DNA from: Candidatus Hydrogenedentota bacterium | GTDB lineage: Bacteria; Hydrogenedentota; Hydrogenedentia; Hydrogenedentales; JAEUWI01 | Assembly: GCA_034669905.1 (NCBI GenBank) | Contig: JAXMOL010000002.1 | Span: forward strand, 189,248-253,247 | Reading direction: 5' to 3' | Length of the DNA stretch: 64,000 bases | Part shown: piece by piece, positions 1 to 64,000 of the stretch | Numbering within the stretch: the stretch's first letter is position 1 | How the letters are laid out: the number at the start of each line of letters is the position of its first letter | Notes under the pieces: model-generated | Told to the model about the DNA's origin: nothing | The model's database searches: none | The model's input: the letters and a program-made list of their open reading frames with translations, nothing else | Translations under genes and position numbers: made by a program

Positions 1-128
1 GCGCTCAACTGCTTCTACCTTATGTATACACAAGGGGCTCAATTCGGTTTCACTTACCTGAAAATATCTCAATTGGGGTTTCTGCACCCCAAACCCGAAA
101 CCGGGTTTGCCTCGTAAATTGATTCAAA

Positions 129-148
129 TTGAAACGCGACTGTTTCAA
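129..148. promoter_or_regulatory. Inverted repeat TTGAAAC-N6-GTTTCAA, candidate enhancer (UAS) for a sigma54 activator
   Basis: Perfect 7-bp arms about 110 bp upstream of the -24/-12 element. Confidence 0.45.
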
Positions 149-254
149 GTTGGTGCAGGGTCGTGCCCGACACGGTGTACTTGAAACCTGACTTCCTCAT
201 CGCAAGCTTCACTTCTATAACGATTTAGATACCCTGGACGATGACAAAATTTTC

Positions 255-270
255 TTGGCATCACTCTTGC
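255..270 (+). promoter_or_regulatory. Sigma54 -24/-12 promoter of dnaK
   Basis: TTGGCATCACTCTTGC fits GG-N10-GC, 80 bp before the ATG. Confidence 0.7.
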
Positions 271-350
271 CCTTATTCAGGCAAAAGAAATGTGCACCAA
301 CCCGCACCCCGCCCACCACAGCGCGCGGTGCCAGGAAAGGAATTCGAGAC

Positions 351-2249
351 ATGGCAAGAACCATTGGAATCGACTTAGGAACCACCAACTCCTGTGTCGC
401 CGTGATGGAAAACGGCGAACCCGTTGTCATCGCCAACCCCGAAGGCAACCGCACCACCCCCTCCGTGGTCGCGTTCTCAAAGAATGGAGAGCGGCTGGTA
501 GGGGCCTCCGCCCGTCGGCAGGCCGTCACCAACCCCGCCAACACCCTCTCCTCGGTAAAGCGTCTCATGGGCCTCAGCTATTCCGAGGCCGCCCACGAAA
601 TCGAGCGCATGCCTTATGCCGTGAAAGCGGCGAAAAGTGGGGACTGTGAAATCCAGGCCCAGGGGAAAGGCTACCGCCCCCCGGAAATCTCCGCCATCGT
701 ATTGCAGAAACTGAAAGAATCGGCGGAAAGCTTTCTGGGCGAAACCGTGGACAAAGCCGTCATCACGGTGCCGGCCTATTTCAACGATGCCCAGCGCCAG
801 GCCACCAAGGATGCCGGTAAAATCGCCGGCCTGGAAGTACTCCGCATCATCAACGAACCCACGGCCGCCGCCCTCGCCTATGGCCTGGATAAAAAGGGCG
901 ACGAAAAAATCGCCGTCTATGACCTCGGCGGCGGTACCTTCGATGTGTCCATCCTCTCCATCGACGACGCCTCCTTTGAGGTCCTCAGTACCAACGGCGA
1001 CACCCACCTGGGCGGCGACGACTTCGACCAGGTCATCATTGATTGGCTCGCCGATGGCTTCAAAAAAGAATTCAGCGTCGATCTGCGCCAGGACCCCATG
1101 GCCCTCCAGCGCCTGAAGGAGGCGGCGGAGAAAGCCAAGTGCGAGCTGTCCTCCACCACCCAGACCGACATCAATCTGCCCTTTATCACGGCCGATGCCT
1201 CCGGGCCCCGTCACCTCAATCAGACCCTGAGCCGGTCGAAATTCGAGCAGTTGGCTGCCGACCTCCTGGAACGGAGCAAGGCCCCCTGTTACCGCGCCCT
1301 GGAAGATGCGGGACTGCGTGCATCGGACATCGACGAGGTCATTCTCGTGGGTGGTATGACACGCATGCCGGCCGTCGCGGAATTGGTCACCAAGCTGTTC
1401 AACACCGAACCCCACCGGGGCGTGAACCCCGATGAGGTCGTCGCCCTCGGTGCGGCCATCCAGGCAGGTGTCTTGTCGGGCGAAGTGAACGACGTCCTGC
1501 TCCTCGACGTGACGCCCCTCTCCCTGGGTATCGAAACCCTCGGCGGGGTGTGCACCAAACTCGTGGAGCGCAACACGACCATTCCGGTGTCGAAGAAGGA
1601 GATTTTCTCCACCGCTGCCGACAACCAATCGTCGGTTACGGTTCATGTGCTCCAGGGTGAACGCGAACTGTCGAAGGACAACCGCACCCTGGGACGCTTC
1701 AACCTCGAGGGCATTGCACCGGCTCCCCGGGGCATCCCCCAGATTGAAGTCGCCTTCGACATCGACGCCGATGGCATCGTCCACGTTTCAGCCAAAGACC
1801 TGGCCACCGGCAAGGCCCAGAAGATTCGTATCGAGGCTTCCTCGGGATTGTCCGAAGACGAGATCAACGAACGGGTCCGTGAAGCCGAGGCCCATGCCAA
1901 AGAAGACGCCGAGCGTCGGCACCAGGTTGAATTGAAAAACCAGGCCGACCACCTGCTCTACACCACAGAAAAAACCCTGGCGGAACAGGGTGATGAAATT
2001 CCGGAAACCATGCAGCAAAACGTGAAGGAGAAACTTATGGCCTTGAAAGAATCCCTGAACACGGAAAACGGATTGACCATCGAAGCCGCCATCAAGGCAC
2101 TGAATGGTGCCCTGCAGGAAATGGGCACCCAGGCCTATGCCAAGGCCCCCGGTCAACCACCGCAAGACGGGCCGGAGACGCCCTATGCCACGGCAACGGT
2201 GAAGGATGACGACAGCGTGGATGCCGATTACACGGTCATCAACAACTAA
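351..2249 (+). CDS. dnaK: Chaperone DnaK (Hsp70)
   Basis: [32 protein letters not shown] motifs; ATG 351 after AGGA. Confidence 0.98.
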
Positions 2250-2279
2250 TCCGGTACGCCACCGGTTGCCATAGAGAAA

Positions 2280-2306
2280 CCGCCCCGGTCACCCCGACCG
2301 GGGCGG
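2280..2306 (+). terminator. Stem-loop after dnaK
   Basis: CCGCCCCGGTC-ACCCC-GACCGGGGCGG, 11-bp stem, weak U tract. Confidence 0.65.
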
Positions 2307-2437
2307 TCCCTGTCTTGGCCGGACCGGAAAAACAGGCCTGTCCGAATAAGGGACGCTTTCGCCCTGCCGAATCCTGTTTGCACGCTCCCTTCCGTTGCGC
2401 GTATGATCACCTCAGGCCAAAACGGTAGAAAGCAGTT

Positions 2438-2893
2438 ATGATTCGTAGTTATGAGAGCGACGACTTAGAAGACCTTCTGGACACGTGGTATGCGGCGTCG
2501 CAGATTGCCCACCCCTTCCTCACCGAAGACTTCTTCGATTTGGAGCGCCACAACATCCCCACCATCTACCTCCCCATGGCCGACACCTTCGTCTATGTGA
2601 AGGACGACCATGTCGTGGGCTTTATTGCCGTCATCGGCAACGAAGTGGGGGCCATCTTCGTGCACCCCGAACACCACGGTCAGGGCATCGGCCGCGCCCT
2701 CATGGACCACGCCCGCAATCTCCGCGGCAATCTCGAAGTGGAAGTCTTTAAGGCCAACCGCATCGGTCGCGACTTCTACCGCCGCTACGGCTTCGCCTTC
2801 ATGGAAGAACACATCCACGAAGAAACCGGCGAACCCCTCCTGCGTCTCGTCTACGACACCAACCAGGCCCGCCGCTCCGAAGGCACCGTTTAA
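2438..2893 (+). CDS. GNAT family N-acetyltransferase (YjaB/YiaC-like)
   Basis: FVHPEHHGQGIGRALM acetyl-CoA motif; N..G..FY...GF. Confidence 0.9.
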   Translation: MIRSYESDDLEDLLDTWYAASQIAHPFLTEDFFDLERHNIPTIYLPMADTFVYVKDDHVVGFIAVIGNEVGAIFVHPEHHGQGIGRALMDHARNLRGNLEVEVFKANRIGRDFYRRYGFAFMEEHIHEETGEPLLRLVYDTNQARRSEGTV

Positions 2894-2974
2894 CGCAGGC
2901 GCCCATCGGGAGCCACCAGCCACCAGGCTTGGGAACGTGGTCGGCGCACCTGCGGGACGTCGATGACGTCAACA

Positions 2975-5026
2975 TTACGTGCCCTCGTGATGCCTGTTCA
3001 ACGCTGCCCTGACTGCGCCCAGGAGTGTACTGAGTCGGAAGGGTTTCTTGATATAGGCCAACGCACCGGCATCAAGCATCGCCTGGGATTCGCTATCAAG
3101 GGCATAGCCACTGCATAAGATTATGCCCGTGTCTGGCCGCGCTTCCATGAGCAGGGGAAATGCCTCGGGACCGCCGAGCACAGGCATACGCATATCGAGA
3201 ATGATGAGGTGTATGTCACCCTCAAAATCCCGGGCGATGGCCACCCCCTCTTCACCGTTGCGCGCCTTGAGAACCGTGTACCCATTGATCTGAAGGATGG
3301 TTTCGGTGATTTCGATAATCCTCTCTTCATCGTCAATAAGGAGAATCGTTTCGCTTCCATCGAGATTCTGGTTGCCCGGATCGGTCGAATGGGGCATCTC
3401 GCGGGTGGTCGCGGGGAGGTATACGCGGAACGTCGCGCCTTCGCCCGGCTTACTGTCCACATAAATCCCCCCCTCGTGACTCTTTACGATGCCGTATGCG
3501 GCAGCAAGTCCGAGCCCCCGACTACGCCCCATCAAGCGTGACGTGAAGAACGGTTCAAAAACACTGGCACAGGTTTGCTCATCCATGCCGCGCCCCGTGT
3601 CTTTCACCGTAAACAGCACATGAGCTCCTGCCCGAAGATCGGGGAGCCCAGGGCACTCTTCTTCCGACACCGTTACGTTGGAGGTGGAAAGCAGGATGTG
3701 ACCCGTTTCGCCCATGGAGTCGACGGCATTCTTGAGAAGGTTAATGACCACCTGCTCGATTTGAGACGGGTCGGCAAATACGTTTTTTATGGTGGAATCA
3801 AAATGACATTCTACGTGGATCTCAGGCGGGATACTGACCTCTTCTTTTCTCAGGGCCGCACGAATCGTTTCGTTCAGATGGATAACGGTGGGTGCGTATT
3901 TCCCACCGCGTGCATAGGCCAACATTTGTGACGACAATTCGTCGGCCTTCACGGCGGCCGCTTCAATGTGCTTCAGCCGCCGGGTGGCCGTATGCTCGTC
4001 TGGCAACTCCAACAGGGCCAGTGAGGCATTCCCGAGGACAACCGCCATGAGATTGTTAAAATCGTGGGCGATCCCTCCCGCCAAGGTGGCCGTAGCCTCC
4101 ATTCGGGCAGCCGCACGCACCGCCTCTTCCGCACGCCTTCTGGCGGTAATATCCCGGGTAACCCCAACAATGGAAAAGTCCTTCCCGTCTTCACTCGGAA
4201 TAAAGGATACCCGGTGTTCACTGGTAATCGGACTGCCGTCCGCACGGAAGTCTTCCCGAATTATCGTTTGCGAAGGGGGGATGTCTGGAAAACACGATCG
4301 ACCATGCTCAACGATGTCCAGTATGGCCTGATGCAGCGTGGACTCGTTGGGGTCACCGGCAACGAGTTCTCCCCACTTCTCCTTCACTTCACCGGGCGAA
4401 AGACCGAGGAGGTCAACGATGGCGGGGTTGACGTACACCAGGTTCAAATCGGTATCAATTGACCAGATGACATCCGAGACGTTCTCCGTGACCGATCGAA
4501 AACGGGTTTCACTATCCCGCAGTGCCGCGTAGAGATCTTTCTGTTTCGCAAGGCTCTCGTTGAGAGAAGCTGTCTTCTCCGCCAATTCAGAACGTGAACG
4601 CGAAATTTCAAGAATAATAAAATAGCAGGCATAGAGGAGGGTGAGCACGCCGAAAACGATAATGCCGGTGTCAACCTTCGCCGAGTGAACTACACCGTGG
4701 TTACCGTAAAAGGGATGAGAGGCAATCCCGGGAAGGTCCTCCACCAAATTCATCATCAGGCCGATCAGGATTAACAGACTCCCCAACCGCACCGCCGGGG
4801 TCACCCGGGGAATATACGAGACGTTGCGCGCAAGATACCACGTGCCCAAGAAAAGCACCCACCCCAGCACAGCCCCGAAGGAATCACGCAGCAGCTTGGC
4901 GTCCCCGAATGTCTTGTCGATACAAAGGACAATGACCAGCACACCTGCCGACACAAATGCCATGGCGCGCACAACACGTTGGACGTTTCGGATATCCGAC
5001 GTCGAAGATGCCGTATCGTTTGACAT
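2975..5026 (-). CDS. Membrane PAS-domain hybrid sensor histidine kinase
   Basis: N-terminal TM helices, PAS, AHDFNN H-box, N/G boxes, receiver domain (ILLIDDE, LDMRMP, KPF). Confidence 0.93.
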   Translation of the reverse strand: MSNDTASSTSDIRNVQRVVRAMAFVSAGVLVIVLCIDKTFGDAKLLRDSFGAVLGWVLFLGTWYLARNVSYIPRVTPAVRLGSLLILIGLMMNLVEDLPGIASHPFYGNHGVVHSAKVDTGIIVFGVLTLLYACYFIILEISRSRSELAEKTASLNESLAKQKDLYAALRDSETRFRSVTENVSDVIWSIDTDLNLVYVNPAIVDLLGLSPGEVKEKWGELVAGDPNESTLHQAILDIVEHGRSCFPDIPPSQTIIREDFRADGSPITSEHRVSFIPSEDGKDFSIVGVTRDITARRRAEEAVRAAARMEATATLAGGIAHDFNNLMAVVLGNASLALLELPDEHTATRRLKHIEAAAVKADELSSQMLAYARGGKYAPTVIHLNETIRAALRKEEVSIPPEIHVECHFDSTIKNVFADPSQIEQVVINLLKNAVDSMGETGHILLSTSNVTVSEEECPGLPDLRAGAHVLFTVKDTGRGMDEQTCASVFEPFFTSRLMGRSRGLGLAAAYGIVKSHEGGIYVDSKPGEGATFRVYLPATTREMPHSTDPGNQNLDGSETILLIDDEERIIEITETILQINGYTVLKARNGEEGVAIARDFEGDIHLIILDMRMPVLGGPEAFPLLMEARPDTGIILCSGYALDSESQAMLDAGALAYIKKPFRLSTLLGAVRAALNRHHEGT

Positions 5027-5311
5027 GGGCTCTAGTCCCCTTGAATCGCCCCAGGAGCAACAATTCGGAGCATCAAGTCACGAACCGGACGCCCCCAGCT
5101 AGCTATAAGTCTAAACGATTACACTCGGATAGCACAATAGAATGCATCCGACTGAATTCGTTGATAAACGAGGGATCGGACATCGCCCATTCATCCCCCA
5201 CCCGACACCGATTCTGGATCGGCCCGCATCTCGTCATAAAACATTTTATGGCGCGCTTTTCTGCCACCCAGTCCGCTAAGTCCTCGTACGCTCAGTCGGT
5301 TAGTTTTCCCG

Positions 5312-5815
5312 TCACTTTCCCTGAACCGTCGAAACATGGGATGCAAGCTTGTTTAATGTCTGGGCGCCGTATTCAACGGCACCAAAACGGATAACGGTGT
5401 CGCGACGTTCTCTCGTCGGATGCATTTGCCGCAACGTAACGACCGTCTTGCCATTATCTTGTTCATCGAAGGTAACCAGCATCCGAAAGCTATCCGGGTC
5501 GTTCTCAACGTCTGCGCCGTGATGGACTTCGAGCAATCTCGGCGACTCGATTCGTAGAAACGCCATGCGATTGGAGTAAGCGGTACCGTCTGGCGCTATC
5601 ATATCAAAGCGCCACACACCACCGACGCGCAGGTCGGCTTCATGTGATTCGATACGAAACCCATCCGGTCCAAACCACAGCACCAACTCCGATGGATCAC
5701 GCCATGCCCGAAATGTCCTGTCGCGGTCTGCGTCAACAACACGGGCAATAACGATTTCTCTTTCCAGGGGAAATGACGCCCATTCTGAGGCACTGTTTTT
5801 GGCTTGTTCAACCAT
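5312..5815 (-). CDS. SRPBCC/AHSA1 domain protein
   Basis: REIVIARV..WFGPDGF..DLRVGGVWRF; ATG 5815 after GGAG. Confidence 0.88.
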   Translation of the reverse strand: MVEQAKNSASEWASFPLEREIVIARVVDADRDRTFRAWRDPSELVLWFGPDGFRIESHEADLRVGGVWRFDMIAPDGTAYSNRMAFLRIESPRLLEVHHGADVENDPDSFRMLVTFDEQDNGKTVVTLRQMHPTRERRDTVIRFGAVEYGAQTLNKLASHVSTVQGK

Positions 5816-5995
5816 CCGATTTCTCCAGACCTGCATTGAAAAACCACGGAACACTACATAGCACAGACCGCACCGGCGTCGCCCATGGTAAAACCAGACG
5901 CGACTTCCGAGATCGGCGCGGCGTTTGCCCCGTTGCTTTCAAGCGCATCTACAACAGGTATCCGCCCCCCGACAAGGGCAGGTTAAACGGGCACG

Positions 5996-7735
5996 CTAAT
6001 ATCCAAGGGACGCGCCATCCTTACGCGCGTCAGATCCGCCGAAGTAGCGAAGCGGGTCGTCCTCACGCCAGATGGCCTGGTAGCCGCCATGTGCACTGTT
6101 TCCCGCGCGCACGCGGTGTCCCATCTCGGCGAGCTTCAGACGCACTTCATCGCTAATGCCATGTTCAAATACCAACTCGCCACCATCTTCCATGCGCGAA
6201 CCCCGGGGCCGCGAGCTACCGCTGTGCCCCAGGCGGGGTTGGTCGGTTGCCTGTTGGGGCGACAGACCGAAATCAATCATATTCATCACGACCTGCGCGT
6301 GGCCCTGCGGCTGGAAGTCGCCGCCCATCACGCCGAACGCCATCACGGGTTTCCCGTCACGGGTCATGAAGGCCGGGATAATGGTGTGGAACGGTCGCTT
6401 GTGCGGTTCCAGTTTATTGCGATGGCTCGGATCGAGCGAGAACGCCTCGCCCCGGTTCTGCATGACAAAGCCCACCCCGTCGGGACAGATCCTCGAACCA
6501 AAGCCGGCGTAGTTACTCTGAATAAACGAAATCATATTGCCTCCGTCGTCCGCTGCGGAGAGGTAAACCGTGTCGCTGTCCAATTCGGGGTCCCCGTAGG
6601 AAACGTCGGTGCTCGCGCGACCGGGGTCGATTAGGGCGGCGCGCTTCTTCGCGTATTCCTTCGCGAGCAGCGCATCGATGGGCACGTCCGCAAAGGCGGG
6701 ATCCGCGTAGTACATCGCGCGATCCTCAAAGGCCAGTTTTTTCGCCTCGGCGAAGAGGTGTAAGTGCTGCGCCGAGTTGGGTGCCAGGCTGCCGATATCA
6801 AATTGCTCGAGGATGTTCAGTATCTGTAAGGCCGCGATGCCCTGGCCGTTCGGCGGGATTTCCCACACATCCCAGCCACGGTAGTTGCTGCTCACCGGCT
6901 CAACCCAGTCGGCGCGGTGGTCGGCCAGATCCTTCATCGCCATGAAGCCATCCATTTCTTTCGATTTCGCGACAATGGCCTCGGCTATCCAGCCCTCGTA
7001 AAATGCGGCGGGGCCCTCCGCGGCGATGGATGCATAGGATTTCGCGAGCATGGGATTCTGGAATATTTCGCCGTAGGTCGGCACACGTCCCCCCGGGTGA
7101 TACACGGGGGCCAGGTAGGGCGCGTCTTCGCTCTTCCAGGAGTCGAATTGCTCCGTGATGATGGGCGAGATCGGGAAACCCTCCCGGGCCGTGGCGATGG
7201 AACCTTCGAGGCACTGTGCCAGCGAGAGCTTTCCAAAGCGCTCGCTCAAAAGACCCCATCCACTCACGCAGCCCGGTACGCTCCAGGAAAGGGGCGATCG
7301 CCCCGGGATGGACGTGAGACCGAGCTTGCTCGCTTCGTCCAGGTTCCACGCGTAGGGTGCACGACCGCTCGCATTGAGCCCATAAAGGCGCTGCTCCTTT
7401 TCCACCCAGAGGATGGCAAAGAGGTCACCGCCGATTCCATTGCTCGCCGGTTCCGTCAAACCCAACATGGCGTTGGTCGCGATAGCCGCGTCCACACAAT
7501 TACCGCCTGCCTTTAAAATATCGATTCCCGCCATGGCGGCGAGCGGTTGGCTGGCACAAACCATACCATGCCGTGCGACCACGGTCGATCGGTTCCGGTT
7601 ACGTGCGTCCAGACGCGACATATCGATACGTGGGCCAAGGCGACTGGCCAGGTCTTCTGCCCCGGCCGATTCCGCCGTGACCATGGCCGTTGTGGAGGCG
7701 GCTGCGAGGGAGCGTAGGAACATGCGACGATTCAT
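5996..7735 (-). CDS. ggt: Gamma-glutamyltransferase with Tat signal peptide
   Basis: MNRRMFL twin-arginine leader; GIGGDLF, PPNGQG, DT nucleophile, KRPFHTIIP, GVMGG. Confidence 0.93.
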   Translation of the reverse strand: MNRRMFLRSLAAASTTAMVTAESAGAEDLASRLGPRIDMSRLDARNRNRSTVVARHGMVCASQPLAAMAGIDILKAGGNCVDAAIATNAMLGLTEPASNGIGGDLFAILWVEKEQRLYGLNASGRAPYAWNLDEASKLGLTSIPGRSPLSWSVPGCVSGWGLLSERFGKLSLAQCLEGSIATAREGFPISPIITEQFDSWKSEDAPYLAPVYHPGGRVPTYGEIFQNPMLAKSYASIAAEGPAAFYEGWIAEAIVAKSKEMDGFMAMKDLADHRADWVEPVSSNYRGWDVWEIPPNGQGIAALQILNILEQFDIGSLAPNSAQHLHLFAEAKKLAFEDRAMYYADPAFADVPIDALLAKEYAKKRAALIDPGRASTDVSYGDPELDSDTVYLSAADDGGNMISFIQSNYAGFGSRICPDGVGFVMQNRGEAFSLDPSHRNKLEPHKRPFHTIIPAFMTRDGKPVMAFGVMGGDFQPQGHAQVVMNMIDFGLSPQQATDQPRLGHSGSSRPRGSRMEDGGELVFEHGISDEVRLKLAEMGHRVRAGNSAHGGYQAIWREDDPLRYFGGSDARKDGASLGY

Positions 7736-7901
7736 ATCGAAATCTCCTGGTAGCAACCCACCCTTTCCAATCAGACGTGTTCGCACCCAAGGGGAGCAGG
7801 TTTTCCTCCATACTAGAGATGACCGTTCCCCGTTGCAATAAAGCATTCTCCTTGCTGAACCGCGCTGACCGTGCCCTGCCGCGGATACGGCACAGGGACT
7901 A

Positions 7902-8697
7902 CAGGAACGTTCTGCCGCAGGCGGTCCAGGAAACGGAACACTCCCCGCAATTCCTCCAAGAGCTCCGGCAGCACCAAAGAAAACCCCAAGGCGGCTGCAT
8001 GTCCCGGTGGGCCATGAAAAAGAGACGACGCTTCGAGAGCAGCACACTACCCATCCAAATGACGACAATTGGGCTGACCACACGCCTTCCGTCCCTCGCT
8101 ACAACATGTCATGATGGGCCGGACTTTCAGCCCTTGTTGTAACCAACCTTGATTTCCTGGGGCTTCACCCCAGGCTGGTATGTCTCGCACCTTTGGCGCT
8201 ATGGAAGTAGACCGGGTCGCATCGCGGAGAACGTTTGCAGGGCCAACGGCCCGGTAACATATCAGCATGGGGCAACGCCCCATGTTTTCGGGACCTACAG
8301 CTTCACAAAGGGCTGAAAGCCCGCTCCATCGCCCTCCGACGACACACCGAAATGAGGTGGCGATACGGTATACTTGGGCCATGGCAGAGGGATGGCGCTT
8401 CGAGAGCAACCCTCTTGCGTAACTACAGGGTGAGCAAGCCTACTGCCACCGGGACGGGAACGCGCGTCCGGGCGGCAGGCGCCACCGCCAAGTTTCCCGT
8501 GCTGGCTCCACATCGCTTGGGGTTACCTTAAGCGCCCCTGCGCGATACCGTCCCTATGGAGCGCCGAACCCTTTCACCCACGACGGCAGGGACGTTCTGC
8601 CGCAGGCGGGCCAGGAAATGGGACTCTCCCTGCAATCCATTCAAGAGACCCGGCGGCACCAAAGAGAGCCCCAACGCGGCTGCATGTCCCGGTGGGC
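7902..8697. repeat. Diverged ~110-bp direct repeat (7902-8012 and 8587-8697)
   Basis: Shared ACGTTCTGCCGCAGGCGG...GCGGCTGCATGTCCCGGTGGGC. Confidence 0.8.
8050..8364. repeat. REP/REPIN-like composite repeat, copy 1
   Basis: Two inverted units with hairpins CCTGGGGCTTCACCCCAGG and CATGGGGCAACGCCCCATG, bounded by CTTTCAGCCCTT / AAGGGCTGAAAG. Confidence 0.85.
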
Positions 8698-8825
8698 TAA
8701 GGGAAAGCGGCGTACTATCCCATACACCACGTGGGCGGGCCTTCCGTCCCTATGGAGCGTCCTCGGCCCGACGGCACCGGTGCCAAAGGCACCGAATCGC
8801 ATCGAATGGTCCTGCACATTTCAAC

Positions 8826-9139
8826 CCCATCCAAATGACGACAATGGGCTGGCCACACGCCTTCCGTCCCTTGCTACAACATGACATGATGGGCCGGACT
8901 TTCAGCCCTTGTTGTAACCAACCTTGATTTCCTGGGGCTTCACCCCAGGCTGGTATGGCTCGCACCTTTGCCGCTATGGAAGTAGACCGGGTTGCATCGC
9001 GGAGAACGTTCGCAGGGCCAACGGCCCAGTATCATATCAGCATGGGGCAACGCCCCATGTTTTCGGGACCTACTGCTTCTTAAAGGGCTGAAAGCCCGCG
9101 CCAACGCCCTCCGACGACACACCGAAATGAGGTGGCGAT
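8826..9139. repeat. REP/REPIN-like composite repeat, copy 2
   Basis: Near-identical direct repeat of 8050-8364; partial third copy at 10472-10519. Confidence 0.85.
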
Positions 9140-9579
9140 GGCGGTATTCCCGACGGTGAATTGGCTGGCCCCACGCCTTCCGTTACTCTCCATCCCGCCC
9201 CGCGACGACGCAGTTTCGGTTGACTTCCGAATTAAGACGCCATTCAGGAGTGGACTTGCACCACTCTGGCGGGGTACGCGCAAAGGCGTACGAGCGCCGT
9301 CGGCCCGACGGCACCGGTGCCAAAGGCCCGCGTCTCGTGGCGTTGAATTCCGTCCACCTCCCCCTGCCATGCCATCGCCAGTTTTTCTATTCGAAGCGTG
9401 TCCCATAATTTCACATAGCCCGACTACCGGTTGAATCCTACCCACAACTCTGCTCTAATTGCATTAGAATTTATTTCCTGCGTAAGCAGGAGGGTCCGCG
9501 CATTTTCCGACTCATCTATCTCATTCCAAGATAATCGATGTGTATGGAGCATTGAACCACTACTCATAGGATGTGAGCC

Positions 9580-10452
9580 ATGAATGTCTTGCAGCGAAAC
9601 TGTAGTATTGGGCAAATTTACACCTTCCTGGTGTGCTTTCTGGTAACTCTCCCCGTTTGGCAGGCGCATGGGCAAGGGGCTGAAGTTCGCCCTGCCGATT
9701 CAAGCCCAACATATGCCGAGGCCCACATCCGAGGGCACGACGAAACCCGTGGAACAGCCATATTGAGTGCCACCCTGTTTCTATTGGTCGTGGACCAAGT
9801 GACTGGATTGCCAATTCCAGCAGTCGAGGCGGTACTCCTGTCAAATTCAGATGAGGAAATAGAATTTGTAGGGCAGGAGGAGGGGGGCTACATCACCTTT
9901 GTGGCGATTCCCTACGACGACTATACGTTAATGCTCAATGCAGAGGAGTACGATCCACTCACGGTGCAAATCGAAATCGAAGTCGGCACCCTAATACGGG
10001 AAGAGGTGCGTCGGGTCCTGCCAATGATGCCAAAGAGTGGTGGGCCCGGACCCGGAATGCAGCTCTACATAACGATTCTTGATGAGATCACCGGAGTGCC
10101 GCTAACCAATCCTGAAATCCGTATAACCCCGCCGGTCAGTGCCATTCCTATCGAGGTGAAAGTGGGAGTCTACGCATACCTCGGAGTGGACATTCAGGAA
10201 TATGACATCATGGTGAGTGCCGCTGGTTATGATGACAAATTATTTCGGCTGACAAATCCAAATTTGTTCGCAGACGTGGTAATAGAATTGACACCCGCCA
10301 ACGTGTTGACTAGCTTGAACTGCAACGGCAGCAAGACACTTGTTCTCGGAAACCTTCACAATGCCTTTGCTGACCTATTTGTTCTTGGATTGTCCCTCGT
10401 ATCGCTTACCGCTATCGGCCGCGTGGGCGATTCGTCAAAGCCGCATCCCTGA
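9580..10452 (+). CDS. Exported protein with two carboxypeptidase-regulatory-like (beta-sandwich) repeats and a C-terminal membrane anchor
   Basis: Signal peptide ending AHG; repeats VVDQVTGLPI..AEEYD and ILDEITGVPL..SAAGYD; C-terminal C...DLFVLGLSLVSL..R; lower GC than flanks. Confidence 0.7.
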   Translation: MNVLQRNCSIGQIYTFLVCFLVTLPVWQAHGQGAEVRPADSSPTYAEAHIRGHDETRGTAILSATLFLLVVDQVTGLPIPAVEAVLLSNSDEEIEFVGQEEGGYITFVAIPYDDYTLMLNAEEYDPLTVQIEIEVGTLIREEVRRVLPMMPKSGGPGPGMQLYITILDEITGVPLTNPEIRITPPVSAIPIEVKVGVYAYLGVDIQEYDIMVSAAGYDDKLFRLTNPNLFADVVIELTPANVLTSLNCNGSKTLVLGNLHNAFADLFVLGLSLVSLTAIGRVGDSSKPHP

Positions 10453-10587
10453 GAAAGGCTTATACGAGAACGGCCACACGCCTTCCGACCCTCGCCACAA
10501 CATGACATGACAGGCCGGAGGCCTATCCCACGATGGGCCGTTCTTCTTTGCAAGGTCTGGCCCGAAACCGCAGGCCGAGACCGCCCC

Positions 10588-11682
10588 TTAGTTCGCGCGG
10601 GCCTTATCCATCAGGTCGGTGAAGCGCTTGAAGAGATAGCGGCTGTCATGGGGGCCGGGCGATGATTCGGGGTGATACTGGACGCTGAATATGGGCTTGG
10701 TCTTGTGGGCCATCCCCGAGCAGGTCTGGTCGTTGAGGTGGGTGTGGGTCACGGTGAGCTGGCTGGCGTCCAAGGATTCGGGATCAACCGCGAAACCGTG
10801 GTTTTGTGCGGTGATTTCCACCTGGCCGCTTTCATGGAACTGGACCGGCTGGTTGCCGCCCCGGTGTCCAAACTTCAGTTTGTAGGTCGAGCCGCCGAGC
10901 GCATGGGCCAGAATCTGGTGGCCCAGGCAAATGCCGAAAAGGGGCTTGCCACTCTCAATCAGCGCTTCCACCGTGGGGTAGATATAGGGCAGGGCCGAGG
11001 GGTCGCCGGGGCCATTGGACAGGAAGACCCCGTCAGGATTGTGGCTGAGCACGTCTTCTGCCGAGGCCGTCGCCGGGAGCACGGTCACCTTGCAGCCTGC
11101 GGAGTCGAGCAGACGCAGGATGTTTTCCTTCATCCCGAAATCGAGGGCCACCACGTTGTACGCACCCGAACCCGAGCCCGCATACTCATAGGCCGCATCG
11201 ATAGTAACCTCTTTCACAAAGTCCGAACCCGCCATATCCGGCGCATCCTGGGCCTTCTTCACGAGGACGGCGTGGTCGCTTTCCACCGTGCTGATGACAC
11301 ACTTGAGGGCACCCTTCACGCGGAGAATCTTCGTAATGGTCCGCGTATCCACCTCGTCGATGGCCACAATGTTGTTGGCCTTGAGGTAATCGGGGAGGCT
11401 CTGGGTCGAGCGCTGATTGCTCGGCTCGAAGCAGCACTCCCGCATGACGAATCCGCGCACGAAGGGCTGGCGGGATTCGATATCGTCTTCGTTGACGCCG
11501 TAATTGCCGATATGGGGGTAGGTCATGGTAACGACCTGGCCGGCGTAGGAGGGGTCGGTCAGGATTTCCTGATAGCCCGTCATGCTGGTATTGAATACCA
11601 GTTCTCCCGTGGCTTCACCTTCCGCACCAACGGCGCGGCCTTCAAATACGGTACCATCTTCCAGGGCTAGCAAGGCTTTCAC
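10588..11682 (-). CDS. carA: Carbamoyl-phosphate synthase small subunit
   Basis: FNTSMTGYQE, SNGPGDP, GICLGHQ, QYHPE; GTG 11682 after GGAG. Confidence 0.97.
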   Translation of the reverse strand: MKALLALEDGTVFEGRAVGAEGEATGELVFNTSMTGYQEILTDPSYAGQVVTMTYPHIGNYGVNEDDIESRQPFVRGFVMRECCFEPSNQRSTQSLPDYLKANNIVAIDEVDTRTITKILRVKGALKCVISTVESDHAVLVKKAQDAPDMAGSDFVKEVTIDAAYEYAGSGSGAYNVVALDFGMKENILRLLDSAGCKVTVLPATASAEDVLSHNPDGVFLSNGPGDPSALPYIYPTVEALIESGKPLFGICLGHQILAHALGGSTYKLKFGHRGGNQPVQFHESGQVEITAQNHGFAVDPESLDASQLTVTHTHLNDQTCSGMAHKTKPIFSVQYHPESSPGPHDSRYLFKRFTDLMDKARAN

Positions 11683-11818
11683 GACAGACTCCACTCGGGG
11701 TTTATTTGCGACAAAAATCGGGCTAGTATAGCAAATATTCGCGGGTGAAATCCCGCTTTACCTGTTTGGGCGGTGGGCCAAACCGGAACAGGGCCCTTCC
11801 CGCCACCCCTTCACGGGG

Positions 11819-12550
11819 TCATGCGCATGACTGGGCGTCGCCCATGAGGACGCCCCATTCGGTCACTTCCCGCACGAGGGGCACCGAGGTGGTCAGGTCC
11901 ATCTGGGCACAATAGGCCACATCCGACGCCATGTCGATGGCCCGCAATTTGGCGGCATGGGGCGCTGCGGCAAAGAGCGCTTCAAAACCGGCATCGTTGA
12001 TACGTTCCCGCCAATCGGCGAATACATCGGCTCCTTCGCCGATTTCACCCCCCGCCTTCATGGCAATGGCCACGGCCGCGCAGCGGTCTTCCTGGGCATC
12101 GAAGTCCGGCTGTCCGGTCAGTCCGGCCGGAATGAGCACGGCGTTTCGCTCCAGATTGGCCGCATACCGGGCCACCGCCGACGCGTTGACCGTGGTCCCC
12201 ATGAGAATGGTGGGTGCGCCCGCCGAAGAGACCAGCCGCCCCGCCCCGGTAGTGGTGGTAAAGATGACGTCCCGGCCGTCGGCGTGATGGGCTTCCTGGG
12301 GACTGTTCCCATAGTGGAAACCTTCGGGCGGAATACCACCCCGCTCCCCATAGAGGAGGGCCTCTGGGTAGGCCTCCCGGGCACGCAGGGCCTCTTCCAC
12401 CTCGCGCACCGCCAGGATGGACCGGGCACCGCAATCAAAGAGCATGGCGGCCGTGGCGCTCGCCCGCAGGGCATCCACCACAATCGCCGTGCACTCATGC
12501 TGCACCGCAAATTCGCACCCCGCCTCCCCTTCAATAATATGCCAACGCAT
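11819..12550 (-). CDS. 2-phosphosulfolactate phosphatase family protein (ComB-like)
   Basis: IVVDALRASAT, GERGG..PEGF.YGNSP, TTTG, ED..AA. Confidence 0.88.
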   Translation of the reverse strand: MRWHIIEGEAGCEFAVQHECTAIVVDALRASATAAMLFDCGARSILAVREVEEALRAREAYPEALLYGERGGIPPEGFHYGNSPQEAHHADGRDVIFTTTTGAGRLVSSAGAPTILMGTTVNASAVARYAANLERNAVLIPAGLTGQPDFDAQEDRCAAVAIAMKAGGEIGEGADVFADWRERINDAGFEALFAAAPHAAKLRAIDMASDVAYCAQMDLTTSVPLVREVTEWGVLMGDAQSCA

Positions 12551-12694
12551 GATAGGTTCTGCTTTCTCTGGTCGCGGTGATTCCACGGGGACTGCACCGA
12601 CGTGATGTTGAGGGTTGGGGTAAGCCTGCGGCGTGGCGTACTCCGCCACGTGGGCAAGCACATTCAGCCTGGACGTCGGGGCTGTCCCCCTCTT

Positions 12695-13159
12695 CTACCG
12701 CGGCACCGTGCCGTCAATCACATAACGCAGGATCTGAACAATCTGTTCGGTCGACGAGGTCACTGCCAGGGCCGCCGCGTCGATTTCTTTCAAGGCATGA
12801 TTCAGCGCGGGGTCGTGATAGGTAATCAGGGGCTTGTCATTTGCCACTGCAAAACCCGCATCAAAGGCCGCATTCCACTGGCGGTACTGATCGCCAAAAC
12901 GTACGATCACCAGATCCGCTTCCTGAATCAGGGTCCGGGTCCGGATGGCATTCAGCTTGGCCGCCTTGTGGTCCTTCCAGAAATCATTGGACTCGGCACC
13001 CAGAATCGCCACGCCACAGTCGTCGCTCGCACCATGGTCCAGGACGGGTGTGTTGTAGTCCACCGGCAGGTCCGCTTCGATGGTGGCGTCCGTCAGTTCT
13101 TTCCGCCAGTTGCTGTGAATTTCACCCGCCAGATAGACGGTCCAGGCTCTCTCTTCCAT
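12695..13159 (-). CDS. YtoQ family protein
   Basis: VYLAGEIHSNWR, RFGDQYRQWNAAFDAG, HALKEID. Confidence 0.88.
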   Translation of the reverse strand: MEERAWTVYLAGEIHSNWRKELTDATIEADLPVDYNTPVLDHGASDDCGVAILGAESNDFWKDHKAAKLNAIRTRTLIQEADLVIVRFGDQYRQWNAAFDAGFAVANDKPLITYHDPALNHALKEIDAAALAVTSSTEQIVQILRYVIDGTVPR

Positions 13160-13355
13160 GGGATTGTTCCTTAATGCACCAGGCGTATCGTACGATGTGC
13201 CTTGGTGCGGGCCATCAGCCCTTTTTGAAAAAATTACAGCTAACCCGGGGCGTTGACCCCAGGCGGATAGGTCATGCACCGTTGGTGCCCGTCTTCCAGC
13301 TGGCTGGACGCAGGCGCGCAGGAGGAGCAAAGGCCCGAATCCCTGCCCCCGTGGC

Positions 13356-14363
13356 TCAGCCCGCGGGGACGGTGGCCTGTTGCGCAAAAATATGGTCCAC
13401 AATGGCCGGGCCGTGTTCGCGGCTGTTTTCCACGAAAACCACGTTGGACTCACAACCCGCGCACAGGGTGCCGGCCACATAAATGCCCGGCACCGTCGTT
13501 TCGTGGTGTTCCGTCAACACGGGCTTCCCGGTGGAATGGTCCACATCGGCCCCCGTGCTCTCCAGCAACGTGGTGTCCGGCTCGTAACCGGTCATGGCCA
13601 ACACAAAATCGTTGGGCACCTCCACCAGCTCGCCCGATTCCGTCCGCACGATCACGTCGTCCATCCGGATTTCTACCACCTCACTATTCCGAAAGGCGCG
13701 AATGGACCCTTCCTTGATGCGGTTTTCAATATCCGGCTCCACCCAGTATTTGGTGTGAAACCGGTCCCCCCGCATCATGATAGTCACATTGGCTCCCTCG
13801 CGATAGAGCTCCAGCGCCACCTCGGCCGCCGACGATCCCGCACCCACAATCATGACATCGTGATCCGCGTAAAAATGCGCTTCCGAATAGCGGTGGGTCA
13901 CCTTGGGCAAATCGCCGCCTGGGACATCCAGAGGCCGGGGGCTGTCATAGAAGCCCGTCGCGAAGACCACGTTCCGCGCCTGCCAGACCAGATCCCGCCC
14001 ATACAGATCACGGGCGGTGACACCAAATACGTCACCCTGCTTCTCAATGGCCACCACCTCGCGGTACGTGACCACTTCGAGTCCAAAGTAGTTGACGAAG
14101 GCGCGACAATAACGAAGATACTCGCGGCGGGTGGGATTCTTCTCGTCGATCAGGAGGGGAAAACCGCCCAGCTCCAACTTGTCGAAGGTGGAAAACCAGC
14201 GCATGTACGTGGGGTGCTTCAGCAACGCGCCGCATACCGGTCCCTTATCGATCGCCACAGCACGCAAGCCCTTGGACTGGGCTTCGTGGAGCGCCACCAG
14301 GGCCGCCGGACCGGCACCCACCACCAGCAGATCGAGGGTTTCATCGATTCCATAATTTTTCAC
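13356..14363 (-). CDS. YpdA-family FAD/NADPH disulfide reductase (putative bacillithiol reductase)
   Basis: GAGPAAL, NPTRREYLRY, ATGFYD, KYWVEPDIENRIKEG, VFVENSREH. Confidence 0.85.
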   Translation of the reverse strand: MKNYGIDETLDLLVVGAGPAALVALHEAQSKGLRAVAIDKGPVCGALLKHPTYMRWFSTFDKLELGGFPLLIDEKNPTRREYLRYCRAFVNYFGLEVVTYREVVAIEKQGDVFGVTARDLYGRDLVWQARNVVFATGFYDSPRPLDVPGGDLPKVTHRYSEAHFYADHDVMIVGAGSSAAEVALELYREGANVTIMMRGDRFHTKYWVEPDIENRIKEGSIRAFRNSEVVEIRMDDVIVRTESGELVEVPNDFVLAMTGYEPDTTLLESTGADVDHSTGKPVLTEHHETTVPGIYVAGTLCAGCESNVVFVENSREHGPAIVDHIFAQQATVPAG

Positions 14364-14558
14364 GGGAACTACCTCCAAAAGGCCATTTTAACATAGGAAG
14401 GAGGCGACGGGCACCGTGGGCACCGGTCCACAGAGAAACGTGCTATACTGAAAGTGCGCGGGCACCCCTACCTTCCCCGGATACCGTCCGGGTCTTCGGC
14501 CCACTTACACGGGCTCGATGCGCATCATCAACCGGTAACGGACCGGTGGAGTATTGCC

Positions 14559-15572
14559 ATGAAGGTTGCCATGATTTCCCCCATCGCCTGGCGCACGCCC
14601 CCGCGACATTACGGCCCCTGGGAACGGGTTGTCTCGCTCCTGACCGAAGGCCTGGTGGCACGCGGCATCGACGTGACCCTCTTTGCCACAGGCGACTCAC
14701 AGACCACCGGAACCCTTTCCAGCGTCTGCCCGCGAGGCTATGAGGAAGACCGCACCGTCAACGCCAAGGTATGGGAATGCCTCCACATCGCCGAGGTATT
14801 CGAGCGGGCCGATGCCTTCGACATTATCCACAACCATTTCGACTTTCTTCCCCTGAGCTATTCGCGCATGACGAAGACACCCCTGGTCAGCACCATCCAC
14901 GGCTTCTCTTCGCCGGAAATTCTCCCCGTCTACAAAAAATACAACGACACCACCCACTATGTGGCCATCAGCGACGCGGACAAATCCCCCGCCCTGAAAT
15001 ACGCGGCCACGGTTCACCATGGCATCGATTTACAGGAGTTTCGCTTCCGCGACGAGTCGGAAGGCTACCTGCTGTTCTTCGGGCGCATTCATCCCCACAA
15101 GGGCACGAAGGAATGTATCGACATCGCCCGTAAGACCGGGAAGAAACTGGTGCTCGCAGGCATCGTGCAAGACACGCGCTATTTCGAGGAGGAGATTCAG
15201 CCCCACCTCGACGAGGACCGCTGTGTCTACATCGGCAGTGTGGGACCGGAAGAGCGGGATGCCGTTTTTGGCGGTGCCCTGGCCCTCCTCCACCCCATCC
15301 ACTTTGATGAACCCTTCGGCCTCTCGGTGGTGGAAGCCATGGCCTGTGGCACACCGGTGCTGGCGATTAACCGGGGCAGCATGCCCGAAGTCATCGATCC
15401 CGGCGTCACCGGGTTTCTCGTGCACGATGCCGCACAAATGGCCGACGCCGTGTCTCATGTGGCCGCGCTGGATCGTGCCGCATGTCGCCGTTGGGTCGAG
15501 GCACGCTTCACTGTCGACCGAATGGCCGCAGATTATGAAGCGGTCTACCGACAGATTATTCAGGAATCGTAA
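14559..15572 (+). CDS. Glycosyltransferase family 4
   Basis: PPRHYGPWE, EPFGLSVVEAMACGTPV. Confidence 0.93.
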   Translation: MKVAMISPIAWRTPPRHYGPWERVVSLLTEGLVARGIDVTLFATGDSQTTGTLSSVCPRGYEEDRTVNAKVWECLHIAEVFERADAFDIIHNHFDFLPLSYSRMTKTPLVSTIHGFSSPEILPVYKKYNDTTHYVAISDADKSPALKYAATVHHGIDLQEFRFRDESEGYLLFFGRIHPHKGTKECIDIARKTGKKLVLAGIVQDTRYFEEEIQPHLDEDRCVYIGSVGPEERDAVFGGALALLHPIHFDEPFGLSVVEAMACGTPVLAINRGSMPEVIDPGVTGFLVHDAAQMADAVSHVAALDRAACRRWVEARFTVDRMAADYEAVYRQIIQES

Positions 15573-15590
15573 ATCGGGACACTGGGCAAA

Positions 15591-17051
15591 TCATCCGCCA
15601 AGCAATGCGGCGAGCAATTCGTCCAGATTCACGTTCGCCACCGACGTGGTACGGTCGCTCATGGCGTAAGGCAAAATGATTTCGTTGCCGTGCCGCAGCG
15701 AACCACAGCTGTAGACCACATTGGGCACATAGCCTTCCCGGTCCTCGCCCTCGGGGCGGAGCAGGGGTTCCCGAAGACGTCCTATCACACGGGTCGGGTC
15801 GTCCAAATCCAGCAGAACCGCACCAATGCAATAGGTCCTCATGGGGCCCACCCCGTGGGTCATCACGAGCCATCCGGCATCCGTCTCGATGGGTGAACCA
15901 CAATTTCCCAACTTCACCGACTCCCAGACTTCCGCAGGGCGGAGCAACATTTCGGGATCACTCCAATAGTGTGGGTTCGGCGACTTCATGATGAGGATGT
16001 TTTCATCGTCCTGCCGCGACAGCATCATGTAATTGCCGTTGATGCGGCGGGGGAAAAGGGCCATGCCCTTGTTTTGGGCGGCCCGGCCATTGAGGGTAAG
16101 CACGCGGAAGTGGAGAAAATCGGCGGTCTCGATAAGCTGGGGCAGAATATCGCGGCCGTTGTACGCCGTGTAGGTCGCATAGTAAACACTCCCCCCATCC
16201 TCCTCGACAAAGCGCACAAACCGGGCGTCCTCGATCCCATTGCTTTCATTGGTGGACACCGGAAAAATAATGCGCTCGCTCAGGGCAAGGGATTCGGGGA
16301 ACTGCAATTCGTAGTTGGAATCGGCCAGCCACTGGATACACTCCAGGGTATGCCGCATGTCGTGGTGCATGGGCAGGTTCTCCCATTGGACATGAGCAAC
16401 ACGGGCGGAGAGTTCCGTGCGGGTGAATGTATCGCTGAGGGGCGCCATCACCGATTCGGCGCAGTCATTGTGAAACCCCATCTCATGCAACTTGAAGATG
16501 AAAATACGTTTCCGGTAGTTGGGATTGGGTAACAACTGCGGCTCTTCCACAAAACGCGAGGACGCAGGAACCTCGATGTCTCCCGTGGGCGTTATAACAC
16601 CCTCCCGAAACTCGATGGAGGAAATGTGCCCCTCGCCGGTCGCACGAAGGCTCATGATGAACCGCAGGGCCCCGTCCGCCACGCCGGACTGGTCGGGATG
16701 GGGAACCAGGGAAGGATTGAAAAGCGCGGCCGATTCAAGGGAGTACTCACCGGAAAAAAGCGCGCCTATGAGCAACGTACGGGCGGTCGAAATGGGTTTC
16801 TGCGTAAAGATATGGGCTTCCACCCGTTGGAAGTTTGCCAGCAGTTTCTCTTCGAGATTTTCATGCCGTTCGTCAAAAGCGCTGCAGACCTGTTTGAGTT
16901 CCCGCTCCACTTCCTCTTCGGTCAGCGCCAGGGTGCGCCCGATTATGGCCGCGATGTGCGCCGTGTTTCCGGGAATAAACGGTCGAACGATTACCCGCGA
17001 TACGTCTGGAAGCAACCGAAAGGATTGTCGCCGAATGGAGATTGCGGTCAT
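15591..17051 (-). CDS. Glycoside hydrolase family 130 protein
   Basis: FNPS, GIEDARF, NKGMALFP, GYVPNVVYSCG. Confidence 0.9.
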   Translation of the reverse strand: MTAISIRRQSFRLLPDVSRVIVRPFIPGNTAHIAAIIGRTLALTEEEVERELKQVCSAFDERHENLEEKLLANFQRVEAHIFTQKPISTARTLLIGALFSGEYSLESAALFNPSLVPHPDQSGVADGALRFIMSLRATGEGHISSIEFREGVITPTGDIEVPASSRFVEEPQLLPNPNYRKRIFIFKLHEMGFHNDCAESVMAPLSDTFTRTELSARVAHVQWENLPMHHDMRHTLECIQWLADSNYELQFPESLALSERIIFPVSTNESNGIEDARFVRFVEEDGGSVYYATYTAYNGRDILPQLIETADFLHFRVLTLNGRAAQNKGMALFPRRINGNYMMLSRQDDENILIMKSPNPHYWSDPEMLLRPAEVWESVKLGNCGSPIETDAGWLVMTHGVGPMRTYCIGAVLLDLDDPTRVIGRLREPLLRPEGEDREGYVPNVVYSCGSLRHGNEIILPYAMSDRTTSVANVNLDELLAALLGG

Positions 17052-19321
17052 ACGCTGGCACGCAGCGGGTGTTCCGCGTAACTCATGTCTGCCAGGGCAA
17101 GATGAAACGCAAGGGTTGATTCGGCACCCTGGTTTTCATTGACCCGATCACAGTGCAGTCCATCCCCACAGCCACCCGTGCCAGGGTCGTAGAGGGGCAG
17201 CCCAAGATCGTTACGCCCCAGAAACCATTCAAAGGCACGACGGGCTTCTTTCGACCAAACCGATTCGCCGGTGGCACGAAAGGCCTCCAGACACGCGGCC
17301 ACCATGGCCTGGGCTTCGACGGGCTGCTGGTCAAAGTCCGCGCGGGCTCCATTCCGGACATAGAATCCATCGCTACCAATAGGCCGGAAATGCTCTGATT
17401 GCGTCGTCTGCAACGAGGTCAGCCACCGCAACGACTTCAGGCCGATTTCGAGGGCTTCCGGTTTGGAGGAGTTGTTGCCGCTCACAATAAGCGCGTGACA
17501 GAGACGGGCGTTGTCGTAGGTGACACTGGGCTCGAACCAGGGCCAGTCTTCCGTCGCACTGTTCTTCCAAAGCGCAATCAGTTTTTCGGTAAGCACGCCA
17601 TAGGCGTCGCGCGCCTGTGCTGAGCCTGGATATTGCCGCAGATATTCATGGACGCCCAACAGCGTGAAGGCCCACGCCCGCGGGGAGGTAAAGGAGAGTA
17701 CGACGTTGAGGGCCTGATCAAAAAGCTGGGCGGATAACTTCCGCCGCCCGTCATCACGGGAGCGGGCCGCGCCGACGCCCAGGGCCCAAAGGGCGCGGCC
17801 ATGACTATCCTCGCTGCCCGCTTCCTCCAGCCATTCTCGTCCATGGCTCATAAAATTCCGAAAACGGCAGGTATCTTCGTTAAATGCCGCCGCAAGAAAA
17901 GCGAGATAACTGGTCGTGAGCACATCCAGATTTCCGGATGGGGTGGTCCCACCGAGCTCCGTCAGATGATTGCACAGTATGAAGGCACGGGCGTTGTCAT
18001 CGACGCAATAGCCGTGGTGAAAGTTGGGCACGTTGAAAATCGCGTGTTGAAAAATACCGGTACCGTCGCTCATGCGCAGAATGTGATCCAGCCGGAGCGG
18101 GGGCAACTCGTAGGGACGACTGGCGAGCGTCCATTCACGAAATGCCGTGCGGGGTATGGCTTTGCGGTCGGCGCACGCGTGGGTCATCGATGCCAGATAG
18201 TTTTTGGCCACGGCCGGCCAGATCATTTCCCGGCCCATTGCGTAGGCCTCGGTGCGGGTCTTTGTCATCTTTTCCGGGTCGCCGAGATACTCGCAGACTG
18301 CGGCCGCAATCGCCCCCGAATCGTTGAAGGGCACAAGAATACCCCGCCCGTCTGCCAACAACTCTTTCGCATGCCAGTAGGGGGTGGAAACGACCGCCTT
18401 ACCCGCGCCAAATACATAAGCCAGGGTTCCCGACGTAATTTGTCCCTCATTGGGGTAGGGGGTCAGGTAGACATCGGTGGCGCATATAAATTCGCTCAGA
18501 TCTTCCAGGGAAACAAATTGGTTGTAAAAAATGACGTGGTCTTTGACCCCCCGCTCCTCCGCCAGCCGTTCGAGACCTAACCGGTAGCGCTCACCCTCGC
18601 TGGCCAGCAAGTGGGGATGGGTTGCACCAAGCACCAGGTAAACCACCTCGGGATGGGCCTCCACAATCGCCGGAAGGGCTTCGATGACATGCTCGATGCC
18701 TTTCCCGGGACCAAGCAGCCCAAAGGTGAGTAGCACCGCACGGCCCTCTACGCCAAACTGCGCCTTCGACAACTCGGAATCCGCAAAGGGGATGTCGGGA
18801 ATGCCGTGGGCAATGATATCGATTTTACTTTCCGAGACCCCATAGGTGTCACGAAGTATCTCCGCACCTTTGTTTGCCATCACCACCAACCGGTCACTGC
18901 GATTCACCAGTTCATCCATCACGGCGTGTTGCACCGCACTGGGCTCACTCAGGATGGTATGGAGGGTCGTGACCACGGGCATGCGGACTTCTTTCAGCAG
19001 GGCCAGCAGATGACTGCCCGCCGGACCGCCGTAGATCCCGAATTCATGTTGCACGCAGAGCAGGTCGGTATTGTGAAAATTCAGGTAGTCTGCCGCCCGC
19101 CGATAGGAATTCAGATCTTTTTCCTCGATCTCGAAACGAACACGGGGGGGATATTCGTACCCTTCCGAGCGGTCGTTGACCGCGCCCGCGAAACACTGGG
19201 CTCCCGGAAACGTTTCGCTCACGGCTTCACAGAGATCGTGGGTGAAGGTAGCAATGCCGCAAAGTCTGGGCAGGTAGTTACCCAGAAACGCGATGTTTTT
19301 GGGAACAGAGGCGTTGCTCAA
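17048..19321 (-). CDS. GT4 glycosyltransferase fused to a six-hairpin glycosidase-like domain
   Basis: PRLCGIATF, QHEFGIYGG, SGTLAY; C-terminal DDNARA, FDQQP, NENQGAEST. Confidence 0.9.
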   Translation of the reverse strand: MSNASVPKNIAFLGNYLPRLCGIATFTHDLCEAVSETFPGAQCFAGAVNDRSEGYEYPPRVRFEIEEKDLNSYRRAADYLNFHNTDLLCVQHEFGIYGGPAGSHLLALLKEVRMPVVTTLHTILSEPSAVQHAVMDELVNRSDRLVVMANKGAEILRDTYGVSESKIDIIAHGIPDIPFADSELSKAQFGVEGRAVLLTFGLLGPGKGIEHVIEALPAIVEAHPEVVYLVLGATHPHLLASEGERYRLGLERLAEERGVKDHVIFYNQFVSLEDLSEFICATDVYLTPYPNEGQITSGTLAYVFGAGKAVVSTPYWHAKELLADGRGILVPFNDSGAIAAAVCEYLGDPEKMTKTRTEAYAMGREMIWPAVAKNYLASMTHACADRKAIPRTAFREWTLASRPYELPPLRLDHILRMSDGTGIFQHAIFNVPNFHHGYCVDDNARAFILCNHLTELGGTTPSGNLDVLTTSYLAFLAAAFNEDTCRFRNFMSHGREWLEEAGSEDSHGRALWALGVGAARSRDDGRRKLSAQLFDQALNVVLSFTSPRAWAFTLLGVHEYLRQYPGSAQARDAYGVLTEKLIALWKNSATEDWPWFEPSVTYDNARLCHALIVSGNNSSKPEALEIGLKSLRWLTSLQTTQSEHFRPIGSDGFYVRNGARADFDQQPVEAQAMVAACLEAFRATGESVWSKEARRAFEWFLGRNDLGLPLYDPGTGGCGDGLHCDRVNENQGAESTLAFHLALADMSYAEHPLRASV

Positions 19322-19536
19322 TAGTTCTCGCTTCGTTTACGTATCCGCGTGCAGAGGGGCCAACTCTTTAGTTGGAATCACGTTTTGATCAGGGAGTTCC
19401 CGTGGCAGGCCTGTAAGCAGACAACCTGCGTGGGCAAAGCACGTGGGCGGACACCCCAAAAAGATGAACCCACCGCATCAAGCTATCGGCAGCCCAATCC
19501 TGGTCCGGGGGGGACTGCGGAAGAAGTTCTGCCACC

Positions 19537-19665
19537 TTATTTTTTGGGCAAGGTAGAGATGGCCGATTCGGCCTGTTTGGCCTTCTTCTTTTTCAGGTCT
19601 TTGGCGTTCTGAACGCTCTTCTGCTTCTTGTCTTTGTTCTTGCTTTTCGGACTCTTGTCACCCAT
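19537..19665 (-). CDS. 42-aa lysine-rich small protein (MGDKSPKSKNKDKKQK...LPKK), absent from the ORF track
   Basis: AAGGGAG RBS before ATG 19665; open frame to TAA 19537. Confidence 0.75.
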   Translation of the reverse strand: MGDKSPKSKNKDKKQKSVQNAKDLKKKKAKQAESAISTLPKK

Positions 19666-20056
19666 GGTAGGACTCCCTTACTATCACATACCTATTGATC
19701 CACCCGACCTCGGAGTGAGATCGCGGCAGCAACAGGGGTATGGCGTGATTCGGTGTGCGCATTCCCGATCGTCGGCATAATGACGATCCGGTGGGGCCCG
19801 TGGTGATGGCCGGAGGATAATCGTCTCAGATGTGAAGAGAAGACGATTGAAGGAAGGCAGAAAGCACAGCAAACGTAGTGGGGCTGTGGGAACTGTCGCT
19901 CAAGCAACCTACGGTCAGTATACGCCTTCGCCCGAGAAAAAGCTATAATCGCATTTTTTGAAGCCAGGGACCGCGGCCCTCCCCTAACGCCGCCATCCCT
20001 GATCACCGCTACGCCCATACGGCAAGCACACCGCCTTATTACAGAAATGGAGTACA

Positions 20057-20686
20057 ATGCGCCACCAGGGAACTATCACAGAATGGAATGACGAACGGGG
20101 CTACGGATTCATCACCCCAGACACGGGCGGGGGACGGATCTTCCTTCACATCAAGGCATTCGCCAGGCATTCAACGCGCCCCGGTGTGGGCGACGTACTG
20201 ACCTACGAAGTGACAAAGGACCCCCGTGGAAGAATCCGTGCTGAGCGCGCCACGGTCCCCGGCACGCCCTATTCCAATGGCAGGCCTGCCCCATGGGGAC
20301 GGCATTGTGGAACGGCATTGGCCCTGGCGGTCATCGCCATCTTGTTGGGCGCCATGTTTCTGGGCAGACTACCCATCTTCGTACCCATCCTCTATGCCGT
20401 GACAAGCCTCCTCGCCTTCGGGGCCTACGGCAAAGATAAATGGGCCGCCCGAACCGGCTGTTGGCGAACTGCGGAGAGCACCCTCCACCTCCTGGGGCTG
20501 TTGGGCGGATGGCCGGGTGCCCTGGCAGCCCAACGGGTATTCCGCCACAAGTCGCGTAAGCCATCCTTTCAGTTGGCGTTCTGGCTGACCGTGCTGCTCA
20601 ACAGTGTGGCCCTCGCCTTATTGTTCTCACCCGAGGCCGACATCCTGCTCCATCGGCACTTCATCGACGCTATGTGGCTGCGCTGA
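20057..20686 (+). CDS. Cold-shock domain + DUF1294 membrane protein
   Basis: WNDERGYGFI, FLHI; DK.AA..WR..E.TLH..GGWPGA..FRHK. Confidence 0.92.
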   Translation: MRHQGTITEWNDERGYGFITPDTGGGRIFLHIKAFARHSTRPGVGDVLTYEVTKDPRGRIRAERATVPGTPYSNGRPAPWGRHCGTALALAVIAILLGAMFLGRLPIFVPILYAVTSLLAFGAYGKDKWAARTGCWRTAESTLHLLGLLGGWPGALAAQRVFRHKSRKPSFQLAFWLTVLLNSVALALLFSPEADILLHRHFIDAMWLR

Positions 20687-21038
20687 GGGGACGAGAGCAG
20701 AAGAATGGTTTTTTCCCAATGGGCCGTGCCCTGGACCGACCGGTTAAATTCTGGTTGATTCCGGATGACTATACACGTGCTCCCGGGGGCAGACGATACT
20801 TTTGTGTTCTTTGCGTTCTTTGTGGTTCCGAAAAAAAGCGTGACCGGCTCATAGTTCAGTCGCCCGCCTCCGTATTGTGTGTGATGTCTCAACGACGCAT
20901 ACGCTCCGCGCGCTTGAACTCCACCCAGCTCGTCCAGACTCGTTTGCCAGCGCTCGCGCGGTACGATCACGTGTTCCTTTTTGAGCGGGGTACTCTAGTT
21001 CATCCGCAACGACGAAAGGGGTGCCGTCCATGAATGAA

Positions 21039-21067
21039 AACGCCCCGGACCCATGGCCCGGGGCGTT
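21039..21067 (-). terminator. Terminator downstream of htpG
   Basis: AACGCCCCGG..CCGGGGCGTT stem with T tract on the minus strand. Confidence 0.7.
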
Positions 21068-21092
21068 GATATCTATTCTGCTTGTGGGGAAA

Positions 21093-23042
21093 CTAACCCG
21101 CTTTCACCATGAGGTCAGCAACCAGCTTGCTGAACTTGCCGGGGTTCGGCAGGTCGCCGCCTTCGGCCAACACCGCCTGGCCATAGACCAGCTGCGCGTA
21201 GTCGTCCAACTGGGTGTCTTCCGGGTTGGCCTCGAAGAGGTCGTGGAGTTTCGCGAGGATAGCGTGGTCCGGGTTCAGCTCCAGGATGCGCTTGGAGGTC
21301 GGCACGTCCTGGCCCATCTGCTTCATCATCTGTTCGAGCTGGGGCGTAAGGTCCGCGCCATCGGTGACCAGACAGGCCGCCGAGCTGGTGAGACGATTGG
21401 AAAGACGTACTTCCTTCACATTCGCTTCCAGCTTGCCCTTCAGGCATTCCAGCAGGGACTTGTATTCTTTTTCTTTCTCCGCACGCTTTTCCTCGGCTTC
21501 TTTTTTCTCTTCTTCCGAGCCCAGCTCCACGGCACCCTTGCTGATGGACTTGAAGTCAAAGTCCTTGTGCTTGAAGACCTGCTGGCACCAGATTTCGTCG
21601 ACCGGGTCGGACAGAATCAATACTTCGTAGCCCTTTTCGAGGAAGCTTTCCATGTGGGGAGATTCTTCAATCTTCGCACGGGATTCGCCGGTCATGTAGT
21701 AGATGGCGTCCTGGCCTTCCTTCATGCGTTCAATGTATTCCGCCAGCGTCGTGTACTCTTCGTTGCTGTTGGTGGAATTGAAGAGACACAGCTCCAAAAG
21801 GGCTTCCTGGTTTTCGCGATCCTGGAAGAGGCCTTCCTTGAAGACCCGGCCAAATTCGTTCCAGAAGGCGATGAACTCATCTTTGTCCTTCTTGAACTGG
21901 GTCTTCAGGAAGCCGAGCACCTTGCTGACGATACCCTTGCGCATCCGCTCAATCTGGCGGTTCTGCTGGAGGATTTCGCGGGAAATGTTCAGCGAAAGAT
22001 CTTCCGAATCCACCACGCCACGAATAAAGCGCAGGTACTCCGGCAGCAGCTCTTTGCAGTCATCCATGATGAAAACGCGCTTCACATAGAGGTGCACGCC
22101 ATGGCGAACGCCCTGGTAGTAGAGGTCCATGGGCGCCTTGCCGGGAATGTAGAGCAGCAGCGTATATTCGAGGGTGCCCTCGATCTTCGCCTGGATGCGC
22201 GACGCAGGGTCGGTCCAGTCGTGGGAAATGTGCTTATAGAACTCGTTGTATTCCTCGTCCGTCACGTCTTTCTTGTCACGGAGCCAGAGGGCCTTCATGG
22301 AGTTCAGCGTCTCGGTCGTGATGACCTTTTTCTCTTCGGCCCCTTCGACCGGCTTCCCTTCCTCATCGCGCTCCACTTCCGTGCGCTCGATGTCCATCTG
22401 GATGGGATAGGCCACGAAGTCGGAGTACTGCTTGACGACCTGGCGAATCTGCCATTCCTGGGTGTAGTCGTTCATGCCGTCTTCGGTGTCGGTTTCCTTA
22501 AGGTGCAAGGTGACCGTGGTGCCCACTTCGTCGCGCTCGGCTTCTTCCAGGGTATAGGTGCCATCGCCCGCCGATTCCCAACGGGTCGCCGTCTCTTCCC
22601 CGGCTTTGCGTGTGACCAGGCTCACCCGGTCCGCGGCGATGAAGCTCGAGTAGAAGCCCACACCAAACTGACCAATAAGGTCGGCGTTGACGCTGTCTTC
22701 TTTGCTCTGCTTGATCTTGTTGATGAACTCTTTCGTACCCGACTTGGCAATAGTACCAATCAGGTCCTTCACCTCATCCCGGGTCATCCCGATGCCGTTA
22801 TCGATGATGGAAAGGGTGCGCGCCTCGCTGTCCACCTCAATGAAGATGCGGAGCTCCGTGCCCTCTTCCAGCAATTCGGGCTGCTTGAGGGCCTCGAAAC
22901 GGCGTTTGTCCAACGCGTCGGAGCTATTGGAAATCAGCTCACGCAAGAAAATGTCTTTGTTGGAATAGACCGAGTGGATCATCAAATCGAGCAATTGACG
23001 TGCTTCGGTCTGGAACTCAAAGGTCTCAATAGTGTCTGTCAT
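21093..23042 (-). CDS. htpG: Chaperone HtpG (Hsp90)
   Basis: YSNKDIFLRELISN, DNGIGM, IGQFGVGFYS, LNISRE. Confidence 0.98.
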   Translation of the reverse strand: MTDTIETFEFQTEARQLLDLMIHSVYSNKDIFLRELISNSSDALDKRRFEALKQPELLEEGTELRIFIEVDSEARTLSIIDNGIGMTRDEVKDLIGTIAKSGTKEFINKIKQSKEDSVNADLIGQFGVGFYSSFIAADRVSLVTRKAGEETATRWESAGDGTYTLEEAERDEVGTTVTLHLKETDTEDGMNDYTQEWQIRQVVKQYSDFVAYPIQMDIERTEVERDEEGKPVEGAEEKKVITTETLNSMKALWLRDKKDVTDEEYNEFYKHISHDWTDPASRIQAKIEGTLEYTLLLYIPGKAPMDLYYQGVRHGVHLYVKRVFIMDDCKELLPEYLRFIRGVVDSEDLSLNISREILQQNRQIERMRKGIVSKVLGFLKTQFKKDKDEFIAFWNEFGRVFKEGLFQDRENQEALLELCLFNSTNSNEEYTTLAEYIERMKEGQDAIYYMTGESRAKIEESPHMESFLEKGYEVLILSDPVDEIWCQQVFKHKDFDFKSISKGAVELGSEEEKKEAEEKRAEKEKEYKSLLECLKGKLEANVKEVRLSNRLTSSAACLVTDGADLTPQLEQMMKQMGQDVPTSKRILELNPDHAILAKLHDLFEANPEDTQLDDYAQLVYGQAVLAEGGDLPNPGKFSKLVADLMVKAG

Positions 23043-23307
23043 GATAGTCTCTCCAATGCTTTGGTGCACAATGCAATTTGGGCAAGCAATGTAGGAAAAC
23101 GTAGAAAAAGGGCACAGGAAGGCCCCTACGAACCGTGTATTTTAGCGCACTGACACCCTGAAAGGGAAGTTTCGTACCCCCGGAACGTTTCCATCCCCCT
23201 TCCCAACCCGGACGGAGCGGGGCCCTGTCCCTAAAACTTACCCCCCGCACGTTGCTATACTGAGCGCACCTGTCCATACCTGGATCATGAGAGGAATCTT
23301 CCCCCCG

Positions 23308-24126
23308 ATGGAACGCATACTATTTGCCTGCACCCTGATTTTCGCCCTGGCAACAGGCCCCGCGCCGGCCTACGCCGCCGAGGCCCCAGCCCCCACCGGG
23401 GTGCTCTGGGTAGACTGGGCGGCCGAACAGGTCGCCTTTGCCCTGGAAGAAGCCGATCCGGCCGACGCCACGGGGGACCCCTCCCGGATGCCCGCCACCC
23501 ACTCCATTGAATCGGTGGAAATCAACCGGCTCCGGGAAGAAATCCGGCTGCTCCGTGATCTCCTGGAACAAGGCGTTGTGGGCCGCATCATTTCCCTGGA
23601 AAACGAAGTGCGCATGCTCCGGGGCGCCCTCCAGCAGCAACAGATTGCCGCCTATGGCAACGGCACCATCGTGCCCCAACCCGGCGACACCCCTGCCCCC
23701 ATGCCCCAGGCCTTCCCCCAGAACCCATCCCCCTCCCAGCCAGCCCCCGCAGCTGCGCCGGAAACGCCCTTGCCCACCGAGGCCTTTCGCTTCACCGTGG
23801 TCGATGAATGGGGGCGCAGTCCCGAAGTGGCCGCCGACCTCGGCGGCAATGCTTCCAGCCTGATCGGTATGGCCGGCCTCGTGCCCGCACGCAGTGCCCG
23901 GGAAGACGTCATCGCCCTGGCCCGGGAGTTACGCGCCGACTACGAAACCTACGACAACATCAACATCGAGATCTTCGATTCTGAACGGGCCGCGCAAGAC
24001 TTTGCCGCCGACCAGTCGGTGGACCCGGCCCATCACGTCGCCAGCATTTCCCGTCACAAAGGCTCGGGCCGCGATCTCATCCTCTATCTGGCCAACGAAA
24101 AGCCCGAGGCCATCGCTCCCGAATAA
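23308..24126 (+). CDS. Exported hypothetical protein with coiled coil and Pro-rich linker
   Basis: Signal peptide ending AYA-AE; host-like codon usage. Confidence 0.75.
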   Translation: MERILFACTLIFALATGPAPAYAAEAPAPTGVLWVDWAAEQVAFALEEADPADATGDPSRMPATHSIESVEINRLREEIRLLRDLLEQGVVGRIISLENEVRMLRGALQQQQIAAYGNGTIVPQPGDTPAPMPQAFPQNPSPSQPAPAAAPETPLPTEAFRFTVVDEWGRSPEVAADLGGNASSLIGMAGLVPARSAREDVIALARELRADYETYDNINIEIFDSERAAQDFAADQSVDPAHHVASISRHKGSGRDLILYLANEKPEAIAPE

Positions 24127-24273
24127 GGCAACGGGGACTGCCCAGTCACGGCGTGCCAGCGCCAGGCTGGACCGCCCGGGGGAAAAACCGCATAGGCCCG
24201 CCGTCAACGCCCGATCCGAGGGAATACGTTCATGGGCGGTCCCGTTGACCTTGTGCTCCCCCCCAAAAAAAGG

Positions 24274-24310
24274 AATCGGGCGGCGAGGCTGGTTGCCTCG
24301 CCGCCCGTAT
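24274..24310 (-). terminator. Stem-loop downstream of the pilin gene
   Basis: CGGGCGGCGAGGC..GCCTCGCCGCCCG, 13-bp stem, T run nearby on the minus strand. Confidence 0.7.
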
Positions 24311-24346
24311 TCGGACCCATAATGCGCCGTAGTTAGTCGTTAGTGA

Positions 24347-24778
24347 TTATTCACCAATCGGGTTGCTGGTCGCGTCGGCATCGGCGCCGTCCGCGTAGCG
24401 AATCACCCCGCTGGAGTCGGTGAAGAAGCCTTTACCACCGGTCGTGCCATAAGCCGCAGCGTTGGCGTTGGCCGTGAAGGCGTTGGCGTCACCGCCGAGT
24501 ACGAAGTTGTAGCCACTCTTCGTGCCACCCCAGTTACCATCGAGGAAGGAGGGGGTTGCGCCGGTCAGGTCCGCGAAGTCGGCGGTGTAGGCGTAGTTGG
24601 CGGCGTGGTAGGCCACTTCGGCACCCACGATAGTGCGCAGGTTACCAATGGCACTGGACTCATTGGACTGCATCCGCGAACGGAGCAGGTTGGGAATGGC
24701 GATAGCCGCAATGATAGCGATAATGGCCACAACAATCATCAATTCAATCAACGTGAAACCTTTGTTAGCTTTTTTCAT
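24347..24778 (-). CDS. Type IV pilin-like protein (likely major pilin)
   Basis: KG/FTLIELMIVVAIIAIIAAIAIP prepilin site; strongly biased codons; GGAGG RBS. Confidence 0.92.
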   Translation of the reverse strand: MKKANKGFTLIELMIVVAIIAIIAAIAIPNLLRSRMQSNESSAIGNLRTIVGAEVAYHAANYAYTADFADLTGATPSFLDGNWGGTKSGYNFVLGGDANAFTANANAAAYGTTGGKGFFTDSSGVIRYADGADADATSNPIGE

Positions 24779-24872
24779 GGCGAATCCTCCTGTGGATTGG
24801 TTTGGTTTAATCTTTCAAATGAAGGCCGCGCGGCCCGCATCGTACTTCGTTTCAACTGTTGCCAACTATAAG

Positions 24873-24888
24873 GCAAGGGCCGTGCCAA
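24873..24888 (-). promoter_or_regulatory. Sigma54 promoter of the pilin gene
   Basis: Minus strand reads TTGGCACGGCCCTTGC, the consensus -24/-12. Confidence 0.88.
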
Positions 24889-25007
24889 ACAGGCATACCA
24901 CTTTCTTAACCATCTTCATGGCAATAACTTACGATGCAAACCAGGCACCTTATGACGGCCGAACCTGGCGGAATGCGCCCTCGCTCATCGCCCTGTTGGG
25001 ACCCCAC

Positions 25008-25024
25008 GTGACAATATTTGTCAC
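25008..25024. promoter_or_regulatory. Palindrome GTGACAA-TAT-TTGTCAC, candidate activator site for the pilin promoter
   Basis: Perfect 7-bp arms about 120 bp upstream of the -24 element. Confidence 0.5.
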
Positions 25025-25127
25025 TTCCCCCCTCGCACGGCAGGGATAGTTGACCTTCTCTCCAGAAATTGGGAGAATGTGGCGACCTGTTGACGCGCGA
25101 CGTCGGCTCAAAAAGGAATTCTCCCCC

Positions 25128-25958
25128 ATGGCATCCATTATCGGCCTCCTCGTCATTGTGTTGCTGTCGGTCATCGTGAACCGAATCGCCACCGTGGCCC
25201 TCACGCTGACCGGGCTTTCCCGCGAAATGGCCCGTTTCCAGGCCCGCTCGGCCTTCAGCACGACCGGCTTTACGTCAAACGAGACCGAAGCCATTGTGAA
25301 CCACCCCGTTCGTCGCCGCATTGTGTTCACCCTGATGATGATTGGCAACGTGGGCCTCATCGGCGTCATTGCCACGACCGTATCCTCCGTCACCTCCGTC
25401 GAGACCGGGGATAACTACAGCCTGTGGGTCCGGATTGCCTACCTGGTCACCGGGTTAAGCATCCTGCTGGCCTTCTCCATGAGCAAGTGGGTTGATGACC
25501 AGCTCTTTAAATTCATTGGATGGGCATTGCGACGGTGGACCCTGGACGACATCCACGACTACCGTCACCTCCTAGCACTGGGCGAAGGCTACAGTGTGAC
25601 CGAACTCAAGATGGACCCGGGCAACTGGCCGGTTGGTAAGCGCCTCGACGAATTACGCCTTTCCCACGTGGGTGTCATCGTGTTGGCCATTCATCGGGCC
25701 GATGGCGATCTGGTAGGTTCGCCGATAGGCGCCACCTATATCCGCGCGGGCGACCGCCTGACCGTATACGGCTTTAAGAAGGATGTGGCGCGGTTTAACC
25801 ATAGCCGCGACGCGGAAGACGGGCCCAGGGCCTATCAGGAGTTGGTGGATGCACGGGCCCCCGAAGTGGCCGCCGCCCAGGCCCGTCGTATGGAAGAGGA
25901 ACGGCGCCGCCTCAAGCGGAGAACAGCCCGGAAGGCCTCAGATTCTTCTGGGGACTAG
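25128..25958 (+). CDS. Membrane protein with TrkA-C (RCK_C) domain
   Basis: ARFQARSAFSTTGFTSNE..HPVRRRI; VLAIHR..GDRLTVYG. Confidence 0.87.
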   Translation: MASIIGLLVIVLLSVIVNRIATVALTLTGLSREMARFQARSAFSTTGFTSNETEAIVNHPVRRRIVFTLMMIGNVGLIGVIATTVSSVTSVETGDNYSLWVRIAYLVTGLSILLAFSMSKWVDDQLFKFIGWALRRWTLDDIHDYRHLLALGEGYSVTELKMDPGNWPVGKRLDELRLSHVGVIVLAIHRADGDLVGSPIGATYIRAGDRLTVYGFKKDVARFNHSRDAEDGPRAYQELVDARAPEVAAAQARRMEEERRRLKRRTARKASDSSGD

Positions 25959-27136
25959 CTGGCTTCCCGCTTGGACGTGCCGAGCTCGACGACGTTTTCA
26001 GAATCGATGCCGTGCGCTTCCAACTTCTTCGCGAGATTGGAATAGGCTTCCTCGTGCTGTTCCAGAGTCGCCTCGTGACGGCGCGCCGCCAGCACCATCA
26101 GGATAATGACGATGGTCACGATCGCAAGCCCCTGAAAGAGCGCCAACTGGCTGTCGACCAAACTGGAGGTATTGCGCAGCAGGATGCCGCTGATGCCCAG
26201 GGTAATCGAGATCAGGTAGATAAAGAAGACCGCCTGACGCTGGGTAAATCCAAACCAAACCAGACGATGGGAAAGGTGATCCGGTGCGCAGTGATCGATG
26301 ATGTCGCGCAAGGTCCGGGTTTCGCCCTTGAGAATGCGCGCCATGATGACATAGCCAAAATCAAAGAGCGGCACCCCCAGAATCAGAATGGGTATGGTGC
26401 AGGAAATGATACGGTTTTCGGTCCATTCTCCCATCACGCCCAGGGCCGCCAGGGTAAAGCCCAGGAAGAAACTCCCCGAGTCGCCCATAAAGATGAGGGC
26501 CGGCTTGCTGTTGTAAATCAGGAAGCCCAGGTTGGCCCCAATCAACCCAATCGCCAACATGCCAAACCACGAAAGGCTCGTCTCAGTGTTGGTAAGGGCG
26601 TAGGCCTGCAAGGCGATGACCAGAAACATGCCGGCCACAATAACCGACAACCCCGAGGCCAACCCGTCCATATTGTCCGTGCCATTGAAAGCACTCGTGA
26701 CCCCCACAATCCAGAGTATGGTCACAGACACATCAAGCACTTCATTCTGAAACACATTGATACGCACGCCATACTGGGAGAGTATCAGGGTCGCGGCCAC
26801 CAGGGTGATGAGCTTGTAGAACCCGGCAATCCCGCCCACGTAGTCGTCTACCGCCCCTACCACGAGGCACATGAAGGCCCCGAGCAGAATCCCGTTCATA
26901 CCGTCACTGCGGTAATCGGGCAACAACACGGCCACCGCAAAGGCAATGAAAATCACAATGCCACCACCGCGCGGGACGGGCTGTTTGTGGATCTTGTTGT
27001 CCGCTACGGCATCCATCATCCCCACCCGGCGAAGCAGCATGATGGCCAAAGGCATCAGCAGGGCGGAAATTATAAAGGCACTGCACCCCACCAGAATATA
27101 GGTGCGGGGCCAGTAGTCGGGCAAACTGAATAACAT
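25955..27136 (-). CDS. MraY/WecA-family undecaprenyl-phosphate GlcNAc-1-P transferase
   Basis: KIH..PVPRGGG, GAVDD, N..DNMDGL, FMGDSGS, DHLSHRL. Confidence 0.92.
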   Translation of the reverse strand: MLFSLPDYWPRTYILVGCSAFIISALLMPLAIMLLRRVGMMDAVADNKIHKQPVPRGGGIVIFIAFAVAVLLPDYRSDGMNGILLGAFMCLVVGAVDDYVGGIAGFYKLITLVAATLILSQYGVRINVFQNEVLDVSVTILWIVGVTSAFNGTDNMDGLASGLSVIVAGMFLVIALQAYALTNTETSLSWFGMLAIGLIGANLGFLIYNSKPALIFMGDSGSFFLGFTLAALGVMGEWTENRIISCTIPILILGVPLFDFGYVIMARILKGETRTLRDIIDHCAPDHLSHRLVWFGFTQRQAVFFIYLISITLGISGILLRNTSSLVDSQLALFQGLAIVTIVIILMVLAARRHEATLEQHEEAYSNLAKKLEAHGIDSENVVELGTSKREAS

Positions 27137-27184
27137 CCGTGTTATTCCTCATTTCATGGGCACGGGCTCACGGGCACAGGCCCA

Positions 27185-28177
27185 TCAAGAGCGGGCCTCA
27201 AAGAACTGTTCTATGGATTCTACCACAAGCGCGACTTCTGCATCAGTCATTGCGGGATATATGGGGATGGACACATGGTGCTGGTGCGCCTGCTCGGAAC
27301 GGGGAAAGCACCCCCCCAGCGTGTGATGGGCCGGATGGTGCACCGGGCGTCCCGCGCCAATGCCGCGCTGGTTCAACCACTCCATCAGGGCGGGGCCTTC
27401 GGGTGTCGATACCACATACCGGAAATACACGGCGCCACCCGGTGCGGGCAAGACCAGGGGCGTATTCTGAAACGCCGTATGGTATCGACCGGCGATCGCC
27501 CGACGGCGTTCCAGAAACTCCGGTAAACGGCGGAGCTGAACCCGACCAAGCGCCGCCTGAAAATCCGTCATCTTATAGGCATAACGTATTTGGAAATCCC
27601 CTCGGTTATCGTAGTCCCGCCGATCCCGGATGAAGTCCGCCAGGGAGCTGTCGTCCGTAAAGACCATCCCCCCCTCCCCCGTGGTCATGAGCTTGGTGGC
27701 GTAGAAGGAGGTCATGGCAATCAAGGTGGCACGCCCCGTCTCTCCACCGAAGGATTGGGCCAGATCTTCGACCACCCGGGGATGATCGGGCAGGGCCGCC
27801 GTCGCACCAAACATATGGGGCACGACCACGGCCCGCACCGATGCGGGGACCATCGCGGGATCCAGATTGTGTTGGGAATCGATATCACATAGAACCGGAT
27901 GCGCATGTTGCCACGACACGGCCTGGGCGAGAGAGGCACAGGCATACGAGGGAATGGCCACGCTGTCTTCGGGGCGTACGTTGAGCCCCACGAGTGCCAG
28001 GTGCAGGGCCGCCGTGCCGCTGTTCACCGCGATAGCATGACGGCGTCCCAGAAACGCGGCGCACTCTTCCTCAAAGGCGGCCACTTCCTTACCTTGCGCC
28101 AGATGGCCACTGGCCACCACACGGGCCACGGCCGCGCCCTCCTCGTCACCGACGGTCGGCTTACTGTGGGCAATCAT
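27185..28177 (-). CDS. DegT/DnrJ/EryC1/StrS aminotransferase
   Basis: NSGTAALHLAL, EDLAQ, SFYATKLMTTGEGG. Confidence 0.93.
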   Translation of the reverse strand: MIAHSKPTVGDEEGAAVARVVASGHLAQGKEVAAFEEECAAFLGRRHAIAVNSGTAALHLALVGLNVRPEDSVAIPSYACASLAQAVSWQHAHPVLCDIDSQHNLDPAMVPASVRAVVVPHMFGATAALPDHPRVVEDLAQSFGGETGRATLIAMTSFYATKLMTTGEGGMVFTDDSSLADFIRDRRDYDNRGDFQIRYAYKMTDFQAALGRVQLRRLPEFLERRRAIAGRYHTAFQNTPLVLPAPGGAVYFRYVVSTPEGPALMEWLNQRGIGAGRPVHHPAHHTLGGCFPRSEQAHQHHVSIPIYPAMTDAEVALVVESIEQFFEARS

Positions 28178-28859
28178 GGGGCACCCCCTCAAGAATCGTG
28201 CGGGCGTCGGAACCGCAATGCATCATCAAGTCAATAATCGACAGCTCCGGCAAAAAGGGCCCGGGCCCCTGGGGATACTCGGGCGCCGTCCACGATTGGA
28301 TCTGAAGCGCGATTCCCGACGCTTCCAGGGCGTCCACATCCAGGTAGCTGTCCACCGCATGGGCTCCACTGAGATAGGTATCGCCTTTCACTGCGTGAAT
28401 CAGATGAATCAAGCGCTCGGTCGCCTCCCCCCGAACATGCAGTTCAGACGCGTAGACCACGGGCGTGTCGATCTCGAGCCGCAGCAGAATTCCCGTCAAC
28501 AGGGAGCGGTTGAGATCGTTAAGATACTCCCAGGGCTGCTCGTAGACTTCCTCAAGCCAATCGGCGTAGCGCGAAAAGTACGGGGCCTTCCCATAGTGCT
28601 GGGCAATTGTGCGCCAATGCTTTCGCGCCCAGGGCCCCTTGTTGTCAATCACCACTTCATCCAGGCGTTGGCCCAGCCGATCAAAGACGGGGACGGTCAG
28701 CGTGCGGGCGCCCTGTGGGGTCTTGATACGGTTCCGGTTCTGGTGGCCATTCTTGTTGTATTGAATGTTATCCAACACGATGAAGACATCAGCGCACAGT
28801 ATCTTATGGATGTAGCGCAACCAGGGAAGATAATGTAACTGATGGATTCCCACAAGCAC
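28161..28859 (-). CDS. WbqC family protein
   Basis: IHQ..YLPW, QNRNRIKT, YLSG, LSIIDL. Confidence 0.9.
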   Translation of the reverse strand: MLVGIHQLHYLPWLRYIHKILCADVFIVLDNIQYNKNGHQNRNRIKTPQGARTLTVPVFDRLGQRLDEVVIDNKGPWARKHWRTIAQHYGKAPYFSRYADWLEEVYEQPWEYLNDLNRSLLTGILLRLEIDTPVVYASELHVRGEATERLIHLIHAVKGDTYLSGAHAVDSYLDVDALEASGIALQIQSWTAPEYPQGPGPFLPELSIIDLMMHCGSDARTILEGVPHDCPQ

Positions 28860-29051
28860 GGCGGCGGACCCTCTCTGTCGCAATTCGTTGCACACACCAT
28901 TCAAACAGGTTGACATACACCCCGTCCGACAATGATTCTACCTGAGTCATTTATCGACGGCAACAGCCGGAAACTGAAACTATCCCGGCCGGCATTTCAC
29001 GTAGGCCGCCCCCGTGGAACATGACCGGTTAGCGGAGAAAAGGAGTAATCC

Positions 29052-29645
29052 ATGAGCGAATACGTCCCACGCATTCTCGCCTTCGCCGGCAGCACCCGTA
29101 GCGATTCCTACAATAAGAAGCTGGCCGCCGCCGCGGCAGAGGCCGCCCGGGCTGCCGGAGCCGACGTGACCCTCGTCGACCTTCGTGACTACCCCATGCC
29201 CTTATTTGATGAAGATCTTGAATCGGCAGAAGGGCTTCCCGAAAGTGCGGTCAAGCTACGGGAATTGTTCCTGCGTCATGACGGACTGATCATCGCCTCA
29301 CCGGAATACAACGGTTCCCTGAGCGCGGTGTTGAAAAACACCATTGACTGGCTGAGCCGTCGCCAGGGCGATGAAACACCGCTCATCTGCTTCCGCGAAA
29401 AGGTGGCCTTACTCCTCGCCGCTTCCCCCGGTGGCCTCGGCGGCCTCCGTGCCTTGCGACACCTCAACACCATCCTCCACGGGATTCAGGTCATCGTGCT
29501 CCCCGAACAGAAGGCCATTCCTGCGGCCCACAAGGTCTTCGACGACACGGGCATCGCCGATGCCAAAGTGGCGAAATCCGTCGCCGATCTCAGCACCCGG
29601 CTCGTTGAAATGACCACGCGCATCCACCAGAAAAACAACGGCTAA
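29052..29645 (+). CDS. NADPH-dependent FMN reductase
   Basis: GSTRSDSYN, SPEYNGS..LKNTIDWLSR, SPGGLGG. Confidence 0.93.
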   Translation: MSEYVPRILAFAGSTRSDSYNKKLAAAAAEAARAAGADVTLVDLRDYPMPLFDEDLESAEGLPESAVKLRELFLRHDGLIIASPEYNGSLSAVLKNTIDWLSRRQGDETPLICFREKVALLLAASPGGLGGLRALRHLNTILHGIQVIVLPEQKAIPAAHKVFDDTGIADAKVAKSVADLSTRLVEMTTRIHQKNNG

Positions 29646-29669
29646 AGTCCAACCGCCCCCTGCCGATAA
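29643..29669 (+). promoter_or_regulatory. Sigma28 (FliA) promoter P1
   Basis: TAAA-N15-GCCGATAA, exact consensus. Confidence 0.88.
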
Positions 29670-29676
29670 GTAAAGC

Positions 29677-29849
29677 ACAGGCCAAGACACGGAAGTCGCG
29701 GCGACGAATTGACACGGAGGTCAACGGAGGTGGCGAAAGAGACTAGATGAACCGTCGGGTGTCATCCCAACACCAACGCGATCGACGTTTTGTCCCACAG
29801 TCTTTCCATCCATGAGAGGCGCCATAGCACACGCTGTTGTGGCGTTTTT
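29677..29849 (+). ncRNA. Candidate sigma28-dependent sRNA-1 (CsrA hairpins; antisense to flagellin-2 initiation region)
   Basis: Promoter, GAC-ACGGAN-GTC hairpins, 26 of 29 nt complementary to 32921-32949, terminator 29819-29849. Confidence 0.75.
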
Positions 29850-29945
29850 CTATTTTATCCGCCCTTTTTCCCGCGTACGCTGCCCCACGCCCCCCGACTT
29901 TTCGCCCACGCCCCAGCCGCCCATCCAACGCCGGCACATTTCCGC

Positions 29946-29972
29946 TAAAGGTTCTCGCTCCACCGCCGATAC
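29946..29972 (+). promoter_or_regulatory. Sigma28 promoter P2
   Basis: TAAA-N15-GCCGATAC. Confidence 0.85.
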
Positions 29973-29979
29973 TCTAATC

Positions 29980-30146
29980 ACAAGGCGACGACACGGAGGT
30001 CAACGCCGGCACGACACGGACGTCATTGCTACTTATCCTGGATACATACTCACAGGGTGGCCAATCCCACCACCTGCTATTGGGAGTGCCCCAGGGTCTT
30101 ACCTCTGAAACGCGTTGCGGTCTACACTGCAACGCGTTTCAAATTT
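29980..30146 (+). ncRNA. Candidate sigma28-dependent sRNA-2 (CsrA hairpins; antisense to flagellin-3 RBS)
   Basis: Promoter, two GAC-ACGGAN-GTC hairpins, GGGTCTTACCTC pairing with GAGGTAAGATCC, 15-bp terminal hairpin 30106-30141. Confidence 0.72.
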
Positions 30147-30179
30147 ATGGGGCATACTCCACCGATCCCATATTTCTGC

Positions 30180-30206
30180 TAAAGTTTTCTGCGGCACCGC
30201 CGATAC
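30180..30206 (+). promoter_or_regulatory. Sigma28 promoter P3
   Basis: TAAA-N15-GCCGATAC. Confidence 0.85.
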
Positions 30207-30213
30207 CATCATA

Positions 30214-30342
30214 TTAAGAGACAGATTTAACGTGTTCTTCAAGGAACGCTGGGGTGTCTATCCCGCACCGTATTCCAGCCGTTAATCTCTGCTTCTTACC
30301 TCCCCTGGTTGCGTCATGGCATTGAACCATGGCGCATCTTTT
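30214..30342 (+). ncRNA. Candidate sigma28-dependent sRNA-3 (antisense to flagellin-3 RBS)
   Basis: Promoter, shared ATCCC-loop hairpin, TCTTACCTCC complementary to 33968-33977, terminator 30310-30342. Confidence 0.7.
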
Positions 30343-31114
30343 ATGTGGGCTCCACACCGTCATACAGCACTTCCTTCATGACTAGCCCCTGGGGCGGTGC
30401 GCAATGCCCCAGAAATGGCCCCCCCGACACCAACGCCTCCTGAAGAAACTCCGGACCAAAACGCCCCCGCCCTATCTCCACCAACGTGCCGGAAAGATTA
30501 CGCACCATCTTATAAAGGAATCCATTGCCAAAAAACTCGATGTGCCACAGGTTCTGGCCGTCCCGGGGGCCCACCACCGCCCCTTGATGGAGCGTCGCGG
30601 CGTAAATCGTACGCACCGTCGTCTTCATCTGACACCCCGTGCTCTGAAACCCTGCGAAGTCATGGGTCCCCTCCAGTTGAGGCAAGAGCGACCGAATAAG
30701 GTCGATATCCACCCCGTAAGGAACCTGCCAGCTATAGGGAGCACTGAAGGGGTCCATTTCCCGACTGAAGTGAAAGGTATAGCAATAGCGCTTGGCCTTC
30801 GCTGAAAATCGGGCGTTAAAATCGGCAGAAACCGCTTCCAACGCCGTAATTTGGATTTCCGGCTCTAACATGCGACACAACGCATGGCGCAACGTGGGCG
30901 GCACCGCCTTGGGCCATTCACAGGAAAAGACCTGTCCCAGGGCGTGGACCCCCGCATCGGTGCGGCCGGCCCCCTGAATGCGGATAGGCTGAGAGGCAAT
31001 CCGGCTCATAGCCGCCTCAATATCCCCTTGAACCGTCCGTTGGTCCTGTTGGGCTTGCCAGCCGGAGAAGGGCGTTCCAAGATAGCGCACAGTGCCTTTG
31101 AGTGTGGTGGTCAT
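30341..31114 (-). CDS. truA: tRNA pseudouridine(38-40) synthase
   Basis: GAGRTDAGVHA, FNARFSA, GFLYKMVR. Confidence 0.96.
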   Translation of the reverse strand: MTTTLKGTVRYLGTPFSGWQAQQDQRTVQGDIEAAMSRIASQPIRIQGAGRTDAGVHALGQVFSCEWPKAVPPTLRHALCRMLEPEIQITALEAVSADFNARFSAKAKRYCYTFHFSREMDPFSAPYSWQVPYGVDIDLIRSLLPQLEGTHDFAGFQSTGCQMKTTVRTIYAATLHQGAVVGPRDGQNLWHIEFFGNGFLYKMVRNLSGTLVEIGRGRFGPEFLQEALVSGGPFLGHCAPPQGLVMKEVLYDGVEPT

Positions 31115-31426
31115 GGGCCTATTGTAATCGAGCCACGGATCCACCTACCACTTTCCGAGGGCCCGGAGAGCCAACGGTCGCGCTCTCACCCCACCATTTC
31201 CCGGCAGCCCCTCCACTGGGCGCAATACCTGGCGTCCATTCGGGGACTTATTTTCGGTTATCCGGGCCAGGCCGTGCACCGCATACCCCGGATGGCATCC
31301 AAAAAAACGAGGAAATTTTTCATTTTTTTTGCGGTGCGCGGTCCCGTATTGGCTGTTTCGGATTATTCGAAATCGTTTATGTCGGATTGAATCGGTGTGG
31401 GTCGGTGATTTTTTTTCAGAAAAAAC

Positions 31427-31453
31427 TAAAGTTGTCGCTCAAGTTGCCGATAA
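31427..31453 (+). promoter_or_regulatory. Sigma28 promoter of the flagellin operon
   Basis: TAAA-N15-GCCGATAA, exact, with A/T-rich UP element. Confidence 0.9.
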
Positions 31454-31459
31454 ATACTA

Positions 31460-31898
31460 CAGGTAAGCCGAAACAGGCCTTATTCAGGACAGTTTAAAAA
31501 AGTGAAATACGGAGTCCAGGGACGGGTTTCCGCGACATCATGGAGGATGGCGCATTCAGCGCGGGGTATGCACCCGCACGACGGCCTCGAGGCCGACGAC
31601 AACAATTGAATCACGTTGATCGAATACTTCGGTATGGATGAAGGCAGAGCAGGATGCTCAACGGCTTCATCAAGAAGAAACGTCGCAGTTAACGAATTGC
31701 CTGAAGCACGGGACATGCCTCAGGGATAACGGAGACTGCTTTCGAAATCAATGGGACCAATCGATTTCACGTAGAAATCGGTTTCTGACGCACCGGACCA
31801 TGGGACGGTAGCCGCCACACCGTGGTGGGTTACCCGGGATGGGACGTCAGAGGGAGCGCAAGGATGCGCTCTACCAACCACTCACGGAGGAATACATC
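31460..31898 (+). promoter_or_regulatory. ~440-nt flagellin leader rich in CsrA-type GGA sites
   Basis: 19 GGA trinucleotides counted by eye; hairpins GAGCAGGATGCTC and GAGCGCAAGGATGCGCTC. Confidence 0.7.
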
Positions 31899-32714
31899 AT
31901 GGGACTTCGAATCAACACCAATGTGTCTGCGCTCAACACGGCGCGGGTCTTACGTAGCTCAACGCTGGACTTGAACAAGAGCCTGCAACGGCTCTCCAGC
32001 GGATTGCGTATCAACCGTGCGGCCGATGACGCCGCAGGCCTGGCCATCGCCGAGGGTTTTCGCTCGGTGGTACGCGGCACGCAGGTTGCCCAGCGCAATG
32101 CGCAGGACGGAATCAGCCTGGTGCAGACGGCGGAAGGCGCATTGAGTGAAACGACCAACATACTGCAGCGTATTCGCGAGCTCGCCGTACAGGCAGCCAA
32201 CGGAACGCAGAGTACGGCAAACCGCGTATCGCTGGATGCCGAAGTCGATCAACTGTTAGCCCAAATCGATGATATCGCGTTTGACACGGAATTCAACGGT
32301 GTCCGGGTACTCAGCGGCGGCACTGTGCTGACGCTTCAAACCGGCGCTTTCCAGGGACAAAACCTGTCGATTGTGGTGGGTGCTGCGGGTCAGAACCAGA
32401 TCGGTGTTTCGCCGGTTAACCTGCAAACCGCTGCCGGTGCCATCAGTGCACTCAGTACGGTAGACGGTGCCCTGCGCTCGGTGAACACGCTCCGGAGTAA
32501 TCTGGGTGCCTTCCAGAACCGTCTGGAGTTCACCATCAGCACGCTCGCAATCCAGGAAGAAAACTCTTCCGCGTCCGAAAGCGCTATACGAGATGCCGAC
32601 ATCGCCCAGGAAACGATTCGCTTTACGCGGAATCAGATCCTGGTAAACGCCGGTACATCGATCCTGGCCCAGGCCAACATCGTGCCACAGACGGCACTGC
32701 AGTTGCTGGGTTAA
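31899..32714 (+). CDS. fliC: Flagellin 1 (271 aa)
   Basis: MGLRINTN, RLSSGLRINRAADDAAG, QRIRELAVQ, IRDADIA. Confidence 0.97.
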   Translation: MGLRINTNVSALNTARVLRSSTLDLNKSLQRLSSGLRINRAADDAAGLAIAEGFRSVVRGTQVAQRNAQDGISLVQTAEGALSETTNILQRIRELAVQAANGTQSTANRVSLDAEVDQLLAQIDDIAFDTEFNGVRVLSGGTVLTLQTGAFQGQNLSIVVGAAGQNQIGVSPVNLQTAAGAISALSTVDGALRSVNTLRSNLGAFQNRLEFTISTLAIQEENSSASESAIRDADIAQETIRFTRNQILVNAGTSILAQANIVPQTALQLLG

Positions 32715-32942
32715 TACACGTCGACAACCAGGGCGGCCGAACCTCAAGGGATACGAGGGGCCGGAAACGGAATTTATGGCCACCGGCCGCCCTGATAATC
32801 TTCAACGTAGAGAAAGGAGAACATAGGACTGCGAGTACTTAACGAGTCGCGTCGTTGAGCATTCGGTTTTTGTCAACTATCACGGAAGAATGAATAACAA
32901 AGGGATCGGGAATCCCTTTGGCCACTCATGGAGGAAAGTACT

Positions 32943-33761
32943 ATGGGACTTCGAATCAACACCAACGTGGCGTCGCTTAACTCGGCGCGTACCCTGAGCC
33001 GCTCTACGAGCGCGCTTAACAAATCGCTGGAACGTCTCTCCAGTGGTCTCCGCATCAACCGCGCAGCCGATGACGCTGCCGGTCTGGCCATCGCCGAAGG
33101 ATTTCGGTCGGTGGTGCGGGGCACCCAGGTCGCCCAGCGCAACGCACAAGATGGGGTCAGCCTCGTGCAAACCGCGGAAGGGGCGTTGAGTGAAACCACC
33201 AACATCCTGCAGCGGGTACGCGAACTGGCCGTACAGGCCGCGAACGGAACGCAGAGCTCTGAAAACCGTGCGGCCCTGAACACCGAAGTATCGCAGCTGC
33301 TCGCACAGATCGATGATATCGCCTTCGACACCGAATTCAACGGTGTGGCGGTATTGAGCGGCAGCAGCACCCTCACCTTGCAAACCGGCGCCGAATCGGG
33401 TCAGACCCTGCAGATTGCTATCAGCAGTGGTGCGGGCCAGGCCGCCATCGGCGTGAGCACCGTCAACATTTCCACCTCGGCCGGCGCCGTCAGTGCCCTC
33501 AGCCAGGTGGACGTAGCCCTGCAGCGGGTCAATTCCCTCCGCAGTAACCTCGGTGCCATCCAGAATCGTCTCGAATTCACCATCAATACCCTGGCGATTC
33601 AGGAAGAAAACTCGGCCGCCTCAGAGAGTGCGATCCGGGATGCGGACATTGCCCGCGAAACCATTCAGTTTACGCGGAACCAGATTCTGGTCAGTGCCGG
33701 CACGTCGGTACTTGCCCAGTCCAATGTGGTTCCCCAGACGGCGTTGCAGCTTCTCGGCTAA
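32943..33761 (+). CDS. fliC: Flagellin 2 (272 aa)
   Basis: Same N- and C-terminal flagellin motifs. Confidence 0.97.
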   Translation: MGLRINTNVASLNSARTLSRSTSALNKSLERLSSGLRINRAADDAAGLAIAEGFRSVVRGTQVAQRNAQDGVSLVQTAEGALSETTNILQRVRELAVQAANGTQSSENRAALNTEVSQLLAQIDDIAFDTEFNGVAVLSGSSTLTLQTGAESGQTLQIAISSGAGQAAIGVSTVNISTSAGAVSALSQVDVALQRVNSLRSNLGAIQNRLEFTINTLAIQEENSAASESAIRDADIARETIQFTRNQILVSAGTSVLAQSNVVPQTALQLLG

Positions 33762-33980
33762 TTCGCCATCCATAGTTTAAACCGGTTGTAACGTGGTGGC
33801 TCCGGCCCTTCCTTTGGAGGGGTCGGAGCAGCACCGTAACTATACGGAAGGAGTGCATCAGTCGGCCGATTTGCCGTCCATTTACCCACCGCGGGGATAA
33901 ATAGACGATGAGAAGGCCACGAAGAACATACACCGGGTTGGTTAGGGATACCCGACCGGGTGATCTTGGAGGTAAGATCC

Positions 33981-34799
33981 ATGGGATTACGTATAAATAC
34001 GAACATCCCGGCTCTCAACACGAGCCGGGTGCTCGATCGTTCCAGCCGTGCCTTGAACCGCAGTCTGGAACGGTTGAGCAGTGGTCTCCGCATCAATCGC
34101 GCAGCCGATGATGCGGCAGGCCTCGCTATTGCCGAGGGCTTTCGCACCCAGGTGCGGGGCACCCAGGTGGCGCAACGCAATGCGCAGGATGGAATCAGTC
34201 TCGTACAGACGGCCGAAGGGGCGTTGAGCGAAACGACCAACATCCTGCAACGCATTCGAGAACTCGCGATTCAGGCCGCCAACGGAACCCAGAGTTCCGC
34301 CAACCGCCAGTCACTCAACAACGAAGTGCAGCAGCTGATTGCCCAGGTGGAAGACATCGCTTTGGACACTCGGTTTAATGGCATCAACGTGTTGAGCAGC
34401 AACCAGTCCATCACGCTCCAGACCGGAGCCAATCCGAGCCAATCCCTTCAGGTGACCATCGGCGGCGCACGCAGCACCGATCTGCGCGTAAGCGCCGTCA
34501 ATATTTCGGCCGCGGCAGGCGCTATCAATGCCATCAGCCAGGTCGATATCGCGCTGGCAAGTGTGAACACCTTACGGAGCAGTCTCGGTGCCTTTCAGAA
34601 CCGGTTAGAATTCACCATCAATACCCTGGCCATTCAGGAAGAGAATTCGGCGGCCGCCGAAAGTGCTATCCGGGATGCCGACATTGCCCGGGAAACGATT
34701 CAGTTTACACGGAATCAGATCCTCGTGAATGCCGGTGTCAGTGTATTGACCCAGGCCAACGTGACCCCCCAGGCGGCGCTCACGTTGTTGAGCACATAA
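33981..34799 (+). CDS. fliC: Flagellin 3 (272 aa)
   Basis: Same N- and C-terminal flagellin motifs. Confidence 0.97.
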   Translation: MGLRINTNIPALNTSRVLDRSSRALNRSLERLSSGLRINRAADDAAGLAIAEGFRTQVRGTQVAQRNAQDGISLVQTAEGALSETTNILQRIRELAIQAANGTQSSANRQSLNNEVQQLIAQVEDIALDTRFNGINVLSSNQSITLQTGANPSQSLQVTIGGARSTDLRVSAVNISAAAGAINAISQVDIALASVNTLRSSLGAFQNRLEFTINTLAIQEENSAAAESAIRDADIARETIQFTRNQILVNAGVSVLTQANVTPQAALTLLST

Positions 34800-34807
34800 G
34801 CAATACT

Positions 34808-34838
34808 GCGTGGTTCACGGCCCATGCCGTGAACCCGC
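34808..34838 (+). terminator. Stem-loop between flagellin 3 and flaG (attenuator or stabiliser)
   Basis: GGTTCACGGC-CCAT-GCCGTGAACC, no U tract. Confidence 0.55.
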
Positions 34839-34919
34839 AGGTGCACCCCGCGCAGCCGGTCGGACAGGCGTCTAACCGGTCGGCTTGGCCTGTGTGCACG
34901 AAGACAAGGAGACAAGCCA

Positions 34920-35240
34920 ATGGAAATCCACACCCAACCGGGCCTCGCCACCCCCGCAGAACACCGGACTCCCGCGTCGGCACCGGTCACCGAAGACCGT
35001 GAATCATCGACGTCGACGGCCCCTTCAGACCGCTTTCAGGGTGCCATCGATTCCGTCATCGTGCACCAACAGTTTCCGAGAAACACCCGCTTGCGCGTCG
35101 ATGAAGCCAGTAACCGCATCGTCGCCCAGATTCTCGATGAAAACAACGAAGTGGTCCGGCAGTTGCCCCCCCAGGAATTACTCGACATTTCTGCACGCTT
35201 CAATCGGCTCGAAGGCATCCTCTTTGATGAGCAGGGCTGA
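34920..35240 (+). CDS. flaG: Flagellar protein FlaG
   Basis: ILDENNEVVRQLPPQELL..GILFD; follows the flagellins. Confidence 0.88.
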   Translation: MEIHTQPGLATPAEHRTPASAPVTEDRESSTSTAPSDRFQGAIDSVIVHQQFPRNTRLRVDEASNRIVAQILDENNEVVRQLPPQELLDISARFNRLEGILFDEQG

Positions 35241-35327
35241 CGCCCATCGGGCACGACGCACGGGCCTTACCCTTCCGCCAGCCCTGCGCACCAATGCGTC
35301 TGATGGCACCTCTCCGCCATCCCCTGC

Positions 35328-36320
35328 CTAGAGGTCTAAATTCAGGCCTTCCACTTCCGCCCGAATGAGGGCAAGCTCTTCCTCCGTCAAGATCACCGAT
35401 CCGGCTACCGCATTTTCGGCCGCCTGTTTCGGATTTCGTGCCCCCACCAAGGCCGTCGTAATGCCGGGCTGATGGGTCACCCATGCCGTGAAGAGTTGGC
35501 CGAGGGTAATCTCGTGGCCATCGGCCACGGGGCGCACGCGCTCCAGCATATCAATAACCTTGCGGCGATTCTCGGCCGCAAAAAGCGGGTTCCGATTACG
35601 GATATCCCCCTCGGGGAACGTTCGCTCCATGTCCACTTTACCGGTCAGGAGGCCCTGGGCAATGGGGCTGTAGGCGAGCACCCCAATCGTGTGCTCCCGG
35701 CAGTAGGGCAATAGCGATTCTTCCGGATCCCGTTGCAGCGCGTTGTAGCGCGGCTGGACACTGTCCACCGTGCCCTTGGTCTGACACAGGGCGATCATCT
35801 CCGTATCGAAATTGCTCACGCCAATCGCCCGTATCTTCCCCTGCTCTTTCAATTTGAGCAATGTCGCCATGGTGTCATCCAGGGGCCACGTGCTGTCAGG
35901 CCAGTGCACCTGATAGAGGTCAATGACGTCGATGCCCATGCGCTGCAGACTGGACTCACACTCGAATACTACCGATTCGGGTCGGCCATTGCGGTAGATC
36001 GTGCAGGGTGTCCCGTCATTCAGCTGGGTGTCCATAGCCTTTTGCCCTTCGGCCAGATCCCACCGCATACCGCATTTCGTGGCAATGATTACCTCGTCCC
36101 GTCGTCCCTTTATCGCCTGGCCCACTACGGTTTCGCTGTGGCCCATGCCATAGGTCGCCGCCGTGTCGATACAGGTAATCCCTGCGTCGATGCCTGCCTG
36201 CAGGGCCTTGACCGCCAGGGCGTCGTCAGAGCCTCCCCACAGCCATCCGCCAATGGCCCAGGCACCAAAACTGACGGCGGGAAGTTGAATATCGGTTGTG
36301 CCCAAAGTGGTATATTTCAC
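35328..36320 (-). CDS. Aldo/keto reductase
   Basis: DTAATYG, ATKCG, DLYQVHWPD, GKIRAIGVSNF, YSPIAQGLLTGK. Confidence 0.94.
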   Translation of the reverse strand: MKYTTLGTTDIQLPAVSFGAWAIGGWLWGGSDDALAVKALQAGIDAGITCIDTAATYGMGHSETVVGQAIKGRRDEVIIATKCGMRWDLAEGQKAMDTQLNDGTPCTIYRNGRPESVVFECESSLQRMGIDVIDLYQVHWPDSTWPLDDTMATLLKLKEQGKIRAIGVSNFDTEMIALCQTKGTVDSVQPRYNALQRDPEESLLPYCREHTIGVLAYSPIAQGLLTGKVDMERTFPEGDIRNRNPLFAAENRRKVIDMLERVRPVADGHEITLGQLFTAWVTHQPGITTALVGARNPKQAAENAVAGSVILTEEELALIRAEVEGLNLDL

Positions 36321-36569
36321 GCTTAGATCTCCGTGTTGTCGACGCATTATAGCGGGTCTGTCGCCCATCTGCCGTTGGGCTCAATGGTCTCCGATTATGA
36401 GGAGCCAGCCCCAGGGAGTGCAAGCTCTGAGAGGAATAGGGGGGCGACGCCGTAAAATCCGCTCCACCGCGGAACCACTTTATCCCGCTTGGGGTTATAC
36501 TACGTGTTGCGGCGGAATGCTATCCGGGCCGTTGACCCGTTCAAACCCATACCCGAAGGAGATAACACC

Positions 36570-37418
36570 ATGCCCAAGGTAATCATTGCGGTGGTCGTCG
36601 GCCTTATTGTTGGCCTGGCCATCGGCGCAGGGGCCATGCACCTCAAGCTCATGCCCCAACTACTCGCGCTCGACACTGCGCTTGCGGATACCCAACGCGA
36701 AATCGCCGCACTCCGCTCAAACGATGGCGATGCCGCACGGTTGGCACGCCTGGAGGCCGAGCGCACGGAGTATGATGCCAAGCTTTCCGCCCTCCGGGGA
36801 GAGCTGGACACCTTGCGGAAGCGCTCCGCCGTGACGCCGGCCGAAATAGATATCGCGGAAGACACCACCGACGTGAATGCCCTGGCCGAAGAAGAAGCAT
36901 CGGAGGCCCCAGCGGAAGAACAACCCGAGCGGGCAGGACGCCGGGGCCGTTGGGGCGGCGATGGTACGCCGGAAGAGCGGGAAGCCCGTCGCCAGGAATT
37001 CGTTACCCGTATGCAGGACAACCTCACCCAATTCTTCACGGGCGAGCTCGATAAGACGGGCAGCCCCGCAACGCAGGAGCGCCTCATCGCGTTGGAGAAC
37101 CAAATCCACGACATGATGGACCTGCGCATGCAGATGCGGCGGGCCGAAACCGACGAAGAGCGCGCCGCACTCGAGCAGGCCTTTGGCGAAACCATGACGA
37201 CGGCACGTAACACCATGAAGGAACAGCAACGGGAAATGGTCGATGCGCTGGCCACCCAGTTCAACATCACCGGCAAAGAAGATCGGCAGGCCTTCCAGCA
37301 GGCCCTGGAAGCGGCGGTAGACAGCCCCTTCTTCAGCGACAATCCGGCAGCCATCATGTTTGGTGGCGGAGGAGGAGGCCGACCCACCGGTGGACGACGG
37401 GGCGGTGGCGGACGCTGA
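36570..37418 (+). CDS. Membrane-anchored coiled-coil hypothetical protein with Gly/Arg-rich tail
   Basis: AAGGAG RBS, N-terminal TM helix, heptad-rich sequence. Confidence 0.8.
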   Translation: MPKVIIAVVVGLIVGLAIGAGAMHLKLMPQLLALDTALADTQREIAALRSNDGDAARLARLEAERTEYDAKLSALRGELDTLRKRSAVTPAEIDIAEDTTDVNALAEEEASEAPAEEQPERAGRRGRWGGDGTPEEREARRQEFVTRMQDNLTQFFTGELDKTGSPATQERLIALENQIHDMMDLRMQMRRAETDEERAALEQAFGETMTTARNTMKEQQREMVDALATQFNITGKEDRQAFQQALEAAVDSPFFSDNPAAIMFGGGGGGRPTGGRRGGGGR

Positions 37419-37459
37419 GCGGTTGCTTCTGCATTCGAATGGACCGTGAACAATAAAGG

Positions 37460-37499
37460 ACGGGTGGATCGGCATTACATCAAACGCCAATCCACCCGT
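37460..37499. terminator. Stem-loop between convergent genes
   Basis: ACGGGTGGAT..ATCCACCCGT. Confidence 0.55.
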
Positions 37500-37721
37500 T
37501 TCTACTGATTGAGCGAAGGTAGAAATTCAAATCGTTGGCTTCAACCGCAGACGCACGCTCCGGCTACATTCAACCTACCGACAGCGTAGCCACTATGGCG
37601 CAAAGCAGATTTTGACAGTTGGGAGCGCAGGCAGTCCGCCCGCGCTCCCAAGTCTTTATTCTCTAAGATGGCCAGCGAATCACTTGGAAGATGTCCGAGA
37701 TGAATCTCCGCCTTTTCAGAC

Positions 37722-40298
37722 CTATTTCTTCGGAATCTTAAGCTTCCAACCCAACTGCACATGGTCGGGACTCTTCAGCTTGTTCAGCTCCACAATGGCC
37801 TGCTGGGTCACGCCATACTTCTGGGCGATCCGCCGGAGATTGTCTCCCGGTGACACCACATGAATTTCATAGGTGCCCGGTGCCGGCGCTTCGACGGTCT
37901 CCGCCTTTTCCTCCGGTGCGGCAGCCATGGGGAGGTAGATAGTGAGCGTGCTTCCGGATTCTAACGGCGCATCCACACCGACCAGACCGTTCCAGGCCAC
38001 CACGTCGCTCGCCTGAACGCCATACTGATTGGCCACCGAAGGCACCGTATCCTCGGCCACCACACGGTGAGCCCGCATATCTGTGTCGGGGGGCTGGGGA
38101 GCCTTCTCTGGCGAAGGGACCGGTTCCGCAGGCTCCGGGGTCTCTTCGGGATCCGAACCGGTGATGGGTTCCGCTTCCGGCGCAGGCACGTCCTCTTTCC
38201 CTTCCCCCTCATCGGCTGGCTCTGGGTTGTCCGCGGCCATGGCGGCACTATCCTCTTCAGGCGAAGGGCTTTCTTCCGTCACCTCCTCCGCGGGGGCTTC
38301 CGCTTCCGCCTTCTTTTCCGCCGCCGAAGCCTCCCCTTCCGTTGCGCCGTCTTCTTTCGCTTCAGGACCAACCTTGAGCTTAAACCCGTACTTAATAACC
38401 TGCGAATCCAGGTTATTCCATTTCATGAGATCGGCCACACTCACGTTGTACCGTTTCGACAGGGCCAGGAGTGAATCGCCCTTTTCAATACGGTGCTCGC
38501 GAAACGGCCCGGCTACTTCAGGCGCTTCTTCTTCCGCTTTTTCCGGTTTCACCACCGTGACTTCTTCCGGTGCCTTCTCCTCGGCGTCCGGTTTGGGCTT
38601 GGCATCCGCTTCGACTTCCGGCGTCGCCATTTCCGTTTCCGCTTTGACGTCATCCGACTTCACGTCTTCCGTGGTGGCCGTCTCGGTCTTGTCGGCGGGC
38701 GGCGTGGTATCTTCCGTCGCGGGTTCCTCGGTGCTCCCCCCGTCTGTTTCCGCAGGCACTTCTACCGTGATGGGCAACGTGACCGGCGTTTTCACCATCT
38801 CCTCAGCAGGGGGCTTCACGTCCGTCGTGGATCCCTTCGCCGTATCCGTACCCGCTTCGTCATCTACCTTCGTCTCTTCCGCAGGCTCCTCGGTCTTTTC
38901 GACGGGCTTGGGGTCGACCTTCACGGCATCGGCAGGCGGGGTCGGCTCCGTCGGCGCAGGCACCTCCCGATTCTCTGCCACCTGCACGACCGGCGGCGCA
39001 ACAGGCGCGGGCGACTTGGCCAGTTGGGCCTGCCAGGCATCAAGACGTGCCTGACTCGACTTCAACTGGTCCGACGGAAATCCGGACTGCTCGGAAACCC
39101 GCACGAGGGCCTTGCAAATGGCGGCGAGCTTTTCCCGATTCGCCTCTTTCAACAACACCACGTCACAGCCGCTCCCCAGCGTCGTCACCGCGATGCGCTC
39201 CAGGGGATGCTCGTCGGACACGGGTAAGCTGCCCAGATCATCGGACAGGATGACGCCCGTGAAGCCGAGTTTTTCCCGCAATACAATCTTCAATAGCTTG
39301 GGCGAGCTCGAGGCAGGCCGCTTGGGGTCATCCAACTCGATGCCCGGCACCGCCATGTGGCCCACCAGGATGCCCGGGATGCCCGCTTCGATGGCGTCTT
39401 GGAAAGGCTGTAGCCCCGCTGCCAGGCCGTCCATCTGATTCGCCGGAATATACCACTGCCCCGAATCATCCACAATAGCAAGACCCGCCCCCGGGAAATG
39501 GCCGGCTACCGGAATGACACCGCCGCCACGAAACTGGTCGGTATAGCTCAGACCCAGGCGGGTCACCACATCCGGCTGACTACCCAACGTCGTCTGGCCC
39601 AGTAACGGGGCCGACACGTTAGGCACATAGAGATCCAGAGACGGCGCGATAAATACACCAATGCCATGCTTCCGCGCAGCCCGGGCCTGTTGCCGGGCCG
39701 CCGCAACGGGATCCGCCAGATCCCCCTCGCCCGCCATCTCCAACACCGTCGCCAGCGCTGGTACCGCACGGGTGTCATCATGAAAGACAATTAAGGGCGG
39801 GTCACTCAGGGTGGTGCCCAGCCCAACCGCCTCTTTCAACTGCAACACCAGGGCACCCAGCTGAAGCGGATCCGCCACATTCCGCGGGCCCAGCACAATA
39901 CCGCCCGGCTTGAATTCATTAAGCCATTCGAGGGTTTCCAACGAAGCCTTCGTGCCTTCGATACCCACGAAGACATGCCGCGCCGGCCAGCGCCCCGAAA
40001 CATCGGCGTCGAAACGCGCGGCCATCGGCTCTGGTTCAGGCAGTGCGGGCTCCGGGTCCGGCGTGACCTCAACCGCCTCAGGCGCTGTGTTTTCGGAACC
40101 GGGACCTTCCACTACGGGCGGAGTCGTCTCCTCCCCCGGGACCACCGCGACCTGCTCCTCCGTGGGAACGGCCTCATCCGGGCCCATGGCATCCCGAATG
40201 CCATAGCCCAGGCCCGTGCCCAGCACAATACCGAGCAAGAAAATAGAATAAACGGTCTTAGAAATGGCTGTTGTCTGTGGCTGGTACCTGTGGTTCAC
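37722..40298 (-). CDS. Membrane-anchored degenerate GH3 (NagZ-like) domain, acidic linker and three LysM domains
   Basis: GHFPG, ILVGH, LREKLGFTGVILSDDL; three LysM repeats. Confidence 0.88.
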   Translation of the reverse strand: MNHRYQPQTTAISKTVYSIFLLGIVLGTGLGYGIRDAMGPDEAVPTEEQVAVVPGEETTPPVVEGPGSENTAPEAVEVTPDPEPALPEPEPMAARFDADVSGRWPARHVFVGIEGTKASLETLEWLNEFKPGGIVLGPRNVADPLQLGALVLQLKEAVGLGTTLSDPPLIVFHDDTRAVPALATVLEMAGEGDLADPVAAARQQARAARKHGIGVFIAPSLDLYVPNVSAPLLGQTTLGSQPDVVTRLGLSYTDQFRGGGVIPVAGHFPGAGLAIVDDSGQWYIPANQMDGLAAGLQPFQDAIEAGIPGILVGHMAVPGIELDDPKRPASSSPKLLKIVLREKLGFTGVILSDDLGSLPVSDEHPLERIAVTTLGSGCDVVLLKEANREKLAAICKALVRVSEQSGFPSDQLKSSQARLDAWQAQLAKSPAPVAPPVVQVAENREVPAPTEPTPPADAVKVDPKPVEKTEEPAEETKVDDEAGTDTAKGSTTDVKPPAEEMVKTPVTLPITVEVPAETDGGSTEEPATEDTTPPADKTETATTEDVKSDDVKAETEMATPEVEADAKPKPDAEEKAPEEVTVVKPEKAEEEAPEVAGPFREHRIEKGDSLLALSKRYNVSVADLMKWNNLDSQVIKYGFKLKVGPEAKEDGATEGEASAAEKKAEAEAPAEEVTEESPSPEEDSAAMAADNPEPADEGEGKEDVPAPEAEPITGSDPEETPEPAEPVPSPEKAPQPPDTDMRAHRVVAEDTVPSVANQYGVQASDVVAWNGLVGVDAPLESGSTLTIYLPMAAAPEEKAETVEAPAPGTYEIHVVSPGDNLRRIAQKYGVTQQAIVELNKLKSPDHVQLGWKLKIPKK

Positions 40299-40547
40299 CG
40301 GCCGACCTCCCTGAATCAGTAACGAAAAAACCTACACAATCCGAGCAATTCCGACACCCTGCCCCCGTCGAATTCCTCGAATTCTTCGACTATACCATCT
40401 TACGCCGCAACCATTCATATCGCCCCGACGCGCCGCCCCCGCAGTAGGCACTCCCCACTGCCCCCTTGCCGATGTCCCCCGCGAAAATCTGGCGAAAAAA
40501 AGTGGAAAAGCCTTATCATCATATGGTACTATTTCCAGCACCTTTGA

Positions 40548-40624
40548 GGCGGTGTAGCTCAGTTGGTTAGAGCATCGGAATCATAATCCGAGTGTCCGCG
40601 GTTCGAATCCGTGCACCGCTACCA
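40548..40624 (+). tRNA. tRNA-Met (CAT), elongator type; island integration site
   Basis: GGCGGTG/CACCGCT acceptor stem, AGTTGGTTAG D loop, CAT anticodon, GTTCGAATCC, encoded CCA. Confidence 0.96.
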
Positions 40625-40634
40625 TAATAATATC

Positions 40635-40668
40635 AAGGACTTACGTCATATGGCGTAAGTCCTTTTTT
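40635..40668 (+). terminator. Intrinsic terminator after the tRNA
   Basis: AAGGACTTACG..CGTAAGTCCTT followed by TTTT. Confidence 0.88.
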
Positions 40669-40683
40669 GTGTCGAAACAGACC

Positions 40684-40742
40684 ATCTGTGCCAAATCTGT
40701 GCCAGTTGAGAAATCCGCGATAGTGGCACAGAAATGGCACAG
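40684..40742. repeat. Probable integrase arm-type sites
   Basis: ATCTGTGCCA twice as direct repeats, then TGGCACAG twice inverted; further TGGCACA near 40837. Confidence 0.75.
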
Positions 40743-40867
40743 GAATTTACATGACATAGTAACCACTTAGTAAACAGGGCTTATTCTATTGTCATTCATT
40801 CGGATTGGTTGTCTTTTGTAGTGGTTTGCCGTACACTGGCACAAAACCAACTACAAAAGGGAACATC

Positions 40868-42037
40868 ATGGCCTCAATTCAAGAGCGCATCGACCGAAAC
40901 GGAAAGCCCAGGTACACGGCCCGAATCCGCGTGAACGGTGAGAAACCACACACGGCAACGTTCAACACATTGACGGCGGCGAAGCAATGGGCGCAACGGA
41001 CGGAATCCGATTTGCGACGGGGGCGGCATTTGCCGGACGTGGAAGCCAAGCGCCGGACCTTGGCCGATGCCATTGACCGGTATGAGGAATCGCCGTCCTT
41101 TCGAAACAAGGCACCGGGCACGATTGCATCCCAGAACAAACACCTGACCCACTGGCGCGAAAGCTTGGGACACGTGACACTTTCGCACCTTACCCCTGCC
41201 ACGATTGGCGATGAGCGCGACCGAATAGCGCGGGGTGAGAACCGGAAGGCACCAAAACGGCATCGACCACGAAAAGGCAAGGTCGAAGCCAAGGATGAAA
41301 AATGCGATGCACTCAAGCCCCGGTCTCCGGCAACCGTGGTGCGCTATTTGGCGGCCCTGTCCGCCGTACTGAGCTATACGGTAAACGAATTGCGCTGGAT
41401 AGAGACCAACCCTATCGCGCGCGTATCCAAGCCCAAGGAACCGCGCGGGCGCGTACGCATTCTGGCGGATGAAGAGCGGGAAGCCCTACTCAATGCGTGC
41501 AAGGAATCTGACAATATCCATCTTTATGACATGGTAGCGCTTGCACTGTGTACGGCAGCGCGCAAGGGTGAGTTACGGAGCCTGCAATGGCGTCACGTGG
41601 ATTTTGACCAGCGACGTATCGTACTGGATAAGACGAAGAACGGCGACCGGCGCGTGATTCCGCTTCGGGGCGAAGCCGAGCGTATCCTAAAGGCGCGTTC
41701 CAAAATTCGACGAATTGATAACCCGTATGTATTCCCAGCCCCCTTCAAGCGCGGCAAGGTACCCGGCCCCGTGGACTTTACCCAAGCATGGTATGACGCC
41801 TTAGATGACGCGAACATAGAAGACTTTCGGTTTCACGACCTACGCCACAGCGCGGCATCCTATCTGGCGATGAATGGCGCAACACTGACCGAACTGGCGG
41901 AAGTCTTGGGACACCGGACATTACAAATGGTGAGACGCTATAGCCACCTTACAGAAGCGCATACGGGCGACCTACTAGAACGCATGAATGATTCCATCTT
42001 CAAAACGGAAGTCTTGAACCATGAAAAAAAAGCGTGA
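40868..42037 (+). CDS. int: Tyrosine integrase
   Basis: TAAR, KTKNG, FHDLRH, LGH, MVRRY catalytic set. Confidence 0.96.
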   Translation: MASIQERIDRNGKPRYTARIRVNGEKPHTATFNTLTAAKQWAQRTESDLRRGRHLPDVEAKRRTLADAIDRYEESPSFRNKAPGTIASQNKHLTHWRESLGHVTLSHLTPATIGDERDRIARGENRKAPKRHRPRKGKVEAKDEKCDALKPRSPATVVRYLAALSAVLSYTVNELRWIETNPIARVSKPKEPRGRVRILADEEREALLNACKESDNIHLYDMVALALCTAARKGELRSLQWRHVDFDQRRIVLDKTKNGDRRVIPLRGEAERILKARSKIRRIDNPYVFPAPFKRGKVPGPVDFTQAWYDALDDANIEDFRFHDLRHSAASYLAMNGATLTELAEVLGHRTLQMVRRYSHLTEAHTGDLLERMNDSIFKTEVLNHEKKA

Positions 42038-42716
42038 CAACGGGCTTCTAATGGACACCTATGAGGTGGAGCGCTTAGAATCACAAGAATCCCCAGGTGA
42101 GTACTGGGAAGTAGAGAAAATCACGATTGGCAGCGAGACGTGGTTTGAGGATGCCGTAGCCTATGCCAACGATGCATGGGACAGACTTCGGGCCGATACG
42201 CTGGATTTCGACACCTACAAGGCCCAGGCTGGTATCACCGCCTACGACTGGGGCTGGACTCAATTTGCCATAGCTACAGATTCCCCTACAGAGAAGAGCT
42301 TGGGGGCACTTAAAGAATTGCGAAGTCGACTTCTTTGGTACAAAAAAAAACCACACGACGCCCACGCTTACGAAATCGGCAAGGCGGAAATATTATTACG
42401 CGCACTAATGGATTCGCCCCAAGTGGAACAGGGCCAGAAAAACATTACCGGACGCGAAGGCGGATATAAGACCAAGAGAGAAAAGCGAAAAGTTACGGAT
42501 GCCCTAATTCTTGAAGTGTTTGATGCTAAGGAAGCAAAACACGCAGATAGAGCTACAGAACGCGAACTATGCGCCCATGCGGCAGCGGAACTAAATCGGG
42601 CCGTGAAATCGGGCGACAAGAAGCTAATATCCGTCTTGGTCGATTTAAATAAAGAAGAATTCACAACGGAAATGGTGCGGTTCCGTGTCCAGCGACGCAA
42701 GAAAGAAAGTGGTTGA
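42021..42716 (+). CDS. Hypothetical protein overlapping the integrase end (possible C-terminal HTH)
   Basis: 231-aa ORF located between int and xis. Confidence 0.65.
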   Translation: MKKKRDNGLLMDTYEVERLESQESPGEYWEVEKITIGSETWFEDAVAYANDAWDRLRADTLDFDTYKAQAGITAYDWGWTQFAIATDSPTEKSLGALKELRSRLLWYKKKPHDAHAYEIGKAEILLRALMDSPQVEQGQKNITGREGGYKTKREKRKVTDALILEVFDAKEAKHADRATERELCAHAAAELNRAVKSGDKKLISVLVDLNKEEFTTEMVRFRVQRRKKESG

Positions 42717-42804
42717 GTTGTAAATACACAACCATCCTTATAGTGGTTTACTTCAACTAGAAGGCAATGCCATTGGGGTATTGTTACTAGTTGAGGTTTT
42801 AGAA

Positions 42805-43044
42805 ATGACCACTACAAGAAATCCCGCTACCCCCGCACTCAGATACATCCCACTTTCCCAATGGGACCAACATTTTGCATGGCCCACCGTTTCCGCATTG
42901 CGTTGGTTGGTATACAACGCCCGTAGCAATGGTTTGGAAAAAGCGAACGCAATCCGCCGCGTTGGAAAACGGGTTTTAATAAACCCGGAAAACTTTCATG
43001 CGTGGGTGGACTCAAATCCATCCAGCACGGGCGGCGTGTCATGA
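42805..43044 (+). CDS. Excisionase-like small DNA-binding protein
   Basis: WPT..ALR.L.....NG....IRRVGKRVLIN..F..W; GAGG RBS. Confidence 0.75.
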   Translation: MTTTRNPATPALRYIPLSQWDQHFAWPTVSALRWLVYNARSNGLEKANAIRRVGKRVLINPENFHAWVDSNPSSTGGVS

Positions 43045-43173
43045 AGTGTGAAAGAATGCCCCCCGCTGGTGCGCCAACACCAACAAGGGGCCAAACAGAA
43101 TTAACTTCCAGTTTAAGTATAGCACCGCCCGCCGGGAACGTGTACCCATTACTTAGAACGCGGATTTCATAAT

Positions 43174-44007
43174 ATGGGTGGGTCAATCAGCAATCGCGGC
43201 CACCGGCACCATGAGGGTCACGGCGGCTATTTTTGGCGGAAGGGAGAAGAGTTTCTTCCGCTTACTGTGGAGATGACCACATCAGACTCATGGCGGTCAC
43301 TCACACCAACATCACAGGGTATTCTACTGGATATGCTATGCCATTTCTGGCGATGCACTCGTTCTGACACAGAAGCCGTCAAGGGTGGTTTCTTTCACAC
43401 GTATCGCGACTCCCGGATTGATTGCTCACCACGAACTTTCACCGCCAGCATGGAAGCAATTGTAGACCGTGGGTGGTTTTCGAATTGCAGTGGCAAGCGC
43501 ATCGTACCGCGTTACCGTCCCGGACCCTGGCGGGAATACAAGGACGCCAAGTTGAAGCCCGCAGACGCCACCCAGGGGCGCACAAAGAAGAAAAAAAAGG
43601 CATCGACATGTCTTGGGCATTTTTGGCAGCCCGAACAGGTTTTCAGCCCCATTTCGCATTCGCTTCTGAGGCATGATGCATGGCGCGTGCTATCACCTTC
43701 ATCCCGATGCATCCTATTGGACATGATTCACGTCTACAACGCGGCTACTTTCGGCGACCACAAAACAGGTGGGATAAGCTACACCTTCAAAACATGTCGC
43801 GTGGGCTGTTCGGTGAATACCTTTCATTCCGCCCGTGCCGAAGTCATAGCCGCAAAATGGTTCACATATAAACCGGACGGCGATATCGTTTTTCTGACAC
43901 CCGGACCATGGCGGGACTTCACCGCACCATCGTCGGCAAAATTCAGGAAGAAAAAGAAGGCGAAGGCAAGGTACCTCAAGAAACAGAAGGCACGCCTGAG
44001 ACAATAG
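43174..44007 (+). CDS. Putative replication protein with a tandemly duplicated winged-helix-like domain
   Basis: Two repeats of D.WR.L.P.S..ILLDM...GG.......CS..TF......WF...PGPWR, each followed by a Lys-rich run. Confidence 0.6.
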   Translation: MGGSISNRGHRHHEGHGGYFWRKGEEFLPLTVEMTTSDSWRSLTPTSQGILLDMLCHFWRCTRSDTEAVKGGFFHTYRDSRIDCSPRTFTASMEAIVDRGWFSNCSGKRIVPRYRPGPWREYKDAKLKPADATQGRTKKKKKASTCLGHFWQPEQVFSPISHSLLRHDAWRVLSPSSRCILLDMIHVYNAATFGDHKTGGISYTFKTCRVGCSVNTFHSARAEVIAAKWFTYKPDGDIVFLTPGPWRDFTAPSSAKFRKKKKAKARYLKKQKARLRQ

Positions 44008-44018
44008 GGCACCCCAAG

Positions 44019-44160
44019 AATTGCGACGTACAACCCTCAATAATTGCGGCGTACAACCCTGGGATTATGAAGCCGCACTCCCAAAAAATGCGACGCTAGA
44101 AGGCCATGAACCACGAAAAATAACGCCCAAAAAATGCGGTGAACTTATATATAACCATAT
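44019..44160. repeat. Iteron-like repeats plus AT-rich tract (candidate origin)
   Basis: AATTGCG(A/G)CGTACAACCCT twice, CCAAAAAATGCG twice, then TTATATATAACCATAT. Confidence 0.55.
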
Positions 44161-45045
44161 GGACCCGCTGTTTGAATACTTCCACACCAACCAACAACCC
44201 GACCCCTTCAACACTTGCACGTTCCGTAACCAATGGACCATACCCAACCCCGGCCCCGTAGTTTCGATAAGAACACCAACACGTTCCCCAGTACCACACC
44301 TAAAGCCCGTACCCAAGCCAACAGGGGAAAATTGAAAAAACGAAACTATGAATTACGTTAGACTAGAAAATCGATCCCTTTACAAAGAACACCAGTCCAA
44401 CTCCAAGCAGCGTCATCACACACGCCAATAAACGCCCGCAAGCGGCCCGTACGGACGATTCACAACCCAACCCGAACGACTTTGCCACACCGGCAGAAAA
44501 AACCCTTAGAATCGATTCTGAAACGAACGACCATTTTGGCGCGTTATCGACATAACGCCGCCCGGAAACCATGCGCACGCCGGGCGTGAGTACCCGACGC
44601 TTCCGACCACCCCGAAGAAATATTCAATTTTTCGATCTTTCAATCTAATCACCACCCCGCCCGAATAATTATACAAACACCTACACATTCCCCCCCTTCG
44701 ACACGTACCCCCCATGCTTCCCTTCACCCCGTTCGACATGTGCCCATTGCCGAGCCGCACCATCAAGGGCATCTCCGACCACGAGATGTACCGCACGTTC
44801 CAGCAAACCATCAAGGAAGCCGCCGACACCGTAGGAGTGCCGCCGGTGTGGTTTGATGATAATTGGGCCGAACGAAGCTAATAGACAGACCACGTCAGTG
44901 GCCCCGTTGATGGTGGTCTTACTTTGCCCGTACGCGCCCGCAATCGCCCCGTAAGCCACGAAGTCGACCCCGGCAATGTAAAGATGCCCCAAACCGCTGA
45001 AATCCCGTGCAATCGAAACCAGAACCGAAAAGAAAGGCTAATAAA

Positions 45046-45372
45046 ATGGGTGAAGAATTTAGACCCGAAGAATTGAGCCGAATAATGGCGGACCCCCGAT
45101 ATTCAGAAATTCCTATGCCCTGTATGCACTACAAAAATTTGGTGAACATAGGAAACCAGTTCGACGCCGGAGGCTGGACGTGCAAGGCGTTTCCTGAACA
45201 GATTCCGAATGACATCATGGCCCTGCAAAATCCCCACACCGAAAAGGTACCATCACAAATAGGCGATTCCCTTTATGACCCGAAAATCTACAAAGAAGAC
45301 CATTCCGGACGCGAATGGCACTATACGGCGGATGCCACTTGGAAATTCGTAGACACCGGCACGAAGGAATAA
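45046..45372 (+). CDS. Small phage-type protein with CxAFPxxIP motif
   Basis: AAAGG RBS; C..Y..CKAFPEQIPNDI....H. Confidence 0.65.
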   Translation: MGEEFRPEELSRIMADPRYSEIPMPCMHYKNLVNIGNQFDAGGWTCKAFPEQIPNDIMALQNPHTEKVPSQIGDSLYDPKIYKEDHSGREWHYTADATWKFVDTGTKE

Positions 45373-45962
45373 AGATTCATAGATTCAAAAAACCAAACGA
45401 ATCGAAGTCAACTCACCGAAGAAACGGACAAATCAGAAAGACCACCCGGAAGACCAAGTTTTCAATAATTCGAAAAAGCAAGCGGGCAATCAACACCACC
45501 AGGAACGCGCAACCAAGCCCCGTCAAACGAGGAAAACGAAAGGTTTTTTCAATATGCAATTTGGGGCTAAAAGGGGATGACAAGTAGAAAGAGCCCCACA
45601 CCGTCATTCCCCACCAGTAAGCCCGCAACAAGGGGCACACCCAGAAAACGCGGCAGCGGCCAACCACGGGCGTGATATGGGCGAAGTAGGTCATATGCCC
45701 AAGCTAAACTTGGGTAAAAGGCGCTCGATTTCCTTATAGCTTCCGGCTCAAAAAGATGTATCCTTCATACTTCTTTTCCGCGTAACATTTGTAACAACCG
45801 AATTCGCCAAGAAAAGCCCAAAGCGCAGCAGGAAGGACGCTATTACGACCAGGCGGATAGGGTGCGAAAAAGGCACGGCGCGCACGGTTCAGATGATGTG
45901 ATAGCATGTGCCTTAGTTGACGTGCAATTCACGCTCAATTTCCTACGCCGTCTGCAACATAA

Positions 45963-47060
45963 TTGGGAGTTTTCATATTGGCGTTGAACGCTGAGAAATT
46001 GGAACTGTTTCCGGGATATCAAGATTGCATATCCCCGGAAGTGAAGGAGGCAATTGACACCCTTGCAGCGGCGGAAGGTGCGGAAGGACGGGGGGCAATT
46101 TTCACCCGTGCCGAAGTGGTCGACTTCATTCTTGACCTGATTGGCTATACCAAAGACAAGCCGTTGCATTAATTTCGAATCCTTGAACCGTCATTCGGCG
46201 GCGGGGAATTCTTACGTGCCATCGTGCGGCGTCTATTGCATTCTTGGAAGATTCGGAATGCCAATTCCCCTTTGACGGATTTGGGACTGTCTATCCGGGC
46301 CGTTGAGTTGCATCGCGAAACCTTCGACGCGACTCGAAAGCTACTTCTTCAAGACATGCGCCTTCTCGGTTTGACCGAGAAAACTGCAACCGAGTTATGC
46401 AACGTCTGGTTGATTCAGGGGGACTTCCTTCTTTCACCGATGGATGGGGAGTTTAACTTTGTTGCCGGGAATCCGCCCTACGTTCGATCCGAACGAATCC
46501 CGAATACTTTGTTGAAAGTGTATCGCCAAAGATTCAAATCTATGTATGACCGTTCGGACTTGTACGTTCCCTTTATAGAGCGGTCAATGTCATTGCTTGC
46601 AGACAAGGGCACGCTGGGATTTATATGTGCCGACCGATGGACCAAAAACAAGTGTGGTGGACCGCTGCGAAATCTAGTGTCGGACGGCTTTCATCTAAAA
46701 ATCTACGTCGATATGGTGAACACGTCGGCATTCCATAGCGATGTCATTGCTTACCCGGCCATCACGGTAATTGGCCGTGAAAAAGCCGGGCCAACGCGTG
46801 TTGCACACAGTCCGGAGATCGAACGAAAAGAACTATCGACGTTGGCAAAAAGCCTTGTGTCTGTCCCCGCGTCGAAATTGAAAGATTCCGTTAGGGAAAT
46901 GGGTTCCGTGGTAAATGGTTCCGAACCGTGGTTGTTGGAAGCCCTGGACCAAATGGAGTTGATACGACGGCTTGAACGCGACTTCCCAACCATTGAGCAA
47001 GTAGGCTGCAAGGTTGGTATCGGCGTTGCGACCAAGGCCGGGACAATTATTCAATGTTGA
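45963..47060 (+). pseudogene. N6-adenine DNA methyltransferase (Eco57I/PaeR7I-like) with in-frame stop and 3' truncation
   Basis: GAIFT..KPLH*FRILEPSFGGGEFL with TAA at 46170-46172 in frame; GNPPYVR, DLYVPFIE; ends soon after KVGIGVAT. Confidence 0.87.
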
Positions 47061-47176
47061 GAATAGGGAAAAGCAAGCACTCTAGAGCCCCTGAGTGAAT
47101 TGGTAGAAACGGCGCATTTGCCACCCATTATATTTGGGACAACTCAGCCCGCACTGGTGGCCCCACTGGTGCACTA

Positions 47177-47205
47177 TTGCCAGTTGAACTCCGAATAGAT
47201 ATACT
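47177..47205 (+). promoter_or_regulatory. Sigma70 promoter of the defence operon
   Basis: TTGCCA-N17-TATACT. Confidence 0.7.
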
Positions 47206-47226
47206 GTTGGGCGCACTTGAGGAACT

Positions 47227-47242
47227 TGTAACATTTGTTACA
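47227..47242. promoter_or_regulatory. Operator-like palindrome TGTAACA-TT-TGTTACA
   Basis: Just downstream of the predicted TSS; near-copy at 45782-45796. Confidence 0.55.
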
Positions 47243-47328
47243 GGAACGTTACCTGAGCTTTCGGCTTAGCGGGCCAAGGGTAGTTTGAGAGGGCCGTGAC
47301 CATCGGAGATCGGGGGGGAATTTAGAAC

Positions 47329-50300
47329 GTGCTACTCGATAATCGAAAAAACGGAAACGTTGGTGAGGCGCTACGGGGGAAATTACATCCTGGCACCGAG
47401 TTATCCATTCTGACTGGCCTTTGCTCAATTTACGGCTTCAACGGGCTGAAAGAACACCTGACCGACGTCGATACCGCCCGTCTCATCTTATCTTCGGTAG
47501 AATCCCATATCGATGGTAGTATCCAAATATCGACACAAGGTCTAACGGGTGAGTCCTCGGAACGTCGTCTCCGCAATCAATTGAATCAACGTCTTGTTGC
47601 CCAGGCCTTTTCAACCTGGGTGGCAGATAGGGCAGAAGTACGGGCAGCAAAACCAGCGGTGCAGTTGCCTCAGAATCTCTTCCATATCCAAAACCAAGGT
47701 GGCGCATTGGCTGTACAGGGAAGTTCCGATTTCACGGCGGCGGGTCTTGGGCAAGTTGATTCTTCCAAATACTACATGAACACCCTCCTGACCGATTCCG
47801 ACGCCACGACCGCTCTTCTCCAATGGTATAACGAAATCTGGAACAACCCCGTTGCGGTCGCGGAAGCCAAGGGAGAGCTCATACGTCAACTCTCCATACT
47901 CACGGAGGAAAAGTCCCCCGCTTTTATCTACTTCCTGACCTTGTACAATCTGTTCAAGGATTTTCTGGCTGATTTAGATGAAGAGAACATCATAAAGACC
48001 AAGACGGGCTTCAAAGATACACTCGTCTGGAAAATGCTCTACAAGTTTCAGAAAGATGGCGTCCTGGGGGCAATTGATAAGCTGGAGAAGTACAACGGCT
48101 GCATCATAGCCGACAGCGTGGGCTTGGGTAAGACCTTCGAGGCCTTGGCCGTCATCAAGTATTACGAACTACGCAATGACCGGGTGCTGGTTCTGTGTCC
48201 GAAGAAGCTCCGGGAAAACTGGACTATCTACACGGTGAACGACAAGAGAAACATCTTGTCATCAGACCGATTCAATTACGACGTGCTCAATCACACCGAC
48301 TTAACCCGTCTCCAGGGGCAGTCAGGCGAAATCAATCTGGAAACGTTAAACTGGGGCAATTATGACCTGATTGTTATTGACGAGTCCCACAATTTCCGAA
48401 ACAATCCCCCCAGGAAAAAAGGAACCACGCGCTACGCCCGCATGATGGAAGACATCATCCGGTCGGGCGTCAAGACTCGGGTTCTCATGCTATCCGCCAC
48501 ACCGGTCAACAGCCGAATGAACGACCTTAAGAACCAAGTGGCATTCATCACCGAAGGAAACGATACCGCCTACTTCGACATGGGAATTCGAAGTATCGAA
48601 GAGACGCTACGGAAAGCCCAGACACGATTCAATCGGTGGCTGGAGATGGAGCCGGTGGAGCGGAATTTGGAAGACCTTCTGGAGTCGATGAACTTTGACT
48701 ATTTTAAGCTGCTGGATATGCTTACCATCGCCCGCTCCAGAAAGCACATCGAGAAGTACTACGACATAAAGGAAATCGGCGAATTCCCAGAGCGGAAGAG
48801 ACCACTCAATATTAAAGAAGACATCGACCTGGAAGAGCAATACCCCCCTCTAAGCGAGATTAACCGGACCATCAAAAAGCTGAATCTCGCCGCCTATGCC
48901 CCTCTCAAATATGTGCGGATGGATAAGCGTGCTGAATACAGCCGCAAGTATGATATGCAAGTCAAGGGCGGGTCCGTTTTTAAGCAGGTTGATCGAGAAG
49001 AGAATCTCATTCACCTGATGCGGATAAATCTTCTCAAGCGTATGGAAAGTTCCATCAATTCATTCTCGTTGACCGTGGAGAAATTACTCCATAAGGTGAA
49101 TGACCTCGTTGACCGTATCGACCAGAAAGACGATACGGGTCTTGAGGACATGAACATTGAAGACATCGAGGTAGACGACCCTGAATTCGATGATTTCCTT
49201 ATCGGGACAAAGGTCAAAGTGCTCTTTCAGGACATCGATGTAATTCGATGGAAGCAGGACCTGGATGATGATCGTGAGAAGTTGGTAGTCCTGCTTCGGG
49301 AGTCTCAGGCAATCACCGCCGAACGAGACAAGAAGCTCCATCGTCTAAAGGCCATGATCGCTAAGAAAAGTGACCAGCCCCTGAACGACGGCAACAACAA
49401 GGTCATCGTGTTCACTGCCTTTGCCGATACCGCAGAGTACCTCTACAAGAACATTGCCGACTGGATTGGCTCACGCATGGGGCTCTATACCGCACTCGTC
49501 ACGGGGAGCCGGACGAACCAGACTAATTGCCCGGACATCCGAAACGATGTGAATAGCATTCTCACCGCATTCTCACCCATTTCGAAAGAGCGCCGTAAAA
49601 TCGACGACACGGCCACCAACGAGATTGATATCCTCATCGCCACGGACTGTATATCGGAGGGGCAAAATCTACAGGACTGCGACTACCTCATCAACTACGA
49701 CATTCACTGGAATCCAGTTCGAATTATTCAACGTTTTGGCCGTATCGACCGGCTGGGCTCGAAGAACAAGACCGTCCAGCTTGTGAACTTTTGGCCCAAC
49801 ATGGAGCTGGATGAATACATCAATCTGGAAGCTCGTGTCAGTGGGCGTATGGTCCTACTGGACATCTCTGCCACCGGGGAAGAGAACCTAATCGACCCCC
49901 GTGGCAAGAAAAAGATGAACGATCTGGAGTACCGGCGAAAACAACTTCAGCAGCTTCAGGACAACGTGGTGGACTTGGAAGATATGTCTGGTGGTGTATC
50001 CATCACCGACATGACGCTCAACGATTTCCGAATGGATTTGTCCGAGTATATGAAAGGGCATCTAGGGCTCTTGGAACAGGCCCCCGTGGGACTTTATGCC
50101 GTTACGGCGCTGGAAGATGAACTGGCGGCGTTGGAGCTGGAACCCGGCGCTATCTTCTGCCTGAAGAACGTGGGCGAACCCACTACCGTGGGCGACTCCT
50201 ACGCGCTTGCGCCCCACTATCTCGTCTACGTTACGGACGACGGACAAGTAAAACACAATTTCCTTCACGCCAAAAAGATTTTGGATGTCCTGAAAAAACA

Positions 50301-50541
50301 GGGCTTGGGTCGGAATCTCCCGGATGAACAAGCCGTCGACCTGTTTCTAGATGACACCGACCAAGGCAGGAATATGGCCCACTATCGCGAGTTACTGGAT
50401 GTTGCCGTGGGCAGTGTTGTCGGGAAGAAAGAGGAAAAAGGGGGCGAAAGCCTTTTTCAGCGCGGGGGAACTACGTTGACATCATCAGGCTTCCAGGGCA
50501 TGCGGGATATCGAAGTGATCTGCTATTTGATCATCAAATGA
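47329..50541 (+). CDS. SNF2-family helicase with N-terminal degenerate PLD-like domain
   Basis: ADSVGLGKT, DESHNFRN, SATP, SEGQNLQD, QRFGRIDR; GSSDFT..GL. Confidence 0.92.
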   Translation: MLLDNRKNGNVGEALRGKLHPGTELSILTGLCSIYGFNGLKEHLTDVDTARLILSSVESHIDGSIQISTQGLTGESSERRLRNQLNQRLVAQAFSTWVADRAEVRAAKPAVQLPQNLFHIQNQGGALAVQGSSDFTAAGLGQVDSSKYYMNTLLTDSDATTALLQWYNEIWNNPVAVAEAKGELIRQLSILTEEKSPAFIYFLTLYNLFKDFLADLDEENIIKTKTGFKDTLVWKMLYKFQKDGVLGAIDKLEKYNGCIIADSVGLGKTFEALAVIKYYELRNDRVLVLCPKKLRENWTIYTVNDKRNILSSDRFNYDVLNHTDLTRLQGQSGEINLETLNWGNYDLIVIDESHNFRNNPPRKKGTTRYARMMEDIIRSGVKTRVLMLSATPVNSRMNDLKNQVAFITEGNDTAYFDMGIRSIEETLRKAQTRFNRWLEMEPVERNLEDLLESMNFDYFKLLDMLTIARSRKHIEKYYDIKEIGEFPERKRPLNIKEDIDLEEQYPPLSEINRTIKKLNLAAYAPLKYVRMDKRAEYSRKYDMQVKGGSVFKQVDREENLIHLMRINLLKRMESSINSFSLTVEKLLHKVNDLVDRIDQKDDTGLEDMNIEDIEVDDPEFDDFLIGTKVKVLFQDIDVIRWKQDLDDDREKLVVLLRESQAITAERDKKLHRLKAMIAKKSDQPLNDGNNKVIVFTAFADTAEYLYKNIADWIGSRMGLYTALVTGSRTNQTNCPDIRNDVNSILTAFSPISKERRKIDDTATNEIDILIATDCISEGQNLQDCDYLINYDIHWNPVRIIQRFGRIDRLGSKNKTVQLVNFWPNMELDEYINLEARVSGRMVLLDISATGEENLIDPRGKKKMNDLEYRRKQLQQLQDNVVDLEDMSGGVSITDMTLNDFRMDLSEYMKGHLGLLEQAPVGLYAVTALEDELAALELEPGAIFCLKNVGEPTTVGDSYALAPHYLVYVTDDGQVKHNFLHAKKILDVLKKQGLGRNLPDEQAVDLFLDDTDQGRNMAHYRELLDVAVGSVVGKKEEKGGESLFQRGGTTLTSSGFQGMRDIEVICYLIIK

Positions 50542-51299
50542 GCGTCATGCTGGCATCCTTCTACGAGAACTTTTCCATACCGGATTCTTGCCGCTCAGGG
50601 AGCCGGGTCTCTAAGAAACTTCTGCAAGAGAATGCCAAGCTATCCGCAACCGACAAAAAGGCTATCTCGGAAGATATTGAGTCCATTCATGTGCACTATG
50701 AAGTTGCACCTGAAACCATTAACATTCCAAGTTACGAAGATGATACTCGTGAGTATCTCAAGGTATTCGTCCTTCAGGTTGTGCTCCGCTCACCAAGATA
50801 TTTCAAACGTATTGGGGAAATCGTGCAGCGGGCCATTCCAAGTCCGGTCTTAGTCGTCTTTTCCCACGGGGAAGAACTCGCCCTTAATGCGGCGGAGAAA
50901 CGAATCAATCAAGCGGACCGTTCCCAGCTGGTGGTGGAGCGCTTCCACGATACAGGATGGCTTGATGCAGCGGCGTTGACACCTTGGCAAGCTTCTTTTC
51001 TGGAGGATTTCATTGCCATGCGGTTTTCCTATGCGAACTATTGGGCCTTCTATTCCGCCATGGTAGACCGAATTGTTGCGCTCAATTGTGCCGAATTCAG
51101 CCGTGAATACACCCTTGATCCAAAGACTACCGGCCCAAGCCGGGTCGATGCTTTGAATGAACTCCGAAAACTTCACGCCGACCAGGAAAAGACGCGAAAT
51201 ACGTTAAAAAAGGAGACGCAATTTAACCGGCAGGTTGATCTCAACATGAAACTCAAAGAGTTAGAGCAGGCCATAGAGGCCTGCATGAAGTTTATATAG
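50538..51299 (+). CDS. DUF4391 family protein
   Basis: I.RAIP, KRINQAD, KKETQFNRQVDLN; lies between SNF2 and mod. Confidence 0.85.
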   Translation: MSVMLASFYENFSIPDSCRSGSRVSKKLLQENAKLSATDKKAISEDIESIHVHYEVAPETINIPSYEDDTREYLKVFVLQVVLRSPRYFKRIGEIVQRAIPSPVLVVFSHGEELALNAAEKRINQADRSQLVVERFHDTGWLDAAALTPWQASFLEDFIAMRFSYANYWAFYSAMVDRIVALNCAEFSREYTLDPKTTGPSRVDALNELRKLHADQEKTRNTLKKETQFNRQVDLNMKLKELEQAIEACMKFI

Positions 51300-51388
51300 T
51301 TGGAAGGGTACAATGTGTCAAAATTGCAGGGACTGTTGAGGCCGGGAATTCTGGAAGCGACACGATCATGTCACCCAAGGGGGAATAG

Positions 51389-53320
51389 ATGATGAATAAG
51401 CTAAACGCGACGGAGGACGGTCAGAGTCTGGACCTGCGGCGGGACAACTTAGACCGGCTCAAGGCCCTCTTCCCCGACTTGGTGTGTGACGGCAAGGTCG
51501 ATTTCGAAGCCTTGAAGGATACCTTTAGCGAAGATCTGCACCCACCAGAGCGCTACAGCTTCACCTGGCATGGCAAATCACAGGCGCGACGGATCACCCA
51601 GACCCCTACCACGGGTACGCTACGGCCTTGCCCGGAAGAATCGGTCAACTGGGACACCACCCAGAACCTTTTCATTGAAGGGGATAATCTGGAAGTGCTT
51701 AAGCTGCTCCAGAAGTCCTACCACAAGAAGATAAAGATGGTCTATATCGACCCACCCTACAATACGGGGAACGATTTCGTCTATCCCGACAATTTCAATG
51801 ACAACGTGGCCAACTATCTCGACATTACCGGGCAGGTGGGAGACGATGGCCGCCGATTCTCCGCCAATTCCGAGACATTGGGCCGCTATCACACCAACTG
51901 GCTCAACATGATGTATCCGAGGCTGAAACTCGCCCGGAACCTCATGCGGGACGATGGCGTTATCTTCATTTCCATCGACGACAACGAGTGTCCCCGTTTG
52001 CGCCAATTGTGCGACGAGATCTTCGGTGAAGACAACTTCGTTGCACAGATTTCTGTTATCAACAACCCCGCTGGCCGCTTGCTGGACAAGTACATCGGTA
52101 CATGCCACGAGTACCTCGTTGTGTACGCGAAGAATGAATTGCCTGATGGTGCACTGGCGGTTTCCAAATCTCCGGAAGAAATGGCAAAGAGCTTTCCTAA
52201 GCAGGACGAGCACGGGGCCTATCGGGATGAAGAGCTGCGTAACGGCCACCGTGAATTCGGCAGACACAACCGCCCCAAGCTCTACTACCCCATCTACGTC
52301 GCCGAAGATGGTAGCGTCAGCCTGGACCCAGCCCCCGACCACGAAGAGATTCTTCCGATCTGGGACGACGGTTTCGAGGGCTGCTGGACCTGGGGCAATC
52401 CAAAGGCCCGTGACGAAGTTCACCTGCTTCGGGGAAAGCGGGTAAAAGGGGCTTGGAAGATATACCGTAGGTCCTATGCCAGCGCCCAGGGCGACGCGCC
52501 AACAAAAAAGGTAAAAACGGTCTGGTCCGAGAACGGCTATTTCACCAAGAATGGCCAGAGCGCCTTCAACGCGCTCTTCGACACGCGAGAAAAGGTCTTC
52601 CAATCCCCCAAGCCGGTGGACCTGCTGAAAACCGCCATGGAGATGGCCCAAGTGGGCGATGGCTATATACTGGACTTTTTCTCTGGTTCCTGTACCACCG
52701 CCCATGCGACCCTGGCGTCCAATGGTGACGACCAAGGTTCCCGGAAGTTTATCATGATTCAGCTTCCCGAGCTTTGTGACAAGGATTCCGAGGCTTTCAA
52801 AGCGGGGTTCGAGACTATCGCGGAAATTGGCAAAGAACGAATACGCAAAGTCGGCCAGCAACTGGCGGCTGCCCATGAAGCAAGCCCGTCAAAAAAGTTG
52901 GACCTTGGGTTTCGGGTGTACAAACTGGACTCATCGAACATCAAGTCGTGGGATGGACAGCGCGAGGCGACGGAGCAGTCCCTGCTGGATATCGTCGATC
53001 CCATCAAAGAGGACCGGTCCGAATCCGATGTCCTTTATGAAATCCTGCTCAAGTATGGGCTCAATCTCAATCTGCCCGTGGAAACCCGTGTCTTTGACGG
53101 GCGCACCGTCTACGCCGTGGGTTTTGGCGCGCTGATGGTCTGCCTATCTGAGGCGATTGCGCTGGATGTGGTCAATGCCCTCGGGGCCTGGAAGGTGAAA
53201 CTGGGATCGGCGGTAACACGGGTGGTATTCCGGGATGGGGGCTTCGCCGACGACTTGGTGAAGGCGAACGCCATCGAAGACCTGAAACGCTATGACATTC
53301 ACGATGTGAAAAGTATTTAG
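51389..53320 (+). CDS. mod: Type III R-M methyltransferase subunit, copy 1
   Basis: NLFIEGDNLEVLK, IDPPYNTG, PKP, LDFFSGSCTT. Confidence 0.95.
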   Translation: MMNKLNATEDGQSLDLRRDNLDRLKALFPDLVCDGKVDFEALKDTFSEDLHPPERYSFTWHGKSQARRITQTPTTGTLRPCPEESVNWDTTQNLFIEGDNLEVLKLLQKSYHKKIKMVYIDPPYNTGNDFVYPDNFNDNVANYLDITGQVGDDGRRFSANSETLGRYHTNWLNMMYPRLKLARNLMRDDGVIFISIDDNECPRLRQLCDEIFGEDNFVAQISVINNPAGRLLDKYIGTCHEYLVVYAKNELPDGALAVSKSPEEMAKSFPKQDEHGAYRDEELRNGHREFGRHNRPKLYYPIYVAEDGSVSLDPAPDHEEILPIWDDGFEGCWTWGNPKARDEVHLLRGKRVKGAWKIYRRSYASAQGDAPTKKVKTVWSENGYFTKNGQSAFNALFDTREKVFQSPKPVDLLKTAMEMAQVGDGYILDFFSGSCTTAHATLASNGDDQGSRKFIMIQLPELCDKDSEAFKAGFETIAEIGKERIRKVGQQLAAAHEASPSKKLDLGFRVYKLDSSNIKSWDGQREATEQSLLDIVDPIKEDRSESDVLYEILLKYGLNLNLPVETRVFDGRTVYAVGFGALMVCLSEAIALDVVNALGAWKVKLGSAVTRVVFRDGGFADDLVKANAIEDLKRYDIHDVKSI

Positions 53321-53384
53321 CGTCCGCCCAACGCTAGAAGACTGAGTGACCAGCGCCCCAGGCGGCCAATAAAACGATAGGACA

Positions 53385-55421
53385 GTGATGAATAAACTCG
53401 ACCCCAACGTGGATGGTGCCAGCAAGGATATTCTCCAGGAGAATGTCGAGAAACTACAGTCCCTGTTTCCTGAGGTATTCACCGAAGGCAAGGTGGATTT
53501 CGACGCCCTTAGGGAGACCTTGGGCGAATACGTTGAGGACAAGGAAGAGCGCTACAGTTTTACCTGGCACGGAAAGGCAAATGCCCGTCGCATTGCCCAG
53601 ACACCCTCCACAGGCACCCTACGACCCTGTCCAGAAGAGTCGGTGAACTGGGACACCACCCAAAACCTTTTCATTGAGGGCGACAACCTGGAGGTGCTGA
53701 AGCTACTTCAAAAGTCCTATCACAATAAGGTGAACGTGATTTACATAGATCCCCCGTACAACACAGGCAATGAGTTTATTTATCCAGACAACTACAAGGA
53801 CAATCTGGATACGTACCGGCTATATACCGGACAGATCGATGGTGATGGACTCAAGGTAAGTGCAAACACGGAATCTGCGGGCCGATATCACACCAACTGG
53901 TTGAACATGATCTACCCGAGGTTGAAACTGGCCAGAAACCTTCTCACACGAGACGGCGTACTATTGATTTCTATCGACGAACATGAATTTAGAAACTTGA
54001 GGAAATTAACAGATGAAATTATGGGGGAGGAGAATTTCGTCGCCGATCTGGTATGGGAGAAAACCCGCAAGAACGACGCCCGACTTTTCAGCGTTGGTCA
54101 TGAGTATATGCTTGTATACGCACGTGATCTACAGCACCTGAAAGATATCGGAACGATTTGGCGTGAGTCGAAGCCAGGGGCTAAAGAAATCGGCGAGAAA
54201 TGGGAAGACTTGCGAAAACGCCATGGGGAGAACTACTCCGCAATGGAATTGGAATTGCGCGAGTGGTACAAGTCGTTACCCAAGACACATCCATCCAAGA
54301 AGTTGAGTAGATACAAGCACATAGACAGCTTCGGGCCATGGCGAGATAGGGATATTTCTTGGCCCGGTGGCGGTGGGCCACGGTACGATGTCCTGCACCC
54401 TGAGACGGGCAAACCCTGTGCGGTTCCCGAGAGTGGGTGGAGATTCAGTTCTCCAGAATCGATGCAACGACAGATTGAACTTGGTCTGGTAGTCTTCAGG
54501 GAGGATCATACCAATCCTCCCTTCAGAAAGGCACATTTGTTTCCACTTCCAGACGAGAGTGCGACAGAGATCGACGATTCTGAAACTGTTGAAGAGAATG
54601 GAGAAGAAGCTGTAACCGCAGGGCTTCAAGTCATGCCAAGTGTTATTTACAAGCAGTCACAGGTGGCGACGAAATACCTCCGATCCTTAATGGGCAAAAA
54701 ACTTTTCGACAATCCGAAAGATCACGAAGTCCTGGCCCGTCTCATTCAATACATGGGCAAATCGGGTGCAACGGTTCTGGATTTCTTTGCGGGGTCGTGC
54801 GCAACAGCGGATGCGGTACTCCAGACGGCTCAATCTAGCGGAAACAAGAGTAGATTCATGATGGTTCAGTTGCCGGAGCCGTGCGCGGAAAGTTCAAATG
54901 CAGCGAAGGAAGGGTACGCTAACATAGCGGAAATCGGAAAGGAGCGCATCCGAAGAGCCGCTGCAAGTATCCGAAAAAACGCACCCGAATACCAAGGTGA
55001 TCTTGGCTTCAAGGTCTTCAAGCTCGACGCCTCCAACATCAAACCGTGGGACGCGGACTTTGACGACTTGGACAACGCCCTCCTCGACTCCGTGGAGAAC
55101 ATCAAGAAAGACCGCAGCGAAGCAGATGTGCTCTATGAACTGTTGCTGAAATACGGCCTCGATCTGGCCGTGCCCATCGAAGAACGAACGGTTGGGGACA
55201 AGACCGTTTATTGCATCGGGCTGGGTGCCCTGGTGGTGTGCCTGGACCCAGACATCACCCTGGAGGTGGTGGAGGCCATCGGTCTGCTCAAAGACGAACT
55301 CAGCCCGGAATCGGCCATGCGGGTGGTCTTCAAGGATGGTGGCTTCAAGGATGATGTGGTCAAGACCAACGCGATCCAAGAATTGAAACGACATGGCGTC
55401 GACGATGTGCGAAGTCTTTGA
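53385..55421 (+). CDS. mod: Type III R-M methyltransferase subunit, copy 2
   Basis: IDPPYNTG, FDNPKD, LDFFAGS; central TRD differs from copy 1. Confidence 0.95.
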   Translation: MMNKLDPNVDGASKDILQENVEKLQSLFPEVFTEGKVDFDALRETLGEYVEDKEERYSFTWHGKANARRIAQTPSTGTLRPCPEESVNWDTTQNLFIEGDNLEVLKLLQKSYHNKVNVIYIDPPYNTGNEFIYPDNYKDNLDTYRLYTGQIDGDGLKVSANTESAGRYHTNWLNMIYPRLKLARNLLTRDGVLLISIDEHEFRNLRKLTDEIMGEENFVADLVWEKTRKNDARLFSVGHEYMLVYARDLQHLKDIGTIWRESKPGAKEIGEKWEDLRKRHGENYSAMELELREWYKSLPKTHPSKKLSRYKHIDSFGPWRDRDISWPGGGGPRYDVLHPETGKPCAVPESGWRFSSPESMQRQIELGLVVFREDHTNPPFRKAHLFPLPDESATEIDDSETVEENGEEAVTAGLQVMPSVIYKQSQVATKYLRSLMGKKLFDNPKDHEVLARLIQYMGKSGATVLDFFAGSCATADAVLQTAQSSGNKSRFMMVQLPEPCAESSNAAKEGYANIAEIGKERIRRAAASIRKNAPEYQGDLGFKVFKLDASNIKPWDADFDDLDNALLDSVENIKKDRSEADVLYELLLKYGLDLAVPIEERTVGDKTVYCIGLGALVVCLDPDITLEVVEAIGLLKDELSPESAMRVVFKDGGFKDDVVKTNAIQELKRHGVDDVRSL

Positions 55422-55430
55422 GGGGCAATC

Positions 55431-56225
55431 ATGTACCTAATGTATGTTGACGAAAGTGGCGATTGTGGTATGGCCGCCGATGGTTCTCCAACCCGATACT
55501 TCTGTCTGTCGGGGCTGGTGGTACATGAGCTTCGCTGGCGTGAGACACTATCTGAACTCCTTCAGTTTCGTCACAACATCAAACGGCGATACAAGGTGTA
55601 TCTCGATGATGAAATCCATTCCGCAGAAATGATCAATAAGCCCGGCAAGCTGGCACCAACGCTTCGGGCGCTTGATAAGCATGAGCGATTGGCCATCCTC
55701 CGGCACTACGCCGATAGGATGGCGACACTGCCGAACGTCAGCCTAATCAATGTGGTGGTTGATAAGCAGGCTGGACGTGTAAACACGAAGGGAGAGGTGT
55801 TCCGACGGGCATGGTACACACTGTTCCAGCGCTTCGAGAATACGATTCGCTACCAGAACTTTCCCGGCCCCAAGAATTCGGATGACCAGGGAATTGTCTT
55901 TCCCGATAGCACGGATGGCTTCAAGCTAAAGCGGTATCTCGAAGATATGCGTCTGAGCAACCCGTTCCGAATTCGACAGCGGGATGGGGCTCACTTCTAC
56001 AAGGATGAACCCATTCGTGTCATTATCGAAGACCCCGTTCCCCGCGATTCCCACGGGTCCTACTTTATTCAAACAGCCGACTGTGCCGTTTTCTTGTTGA
56101 AACAGCATATCGAGCCATCGGCCTATATGAAGCGACAGGGTGGAAACGCCTACTTCAAACGGCTGGACCCTATACTTTGTAAAGAGGCGACCCGAAAGCA
56201 CGCGGAAGGAATCGTTATGCTGTAG
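55431..56225 (+). CDS. DUF3800 family protein (RNase H-like acidic motifs)
   Basis: MYLMYVDESGD, EIH, FPD, DS..SYFIQTAD. Confidence 0.9.
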   Translation: MYLMYVDESGDCGMAADGSPTRYFCLSGLVVHELRWRETLSELLQFRHNIKRRYKVYLDDEIHSAEMINKPGKLAPTLRALDKHERLAILRHYADRMATLPNVSLINVVVDKQAGRVNTKGEVFRRAWYTLFQRFENTIRYQNFPGPKNSDDQGIVFPDSTDGFKLKRYLEDMRLSNPFRIRQRDGAHFYKDEPIRVIIEDPVPRDSHGSYFIQTADCAVFLLKQHIEPSAYMKRQGGNAYFKRLDPILCKEATRKHAEGIVML

Positions 56226-56227
56226 GC

Positions 56228-56292
56228 AAAAAAAAGGGGCCGGTTAAGGCCCTGGGGGATCCTACTACTCGGACTTCCCGAGTCTCAGATCC
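56228..56292 (-). ncRNA. Candidate 65-nt DUF3800-associated small RNA, convergent on the gene
   Basis: GGAUC..ACUCGG-GAAGU-CCGAGU..GAUCC hairpin, then GGGCC/GGCCC stem and U8. Confidence 0.78.
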
Positions 56293-56298
56293 GTACTA

Positions 56299-56327
56299 AC
56301 TATACAATCTCGTTGCACATTAGTCAA
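56299..56327 (-). promoter_or_regulatory. Sigma70 promoter of the small RNA
   Basis: TTGACT-N17-TATAGT on the minus strand; first G is 7 nt downstream. Confidence 0.85.
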
Positions 56328-56640
56328 TACAAATGGTGTAAAAACTAATGGCCGTGATTGCCGAAGAGGCATCACAACCCATTGAAAAAACAAGACTTGT
56401 ATCCCCTTAGTGAAAGACGTTTACCCCGTTTGGGGCCATAGAAAAAGCAAAATAGTATTGCGAGATTGCATGAAACGCAGGAAAGCCTATGAGACGCCAG
56501 AGCCAGAGCCTGAGCTCAGGGCAGCTATCTGGATAGTTCGAATAGGAAACGTCAGCGAAGTGGTTCCAGCGATGGAACGTTACAGCCCGGACCTGCTGGG
56601 GTGAGAAGAATCTTGTAATTCTTGGGAGTACTTTGATTCC

Positions 56641-57663
56641 ATGTCTGATACATTAGCCAAAAGTCTGGTCGACCGCCAGAATATCTTGAACAACCCCTAT
56701 GCAATTCAGGAGATCGAGAAAGCCACCCAGGTCAAAGGTATTCCCTTTGAGGGCAAAAGTGTGCTTACCAAAGAGCAAGTGGCGGCATTTTTTGAGGTAA
56801 CACCCCGTACGATTGACAACTATATCGACCAATTTGGTGACGAACTGCGTCAAAACGGTTACGAGGTAATTCGGGGTAAGCGATTGCAATCGCTCAAGTT
56901 AGCGGTTTCGAGTCTTGATGTTAATGAAACAACTTTCATTAACATCAAAACACCAATAATCGGCGTATTTGATTTTCGAGCTTTTCTCAATATAGGCATG
57001 CTGATCGGAGAGAGTGATCGTGCCCGCTTGTTGCGCCAGTTGGTGCTGGATATTGCCATAGACGCCATCAACGAGCGGACAGGCGGTGGTACCAAGTACA
57101 TAAATCAGCGCGATGAAGATTTCGTGCAAGCATGGTTCCAGGAAGAGAATTACCGGAAGCAGTTTACGGATGCGCTTCGGGATTGTGTGGCGCTGGGATC
57201 GTTCAAGTACCCCATGTATACGAACAAGATCTATGTGAGCATCTTCCGGGAGGACGCAAAAGAGTACCGAAAGATACTGAAGCTCCATGAAAAGGATAAG
57301 GTTCGGGAAACCTTCTATACCGAAATCCTTGACCTGGTGGCGTCGTACGAGTGTGGTTTCGCGGATGTGCTTAGCAAAGGCAGTCAGCGGTTGGGCAGAA
57401 AGCTCAGTGCCGCTGAAGTGGACGAACTTTTTCGGGATTTCGAACAATCAGCTCACTGGAAACCCCTCGTTGAAAAGGCGCGAAACAAGATGGCCAGTCG
57501 CGACCTCGCCTTTCGCGATGCCTTACACAAACAGCTGGAAGAGTACGTCACGCCCGTGGAAGCCGCTGACTTTGAGCGGTTCCTTGGTGAGAAGAGCAAG
57601 GAGCTGGAAGAGCGCCTTGAGGATGCCAAGGATGTGATGAAGCGGCTGAAAGAACGCGAGTAG
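56641..57663 (+). CDS. Putative DNA-binding protein paired with Doc
   Basis: HTH-like TKEQVAAFFEVTPRTIDNY, GGTKYINQRD; 3 bp from the doc gene. Confidence 0.75.
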   Translation: MSDTLAKSLVDRQNILNNPYAIQEIEKATQVKGIPFEGKSVLTKEQVAAFFEVTPRTIDNYIDQFGDELRQNGYEVIRGKRLQSLKLAVSSLDVNETTFINIKTPIIGVFDFRAFLNIGMLIGESDRARLLRQLVLDIAIDAINERTGGGTKYINQRDEDFVQAWFQEENYRKQFTDALRDCVALGSFKYPMYTNKIYVSIFREDAKEYRKILKLHEKDKVRETFYTEILDLVASYECGFADVLSKGSQRLGRKLSAAEVDELFRDFEQSAHWKPLVEKARNKMASRDLAFRDALHKQLEEYVTPVEAADFERFLGEKSKELEERLEDAKDVMKRLKERE

Positions 57664-57666
57664 TCT

Positions 57667-58113
57667 ATGGGGATCGTATATCTGACACTCGAACAGGCCA
57701 TAGAGACCCACCGAAAAACGGTTGAGGTCAGCGGTGGTGGGTCAACGGGACATTTGGATATTGGTAAGCTCGACAGTGTATTGCAACACATTCAGAATGA
57801 CGACTACTACCCGACCTTCGAAGAGAAACTGACGCACCTATTCTTTGGCGCTTGCAAGTTTCACTGCTTCCAGGATGGTAACAAACGAATAGCCGCTACT
57901 CTTTGTCTACAGATGTTGCTGTCCAATGGTTACGTTCGTTGCGCCAACGTGTTTCTACGAGATATGGAAAACATAAGTTATCACGTCGCGGCCGGAAACA
58001 TTGATAAGGAATTGCTGGGCGACATTCTTGCTGCCACTATTAATGATGAACTTGAGGATGAAGCGCTCAAACTTCGAATCTTTCGGGCTACATCAAATGG
58101 GATACCAGAATGA
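57667..58113 (+). CDS. Fic/Doc family toxin
   Basis: HCFQDGNKR Doc-type motif. Confidence 0.9.
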   Translation: MGIVYLTLEQAIETHRKTVEVSGGGSTGHLDIGKLDSVLQHIQNDDYYPTFEEKLTHLFFGACKFHCFQDGNKRIAATLCLQMLLSNGYVRCANVFLRDMENISYHVAAGNIDKELLGDILAATINDELEDEALKLRIFRATSNGIPE

Positions 58114-61109
58114 AGATTAAATTCAACCCCGACTTAGCCTACCAGCGGGATGCTATCGAATCGATTACGGGCATCTTTGAAGGGCAGGAGACCTGCCAGA
58201 CCAATTTCACGGTGCCCAAAATACAGCACCTGCCTCAGATGGAATTCGACGATCCCCTCTCCCACTTGGGCACGGGCAACAAACTGGAGTTGTTGGAGGA
58301 GGAGGTCTTAGAGAACGTCCGCCGAATCCAGCTGCACCGGGGCCTGAAACAGAGCGTCTCGCTGGGTTCCATGGACTTTACTGTGGAGATGGAAACGGGT
58401 ACCGGGAAGACGTACGTGTATCTCCGAAGCATCTTCGAAATGCACAAGCGCTACGGCTTCACCAAGTTCATCATCGTGGTGCCTTCCATCGCCGTGAAGG
58501 AGGGTGTCTTCAAGTCCCTAGAGATGACGGCGGACCATTTCCGGGAGCACTATGACAACGTGCCCTGTGATTACTTCATCTACGACTCCCAGAAACTCGG
58601 GCAGGTACGAAACTTCGCCACGAGCGACTACATTCAAATCATGGTGATAAACATAGATGCCTTCCGGAAGAGCTTTGCCGACCCCAAGAAGGAGAACAAG
58701 GCCAATATCATTCACCGGGCCAACGACAAGATGAGTGGCAACAAGCCCATCGAGTTCATACAGTCAACCCGCCCGATTGTCATCATCGACGAACCCCAGA
58801 GCGTGGACAGCACACCCAAATCCAAAGAAGCCATTGCGTCATTGAAGCCCCTGTGCACTTTGCGGTATTCCGCGACACACCGGGAGAAATACAATCTCCT
58901 GTATAAGCTGGACTCCATCGACGCTTATGACCAGAAGTTGGTGAAGCAAATTGAGGTGGCGTCCATCCAGGTGAAGGACGGTCACAATCGGGCCTACGTG
59001 CGTCTAGTTAGTGTGGACAACCGTAAGAGTCCCATTACGGCCAAGATTGAACTGGACGTGACCCAGAAAGGGCGTGTGAAGCGCGTCAGCAAGACCGTGC
59101 GTAGCGGAGACGATCTGTTGTCCGTTTCCGGTGGCCGCGATATTTATGACGGTTACGTCATCAACGATATCTACTGTAAAGAGGGCGAGGAGTATATCGA
59201 CTTCACCAGCAGGCCAGATGTAATTCCACTTGGGCAGGCGATTGGCGAAGTCAATGTAGATGAATACAAACGGCTCCAGATCCGGAAGACTATCGAGGAG
59301 CACCTAGACAAGGAGCTGAAGCTCAACAAGCCCCACGGCATCAAAGTGTTGAGCCTCTTCTTTTTGGATAAGGTGGCTAACTACAGATACTACGACGATG
59401 AGGGTAATCCACAACCGGGGAAATTTGCCCAGATGTTTGAGGAAGAGTACAAGGCGCTCATCAAGAAGCCCAAGTACAACACCCTGTTTGAAGATGTCGA
59501 TACGGAAAGCCTGGCGGAACAGGTTCACAACGGCTATTTCGCTATCGACAAGAAAAAAGATGCCAAGGGAAACGACCTCTACAAAGAGTCCAAGGGCGAT
59601 GGAAAGACTGTTGCCGATGAAGGTGCCTATCAACTCATTATGCGGGACAAAGAGCGCCTACTCAGCTTTGATTCCAAGCTGAAATTCATTTTTTCCCACT
59701 CCGCATTGAAAGAGGGCTGGGACAATCCCAATGTCTTCCAGATATGCACCCTAAATGAGACGACATCCGTTATGAAGAAGCGCCAGGAAATCGGGCGTGG
59801 ACTCCGTATTGCTGTAAACCAGGACGGCGAACGCATCTATGGTTTTGACGTGAACACCCTGACGGTCATGGCCAATGAATCCTACGAAGATTTCGTAAAG
59901 CAGCTCCAGAAGGAGATCGAGGAGGAGGAGGGAATAAAATTTGGCGTGGTGGAAAAACACTTTTTCGCCAACGTCGTGGTGCGAAAGGAAGATGGAACGG
60001 AGAGCTATCTGGGGGCCGAAGCCTCCGAGTCCTTGTGGGAATCTTTGGAAGAAAAGGGTTACATCGACAAACGGGGCAAAGTTCAAGACACCTTGCGCAC
60101 TCACCTGAAGGAAAACCGGGTAGAGTTGCCCGAAGAATTTCAGGAGCAATCCGTCGATATTGAAGCGCTACTGAAAAAGATTGCGGGCAACCTCAACATC
60201 AAAAACGCCGACAACAAAAAGATGGTCCATCTAAACAAGGCCATCTTCCTTGGGGAAGAATTCCAGTCATTGTGGGAGCGTATCAAGTACAAGACCACCT
60301 ACCGAGTCGATTTCGATGTGAAAGCGCTGATCGCCGCGTGTGCCAAGGAGATTAAGCACAACCTTGTGGTAGGTCGGTCGAAGTTCATCTACGAGAAAGG
60401 AACCACCACTATCGACCGTAGCGGTGTGTCTATCGAGCGGGCGCAAGAGAGCAAATACCTCTACGGTGTCCAAGATTTCGTATTGCCCGACATTGTGAGT
60501 TATCTCCAGAACGAGACCAACCTCACCCGACGTAGCCTCGTGAAGATTCTGACGCGTTGCGAAAGGCTGGATGATTTCAAGAAGAACCCCCAGAAATTCA
60601 TCGAAGAAATCTGCACCATTATCCAACATCAGATGCGTCAGTTCATCGTGGACGGCATAAAATACAGAAAGATTGGCGACGAACACTACTACACCCAAGA
60701 GCAGTTTGAAAACCAGGAATTGGTGGGTTATCTGAACCAAAATCTAATCGAGAGCGACAAATCTGTCTACGACCATATTGTCTACGACTCTGAAGTAGAG
60801 TCCGAATTTGCCCGTTCCTGTGAACAGAGCGATGATATTAAGGTTTACGCCAAATTGCCGGGATGGTTTAAGGTAGAGACTCCTTTGGGGAGTTATAACC
60901 CCGACTGGGCGGTCTTGGTCAATTGTGATAGACAGGAGCGGCTTTTTTTCGTCGTCGAGACCAAGGGCAGTACGTTGGTGGACATGCTGCGTCCGTCAGA
61001 GCGAGCGAAGATAGACTGTGGCTTGGAACACTTCAAGGCCATGGGCGAAGACGTAGGATTCACCGAAGCAGACAGCTTTGACAAGTTTATGGATAAGGTG
61101 ACTGGTTGA
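58110..61109 (+). CDS. res: Type III R-M restriction subunit
   Basis: METGTGKT, DEPQ, YSATH, EGWDNPNVFQIC, QEIGRGLR, NPDW..VETKG. Confidence 0.96.
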   Translation: MKIKFNPDLAYQRDAIESITGIFEGQETCQTNFTVPKIQHLPQMEFDDPLSHLGTGNKLELLEEEVLENVRRIQLHRGLKQSVSLGSMDFTVEMETGTGKTYVYLRSIFEMHKRYGFTKFIIVVPSIAVKEGVFKSLEMTADHFREHYDNVPCDYFIYDSQKLGQVRNFATSDYIQIMVINIDAFRKSFADPKKENKANIIHRANDKMSGNKPIEFIQSTRPIVIIDEPQSVDSTPKSKEAIASLKPLCTLRYSATHREKYNLLYKLDSIDAYDQKLVKQIEVASIQVKDGHNRAYVRLVSVDNRKSPITAKIELDVTQKGRVKRVSKTVRSGDDLLSVSGGRDIYDGYVINDIYCKEGEEYIDFTSRPDVIPLGQAIGEVNVDEYKRLQIRKTIEEHLDKELKLNKPHGIKVLSLFFLDKVANYRYYDDEGNPQPGKFAQMFEEEYKALIKKPKYNTLFEDVDTESLAEQVHNGYFAIDKKKDAKGNDLYKESKGDGKTVADEGAYQLIMRDKERLLSFDSKLKFIFSHSALKEGWDNPNVFQICTLNETTSVMKKRQEIGRGLRIAVNQDGERIYGFDVNTLTVMANESYEDFVKQLQKEIEEEEGIKFGVVEKHFFANVVVRKEDGTESYLGAEASESLWESLEEKGYIDKRGKVQDTLRTHLKENRVELPEEFQEQSVDIEALLKKIAGNLNIKNADNKKMVHLNKAIFLGEEFQSLWERIKYKTTYRVDFDVKALIAACAKEIKHNLVVGRSKFIYEKGTTTIDRSGVSIERAQESKYLYGVQDFVLPDIVSYLQNETNLTRRSLVKILTRCERLDDFKKNPQKFIEEICTIIQHQMRQFIVDGIKYRKIGDEHYYTQEQFENQELVGYLNQNLIESDKSVYDHIVYDSEVESEFARSCEQSDDIKVYAKLPGWFKVETPLGSYNPDWAVLVNCDRQERLFFVVETKGSTLVDMLRPSERAKIDCGLEHFKAMGEDVGFTEADSFDKFMDKVTG

Positions 61110-61259
61110 TATTAATTGGTCGAACCCACTCGATTTATTGGTGCGTTAAGAACAACACAGTGGGCTCAGAGTTGCCATCGACGATTTAGTACCAACGGAA
61201 TATTCTATCGAGAGCCAATTACGGATTGTGAATTACTTGGAGGAGAAGACAGATTGTTC

Positions 61260-62330
61260 ATGGAAGTGCTTTTCGGGAAACTGTGTTGCCGGTGTAAGAG
61301 CCGTGGGGCAACCCGTGCAGTCTGTATCGACTGCATAGCAAACGGGGCGACCAAAACACGGAAGTCTAACGAGGCGTCATGCACTTCATGCGAAGTCTGC
61401 CGCAACAAACCGGAACCAGAGCGCTTGCAGTTCTATCACGATAAATGTCTTTGGAGCGAGTCTCACCAAAAGAGCTATAGGTATGAAAGTTGGTGGGAAA
61501 AAGCGCTATCGAGAAAAATTGGTAATAACTATGAAGTAGAGGATGACAAGGAGACGACCGTTGAAGGGTGCAGCGACTGTGGAGGACTGCTGGTATTAAC
61601 AAAAAAGAAAGACGCAAGTAAGACAACCGGAACCTGGCTCACAGGAGAACACAACTACGTTGCACACGCATACCGTTACTACAAGAGAGGTTCCAAGTCA
61701 CCACAGAAAGATAGATACTTTTGCGCGGGCGAGATAGAGAGTAGTATATGGCGTGACACTAGTGAGAATAACCTCAGTGTATCTCCCTCATCTGATTTGA
61801 AGCAGGACCAAGAGTCATGCAGTCACCAATGGAAAGAAATTCTTCGTCCCCCAAGGCTTCCGGGAAAGCCGCTTGAGGAGTGTTTGGAAAACATATTAGA
61901 TGACCGGAGGTGGTCCTACAATAACCGCCAACATGATATCGCCGCGAAATTGAAGTGCGACGAATACTATTCCGTGGAACCGTTGTATAGAATCGTCTGC
62001 GATGAATCAGCGTCAACACAGAAGGTTATCCGTTGGTGCTGGAGATGCGGTCTGAAAGATACACAAACCAAATACCTGTATGACGAAATTCACAGATGGG
62101 TTATTTCGGTTTATGCTCAATTCGATTCTACCGAAGAGTTTACCTGTTCTTATTCCCAATTCGCTTCCGTTTGCAAAGAAGACGAAGGTCGTGGCCCAGA
62201 AATTGCCGCAAAGCTACAAGAAACTGGGGTGCTTAGCCCCGTACGGGTGACGCAAATTGAGGCTGAGACTCATTCTTCCATTCGGGAACCGAATATGAAA
62301 GACGTTATATATTGGCGTCTTATTTCATAG
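61260..62330 (+). CDS. Cys-rich hypothetical protein (several CxxC); start uncertain
   Basis: CCRC, CIDC, CEVC, CSDC, CWRC; low GC; long open frame. Confidence 0.6.
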   Translation: MEVLFGKLCCRCKSRGATRAVCIDCIANGATKTRKSNEASCTSCEVCRNKPEPERLQFYHDKCLWSESHQKSYRYESWWEKALSRKIGNNYEVEDDKETTVEGCSDCGGLLVLTKKKDASKTTGTWLTGEHNYVAHAYRYYKRGSKSPQKDRYFCAGEIESSIWRDTSENNLSVSPSSDLKQDQESCSHQWKEILRPPRLPGKPLEECLENILDDRRWSYNNRQHDIAAKLKCDEYYSVEPLYRIVCDESASTQKVIRWCWRCGLKDTQTKYLYDEIHRWVISVYAQFDSTEEFTCSYSQFASVCKEDEGRGPEIAAKLQETGVLSPVRVTQIEAETHSSIREPNMKDVIYWRLIS

Positions 62331-62418
62331 GGCAACATAAACATTAATGGCTTCTTGCTAAACGGTTCTTTCCGTTGTCAATTTGAAATTACGCTCCAAC
62401 GTGAGGGATTGAAAAGCC

Positions 62419-63351
62419 ATGAAGAACTACTATCGGGTTATGCTCGGGCAGAAAAGTGTATACGCTGAGGAATGCTTTTCCGGAGGCTTCTTCGGAGCAG
62501 ATTTTGGACTCCATCAGGACCTTACGGAACATTTGCCAGAACAGCAGCGAGAATTTAATCAGCAATTTCGACCAATTTGGATGAAGAGCCATCCCGAGAA
62601 AAGCAAGGCATCTGCAGGAATGTCATGCGGCGCATTGCACACCGTATGCAAAGGAATTCGGGAAGGAGACATGTTGCTATGCCCGGATGGGCAGGGAGCC
62701 TATCGTGTAGCTGAAGTGACGGAGCCGTATTCCTACCGTCCGGGAGAAATTCTCCCTCACCGACGAGGTGCTCACTGGCATTCTGATCGAATCAAGCGCG
62801 AAGACATGTCAATCGAATTAAGGAACTCTACGGGCTCCATAGGCACAGTGAGCAATATTACCAAGTACGCCGAAGAAATCGAGACTTTGATGACCGGACA
62901 TGCCTTGCCCGCGCTGGTGGCAACAGATGAGAACGTCGAGGACCCTTCCGTTTTCGCGTTGGAGAAATACCTGGAAGAATTTCTAGTAAGTAATTGGCAA
63001 CAGACCGAGTTGGGCAGGAACTATGACATCTATGAAGAAGATGGTGAGGTTCTTGGCCAACAGTTCCCTAGTGATACCGGACCTATCGATATCTTGGCCA
63101 TCAGCAGAGACAAAAAAGAATTACTCGTCATTGAGCTAAAGAAGGGTCGTGCAAGTGACGTGGTAGTTGGGCAGATACAACGCTACATGGGGTATGTCCT
63201 TGAGGAACTGGCAGAATCGGACCAGCTTGTGAAAGGGATAATCATCGCACTTGACGATGACCTTCGAATTCGACGTGCTCTTAAAGTCGCCCAAGGCATT
63301 GAGTTCTATCGGTATCAGGTCAGCTTTAAGTTGCTCAAAGGGGAATCATGA
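62419..63351 (+). CDS. NucS/DUF91-like PD-(D/E)xK endonuclease with N-terminal putative modified-DNA reader domain
   Basis: GPIDILA..VIELKK..VVGQIQRYMG; N-terminal I.EGD.LL.P..Y. Confidence 0.85.
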   Translation: MKNYYRVMLGQKSVYAEECFSGGFFGADFGLHQDLTEHLPEQQREFNQQFRPIWMKSHPEKSKASAGMSCGALHTVCKGIREGDMLLCPDGQGAYRVAEVTEPYSYRPGEILPHRRGAHWHSDRIKREDMSIELRNSTGSIGTVSNITKYAEEIETLMTGHALPALVATDENVEDPSVFALEKYLEEFLVSNWQQTELGRNYDIYEEDGEVLGQQFPSDTGPIDILAISRDKKELLVIELKKGRASDVVVGQIQRYMGYVLEELAESDQLVKGIIIALDDDLRIRRALKVAQGIEFYRYQVSFKLLKGES

Positions 63352-63920
63352 GGTCTACGGAGAGAGCGTACGAGAACGCGGTAAAAGTTCTACGTGTCTG
63401 TGATCAAAAATGGAAGAAGTCTGATAGAAAGGGGCGAGCAGAGTTTACCGACTGCCGAGAGGAAGTACTCGAAAAATATCAGCCAATCTTTTCTACACAG
63501 AGTTTAGGAAAAATGACAAAGGATGAGTTCTGGTCTTTCCTACTAATTGAGAACAACCATCATTGGACTGGACTCCATCGGCAGGCCCCCCGTCTGTGCG
63601 AAGATATGAGCGCCCTTCGTAGAAACATCCAGAATTTGTTGGACGAAACTCAGCCGATATCCAACCGAGTCACGACGTGTATTGACTCCACAAGTGGAAT
63701 GGGAGTGGGCATCTGCACGGCTATTCTACTGGTCGCTTATCCTGATTCCTGTGGGGTTTGGAATTCAAAGTCAGAAGGGGCTCTACATAGACTTCGTATC
63801 TGGCCACGATTTGAACGGGGGTTGACAATTGGAGAGAAATACGAGCTCGTCAACAAACTACTGAATCGGCTCGTAGCGGTAGATGTCAAGCATATTGAGA
63901 CAGTCATAGGTTTTAATTAG
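63348..63920 (+). CDS. Hypothetical protein resembling an N-terminal domain of restriction proteins; possibly truncated
   Basis: ATGA overlap with the nuclease gene; GMG....TAIL...YPD...VWN motif. Confidence 0.6.
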   Translation: MRSTERAYENAVKVLRVCDQKWKKSDRKGRAEFTDCREEVLEKYQPIFSTQSLGKMTKDEFWSFLLIENNHHWTGLHRQAPRLCEDMSALRRNIQNLLDETQPISNRVTTCIDSTSGMGVGICTAILLVAYPDSCGVWNSKSEGALHRLRIWPRFERGLTIGEKYELVNKLLNRLVAVDVKHIETVIGFN

Positions 63921-64000
63921 AGAGTATTTGGACTGTGTTTTTGTCTTTCTCCGGTGTATCCCGTTTGGGCGGATTTATCCAGACGGCCTCTGGTGGAATG

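Follow-up and report, generated by a model that had tools for sequence, protein, structure and literature searches.

The 64,000-nucleotide stretch of a Candidatus Hydrogenedentota genome analysed here (the window) carries three paralogous small RNA units, s1, s2 and s3, beside an operon of three flagellin genes (fla1, fla2 and fla3). As judged from paralogue-specific complementarity and co-variation, s1 is keyed to fla2, and s2 and s3 are keyed to fla3. These units are probably chaperone-independent antisense RNAs that would each block the translation of their own flagellin, and two of them probably also bind the translational regulator CsrA.

A pattern search of the window for the sigma28-type sequence TAAA-N15-GCCGATA[A/C] returns four exact matches, at 29643, 29946, 30180 and 31427; 100 shuffles gave 0.29 matches on average and never more than 2. 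This bears out three FliA promoters at the first three of these positions, and a matching promoter ahead of the flagellin operon, that an earlier note on this DNA had described. The first three are situated between an FMN-reductase-like gene, the stop codon of which is overlapped by the -35 box of the s1 promoter, and the convergent truA gene, whilst the fourth is located upstream of the three flagellin genes and a FlaG-like gene that follows them (Table 1). The units are approximately 177 nt (s1), 165 nt (s2) and 130 nt (s3) in length; all three end in a hairpin, as had been claimed, but s1 is longer than the 130-170 nt originally proposed. A terminator scan gives matches at 29814-29850 (s1) and 30310-30336 (s3), and s2 terminates in a hairpin of 16 bp (30106-30141) followed by a poor U-tract. 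The fold z-scores are -2.1, -4.4 and -4.0 for s1, s2 and s3, respectively. The gap is spanned by open frames of 50-120 codons, yet neither their frame nor their length is constant among the five genomes compared. Protein coding was rejected on this ground, in agreement with the initial view that this 700-bp gap holds no credible ORF. The units are also more conserved than the spacers between them (s1 98%, spacer 40%, compared with the nearest genome). No known family was found for the units, with no Rfam match in 29643-30342 up to an E value of 10 and none at gathering score in ten homologous loci. A 16.6-bit match to RsmY (gathering score 57) was discounted, being located in the fla1 leader and thus outside the units. 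Guide RNAs of the TnpB/TldR type, reported near flagellin and csrA genes (PMC10705468), were likewise discarded as an explanation, as the flanking genes are the FMN-reductase-like gene and truA, with no such protein.

Table 1. Predicted features of the RNA cluster and the flagellin operon (window coordinates; SD, Shine-Dalgarno sequence)
Feature	Positions	Strand	Remarks
Sigma28-type promoter of s1	29643..29669	+	pattern match
s1 RNA, partner fla2	29676..29856	+	5' end predicted; covariance model 129 bits
CsrA-type module of s1, two GAC-ANGGAN-GUC hexaloop hairpins	29681..29724	+	GGA motifs 25 nt apart
s1 apex loop CAUCCCA	29763..29769	+	complement of GGGA loop in fla2 leader
s1 unpaired ACGCGA bulge	29776..29781	+	complement of UCGCGU loop in fla2 leader
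s1 antisense tail	29792..29822	+	predicted pairing over fla2 SD and start codon
Sigma28-type promoter of s2	29946..29972	+	pattern match
s2 RNA, partner fla3	29979..30146	+	covariance model 108 bits
Sigma28-type promoter of s3	30180..30206	+	pattern match
s3 RNA, antisense half only, partner fla3	30213..30343	+	covariance model 37.5 bits
Sigma28-type promoter of fla1-fla2-fla3-flaG operon	31427..31453	+	pattern match
Long fla1 leader	31460..31898	+	CAAUGGGAC at 31749-31757; CsrA-type hairpin 31854-31871; SD
Flagellin fla1	31899..32714	+	
fla2 leader, three predicted s1 contact sites	32840..32949	+	UCGCGU hairpin loop 32847-32852; GGGA hairpin 32898-32920; SD and start 32921-32949
Flagellin fla2	32943..33761	+	
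fla3 leader, predicted s2/s3 contact sites	33930..33990	+	UAGGGAUA hairpin loop 33943-33950; SD 33968-33972; start 33981
Flagellin fla3	33981..34799	+	

The RNAs are composed of up to two modules. Module A, at the 5' end, contains two hairpins whose ANGGAN hexaloops are both nearly invariant (36 copies); its stems are paired in 99-100% of cells, yet variation on both sides of a pair was never seen. The spacing between the two GGA motifs (median 24 nt, 87 copies) is close to the distance that separates the SD from the GGA 5' of it in flagellin leaders (23 nt, 156 leaders). The arrangement is the two-site one known for hag and flaA (PMC7652899, PMC4894983). Module B is a long stem that carries a UCCC loop at its apex; the 3' strand of the stem continues into a pyrimidine tail and a terminator. 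Both-side changes occur at three of the five pairs of the apex stem (20 s1-type copies), and the best fold leaves UCCC unpaired in 45 of 53 distinct apex hairpins, although these hairpins were selected by a rule that requires pairing. In s1, the two GGA hairpins are followed by the long stem with its UCCC apex loop and ACGCGA bulge, the antisense tail and the terminator; in the best fold the tail lies mostly within the RNA's own stem, with the apex and bulge open. The s2 unit has two GGA hairpins, an AUCCC apex loop (30064-30068) and a tail (30090-30105) antisense to the fla3 SD/AUG, which is succeeded by the strong end hairpin with its weak U-tract. In s3, an AUCCC apex (30260-30264) and a tail directed to fla3 (30283-30303) precede a terminator that abuts the stop codon of truA.

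The ATCCC loops predicted at the outset are indeed present, at 29764, 30064 and 30260, and the tails are complementary to flagellin start regions. In contrast, the single layout that had been ascribed to all units does not hold, as s1 and s2 carry two GAC-ANGGAN-GUC hairpins whereas s3 has none that is conserved: its single AAGGA is absent in the nearest relative and all eight s3 orthologues of the genus are without GGA hairpins. A fourth copy, s4, is encoded on another contig (C63:15890-16070) and, like s1 and s2, consists of modules A and B, s3 being module B alone. Candidates for a fifth copy were rejected, the further matches (at most 25.7 bits) being bare terminators or coding DNA (two of the four read). 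GGA-less copies number 18 among those listed and, in some lineages, the antisense and CsrA-type halves occur as separate RNAs. This is the case in family f13, where A-only and B-only RNAs are encoded as separate genes; an early idea that this family holds only hairpin RNAs was abandoned, as separate antisense-only RNAs were found too. The two conserved GGA hairpins of s1, s2 and s4 are, with high likelihood, CsrA-binding sites, and binding of the repressor CsrA is predicted for the majority of copies in the family.

The s1 RNA and the fla2 leader co-vary, in sequence comparisons of 19 genomes, at three places: the tail, the apex loop and the bulge. The 19 s1-type RNAs were each tested with the second operon flagellin, the partner being chosen by position; four near-identical genomes, copies without a fetched second gene and genomes G013 and G014, in which the bulge is kept and the matching loop is missing from its usual place, were excluded. 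Pairing of the tail with the SD/AUG is stronger for own than for foreign partners (-34.2 versus -29.7 kcal/mol), the longest perfect match between the apex loop and the GGGA site is longer (5.5 versus 4.8 nt) and the bulge match is better, with permutation p-values of 5e-5, 0.0012 and 0.0035, respectively, the significance of which is overstated as the genomes are kin. Departures from the common sequence are accompanied by changes in the partner. In G030 the SD is atypical, and the tail matches it over 16 nt. The GGGA site, typically at about -35, is shifted to between -51 and -63 in family f8, with corresponding loop changes. The complement of the bulge, a UCGCGU-type hairpin loop at -87 to -100, is present in every one of the 19 own leaders, and the hexamer occurs in 11 of 145 other leaders, four of which are the fla2 leaders of dropped genomes. 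In G043 the bulge reads ACACGA; a UCGUGU loop was predicted before the flagellin locus was examined and was found at -90. G047 harbours another changed pair (bulge AUGCGG with CCGCAU). Kissing pairs of 4-6 nt are beyond scoring by the folding tools used. Conservation and co-variation thus substantiate the proposal of paralogous sigma28-type RNAs antisense to flagellin starts, whilst the dual function attributed to them, antisense pairing plus CsrA binding, is retained for s1 and s2 and not for s3.

Target choice was also assessed genome-wide over 28,129 SD-led start regions, many of them spurious, in a ranking that ignores accessibility. For the s1 tail, fla2 comes first (-40.9 kcal/mol); fla3 is placed 19th for the s3 tail and 261st for the s2 tail, and the s4 tail has its best flagellin at rank 1,926 and fla1 at rank 14,428. 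If only ATG starts preceded by a strong SD are considered (1,737), the ranks become 1 (s1), 2 (s3), 17 (s2) and 112 (s4). The expectation that flagellin starts would top such a ranking is therefore correct for s1 but not for s3 or s2. Among the flagellin paralogues of relatives, the assigned gene is the best partner in 14 of 14 pairs for s1, 10 of 10 for s2, where five targets were assigned after the energies had been seen, and six of seven for s3. Whole-RNA co-folding in this genome gives -7.3 kcal/mol for s3 with fla3 versus -9.5 with fla1, and -15.4 kcal/mol for s4 with fla2 versus -12.5 with fla1. The s4 RNA is probably keyed to fla1, as the fla1 leader contains, at -139 to -154, a complement of 9-10 nt to the s4 terminator loop (GUCCCAUUG) in all nine genomes of the genus, CAAUGGGAC in the window. 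The complement is 12 nt long in G017, 9 in G020 and 8 in G025; no clear preference is evident in G029, G036, G042 and G049. This pairing is less sure, since fla2 is the preferred partner of s4 in this genome when start regions are co-folded.

Five flagellins are encoded in the genome: the three of the operon, a stand-alone gene (fla4, contig C15) with its own sigma28-type promoter and an 88-nt leader, and a divergent one (contig C39) without a sigma28-type promoter or GGA sites. FliA, CsrA and FliW are present, csrA being directly 3' of fliW, and neither Hfq nor ProQ was found in the 96% complete assembly. The contact sites were surveyed in 165 flagellin genes of 51 genomes, comprising 80 downstream operon genes, 41 first genes, 33 stand-alone genes with short leaders and 11 that were unplaced. 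GGGA occurs at -70 to -25 in 72 of the 80 downstream genes, 25 of the 41 first genes and two of the 33 stand-alone genes; first operon genes have a GGGA within 330 nt in 41 of 41 cases. The synonymous start AUG-GGA follows the same distribution (75/80, 36/41 and 4/33, respectively). In genomes possessing both kinds of gene, the stand-alone flagellin is the best co-fold partner of none of 62 module-B copies and of one of seven copies without module B. The stand-alone flagellin retains canonical A[ACU]GGA sites and lacks the RNA contact sites and should thus answer to CsrA rather than to the RNAs. A further feature of the operon, orphan SD-like motifs approximately 130 nt before fla2 and fla3, was considered as a set of STAB-SD-type stabilisers, a reading that is not favoured because RNase J falls under the cut-off in 21 of 21 genomes.

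With 20 candidates scored per genome, a covariance model built from 36 copies gives matches in 101 of the 135 Ca. Hydrogenedentota genomes, one to five in each, a few weak matches being mRNA leaders. The conservation in relatives on which the original proposal depended is therefore widespread. Across 133 genomes of the order, RNA and a flagellin domain are found together in 100, a flagellin domain only in seven and neither in 25, of which 21 belong to one family and are thus not independent; the RNA family is therefore present in 100 of the 107 genomes with a flagellin domain. One of the 26 order genomes without this domain gives a weak RNA match. The promoter-plus-hairpin pattern is found in 79 of the 133, compared with none for a reversed control pattern. 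No covariance-model match was obtained in the two phylum genomes outside the order, and the 36 flagellin loci searched in other phyla gave none that exceeded 13 bits. Eight of nine genomes of the genus retain the three-unit array, the ninth showing two units. The array adjoins the flagellin operon in only three of these genomes; in the others it lies at a distance of 13-27 kb or on a different contig, as would be expected for trans-acting RNAs. The tandem array is not the unit of organisation, given the fourth copy elsewhere and the distance of the RNAs from the operon in most genomes.

Contigs from RNA libraries of three studies, mostly of relatives 88-95% alike, cover s1, s2, s3 and the operon, with strand and ends not given. 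The operon contigs of two studies begin at 31468-31479, just 3' of the promoter at 31427. Some RNA-library contigs span promoters and spacers, and the support that the contigs lend to transcription of the units is weak. The truA gene and most of the reductase gene have no cover in four RNA runs, which proves nothing, and the word shares of the RNA runs are 0.06-0.11, from which no habitat was drawn.

Given that each copy has evolved in step with one particular flagellin leader, the RNAs probably act as silencers of selected flagellins, and repression of the matched flagellin by antisense pairing is very probable. FliA would transcribe the RNAs and the flagellins together. The UCCC apex loop, joined in s1 by the ACGCGA bulge, would first kiss the hairpin loops of the mRNA leader, after which the tail would leave its own stem by strand exchange and then cover the SD and AUG. 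Kissing followed by strand exchange is a known route of chaperone-free antisense systems. The predicted fold of s1, with the tail held in its own stem and the apex and bulge open, fits this order of events, and pairing that begins with a kiss also fits the absence of Hfq and ProQ. The final duplex over the SD/AUG, together with a kiss over the upstream CsrA-type loop, would result in repression. Sigma28 would turn on target and repressor together, an incoherent feed-forward arrangement, and the operon flagellins would consequently be capped or pulsed. The two 5' GGA hairpins may mimic the two-site CsrA operator of the flagellin leaders and module A would bind one CsrA dimer, lowering free CsrA and favouring fla4, which has CsrA sites and lacks RNA contact sites. 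Such titration, rather than matchmaking, appears to be the likelier role of module A. As a likely outcome, the flagellins of the filament would be kept at a fixed ratio or would change from early to late, and an ordered filament as the net effect of the RNA circuit can be suggested only tentatively. It is also conceivable, with similar reservation, that a phylum-wide RNA address code exists, in which the private leader loops of each operon flagellin are read by their own sigma28-made RNA, by way of two kissing contacts and one strand exchange, without a chaperone and the RNAs titrate CsrA beside FliW, switching from the operon to the site-free flagellin such that the filament is built in order.

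Alternatively, CsrA could act as a matchmaker or stabiliser of antisense repression, its dimer bringing the RNA to the leader or protecting the RNA. GGA hairpins on both partners, the failure to find Hfq or ProQ and the presence of two sites per RNA, far below the number in CsrB, are compatible with this role, for which SR1/ahrC of B. subtilis is a reported precedent (PMC6546359). It is nevertheless unlikely. Antisense-only copies exist in many lineages (the 18 listed above) and, alongside the hairpin-only RNAs of family f13, make the two halves look independent. Sites 24 nt apart would occupy one dimer fully, leaving no free face, and the apex loop would mask the mRNA's own CsrA loop. Moreover, blocking the GGA loops of 72 copies barely alters mean tail accessibility, which moves from 0.51 to 0.55, with individual rises of more than 0.1 in 15 copies, a result on which CsrA-gated tail exposure was also rejected as a general rule.

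A second alternative reverses the direction of control: the RNAs would be mainly CsrA decoys that idle flagellin leaders inactivate or degrade, thereby releasing CsrA. Genomes G023 and G031 lend this some weight, as a complete fla3-type leader there precedes a frame of nine codons, with no flagellin to repress, and its match to the RNA persists at -48 kcal/mol, and a sponge of FlaX is reported in Vibrio (10.64898/2026.08.28.747715). However, the RNA that matches this remnant leader is, like all s3-type copies, devoid of CsrA hairpins and would have nothing to release; pairing spans the SD and AUG exactly, and decoy turnover would not need one copy per paralogue. This reading is therefore considered improbable. 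More doubtful still is activation of the flagellin by the RNA, whereby a kiss with the GGGA loop would evict CsrA onto the RNA hairpins or open an inhibitory fold. The apex loop is complementary to the upstream CsrA-type loop of the mRNA, and FlaX is described as activating some flagellins and repressing another, but the co-varying tail spans the SD and start codon with 16-24 pairs and would exclude the ribosome. Finally, that the complementarity is a by-product (inverted leader copies or a plain anti-SD) and the units CsrA sponges or silent relics is scarcely credible and already largely refuted by the co-variation, because, despite the many equal or better genome-wide matches of the s2 and s4 tails and the resemblance of the 5' half to a flagellin leader, compensatory changes occur at three separate contacts, the matches are paralogue-specific, the RNA is lost along with flagella and antisense-only copies are conserved across families.

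If the antisense reading is correct, the RNA paralogues would duplicate, and evolve in concert, with the flagellin paralogues under their control. Almost no regulatory biology has been described for this phylum, many bacteria carry several near-identical flagellins and the control of their amounts and order is understood in few cases. Whether FliW and CsrA-binding sRNAs cooperate in any species is given as unknown in a 2020 review (PMC7652899). FliW and candidate CsrA-binding RNAs coexist in these genomes, the parts are testable in E. coli or B. subtilis and the natural compensatory pairs provide ready-made controls. An antisense design that needs no chaperone, relies on three keys and comes with orthogonal natural variants could also find use in synthetic regulation.

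The closest known systems are Vibrio FlaX, in its working, and E. coli McaS, in its build, although the RNAs described here belong to neither. McaS is a single-copy, Hfq-dependent RNA aimed at csgD, flhD and other targets in a host without FliW. In common with McaS and GadY, which are presented in a review as RNAs that bind CsrA (PMC7652899), s1, s2 and s4, but not s3, combine at least two GGA motifs with a base-pairing region. In contrast to McaS, they form a flagellin-dedicated family in genomes that contain FliW, with no match to the Hfq family in the 96% complete genome. FlaX of V. cholerae and V. parahaemolyticus is reported to pair at three sites, including the SD, with the leader of one flagellin, to block initiation and to alter filament composition (PMC11879080, 10.64898/2026.08.28.747715); multi-site pairing with the leader of one paralogue, including the SD, is likewise predicted here, where it co-varies. 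However, FlaX is portrayed as a single, ProQ-associated RNA of the sigma54 class that is cut from a flagellin 3' UTR and pairs with SD-like single strands. The present RNAs have sigma28-type promoters and terminators of their own, one to two paralogues per flagellin, contacts of the loop-loop type and CsrA hairpins; ProQ was not found and there is no sequence family match.

With regard to CsrB/C and RsmX/Y/Z, the likeness lies in ANGGAN motifs within hexaloop hairpins. Sponges of the CsrB/RsmZ type carry many (5-22) GGA sites. Those described here have two GGA hairpins (none in s3), an attached antisense half and no Rfam match, and a sigma28-type promoter in place of BarA/UvrY control. The leader of C. 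jejuni flaA, reported as a CsrA antagonist (PMC4894983), similarly has two GGA sites approximately 21-25 nt apart. C-rich-loop RNAs such as the multicopy LhrC of Listeria (PMC4132741) share the multicopy state, UCCC-type loops and independence from Hfq. In the LhrC type, the C-rich motif is described as pairing with the SD and the copies as redundant, whereas in the present family the UCCC loop is complementary to a GGGA loop upstream of the SD and divergence has given the copies different targets. A structural rearrangement on binding, predicted in the present case, is common to LhrC-type and kissing-loop RNAs. CopA and RNAIII are antisense RNAs of the kissing-loop kind.

Sigma28-dependent sRNAs include UhpU, MotR, FliX and FlgO of E. 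coli (PMC10578931) and, in Campylobacter, FlmR and the Hfq-free paralogue pair CjNC1/CjNC4 (PMC4626219, PMC11187230). Their timing, in the last flagellar class, would be shared; a 5' sigma28-type promoter is conserved here and FliA is present. Those sRNAs are described as UTR-derived or approximately 45 nt long and as aimed at regulators, ribosomal-protein genes and sigma54-class genes, and their abstracts name neither CsrA hairpins nor a one-RNA-one-flagellin pairing. No description of the RNA family was found in the literature searched, although the supplements of RNA-motif surveys could list it. What appears to be new, on the evidence of sequence comparison, is the three-contact match between s1 and fla2, the organisation of one RNA paralogue per target and the sparing of the stand-alone flagellin.

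The two halves that make up a full copy of the small RNA, the 5' GGA hairpins of CsrA type and the 3' antisense half with its UCCC apex loop, are encoded in family f13 as separate genes (L254, L255, L257, L259, L262 and L264), which give hairpin-only (~110 nt) and antisense-only RNAs. Further copies (L010, L024, L187 and L283) carry both GGA hairpins and a 3' half without the UCCC loop, which matched none of the fetched flagellins; these RNAs may act on other targets. At each edge the three-RNA array overlaps the stop codon of its neighbouring gene (see table).

In two relatives, G023 and G031, a complete fla3-type leader with its SD and AUG lies ~220 nt upstream of the third flagellin (loci L121 and L123). 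This AUG opens a frame of only nine codons, which folds as a hairpin, and the GGA-less, antisense-half-only RNA of these genomes is still predicted to pair with the extra leader of its own genome (-48 kcal/mol). The leader may be a relic target, a decoy or a coupling device.

Strong SD-like motifs (AAAGGAG/GAAGGAG) without a start codon also occur inside the flagellin operon, ~130 nt upstream of fla2 and fla3, and are kept by most relatives. They may represent a ribosome stand-by site, a third CsrA site or a stabiliser of processed mRNA.

A fifth, divergent flagellin (46% identity), also present in relatives, has a -10 box of the TATAGT type and no CsrA-type sites. A small Cys-rich protein with CxxC motifs, conserved across the order (also L170-L172 and L175), is encoded behind a sigma28-type promoter and a GGA-bearing SD.

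Coordinates of the features (window positions unless a contig or locus is named)
Feature	Position	Strand
Upstream gene's stop codon, forming the -35 box of the first (s1) promoter	29643-29645	
s3 terminator overlapping the truA stop	30338-30343	truA opposite
fla1 leader	31460-31898	
RsmY-like match	31638-31768	
SD-like motif before fla2	32811-32819	
SD-like motif before fla3	33846-33853	
Fifth flagellin	G000:C39:65835	
sigma28-type promoter and SD before the Cys-rich protein	G000:C34:6914	-
RNA copy without UCCC loop	L010:1771-1944	

The 440-nt fla1 leader is rich in GGA hairpins, contains the motif AUGGGAC three times and could itself sequester CsrA or the small RNAs; within it, Rfam returns a weak match (16.6 bits) resembling RsmY.

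Follow-up and report, generated by a model that had tools for sequence, protein, structure and literature searches.

Can a small RNA single out one of several near-identical flagellins encoded in a row, and if so, how? The question is raised by sRNA-1, a non-coding RNA encoded in the 64,000-nucleotide stretch of Candidatus Hydrogenedentota DNA analysed here (the window). An earlier note, made from the letters alone, had proposed that a 29-nt segment of this RNA selectively represses translation of flagellin-2. sRNA-1 is a stand-alone gene, with an FMN-reductase-like gene on one side and truA on the other, and it has promoter and terminator motifs of its own. Its features, with predicted ends, are as follows.

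29643..29668, + strand: sigma28 (FliA)-type promoter of sRNA-1, TAAAG-N15-GCCGATA, from the motif
29676..29856, + strand: sRNA-1, non-coding, about 177-181 nt, ends predicted
29681..29702, + strand: GGA hairpin 1, predicted CsrA site; 3 bp, 2x2 internal loop, 3 bp, ANGGAN hexaloop
29709..29724, + strand: GGA hairpin 2, predicted CsrA site; two-sided change at 2/4 pairs
29758..29774, + strand: apical hairpin, loop CAUCCCA (29763-29769); stem 100% paired, two-sided change at 3/5 pairs
29775..29782, + strand: 8-nt side bulge with ACGCGA (29776-29781), unpaired, complementary to the flagellin-2 upstream loop
29792..29820, + strand: segment antisense to the flagellin-2 Shine-Dalgarno (SD) sequence and start codon, with exposed seed at 29807-29813
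29814..29856, + strand: intrinsic terminator of sRNA-1; the antisense segment runs 7 nt into it

Both promoter boxes are kept, with a variable spacer, in 16/16 aligned homologues, and the same motif is found upstream of flagellins and of other flagellar-looking genes. We rejected the idea that sRNA-1 is a small-protein gene because its 17 homologues have neither a start codon nor an ORF length in common. Membership in a known RNA family was likewise rejected, as Rfam gave no match, including to the CsrB/CsrC/Rsm models. Two GGA hairpins come first at the 5' end, followed by a long stem that carries the apical UCCC loop and, on its side, the 8-nt bulge; the antisense segment and then the terminator complete the RNA. 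In the 17-homologue alignment, 91.3% of the cells pair in this fold and two-sided changes occur at 9/36 pairs, a level reached in 2/500 shuffles, while slid-structure controls are 30-49% paired; these statistics lean favourable, as the structure was drawn from the same sequences that were tested. Hairpin 1 is paired in 99% of the cells, with zero two-sided change. In the RNAalifold consensus the antisense segment is folded on itself, and the long stem mostly prevails when sequences are folded singly; either way the seed is left mostly unpaired.

The proposed target lies in an operon of three flagellin genes and flaG, for which the relevant features are these.

31427..31452, + strand: sigma28 promoter that lies 447 nt upstream of fla1 and serves the fla1-fla2-fla3-flaG operon
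31899..32714, + strand: flagellin-1, 271 aa; leader with a GGA hairpin and CACGGAGG; poor sRNA-1 match
32838..32859, + strand: hairpin in the flagellin-2 leader; UCGCGU (32847-32852), the bulge target, is exposed in its loop, with unpaired probability 0.84
32898..32920, + strand: GGGA-loop hairpin in the flagellin-2 leader; a predicted CsrA site that may also pair with the UCCC loop
32921..32949, + strand: main target site, around the translation start of flagellin-2 (CUCAUGGAGG; AUG at 32943)
32943..33761, + strand: flagellin-2, 272 aa
33952..33992, + strand: flagellin-3 start region, the best own target of sRNA-2 and sRNA-3
33981..34799, + strand: flagellin-3, 272 aa

The window holds four sigma28-type promoters (at 29643, 29946, 30180 and 31427), and the source genome, which is 96% complete, encodes five flagellins. 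In the genomes fetched, the sigma28 motif is absent from 75/75 short spacers between tandem flagellins; such flagellins are therefore likely to share one transcript and could not be told apart by a promoter.

Is the complementarity to flagellin-2 more than a chance resemblance? As the earlier note had described, positions 29792-29820 run antiparallel to 32921-32949 through 26 Watson-Crick pairs, with 2 mismatches and one bulge per strand, and both GGAGG and the AUG at 32943 lie inside the duplex. Because flagellin-2 starts at 32943, the duplex extends from -22 to +7. Its energy of -40.6 kcal/mol makes it the top non-self site within the 64-kb window and was reached by 0/5000 mononucleotide shuffles (mean -14.7, sd 3.2). 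When a 37-nt segment holding the 29-mer was compared with candidate starts genome-wide, flagellin-2 ranked 1 of 9,487 (z -5.1) and the other four flagellins ranked between 521 and 3126; all 9,487 candidates bear an SD-like word, which makes this a hard control. A chance or general anti-SD match was rejected on the strength of the shuffles and of this rank. Pairing with flagellin-1 is only partial (-26 vs -42), again in agreement with the note. Whole-RNA duplex energies were too noisy and were not used.

Nor is the segment permanently buried in the sRNA-1 fold, a danger that the earlier note had raised. It is partly buried: most of the 29-mer is paired within sRNA-1, in the RNA's own stem and in the terminator, and opening all 29 nt costs 15.2 kcal/mol, while CAUCCAU (29807-29813) is free (opening 0.7). 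With the opening of both RNAs charged, flagellin-2 reaches a net energy of -16.5 at best, against -6.4 for flagellin-1 and -6.7 for flagellin-3.

If the pairing is selected, sRNAs and targets should have changed together. At the SD site they have: the RNAs pair better with the flagellins of their own genome than with those of other genera. The test covered 97 RNAs whose genomes had two or more flagellins fetched; each RNA's best own target was placed, as a percentile, among the best targets that genomes of other genera offered it, one per genome. The median was 0.093, 49/97 RNAs lay at or below 0.1 and 26/28 genera averaged below 0.5, counts that overstate the independent events because the genomes are kin. 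We dropped the divergent fifth flagellin, which had been fetched for part of the genomes, together with one short form, two units duplicated in tandem, four promoter hits that were false or duplicate, and all exact duplicates; hand-anchoring at the terminator edge was applied to 18 units. Medians were 0.49 for the reversed segment, 0.41 for a coding-sequence target and 0.50 for another stretch of the RNA, and on these three controls we rejected an artefact of composition or kinship. An advance prediction was also borne out, in that two genomes with a deviant fla2 SD region (G030 and G036) bear the matching change in the RNA. The G030 RNA scores -41.2 with its own unusual leader and -23.4 with the source-genome leader, and the source-genome RNA scores -26.2 with the G030 leader. 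One RNA each in G040 (0.98), G016 (0.86) and G089 (0.86) prefers foreign leaders. Five held-out RNAs gave mixed percentiles of 0.02, 0.11, 0.27, 0.93 and 0.93 (with G018's third flagellin left out of the comparison), the 0.11 having been obtained after an automatically misplaced segment was re-anchored.

We note some peculiarities of G030. In its second flagellin (L081), GAGGG replaces GGAGG, codon 2 is GGC and the 321-codon frame looks frameshifted; the leader is still matched by the sRNA of that genome. An identical sRNA-1 sequence occurs at two contig ends (L162 and L163), probably through assembly overlap.

The antisense segment is only one of the places at which the two RNAs fit each other. 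The UCGCGU hairpin loop sits 96 nt upstream of the flagellin-2 start and complements the ACGCGA bulge, which is invariant in 17/17 homologues of the first alignment. Across genomes, a complement of the bulge lies between -135 and -70 in 30/39 best-matched leaders vs 7/87 other own flagellins; for 9/39 bulge-bearing RNAs the loop is missing from the best-matched leader. The stems flanking the leader loop vary freely among genomes. The bulge and the loop have changed together, giving the pairs ACACGA/UCGUGU (G044), AUGCGG/CCGCAU (G085, G089 and G102, perhaps one event) and ACGUGC/GCACGU (G086), and ACGCGA fits none of five AUGCGG-type leaders. The two sites also agree on the partner: the flagellin chosen by the loop is the best SD match in 28/30 cases, with 8.7 expected by chance. 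The base that separates fla2 (CAUGG) from fla1 (CACGG) is Watson-Crick paired in 26/30 (U-A in 20, A-U in 5, C-G in 1), with a mismatch in 4. Opening costs 0.6 kcal/mol near the bulge and 1.1 kcal/mol at the apical loop, in windows one base off.

Thus, two covarying pairing sites, and possibly a third, lie in the flagellin-2 5' UTR. The possible third partner is the apical UCCC-type loop, present in 93/102 RNA units. It could pair with the GGGA leader loop or with an AUGGGA start, as both fit: leaders with GGGA loops are more often the best targets (42/94 vs 7/51), and codon 2 is GGA in 142/171 flagellins. UCCC loops that read G-rich sites are reminiscent of staphylococcal RNAIII and RsaE.

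This geometry also bears on an explanation in which the partner is DNA. TldR-type repressors, which derive from dead TnpB and bind DNA, reportedly act on flagellin genes, and sRNA-1 could on that account be a guide that aims such a protein at one. The partners found here are loops of a folded mRNA 96 nt apart, paired through bulges and G-U pairs. The source genome (96% complete) has no PF07282 match and no TnpB-type gene stands beside sRNA-1; we rejected the guide reading, which is barely credible.

The source genome encodes four members of the family, three of them in tandem in the window and one on contig C63. Besides sRNA-1 these are:

29946..30146, + strand: sRNA-2, with a sigma28 promoter of its own; it has two GGA hairpins and a UCCC loop, and its antisense part is at 30085-30106
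30180..30342, + strand: sRNA-3, with a sigma28 promoter of its own; it lacks the GGA module and has a UCCC loop, and its antisense part is at 30279-30312
G000:C63:15892-16067: sRNA-4 (L157), unselective, flagellin rank 205 of 9,487

The antisense parts of sRNA-2 and sRNA-3 both match flagellin-3 best, at ranks 166 and 17 of 9,487, so a flagellin stands at rank 1 for none of the three further members. The terminator loop of sRNA-4 carries GAGUCCCAUU, complementary to an AUGGGAC flagellin start, as it does in several orthologues.

These modest ranks are where one could argue that the RNAs are CsrA decoys and nothing else, their antisense parts being a roleless relic of an inverted leader duplication or a general anti-SD sequence: C/U-rich anti-SD stretches pair with many starts, and sRNA-2 and sRNA-4 rank flagellins merely 166 and 205. 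For sRNA-1, flagellin-2 is rank 1 among SD-bearing starts, and two separate sites covary while the controls are flat. These results largely refute the decoy-only explanation, which we judge highly improbable. The note had also suggested that the segment arose as an inverted copy of a flagellin leader. Comparison across genomes shows that it is no recent copy, having been inherited across the order and having co-evolved with its target. The part that does resemble a flagellin leader in the sense direction is the 5' hairpin of sRNA-1. We hold with little doubt that the pairing between sRNA-1 and flagellin-2 is real and selected, and selective targeting of this paralogue, as first proposed in the note, finds support in the genome-wide rank, the accessibility-corrected energies and the covariation with its controls.

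How widespread is the family? A covariance model (R1) found it in 99/135 Hydrogenedentota genomes, 105/135 of which encode Flagellin_N. RNA and flagellin occur together in 98 genomes, flagellin only in 7, RNA only in 1 (80% complete) and neither in 29; put differently, the family is present in 98/105 genomes with flagellin vs 1/30 without. The flagellin-free genomes mostly belong to one family (21 of its 23), and therefore represent few independent losses. Of the seven flagellin-only genomes, a looser search of five detected a member without the GGA module in G091 and a short GGA-plus-terminator unit in G041, and no unit in G110, G119 or G042. A scan for the sequence pattern returned 44 loci, 14 with strong R1 hits. 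Outside the phylum, 5 single genomes gave no R1 hit, and neither did two samples of 121 genomes drawn from the phyla to which a Planctomycetaceae and a Spirochaetota record belong.

Several members depart from the common build. In five genomes of family f13 there are short forms in which the GGA hairpins stand alone. These (L171 and L229-L232) and the G041 unit (L223) are short sigma28 units made of GGA hairpins and a terminator, the loop of which holds a third GGA in some of them; they are candidate pure CsrA decoys. In L208, L209 and L244 the GGA module is doubled, giving four hairpins, and in L206 the apical loop is duplicated. The GGA module is missing from 11/102 units, the sRNA-3-type members, which have the pairing module only.

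What, then, is the 5' module for? The GGA loops of sRNA-1 fit the CsrA SELEX consensus RUACARGGAUGU as quoted in PMC7652899, and we are fairly confident in predicting that CsrA binds the 5' hairpins. Two GGA hairpins are few for a sponge. The build of hairpin 1 recurs in 73/102 RNA units and in 23/171 flagellin leaders; all 23 of these leaders have their own nearby sigma28 motif, and in 20/23 codon 2 is GGU, not GGA. The leader hairpin of the source genome's stand-alone flagellin shares this build, so that the module looks like a mimic of that leader. The stand-alone flagellin itself is poorly matched by the antisense parts. In the flagellin-2 leader, both the SD-overlapping site and the GGGA hairpin are predicted CsrA sites.

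A module of this kind invites the converse arrow of regulation, namely that the RNA serves chiefly as a decoy for CsrA and is antagonised by the fla2 mRNA: pairing would break down or refold the decoy, so that the level of flagellin mRNA would feed back on free CsrA. The same complementarity and covariation would be expected, and GGA-only forms persist in one family and another order, which implies that the GGA module can stand alone. The sRNA-3-type members, however, have the pairing module without the GGA module, and pairing at the SD would affect the mRNA regardless; we consider this reversed direction quite unlikely.

The source genome encodes fliA, and its csrA adjoins fliW. It has no match to Hfq (PF17209) and, at 96% completeness, none to ProQ (PF04352). 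RNA-library contigs of relatives, mostly 85-95% alike and from four runs of three studies, cover the RNA cluster and the flagellin operon. In three runs the operon contigs begin at 31468-31479, not far from the predicted start; another contig starts at 29684. These contigs are unstranded, lack defined ends and are possibly DNA, and some run into the end of the upstream gene, so they give a weak hint of expression; parts of the window without contig cover were excluded from the evidence.

The operon and its surroundings show further features that we record in passing. The stand-alone flagellin (G000:C15:21889-22815) differs from those of the operon: a sigma28 promoter of its own precedes it, its leader is short and its codon 2 is GGU. 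The flagellin-1 leader (31458-31898, 440 nt) contains many GGA motifs and hairpins and may itself titrate CsrA; a match to RsmY within it is weak (31638-31768, E 0.57). An SD-like A(A/G)GGAG without a start codon occurs far upstream of fla2- and fla3-type genes (32812-32819 and 33843-33853 in the window) and in 47/62 spacers, mostly near -130; it might serve for ribosome standby, for CsrA binding or for processing. Such a motif might also stabilise a 5' end, an idea weakened here by the lack of an RNase J above the cut-off. Strong GC-rich hairpins without U-tracts lie directly 3' of the fla1 and fla2 stops (32730-32794 and 33790-33830) and are kept in relatives with altered sequence; they may protect mRNA segments after cleavage. 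A tRNA followed by an integrase-like 410-aa ORF, labelled from its translation, lies at 40548-42037, which is likely the start of an integrated element.

By sequence comparison, then, the promoter motif, the fold, both complementarities, the covariation, the paralogue preference and the co-occurrence with flagellin are established. The antisense pairing is the part of this that the earlier note already contained; it had nothing on the loop site that covaries, on the 5' module of CsrA type or on paralogous RNAs directed at other flagellins. The reading that we favour, and think probable, is that sRNA-1 docks on the flagellin-2 leader by the loop-bulge contact, pairs over the SD and start codon and represses, its GGA hairpins being predicted to be bound by CsrA. 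sigma28 would turn on the RNAs together with the fla1-fla2-fla3 operon. The ACGCGA bulge would contact the UCGCGU loop at -96, serving as the paralogue address without Hfq, and the free CAUCCAU seed would pair with AUGGA at the SD and unzip the RNA's own stem. Ribosome entry at fla2 would be blocked, which would uncouple cistrons that share one promoter, and sRNA-2 and sRNA-3 would act likewise on fla3. The 5' hairpins would titrate CsrA and thereby favour fla1 and the stand-alone flagellin, both poorly matched by the antisense parts. The net result would be to set the ratio or the order of flagellins in the filament.

The sign of the regulation is the main doubt, repression of flagellin-2 being what coverage of the SD and AUG leads one to expect. 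The pairing could be real and its outcome something other than plain repression: CsrA might be displaced, or the cistron shielded and stored, such that fla2 is delayed, or is stabilised and made later. The predicted CsrA sites at the SD and in the GGGA hairpin would suit such a role, pairing is often interrupted within GGAGG, and FlaX of V. parahaemolyticus is described as activating some flagellins (bioRxiv 10.64898/2026.08.28.747715). The duplex nevertheless spans SD, spacer and AUG together, and activation by FlaX opens an inhibitory structure, and no such structure is seen here. We therefore regard delay or storage as unlikely, and repression as the preferred outcome.

Among known systems, the nearest in mode of action is Vibrio FlaX (with Vcr077 and Vcr078), a trans-acting RNA with several sites in one flagellin 5' UTR, including the RBS (PMC11879080). 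FlaX is reported to have three sites in flaB, to have related sRNAs for other flagellins and to affect filament composition; RNase E cleaves it out of the flaA 3' UTR, it belongs to the sigma54 class and it is bound by ProQ, and the available portions of these sources give no sign of CsrA sites in it (PMC11879080; bioRxiv 10.64898/2026.08.28.747715). sRNA-1 resembles it in having multiple sites in one flagellin 5' UTR and paralogous RNAs for others. It differs in being a stand-alone sigma28 gene rather than a product of a flagellin 3' UTR, in having a host in which neither ProQ nor Hfq was found, and in combining a CsrA-type 5' module with a covarying loop-bulge address. McaS and GadY are Hfq-type enterobacterial RNAs. 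In E. coli these base-pairing sRNAs carry two or more GGA motifs and also bind CsrA (PMC7652899), and sRNA-1 similarly joins base pairing with predicted CsrA sites. Unlike sRNA-1, they are not sigma28 genes, are not directed against flagellin paralogues and act in a host without FliW; the lack of a PF17209 match likewise sets the sRNA-1 host apart from those of Hfq-dependent sRNAs such as McaS, FliX and MotR. With the CsrB/CsrC and RsmX/Y/Z sponges sRNA-1 shares ANGGA in short 5' hairpin loops and a 3' terminator, but it has two such hairpins instead of many, no Rfam match, an added antisense module and, unlike the CsrB/Rsm-type setting, a host with fliW. The review cited above reports that fliW is anti-correlated with activators of Csr sRNAs (PMC7652899). 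In Bacillus subtilis (CsrA-FliW-Hag) and C. jejuni (flaA), as in the sRNA-1 host, csrA is beside fliW and flagellin leaders carry a GGA hairpin and an SD-overlapping GGA site; the available parts of the sources describe no dedicated antagonist sRNA for that switch (PMC7652899; PMC11187230).

The sigma28-type promoter and the flagellar target are shared with E. coli UhpU, MotR, FliX and FlgO, which are sigma28-dependent and UTR-derived, two of them reportedly pairing within coding sequences (PMC10578931), and with C. jejuni FlmR/CJnc170, a 47-nt RNA with suggested action on class II genes including flaB (PMC11187230). The two-module build of sRNA-1 is found in none of these five. sRNA-1 thus works like FlaX and McaS, and is a member of neither group, nor of CsrB/Rsm. 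We found no description of the sRNA-1 family, nor of any regulatory RNA in the Hydrogenedentota phylum, in the literature searched; supplements of motif screens could hold one of the family. In B. subtilis, CsrA is described as promoting the pairing of SR1 with ahrC (PMC7652899), a precedent for CsrA on both an sRNA and its target, with RNAs and a pathway unrelated to sRNA-1. A more speculative extension, which we doubt, is an Hfq-free address code used phylum-wide, in which the bulge hexamer reads the leader loop and a CsrA dimer bridges the mimic hairpins to GGA sites of the mRNA. If so, CsrA would serve as a matchmaker; the FliW switch would then act as the gate for paralogue-specific silencing and would determine in what order flagellins enter the filament.

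The sRNA-1 family is real, conserved and co-evolving, with a two-module design that is unusual among flagellin-targeting sRNAs and a FliW-type host. It offers a rare natural series of compensatory sRNA/target changes at two sites, the variants of which are ready-made swap controls. A 2020 review states that joint action of FliW and an sRNA on CsrA is undetermined in any species (PMC7652899); the family supplies defined RNAs, CsrA, FliW and targets with which to ask whether the two cooperate. For the organism itself, the findings suggest a way in which near-identical flagellins expressed from one promoter may reach different amounts.

Follow-up and report, generated by a model that had tools for sequence, protein, structure and literature searches.

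The window, as we call the whole 64,000-nucleotide stretch of DNA analysed, carries three units, RNA-A, RNA-B and RNA-C, between a gene for an NADPH-dependent FMN reductase and truA, and three flagellin genes with flaG lie about 1.6 kb downstream of the hairpins of these units (Table 1). At the sequence level a sigma28-type promoter opens each unit, a structured RNA follows, and a terminator, in all three cases a strong hairpin, closes it. The promoter motif CTAAAG..GCCGATA, which we take to be the sigma28 consensus, occurs four times in the window, once per RNA unit and once at the flagellin cluster, and not at all in shuffled sequences; FliA is encoded in the same genome. Elsewhere in this genome, two short genes that look FlgM-like to us lie downstream of sigma28-type promoters (G000:C35:22106-22399 and C49:22777-23094), and a fourth member of the group, RNA-D (G000:C63:15858-16063, outside the window), shows a sigma28-type promoter and, besides a pair of CsrA hairpins, a GUCCC hairpin that is weak.

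Table 1. Coordinates of the RNA units and the flagellin cluster in the window.
Feature	Position	Strand	Basis or remark
Sigma28-type promoter of RNA-A (CTAAAG..GCCGATA)	29642..29668	+	motif match
RNA-A, about 180 nt	29675..29856	+	ends placed from promoter and terminator; model R2; folding z-score -2.1
RNA-A CsrA-type hairpin 1 (GAC-ACGGAA-GUC)	29686..29697	+	fits the ANGGAN loop given in part of PMC7652899
RNA-A CsrA-type hairpin 2	29711..29722	+	motif, fold
RNA-A UCCC-loop hairpin, tip of long stem	29758..29774	+	motif, fold
RNA-A 3' arm, antisense to the Shine-Dalgarno site and start codon of fla2 (32920-32950)	29791..29821	+	
RNA-A terminator hairpin	29814..29850	+	
Sigma28-type promoter of RNA-B	29945..29971	+	motif match
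RNA-B, about 165 nt	29978..30145	+	folding z-score -4.45
RNA-B CsrA-type hairpins	29990-30001 and 30013-30024	+	
RNA-B UCCC-loop hairpin, two possible registers	30056..30074	+	
RNA-B 3' arm, antisense to the ribosome-binding site of fla3 (33965-33991)	30085..30109	+	
RNA-B terminator hairpin	30106-30141	+	
Sigma28-type promoter of RNA-C	30179..30205	+	motif match
RNA-C, about 130 nt, without CsrA hairpins	30212..30345	+	folding z-score -4.26; model R1
RNA-C UCCC-loop hairpin	30253..30269	+	
RNA-C 3' arm, antisense to the ribosome-binding site of fla3 and the 3' side of its leader hairpin	30284..30312	+	
RNA-C terminator	30310-30336	+	
Sigma28-type promoter ahead of flagellin cluster	31426..31452	+	motif match
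fla1 leader hairpin of CsrA type; its loop, AAGGAU, is unable to pair with UCCC	31856..31869	+	
Flagellin fla1, not a top predicted target	31899..32714	+	
fla2 leader hairpin, loop CGGGA; four possible pairs to RNA-A loop; GGGAU in 5' stem arm	32898..32920	+	
Flagellin fla2, predicted RNA-A target	32943..33761	+	
fla3 leader hairpin, AGGGAU (33944-33949) at tip; predicted partner of RNA-B and RNA-C loops	33934..33959	+	
Flagellin fla3, predicted RNA-B and RNA-C target	33981..34799	+	

The three loop hairpins were found exactly where the initial annotation had placed them, and their fifth stem pair is U-A, G-C and U-G in the three copies, as it had reported. The window holds three matches to the hairpin pattern, compared with a mean of 0.04 in shuffled sequences, the pattern having been derived from these same copies. 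Since the genome as a whole contains 14 matches, the hairpin motif by itself is unspecific, and specificity comes from the promoter-RNA-terminator context. In RNA-B the fold of lowest energy is shifted in register, so that two C residues of UCCC are paired and the loop is only partly open. Contigs from the RNA libraries of two studies, mostly 90-95% alike, cover positions 29530-30394 piecewise and, starting at about 31475, the flagellin cluster. Because these contigs run across the gap between A and B and reveal neither ends nor strand, they lend weak support to expression. Little contig cover fell on the flanking genes or on 36000-55900, which is uninformative; the runs had been picked for containing the stretch.

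To follow the RNAs in 101 related genomes, placed in Ca. Hydrogenedentota by their nearest flagellin records, we used two covariance models, R1 built from eight C-type and R2 from eight A-type sequences. R1 matched 46 of the 101 genomes, R2 matched 74 and the union was 76, counts that are descriptive only, kin genomes not being independent. All 76 RNA-positive genomes are among the 77 with a flagellin-N match, the 77th (G073) having a single weak one, and neither model matched in any of the 24 genomes without flagellin. At the level of the phylum 98 of 135 genomes match, and the RNAs span 13 families; R2 found nothing in five outgroup genomes, too few to bound the family. FliW was present in 73/101 genomes, including 72 of the 76 RNA-positive ones, and fliW and csrA are adjacent in the genome of the window. 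Hfq was found in none of the 61 genomes searched for it, and the genome of the window, which is 96% complete, gave no match to Hfq or ProQ. The loose hairpin pattern was discarded as a family marker: it matched in 55/61 genomes, mostly by chance, and 9 of 20 loci retrieved with it had no promoter. Scanned against Rfam at the gathering score, the window yielded just a tRNA, the region 29600-30400 gave one chance-level miRNA match, and the RNA family matched none of the Rfam models, those for CsrB/RsmY/RsmZ and RsaE included. A tRNA gene with a CAU anticodon lies at 40548-40621. A literature search, mainly of open-access coverage, turned up no description of these RNAs, nor of sRNAs that seed on CsrA hairpin loops.

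A curated set of 154 RNAs from 72 genomes was assembled from 147 parsed candidates, of which 21 were dropped by eye as non-family or wrongly terminated, with 19 re-parsed and 9 hand-anchored sequences added. By a strict rule, 118 of the 154 carry UCCC in the hairpin loop; among the remaining 36 are weak-stem cases, g17 forms and members without the motif. The stem alignment comprised 81 of 106 distinct hairpin windows, the other 25, irregular stems among them, having been excluded by eye, which favours the result. All four core positions were paired in 58 of 64 distinct stems, compared with 31.2 (maximum 40) after shuffling of the halves with the register equally free. In a fixed register 79.3% of cells were paired versus 72.7% after shuffling, slid registers giving lower values, and two-sided changes numbered 36 versus 12.2, a level reached in 0/500 shuffles. 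An ungapped alignment anchored on UCCC was abandoned; it blurs the stem because loop lengths vary. We also searched metagenomes with an independent pattern, the promoter box plus two CsrA hairpins with the loop ignored, which returned 88 loci. Among the 78 distinct loci with enough sequence, 57 contained a UCCC hairpin, compared with 5-18 for five control 4-mers, and all 78 had a -35 box although this was absent from the search pattern. The UCCC loop lies mostly 42-50 nt from the terminator. Several longer members of families f3 and f5 (L224, L231, L232, L235, L226, L239 and L244) have what appears to be a tandem pair of UCCC hairpins.

These results indicate that the hairpin is almost certainly part of a conserved structured RNA. 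A covariance-model comparison, named in the initial annotation as a check, returned homologues in 76/101 genomes with a covarying stem. The argument that stem differences among the three copies reveal a real RNA of common ancestry holds by way of these homologues, but not from the copies themselves: GGUG/CACC is identical in all three, so the evidence for covariation comes from the relatives. Likewise, the conserved loop proposed as AUCCC reduces to a core UCCC, because the preceding base varies (A 84, G 25, U 8 and C 1 among the 118 hairpins).

The initial annotation had missed a longer 3' arm, antisense to a ribosome-binding site, which confers target specificity. Under a uniform arm rule applied to 5236 roughly called genes, with hybridisation energy computed without accessibility, the arm of RNA-A ranked fla2 first, those of RNA-C and RNA-B ranked fla3 fourth and 15th, and that of RNA-D ranked fla2 31st, while fla1 ranked 102 or worse. 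Hand-picked arm segments had given ranks of 1, 9 and 1 of 5232 and were set aside for the uniform-rule ranks. RNA-D has no clear target; with hand-picked segments another gene, one resembling flgF, ranked 10. The predicted arm duplexes, at -31 to -42 kcal/mol, span the Shine-Dalgarno site itself and, for A-type arms, reach over the AUG as well; the arms are partly paired in the free RNA. For the 141 RNAs having at least two of their own flagellins fetched, the best site in the own genome stood at a median quantile of 0.12 among genomes, with 98/141 in the top quartile; arm specificity was weaker in held-out genomes (median quantile 0.26, 10/20). In family f5 the matching is lineage-specific, with GGAGGGUAAG sites accompanying CUUACCCUC arms. 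We conclude from these complementarities that the 3' arm very probably pairs with the initiation region of its target.

Flagellin leaders carry a GGA hairpin loop in 177 of 194 cases and ANGGAG over the Shine-Dalgarno site in 184 of 194. The pentamer GGGAU had been reported ahead of each of the three flagellins and at the start of fla3; it does occur there, with a background of about 1.2 per kb per strand. To examine the loop separately, targets were assigned by the arm alone (energy no higher than -28, margin of 3 or more, g17 left out), giving 89 arm-assigned pairs, 76 of which have GGGA in the leader loop. Such a loop was found in 60 of 72 arm-chosen leaders versus 25 of 70 unchosen ones. 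In the 76 pairs, the base preceding UCCC and the one following GGGA were A:U 46, A:C 5, A:A 3, G:U 7, G:C 8, G:A 1, U:A 5 and U:U 1, so that 59/76 are Watson-Crick, compared with 41.8 after shuffling; the variant pairings are thus AUCCC:GGGAU, GUCCC:GGGAC and UUCCC:GGGAA. Collapsing to genera, which lessens kinship without removing all of it, left 27 of 37 versus 18.9 shuffled (p 0.0012), and two alternative cut-offs gave p 0.0002 and 0.0027. The G:C pair occurs in six genera. In genus g23, the orthologous pair of A RNA and fla2 reads GUCCC:GGGAC in one genome (G043) and AUCCC:GGGAU in three others, and G020 carries both states, G:C between A and fla2 and A:U between B and fla3. A first covariation pass (64/77), in which sites chosen by position were sometimes stem arms, was superseded by the loop-only rule.

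The agreement is not complete. In 13 of the 89 targets, including all five g20 pairs, the proximal loop has no GGGA though the RNA retains UCCC, and the flanking base is mismatched in 10/76 pairs, one of them involving RNA-A of the window, where A stands opposite A and only four loop bases pair with the fla2 leader loop. In a held-out set with rules fixed beforehand, 23 rows were parsed and seven pairs passed; six of the seven had GGGA, all A:U, with no variant pair among them. Taken together, these data make it likely that the loop kisses the leader loop of its target. Two observations concern the leaders themselves. The fla1 leader (31459-31898, about 440 nt) contains further GGA sites and stretches conserved in two relatives (G004 and G007), possibly a cis-regulatory element, and a hairpin between fla1 and fla2 (32838-32859), with similar letters ahead of fla2 in several relatives, could be a terminator or processing site separating the two genes.

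Two genera provided natural experiments on this pairing. Of the seven C-type RNAs in genus g17, six have the loop CACGCC and the seventh (G026) has CACACC, which leaves one mismatch. GGCGUG appears in the hairpin loop of the last flagellin leader in 7/8 genomes, amid divergent flanks, compared with 0/23 other g17 leaders and 6/163 leaders elsewhere. The g17 arm points to this last flagellin in six of seven cases; the seventh, G045, is ambiguous, its best target by energy being another flagellin (margin 1.1). In G067 the last leader reads GGCGUU, and a search of this 85% complete genome for its C-type RNA found none. In genus g44, four genomes (G128, G130, G131 and G133) are without the third flagellin at this locus; their loops have become AUCCG, AUUCG or AUUCU and their arms are altered, while CsrA hairpins, stem and terminator are retained. 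By contrast, G134 has the third flagellin, a GGGAU leader loop and an intact RNA, and G079 and G132 are intermediate. The g17 swap and the g44 decay are probably one event each. The proposal that the loop is a seed for CsrA-type sites is supported by the covariation among homologues, the g17 swap and the g44 decay, but it does not extend to fla1, whose proximal site cannot pair with UCCC.

RNA-A and RNA-B begin with two GAC-ACGGAN-GUC hairpins, and an ANGGAN loop has been described for CsrA/RsmE in the part of PMC7652899 cited here. Among the 154 RNAs, 110 have two CsrA motifs, nine have three, two have one and 33 have none. It is highly likely, judging by motif and fold, that the hairpins at the 5' end of A- and B-type RNAs bind CsrA. 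Since these hairpins persist without the pairing module in g17 and without the target in g44, they appear to have a role of their own, and titration of CsrA suggests itself as the simplest reading. Whether the RNAs would truly titrate CsrA is evenly balanced; CsrB, by comparison, is credited with 22 GGA (PMC7652899). Shortened forms also occur. Some A-type RNAs of g17 (L133-L137, L035 and L289) are cut to about 105 nt and keep the pair of CsrA hairpins and the terminator but have neither UCCC hairpin nor arm. Metagenome units of about 65 nt and without a taxon (L338, L353, L375, L379 and L406) comprise a sigma28-type promoter, two CsrA-type motifs and a terminator, with tRNA-like sequence behind at least three of them; they are candidate pure CsrA-binding RNAs, possibly from beyond the phylum. 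At one locus (L405) csrA-like coding fragments flank a promoter motif together with a pair of CsrA-type hairpins, which may reflect misassembly or duplication.

On balance, we favour the view, held with fair though not high confidence, that a sigma28-transcribed sRNA family represses chosen flagellins by pairing with both CsrA-type sites of their leaders, the hairpin serving as seed. In this model sigma28 would transcribe the RNAs along with the flagellin cluster, the UCCC loop would kiss the GGGA loop of the target leader, and the arm would then pair over the Shine-Dalgarno site, in RNA-A also over the AUG, blocking initiation without Hfq. First flagellins, whose leader loops are mostly AAGGA, ACGGA or AUGGA, would largely escape, and the 5' hairpin pair in A- and B-type RNAs would bind one CsrA dimer, probably titrating it. 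A feed-forward loop would result, in which the first flagellin is favoured at the expense of fla2 and fla3 and filament composition is thereby set. Repression is the likely sign of regulation. A point against the model is that loop and arm share their 5'-3' order with the mRNA sites, so that simultaneous pairing would need a non-colinear complex, the alternative being sequential pairing.

The CsrA step may differ from this. If CsrA acted as a matchmaker or stabiliser, with one dimer bridging a hairpin of the RNA to a site on the mRNA and so speeding pairing, the RNAs would not be sponges. This reading, compatible with loop kissing and differing solely in the CsrA step, would suit the results for Hfq (0/61 genomes) and ProQ, has a precedent in SR1/ahrC as outlined in the parts of PMC6546359 used here, and agrees with the presence of two sites, few for a sponge. 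We nevertheless regard it as unlikely, because 33/154 RNAs have no CsrA motif and most of these retain arm and loop, and because the two-hairpin module survives alone with its terminator in g17 and outlives the target in g44.

The partner of the loop may also differ. In an ordinary colinear two-part duplex, the arm would lie on the Shine-Dalgarno site and the UCCC loop on the start-codon AUGGGA. Besides the order of the sites, the base after UCCC, a purine (A or G) in 103 of the 118 hairpins, suits the U of AUG, and 7 of the 13 RNAs whose target leader lacks GGGA have GUCCC, suiting AUGGGAC. At the flanking base 39/81 pairs fit, compared with 28.3 shuffled (p 0.00015), but this is before genus collapse, after which 17/37 versus 13.6 is not significant (p 0.096). 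Moreover, only these 39 of 81 fit at that base, 36 being A opposite C; the g17 start codon is unchanged while the loop changed toward the leader loop; and the AUG is already under A-type arms. We consider this arrangement improbable, and of the GGGAU sites put forward as loop partners, those in leader loops are favoured, the one at the start codon being the weaker candidate.

A further suggestion of the initial annotation, that the loop is a protein-binding motif, is disfavoured. If UCCC were a protein-binding or stability motif and the arm alone paired with the mRNA, a nearly invariant loop lying mostly 42-50 nt from the terminator would be expected, as would its retention in the 13 RNAs whose target loop lacks GGGA; covariation in trans with the mRNA, replacement in g17 and decay in g44 would be unexpected for a protein site, and make this very improbable. 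Equally doubtful is activation, in which the RNAs would evict CsrA from the target and then be displaced or processed. They do cover both CsrA-type sites, and Vibrio FlaX is reported, in a portion of bioRxiv 10.64898/2026.08.28.747715, to activate or repress different flagellins, but the predicted duplexes of -31 to -42 kcal/mol overlie the Shine-Dalgarno site. Finally, RNA-A resembles an inverted fla2 leader and contains a 22-codon AUG frame, but conservation in 13 families and matching to own-genome targets speak against non-functional inverted leader copies, and the short frame, rejected as a peptide gene, is not conserved in relatives (broken in G004 and G005), leaving both ideas largely refuted and with a negligible probability.

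If the RNAs imitate CsrA at both leader sites and also soak it up, they would be a case of CsrA-antagonising sRNAs alongside FliW. A passage of a 2020 review called joint action of FliW and sRNAs on CsrA undetermined in any bacterium (PMC7652899), a point that may since have been answered; the presence of FliW in 72 of 76 RNA-positive genomes bears on such joint control. The RNAs are short enough for in vitro work with native CsrA, and the family supplies natural compensatory variants for a loop-loop seed, from a full swap to decay on target loss. It also suggests an Hfq-free way for bacteria with several near-identical flagellins to set their ratio.

A close parallel is Vibrio FlaX, a trans-acting, ProQ-associated sRNA cut from the flaA 3' UTR, which, in the parts of PMC11879080 used here, is described as pairing with the leader of one flagellin paralogue at more than one place, blocking initiation and altering filament composition, as is predicted here. 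Unlike FlaX, these units have their own promoters, the genome of the window has no ProQ match, and pairing is predicted at the very sites of CsrA; sequence comparison was limited to Rfam scans. The Campylobacter RNAs CjNC1/CjNC4 and CJnc170 are likewise sigma28-dependent, paralogous and Hfq-independent, act on flagellar leaders and belong to a host with CsrA-FliW, but according to the abstracts their flagellar targets are sigma54-dependent, they measure about 44 nt, and CsrA hairpins are unmentioned there (PMC4626219, PMC11187230). E. coli UhpU, MotR, FliX and FlgO are also sigma28-controlled sRNAs tuning flagellin levels; they differ, in the portions of PMC10578931 cited, in being UTR-derived and studied with Hfq, MotR and FliX pairing in coding sequences. 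Staphylococcus RsaE and RNAIII resemble these RNAs in having an unpaired UCCC in hairpin loops, although that of RNA-B is partly paired, and use it as an Hfq-free seed; their UCCC pairs with the Shine-Dalgarno site in the excerpts of PMC2790875 used, whereas here the predicted partner is an upstream CsrA hairpin loop and a separate arm would cover the Shine-Dalgarno site.

With CsrB/RsmZ these RNAs share ANGGAN-loop hairpins near the SELEX consensus RUACARGGAUGU, as quoted from part of PMC7652899, and McaS both pairs with mRNA and binds CsrA in the account excerpted from PMC10729762. They differ from CsrB, RsmZ and McaS in having no more than 2-3 sites, in their sigma28-type promoter, in occurring together with FliW and in carrying a pairing module directed at the target sites of CsrA itself. 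The arrangement recalls the B. subtilis hag-CsrA-FliW system, which, in the sections of PMC13443453 drawn on, has two GGA sites in the flagellin leader, one of them at the Shine-Dalgarno site; adjacency of fliW and csrA is a further shared feature. Every ingredient has a precedent, in FlaX, the sigma28 sRNAs of Campylobacter and E. coli, UCCC seeds, McaS and SR1. The boldest reading, tentative and given somewhat less than an even chance, is a phylum-wide family that would imitate CsrA by base-pairing with its two leader sites while soaking up CsrA itself, so that control of chosen flagellin paralogues would pass from protein to RNA.

Follow-up and report, generated by a model that had tools for sequence, protein, structure and literature searches.

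The window, by which we mean the whole stretch of 64,000 nucleotides that was analysed, contains a tandem array of three units, s1, s2 and s3, arranged head to tail between an FMN reductase gene and the convergent truA gene. The sequence TAAAG-N14-GCCGATA, which we take to be the sigma28 consensus, stands at the start of every unit, and a fourth copy lies ahead of the flagellin gene fla1. The features of the array are as follows.

29643–29668, + strand: sigma28-type promoter of s1, TAAAG-N14-GCCGATA (pattern match)
29676–29850, + strand: s1, predicted sRNA (5' end inferred from the promoter)
29686–29697 and 29711–29722, + strand: two GGA hairpins of s1
29764–29768, + strand: AUCCC loop of s1
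29792–29820, + strand: seed of s1 against fla2
29814–29850, + strand: terminator of s1
29946–29971, + strand: sigma28-type promoter of s2 (pattern match)
29978–30143, + strand: s2, predicted sRNA, paralog of s1 (fold z −4.5)
29990–30001 and 30013–30024, + strand: GGA hairpins of s2
30064–30068, + strand: AUCCC loop of s2
30090–30108, + strand: seed of s2 against the fla3 Shine-Dalgarno (SD) sequence and start codon; unpaired toehold CUUACCUC
30106–30141, + strand: 3' hairpin of s2, 16 bp, with a weak U tract
30180–30205, + strand: sigma28-type promoter of s3 (pattern match)
30212–30344, + strand: s3, predicted sRNA without the twin GGA hairpins (fold z −4.2)
30259–30264, + strand: UAUCCC loop of s3
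30280–30309, + strand: seed of s3
30310–30342, + strand: terminator of s3, convergent with the truA stop

The sigma28 pattern was matched 4 times in the window and never in 100 shuffles; with spacers of 14–17 it has 12 matches genome-wide, 4 of which lie at the array and the flagellin cluster. Three sigma70-type promoters were found against 2.6 expected, none of them near the array. The paralogs s1 and s2 have a common layout, consisting of two GAC-ACGGAN-GUC hairpins, a long stem capped by the AUCCC loop, an exposed anti-SD toehold and a 3' hairpin. The apical stem was found to be intact in all 19 s1 orthologues, with compensatory changes at three of its five pairs, and a conserved, unpaired UCCC loop is present in the units. 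The units are conserved while the spacers between them diverge. An SD-led open reading frame of at least 10 codons occurs in just 11 of the 105 units assembled below and none is common to the units, and no conserved small reading frame was found. A fourth paralog (L180) lies on another contig of the genome (G000:C63:15858-16075). Its seed fits fla2 and fla3 moderately well, and its terminator loop is a 9–10-nt complement of CAATGGGAC in the fla1 leader in 9/9 genus members.

The flagellin cluster lies beyond the array and contains the following features.

31427–31452, + strand: sigma28-type promoter, the sole match of the flagellin cluster (pattern match)
31460–31898, + strand: long leader of fla1, containing 17 GGA and three TGGGAC repeats; its final hairpin has the loop AAGGAU, not GGGA
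31899–32714, + strand: fla1, flagellin (PF00669, PF00700)
32921–32949, + strand: region around the fla2 translation start, which s1 is predicted to target (rank 1 of 5,175)
32943–33761, + strand: fla2, flagellin (domain search)
33931–33962, + strand: fla3 leader hairpin with GGGAUA loop (33945–33950), predicted both to bind CsrA and to kiss the sRNA loop
33962–33990, + strand: fla3 SD and start region, predicted target of s2 and s3 (pairing)
33981–34799, + strand: fla3, flagellin (domain search)
34920–35240, + strand: flaG (PF03646)

No sigma28-type promoter match was found before fla2 or fla3. GGGA loops were observed in the leaders of 68 of 83 downstream flagellins versus 9 of 40 first flagellins. 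The closest relatives of the flagellins carry the title Ca. Hydrogenedentota. The fla1 leader is about 440 nt long, and TGGGAC was counted 39 times in 40 leaders against 4.4 expected; this leader may in its own right soak up CsrA or offer sRNAs another place to land. Among 123 cluster flagellins (starts in L031-L070), 109 have GGA as codon 2, as compared with GGT in 3/4 single ones, a bias that suggests selection at the RNA level. Two more flagellins lie outside the cluster (G000:C15:21892-22701 and C39:65835-66629) and are ranked well by none of the four sRNAs, and the second flagellin of one relative (L049 of G030) is apparently split by a frameshift and has a degenerate SD. Elsewhere in the window, a tRNA-Met (40548–40624) is followed by an open reading frame (40805–42037) resembling, by eye, a tyrosine integrase, and the two possibly mark the start of an integrated element.

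A preliminary description of this DNA proposed that s2 and s3 both complement the ribosome-binding site of fla3. The pairing of s2 nucleotides 30090–30108 with 33966–33985 was reproduced at the coordinates given, with 15 contiguous pairs (three G-U), a bulged A and 4 further pairs. Nucleotides 30294–30303 of s3 were likewise found to be the exact complement of 33968–33977, and its UAAUCUC is able to pair with GGGAUUA through 7 pairs, one of them G-U; the whole s3 duplex is longer than had been described, extending over 30280–30309 against about −19 to +9 of the fla3 ATG (33981). The match goes beyond what chance would give. Among 5,182 starts predicted by our own gene caller, GGAGGTAAGA lies within 22 nt of one, that of fla3, compared with 2 for GAGGTAAGA and 478 for plain GGAGG; in the 7.44 Mb genome, GGAGGTAAGA occurs 4 times, namely at fla3, within s3 and at two further places, neither of them a ribosome-binding site. 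A further claim was that the fla3 SD is held in a GAUCUU/AAGAUC hairpin, which pairing would remodel. One fold contains this hairpin, but its probability is 0.21 in a 70-nt window and another fold displaces it, and among GAGGTAAG-type flagellins the probability of an SD hairpin exceeds 0.5 in just 2 of 23. Remodelling is thus unsupported as a core feature, and opening of the SD hairpin was rejected as the mechanism for the same reason.

The genome-wide target ranking called for in that description gave a different answer for each unit. With accessibility included, s1 ranks fla2 1st of 5,175 genes through a 29-nt pairing, making this the strongest pair of the array, whereas fla3 is 14th of 5,175 for s2, a good but not unique position, and 268th of 5,175 for s3. 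When only the 3' module was used, fla3 was 2nd for s2 among 2,279 genes with any seed and 1st among 651 SD-covering pairings; for s3 the corresponding ranks were 149th of 2,631 and 83rd of 1,265. By hybrid energy alone, 8 (s2) and 5 (s3) of 5,170 other starts are as good as fla3, these energies coming from a simplified program of our own. Because the rank of fla3 for s3 is low or variable, one genome leaves the target of s3 unsettled. Plain duplex folding over candidate starts, which placed fla3 16th for s3 and 279th of 5,180 for s2, was dropped in favour of seed-and-extend with accessibility, since GC-rich false starts dominate it.

The preliminary description also named equal pairing by many unrelated genes as the outcome that would count against it. 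Three top competitors were traced through the genus, and two of them lose the match or always fall below fla3. The remaining one, at C9:156999, scores like fla3 for s2 in 6/9 genomes, via a stem-buried part of the seed; no Pfam family was found in its first 300 residues, and it may be a secondary target of s2. The comparative data thus do not show widespread equal pairing, with this one partial exception.

The seeds were compared with the flagellins of their own genomes in a set of 105 units from 47 genomes, obtained from 110 automatic candidates by removing 9 (non-units and one duplicate) and adding 4 by hand; 99 of the 105 had flagellin windows of their own, and 8 seed windows were re-cut by hand in this main set (10 overall). 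With the starts of the present genome serving as background for all genomes, the best own flagellin was found to beat all 5,170 background starts in 33 of the 99 units, to lie within 5 in 54 and to lie in the top 1% in 74, while 18 units rank below 250. The mean energy was −26.4 kcal/mol versus −11.4 for shuffled seeds. For 74 of 79 units, and for 18 of 19 genera, pairing with the own flagellin is better than the mean for those of foreign genera; the 79 units were chosen by binding to foreign flagellins, and the genera are still related, so that the p values overstate the significance. Within the genus, fla3 is the best own flagellin for 9/9 s2 and 8/8 s3 orthologues, with s2 being weak in two members (G004 and G005), where 107 and 236 background starts, respectively, are just as good. 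Sixteen units were added later, some of them found by a pattern that fixes the anti-SD core; 11 of these lie in the top 1%, and all 11 favour their own genome; two misses proved to be mis-cut windows, with ranks of 1 and 0 after re-cutting.

Changes on both sides of the duplex were also observed. In G029 an extra G in the SD is accompanied by an extra C in the seed. Further two-sided changes are CAUUCA/UGAAUG in G021, AAGAUC/GAUCUU in G025 versus AAGACC/GGUCUU in G001 and G003, GGAGGCAA/UUGCCUCC in G045 and AAGCUU/GGGCUU in G030, and a compensatory change is also listed for G011. In a register table of 26 rows, from which four misaligned rows were left out (G021, one of G025 and two of G036), all 8 core positions pair in the 22 rows retained. 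Pairing is centred on the SD and AUG in nearly all units. Overall, conservation and compensatory change back the proposal of s2 and s3 as predicted antisense RNAs to the fla3 translation start. Some members fit the first flagellin of their genome best (e.g., G015, G029, G030 and G036), so that the system resembles a panel of sRNAs, each suited to one flagellin paralog, more than a simple fla1 on switch. A perfect CCUCC was seen in only 37 of 74 well-ranked seeds, many of which break the anti-SD core and lean on its flanks; the broken cores may limit off-target pairing.

A second contact, absent from the preliminary description, as were the CsrA-type hairpins and the phylum-wide family, is suggested by the loops. 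The two bases 5' of UCCC were found to covary with the two bases after GGGA of the target leader hairpin. When each genus contributed one unit, 34 positions held 5.3 more Watson-Crick pairs than expected (median p 0.01); this test was post hoc, the idea having arisen from the very data to which it was first applied, and p was 0.36 in 8 units added later. Pairing of the loop with the start-codon GGGA was rejected, as no excess was found at one unit per genus. In genus g17, the s3-type loop reads CACGCC, and its complement GGCGTG stands upstream of the last flagellin in 6/6 genomes (one mismatch in G026), unpaired in a hairpin loop in 5 of 6, as compared with 0/18 other g17 paralogs and 1/97 leaders elsewhere; this switch of loop and leader counts as one evolutionary event. 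For s2 itself, only 5 nt of the loop pair with the fla3 leader loop, and 6 with codons 1–3. It is likely, judging from this covariation, that the AUCCC loop kisses the GGGA hairpin of the target.

Most units carry two CsrA-consensus hairpins, s3 being without them. An alignment of 33 units shows little or no variation of ACA-N-GGA-N-GU in either 5' hairpin. The leader hairpin and SD of the targets are similar to the pair of CsrA sites found in B. subtilis hag and in C. jejuni flaA. CsrA is inferred to bind the twin hairpins and the leader sites. FliA is present in the genome, and fliW and csrA are adjacent and intact. To our knowledge, sRNA antagonists are generally not described in FliW-CsrA organisms. 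Neither Hfq (PF17209) nor ProQ (PF04352) was found in the genome, which is 96% complete. RNA-library contigs of relatives (three studies; mostly 85–95% alike) cover the array and 31468–34954, and one run contains several short contigs inside s1. The comparison drew on 8 RNA runs with just 5–10% of words, 7 of which were compared with the window; one comparison gave no cover of 29000–29421 or 30477–30898, although missing cover is no proof of anything. Because certain contigs already start ahead of the s1 promoter, they may derive from DNA or read-through. Being without strand, ends or level, the contigs give a weak hint of array expression.

Of 101 relatives searched at the DNA level, 31 have the array. 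Among genus members, s2 is present in 9/9 and s3 in 8/9, adjoining flagellins in only three, and in most genomes the units are unlinked from the flagellins. A covariance model of the promoter and twin hairpins (R1) matched 77 of 101 relatives and, at E 1e-6, 98 of 135 genomes of the phylum. In 61 genomes searched for both, R1 matched all 54 with a flagellin (weakly in G050) and none of the 7 without one, 5 of which form one family, so that the losses are not independent. R1 gave no match in 24 genomes of other titled groups, whose flagellins are at most 52% identical. Matches in genomes titled as other phyla were rejected as presence outside Ca. Hydrogenedentota, because several repeat places already found in the phylum searches. 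Five short members from g17 (L217, L218, L221, L224 and L225) have twin GGA hairpins and a terminator and no clear seed; such seedless members are possibly pure CsrA sinks. No Rfam 15 family reached the gathering score for the units, the only match in the window being a tRNA; far below threshold, RsmY matched the fla1 leader (16.6 bits) and an miRNA the s2 terminator (18.6 bits). A literature search lying largely outside subscription journals found no description of this sRNA family.

What do these units do? With a probability of roughly 0.75, s2 and s3 are members of a phylum-wide family with promoter, terminator and 3' seeds matching particular flagellin starts, and are likely sigma28-made sRNAs that block ribosome loading on fla3, as s1 would on fla2. 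FliA would transcribe the units, and a single long mRNA probably carries both fla2 and fla3. As the cluster has one sigma28-type promoter, fla2 and fla3 would be separable only post-transcriptionally. The exposed anti-SD toehold, together with a kiss between the AUCCC loop and the GGGAU loop of the hairpin that lies some 30 nt ahead of the start, would provide the first docking, after which the sRNA would zip over the SD and AUG, as the covariation suggests. With sRNA and mRNA under the same sigma factor, synthesis of the downstream flagellins would start early and later be stopped, thereby setting filament composition. The twin CsrA-consensus hairpins would tie s1 and s2 to the FliW-CsrA flagellin sensor. 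An extended version of this scheme envisages a phylum-wide addressing code free of Hfq and ProQ, in which each operon flagellin has its own sigma28 sRNA whose two-part key (kissing loop and SD/AUG seed) covers precisely the target's two CsrA sites, a CsrA dimer is captured or required by the twin GGA hairpins, and the FliW-CsrA sensor decides which paralog is silenced and the order of filament building. This extension is tentative, and we would sooner expect some part of it to fail than the whole to hold.

As the duplex lies over the SD and AUG, repression is the preferred mode of action. The same pairing could instead serve mainly to have RNase III or Y cut or degrade the polycistronic flagellin mRNA at the start of every paralog, an unlikely reading despite duplexes of up to 25–30 bp, stable hairpins 3' of fla1 and fla2, and the S. 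aureus precedent in which loop-loop contacts are reported as RNase III sites (PMC3861533). Pairing on the SD and AUG in nearly all units would block initiation without a nuclease, and the two outcomes are not exclusive. A shade less probable is activation, in which the sRNAs would either occupy the two CsrA sites, draw CsrA onto their own hairpins and subsequently be displaced, or open the SD hairpin. Both predicted contacts are indeed CsrA-type GGA sites, s1 and s2 carry two CsrA-consensus hairpins, and FlaX is reported to activate some flagellins by opening structure (10.64898/2026.08.28.747715). However, the SD itself lies under the duplex, s3 types reach the same target site without GGA hairpins, and the SD hairpin is scarce among the targets, as noted above.

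Two further readings dispense with the pairing or with the RNA. If the units were CsrA-sequestering RNAs with incidental anti-SD matches, the near-invariance of ACA-N-GGA-N-GU and its agreement with the CsrA SELEX invariants (PMC7652899) would be accounted for; the preference of seeds for own-genome over foreign flagellins in nearly every genus, the s3 types without hairpins, the presence of only two sites per RNA and the lack of an Rfam CsrB/Rsm match make this improbable. Least credible of all is that the units are DNA relics (duplicated pieces of leader or promoter) or tiny peptide genes. Motifs are shared between units and flagellin leaders, and the units are known here as predicted RNAs, yet the matches use G-U pairs and bulges, the stems covary and the units are kept while the inter-unit spacers diverge; a peptide role is opposed by the rarity of SD-led reading frames and the absence of a common one. 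The best reading, predicted from sequence comparison, is therefore that of paralog-specific repressors tuning flagellin ratios. Setting the ratio and order of several flagellins from shared promoters is known in detail for few cases, of which FlaX is the closest, and the family described here would be an independent solution across a whole phylum, with sRNA-target pairs readable from sequence. The natural compensatory variants are ready-made test mutants, and the short modular parts suit ordinary laboratory hosts. If the proposal is true, base-pairing sRNAs are joined to the ancestral FliW-CsrA circuit where Hfq and ProQ were not found, which bears on CsrA as a general sRNA partner.

How does the family compare with known systems? 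The putative repressors would work like Vibrio FlaX while being unrelated to it. FlaX is reported to be a flagellar sRNA that pairs at multiple sites with the 5' UTR of a secondary flagellin (flaB), including the ribosome-binding site, thereby blocking 30S and altering filament composition (PMC11879080; 10.64898/2026.08.28.747715). Multi-site pairing with a secondary flagellin leader, including the ribosome-binding site, is here predicted and covarying. FlaX is described as one RNA cut from the flaA 3' UTR, sigma54-driven and ProQ-bound (PMC11879080), whereas several stand-alone sigma28-type paralogs, each fitted to a flagellin paralog, occur here with CsrA-type hairpins and with ProQ and Hfq not found. 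E. coli UhpU, MotR, FliX and FlgO are sigma28-dependent, and three of them pair with flagellin mRNA (PMC10578931). The present units similarly have a FliA-type promoter and an accompanying FliA gene, with FliA dependence predicted. The E. coli sRNAs are described as UTR-derived, Hfq-bound and pairing inside the fliC coding region (PMC10578931), unlike the SD and AUG pairing predicted here in a genome where PF17209 was not found; moreover, E. coli has one flagellin, in contrast to the several paralogs here. Stand-alone sigma28 sRNAs have been reported in Campylobacter (CjNC1/CjNC4 and CJnc170/FlmR), where the paralogs CjNC1 and CjNC4 repress without Hfq (PMC4626219, PMC11187230). These two differ in being 44 nt long and in having sigma54 gene leaders as predicted targets, and the accessible parts of the sources describe no CsrA hairpins (PMC4626219, PMC11187230). 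S. aureus RNAIII and the Rsa RNAs have an exposed UCCC loop that undergoes loop-loop pairing with targets and pairs with the SD (PMC3861533); here, the SD is taken by a separate 3' seed, and the predicted partner of the loop is an upstream hairpin.

The CsrA side of the family also has precedents. The sponges CsrB, RsmY and RsmZ carry GGA hairpins with the CsrA consensus (PMC7652899), 13–22 of them in CsrB/C (PMC6546359), and the CsrA SELEX consensus shares the ACA/GGA/GU invariants of the units (PMC7652899). McaS, according to a review, is a precedent for a base-pairing sRNA that also binds CsrA (PMC7652899), and in B. subtilis CsrA is reported to aid the pairing of the sRNA SR1 with its mRNA (PMC6546359). 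Like CsrB and RsmY, s1 and s2 present ACA-N-GGA-N-GU in hairpin loops, a feature absent from s3; unlike these sponges, each such unit has two GGA sites joined to a flagellin-specific seed. Overall, on the comparative data the sRNA family appears to be new and its kind known, with unusually good comparative support for its predicted targets and an architecture that is plausibly new.
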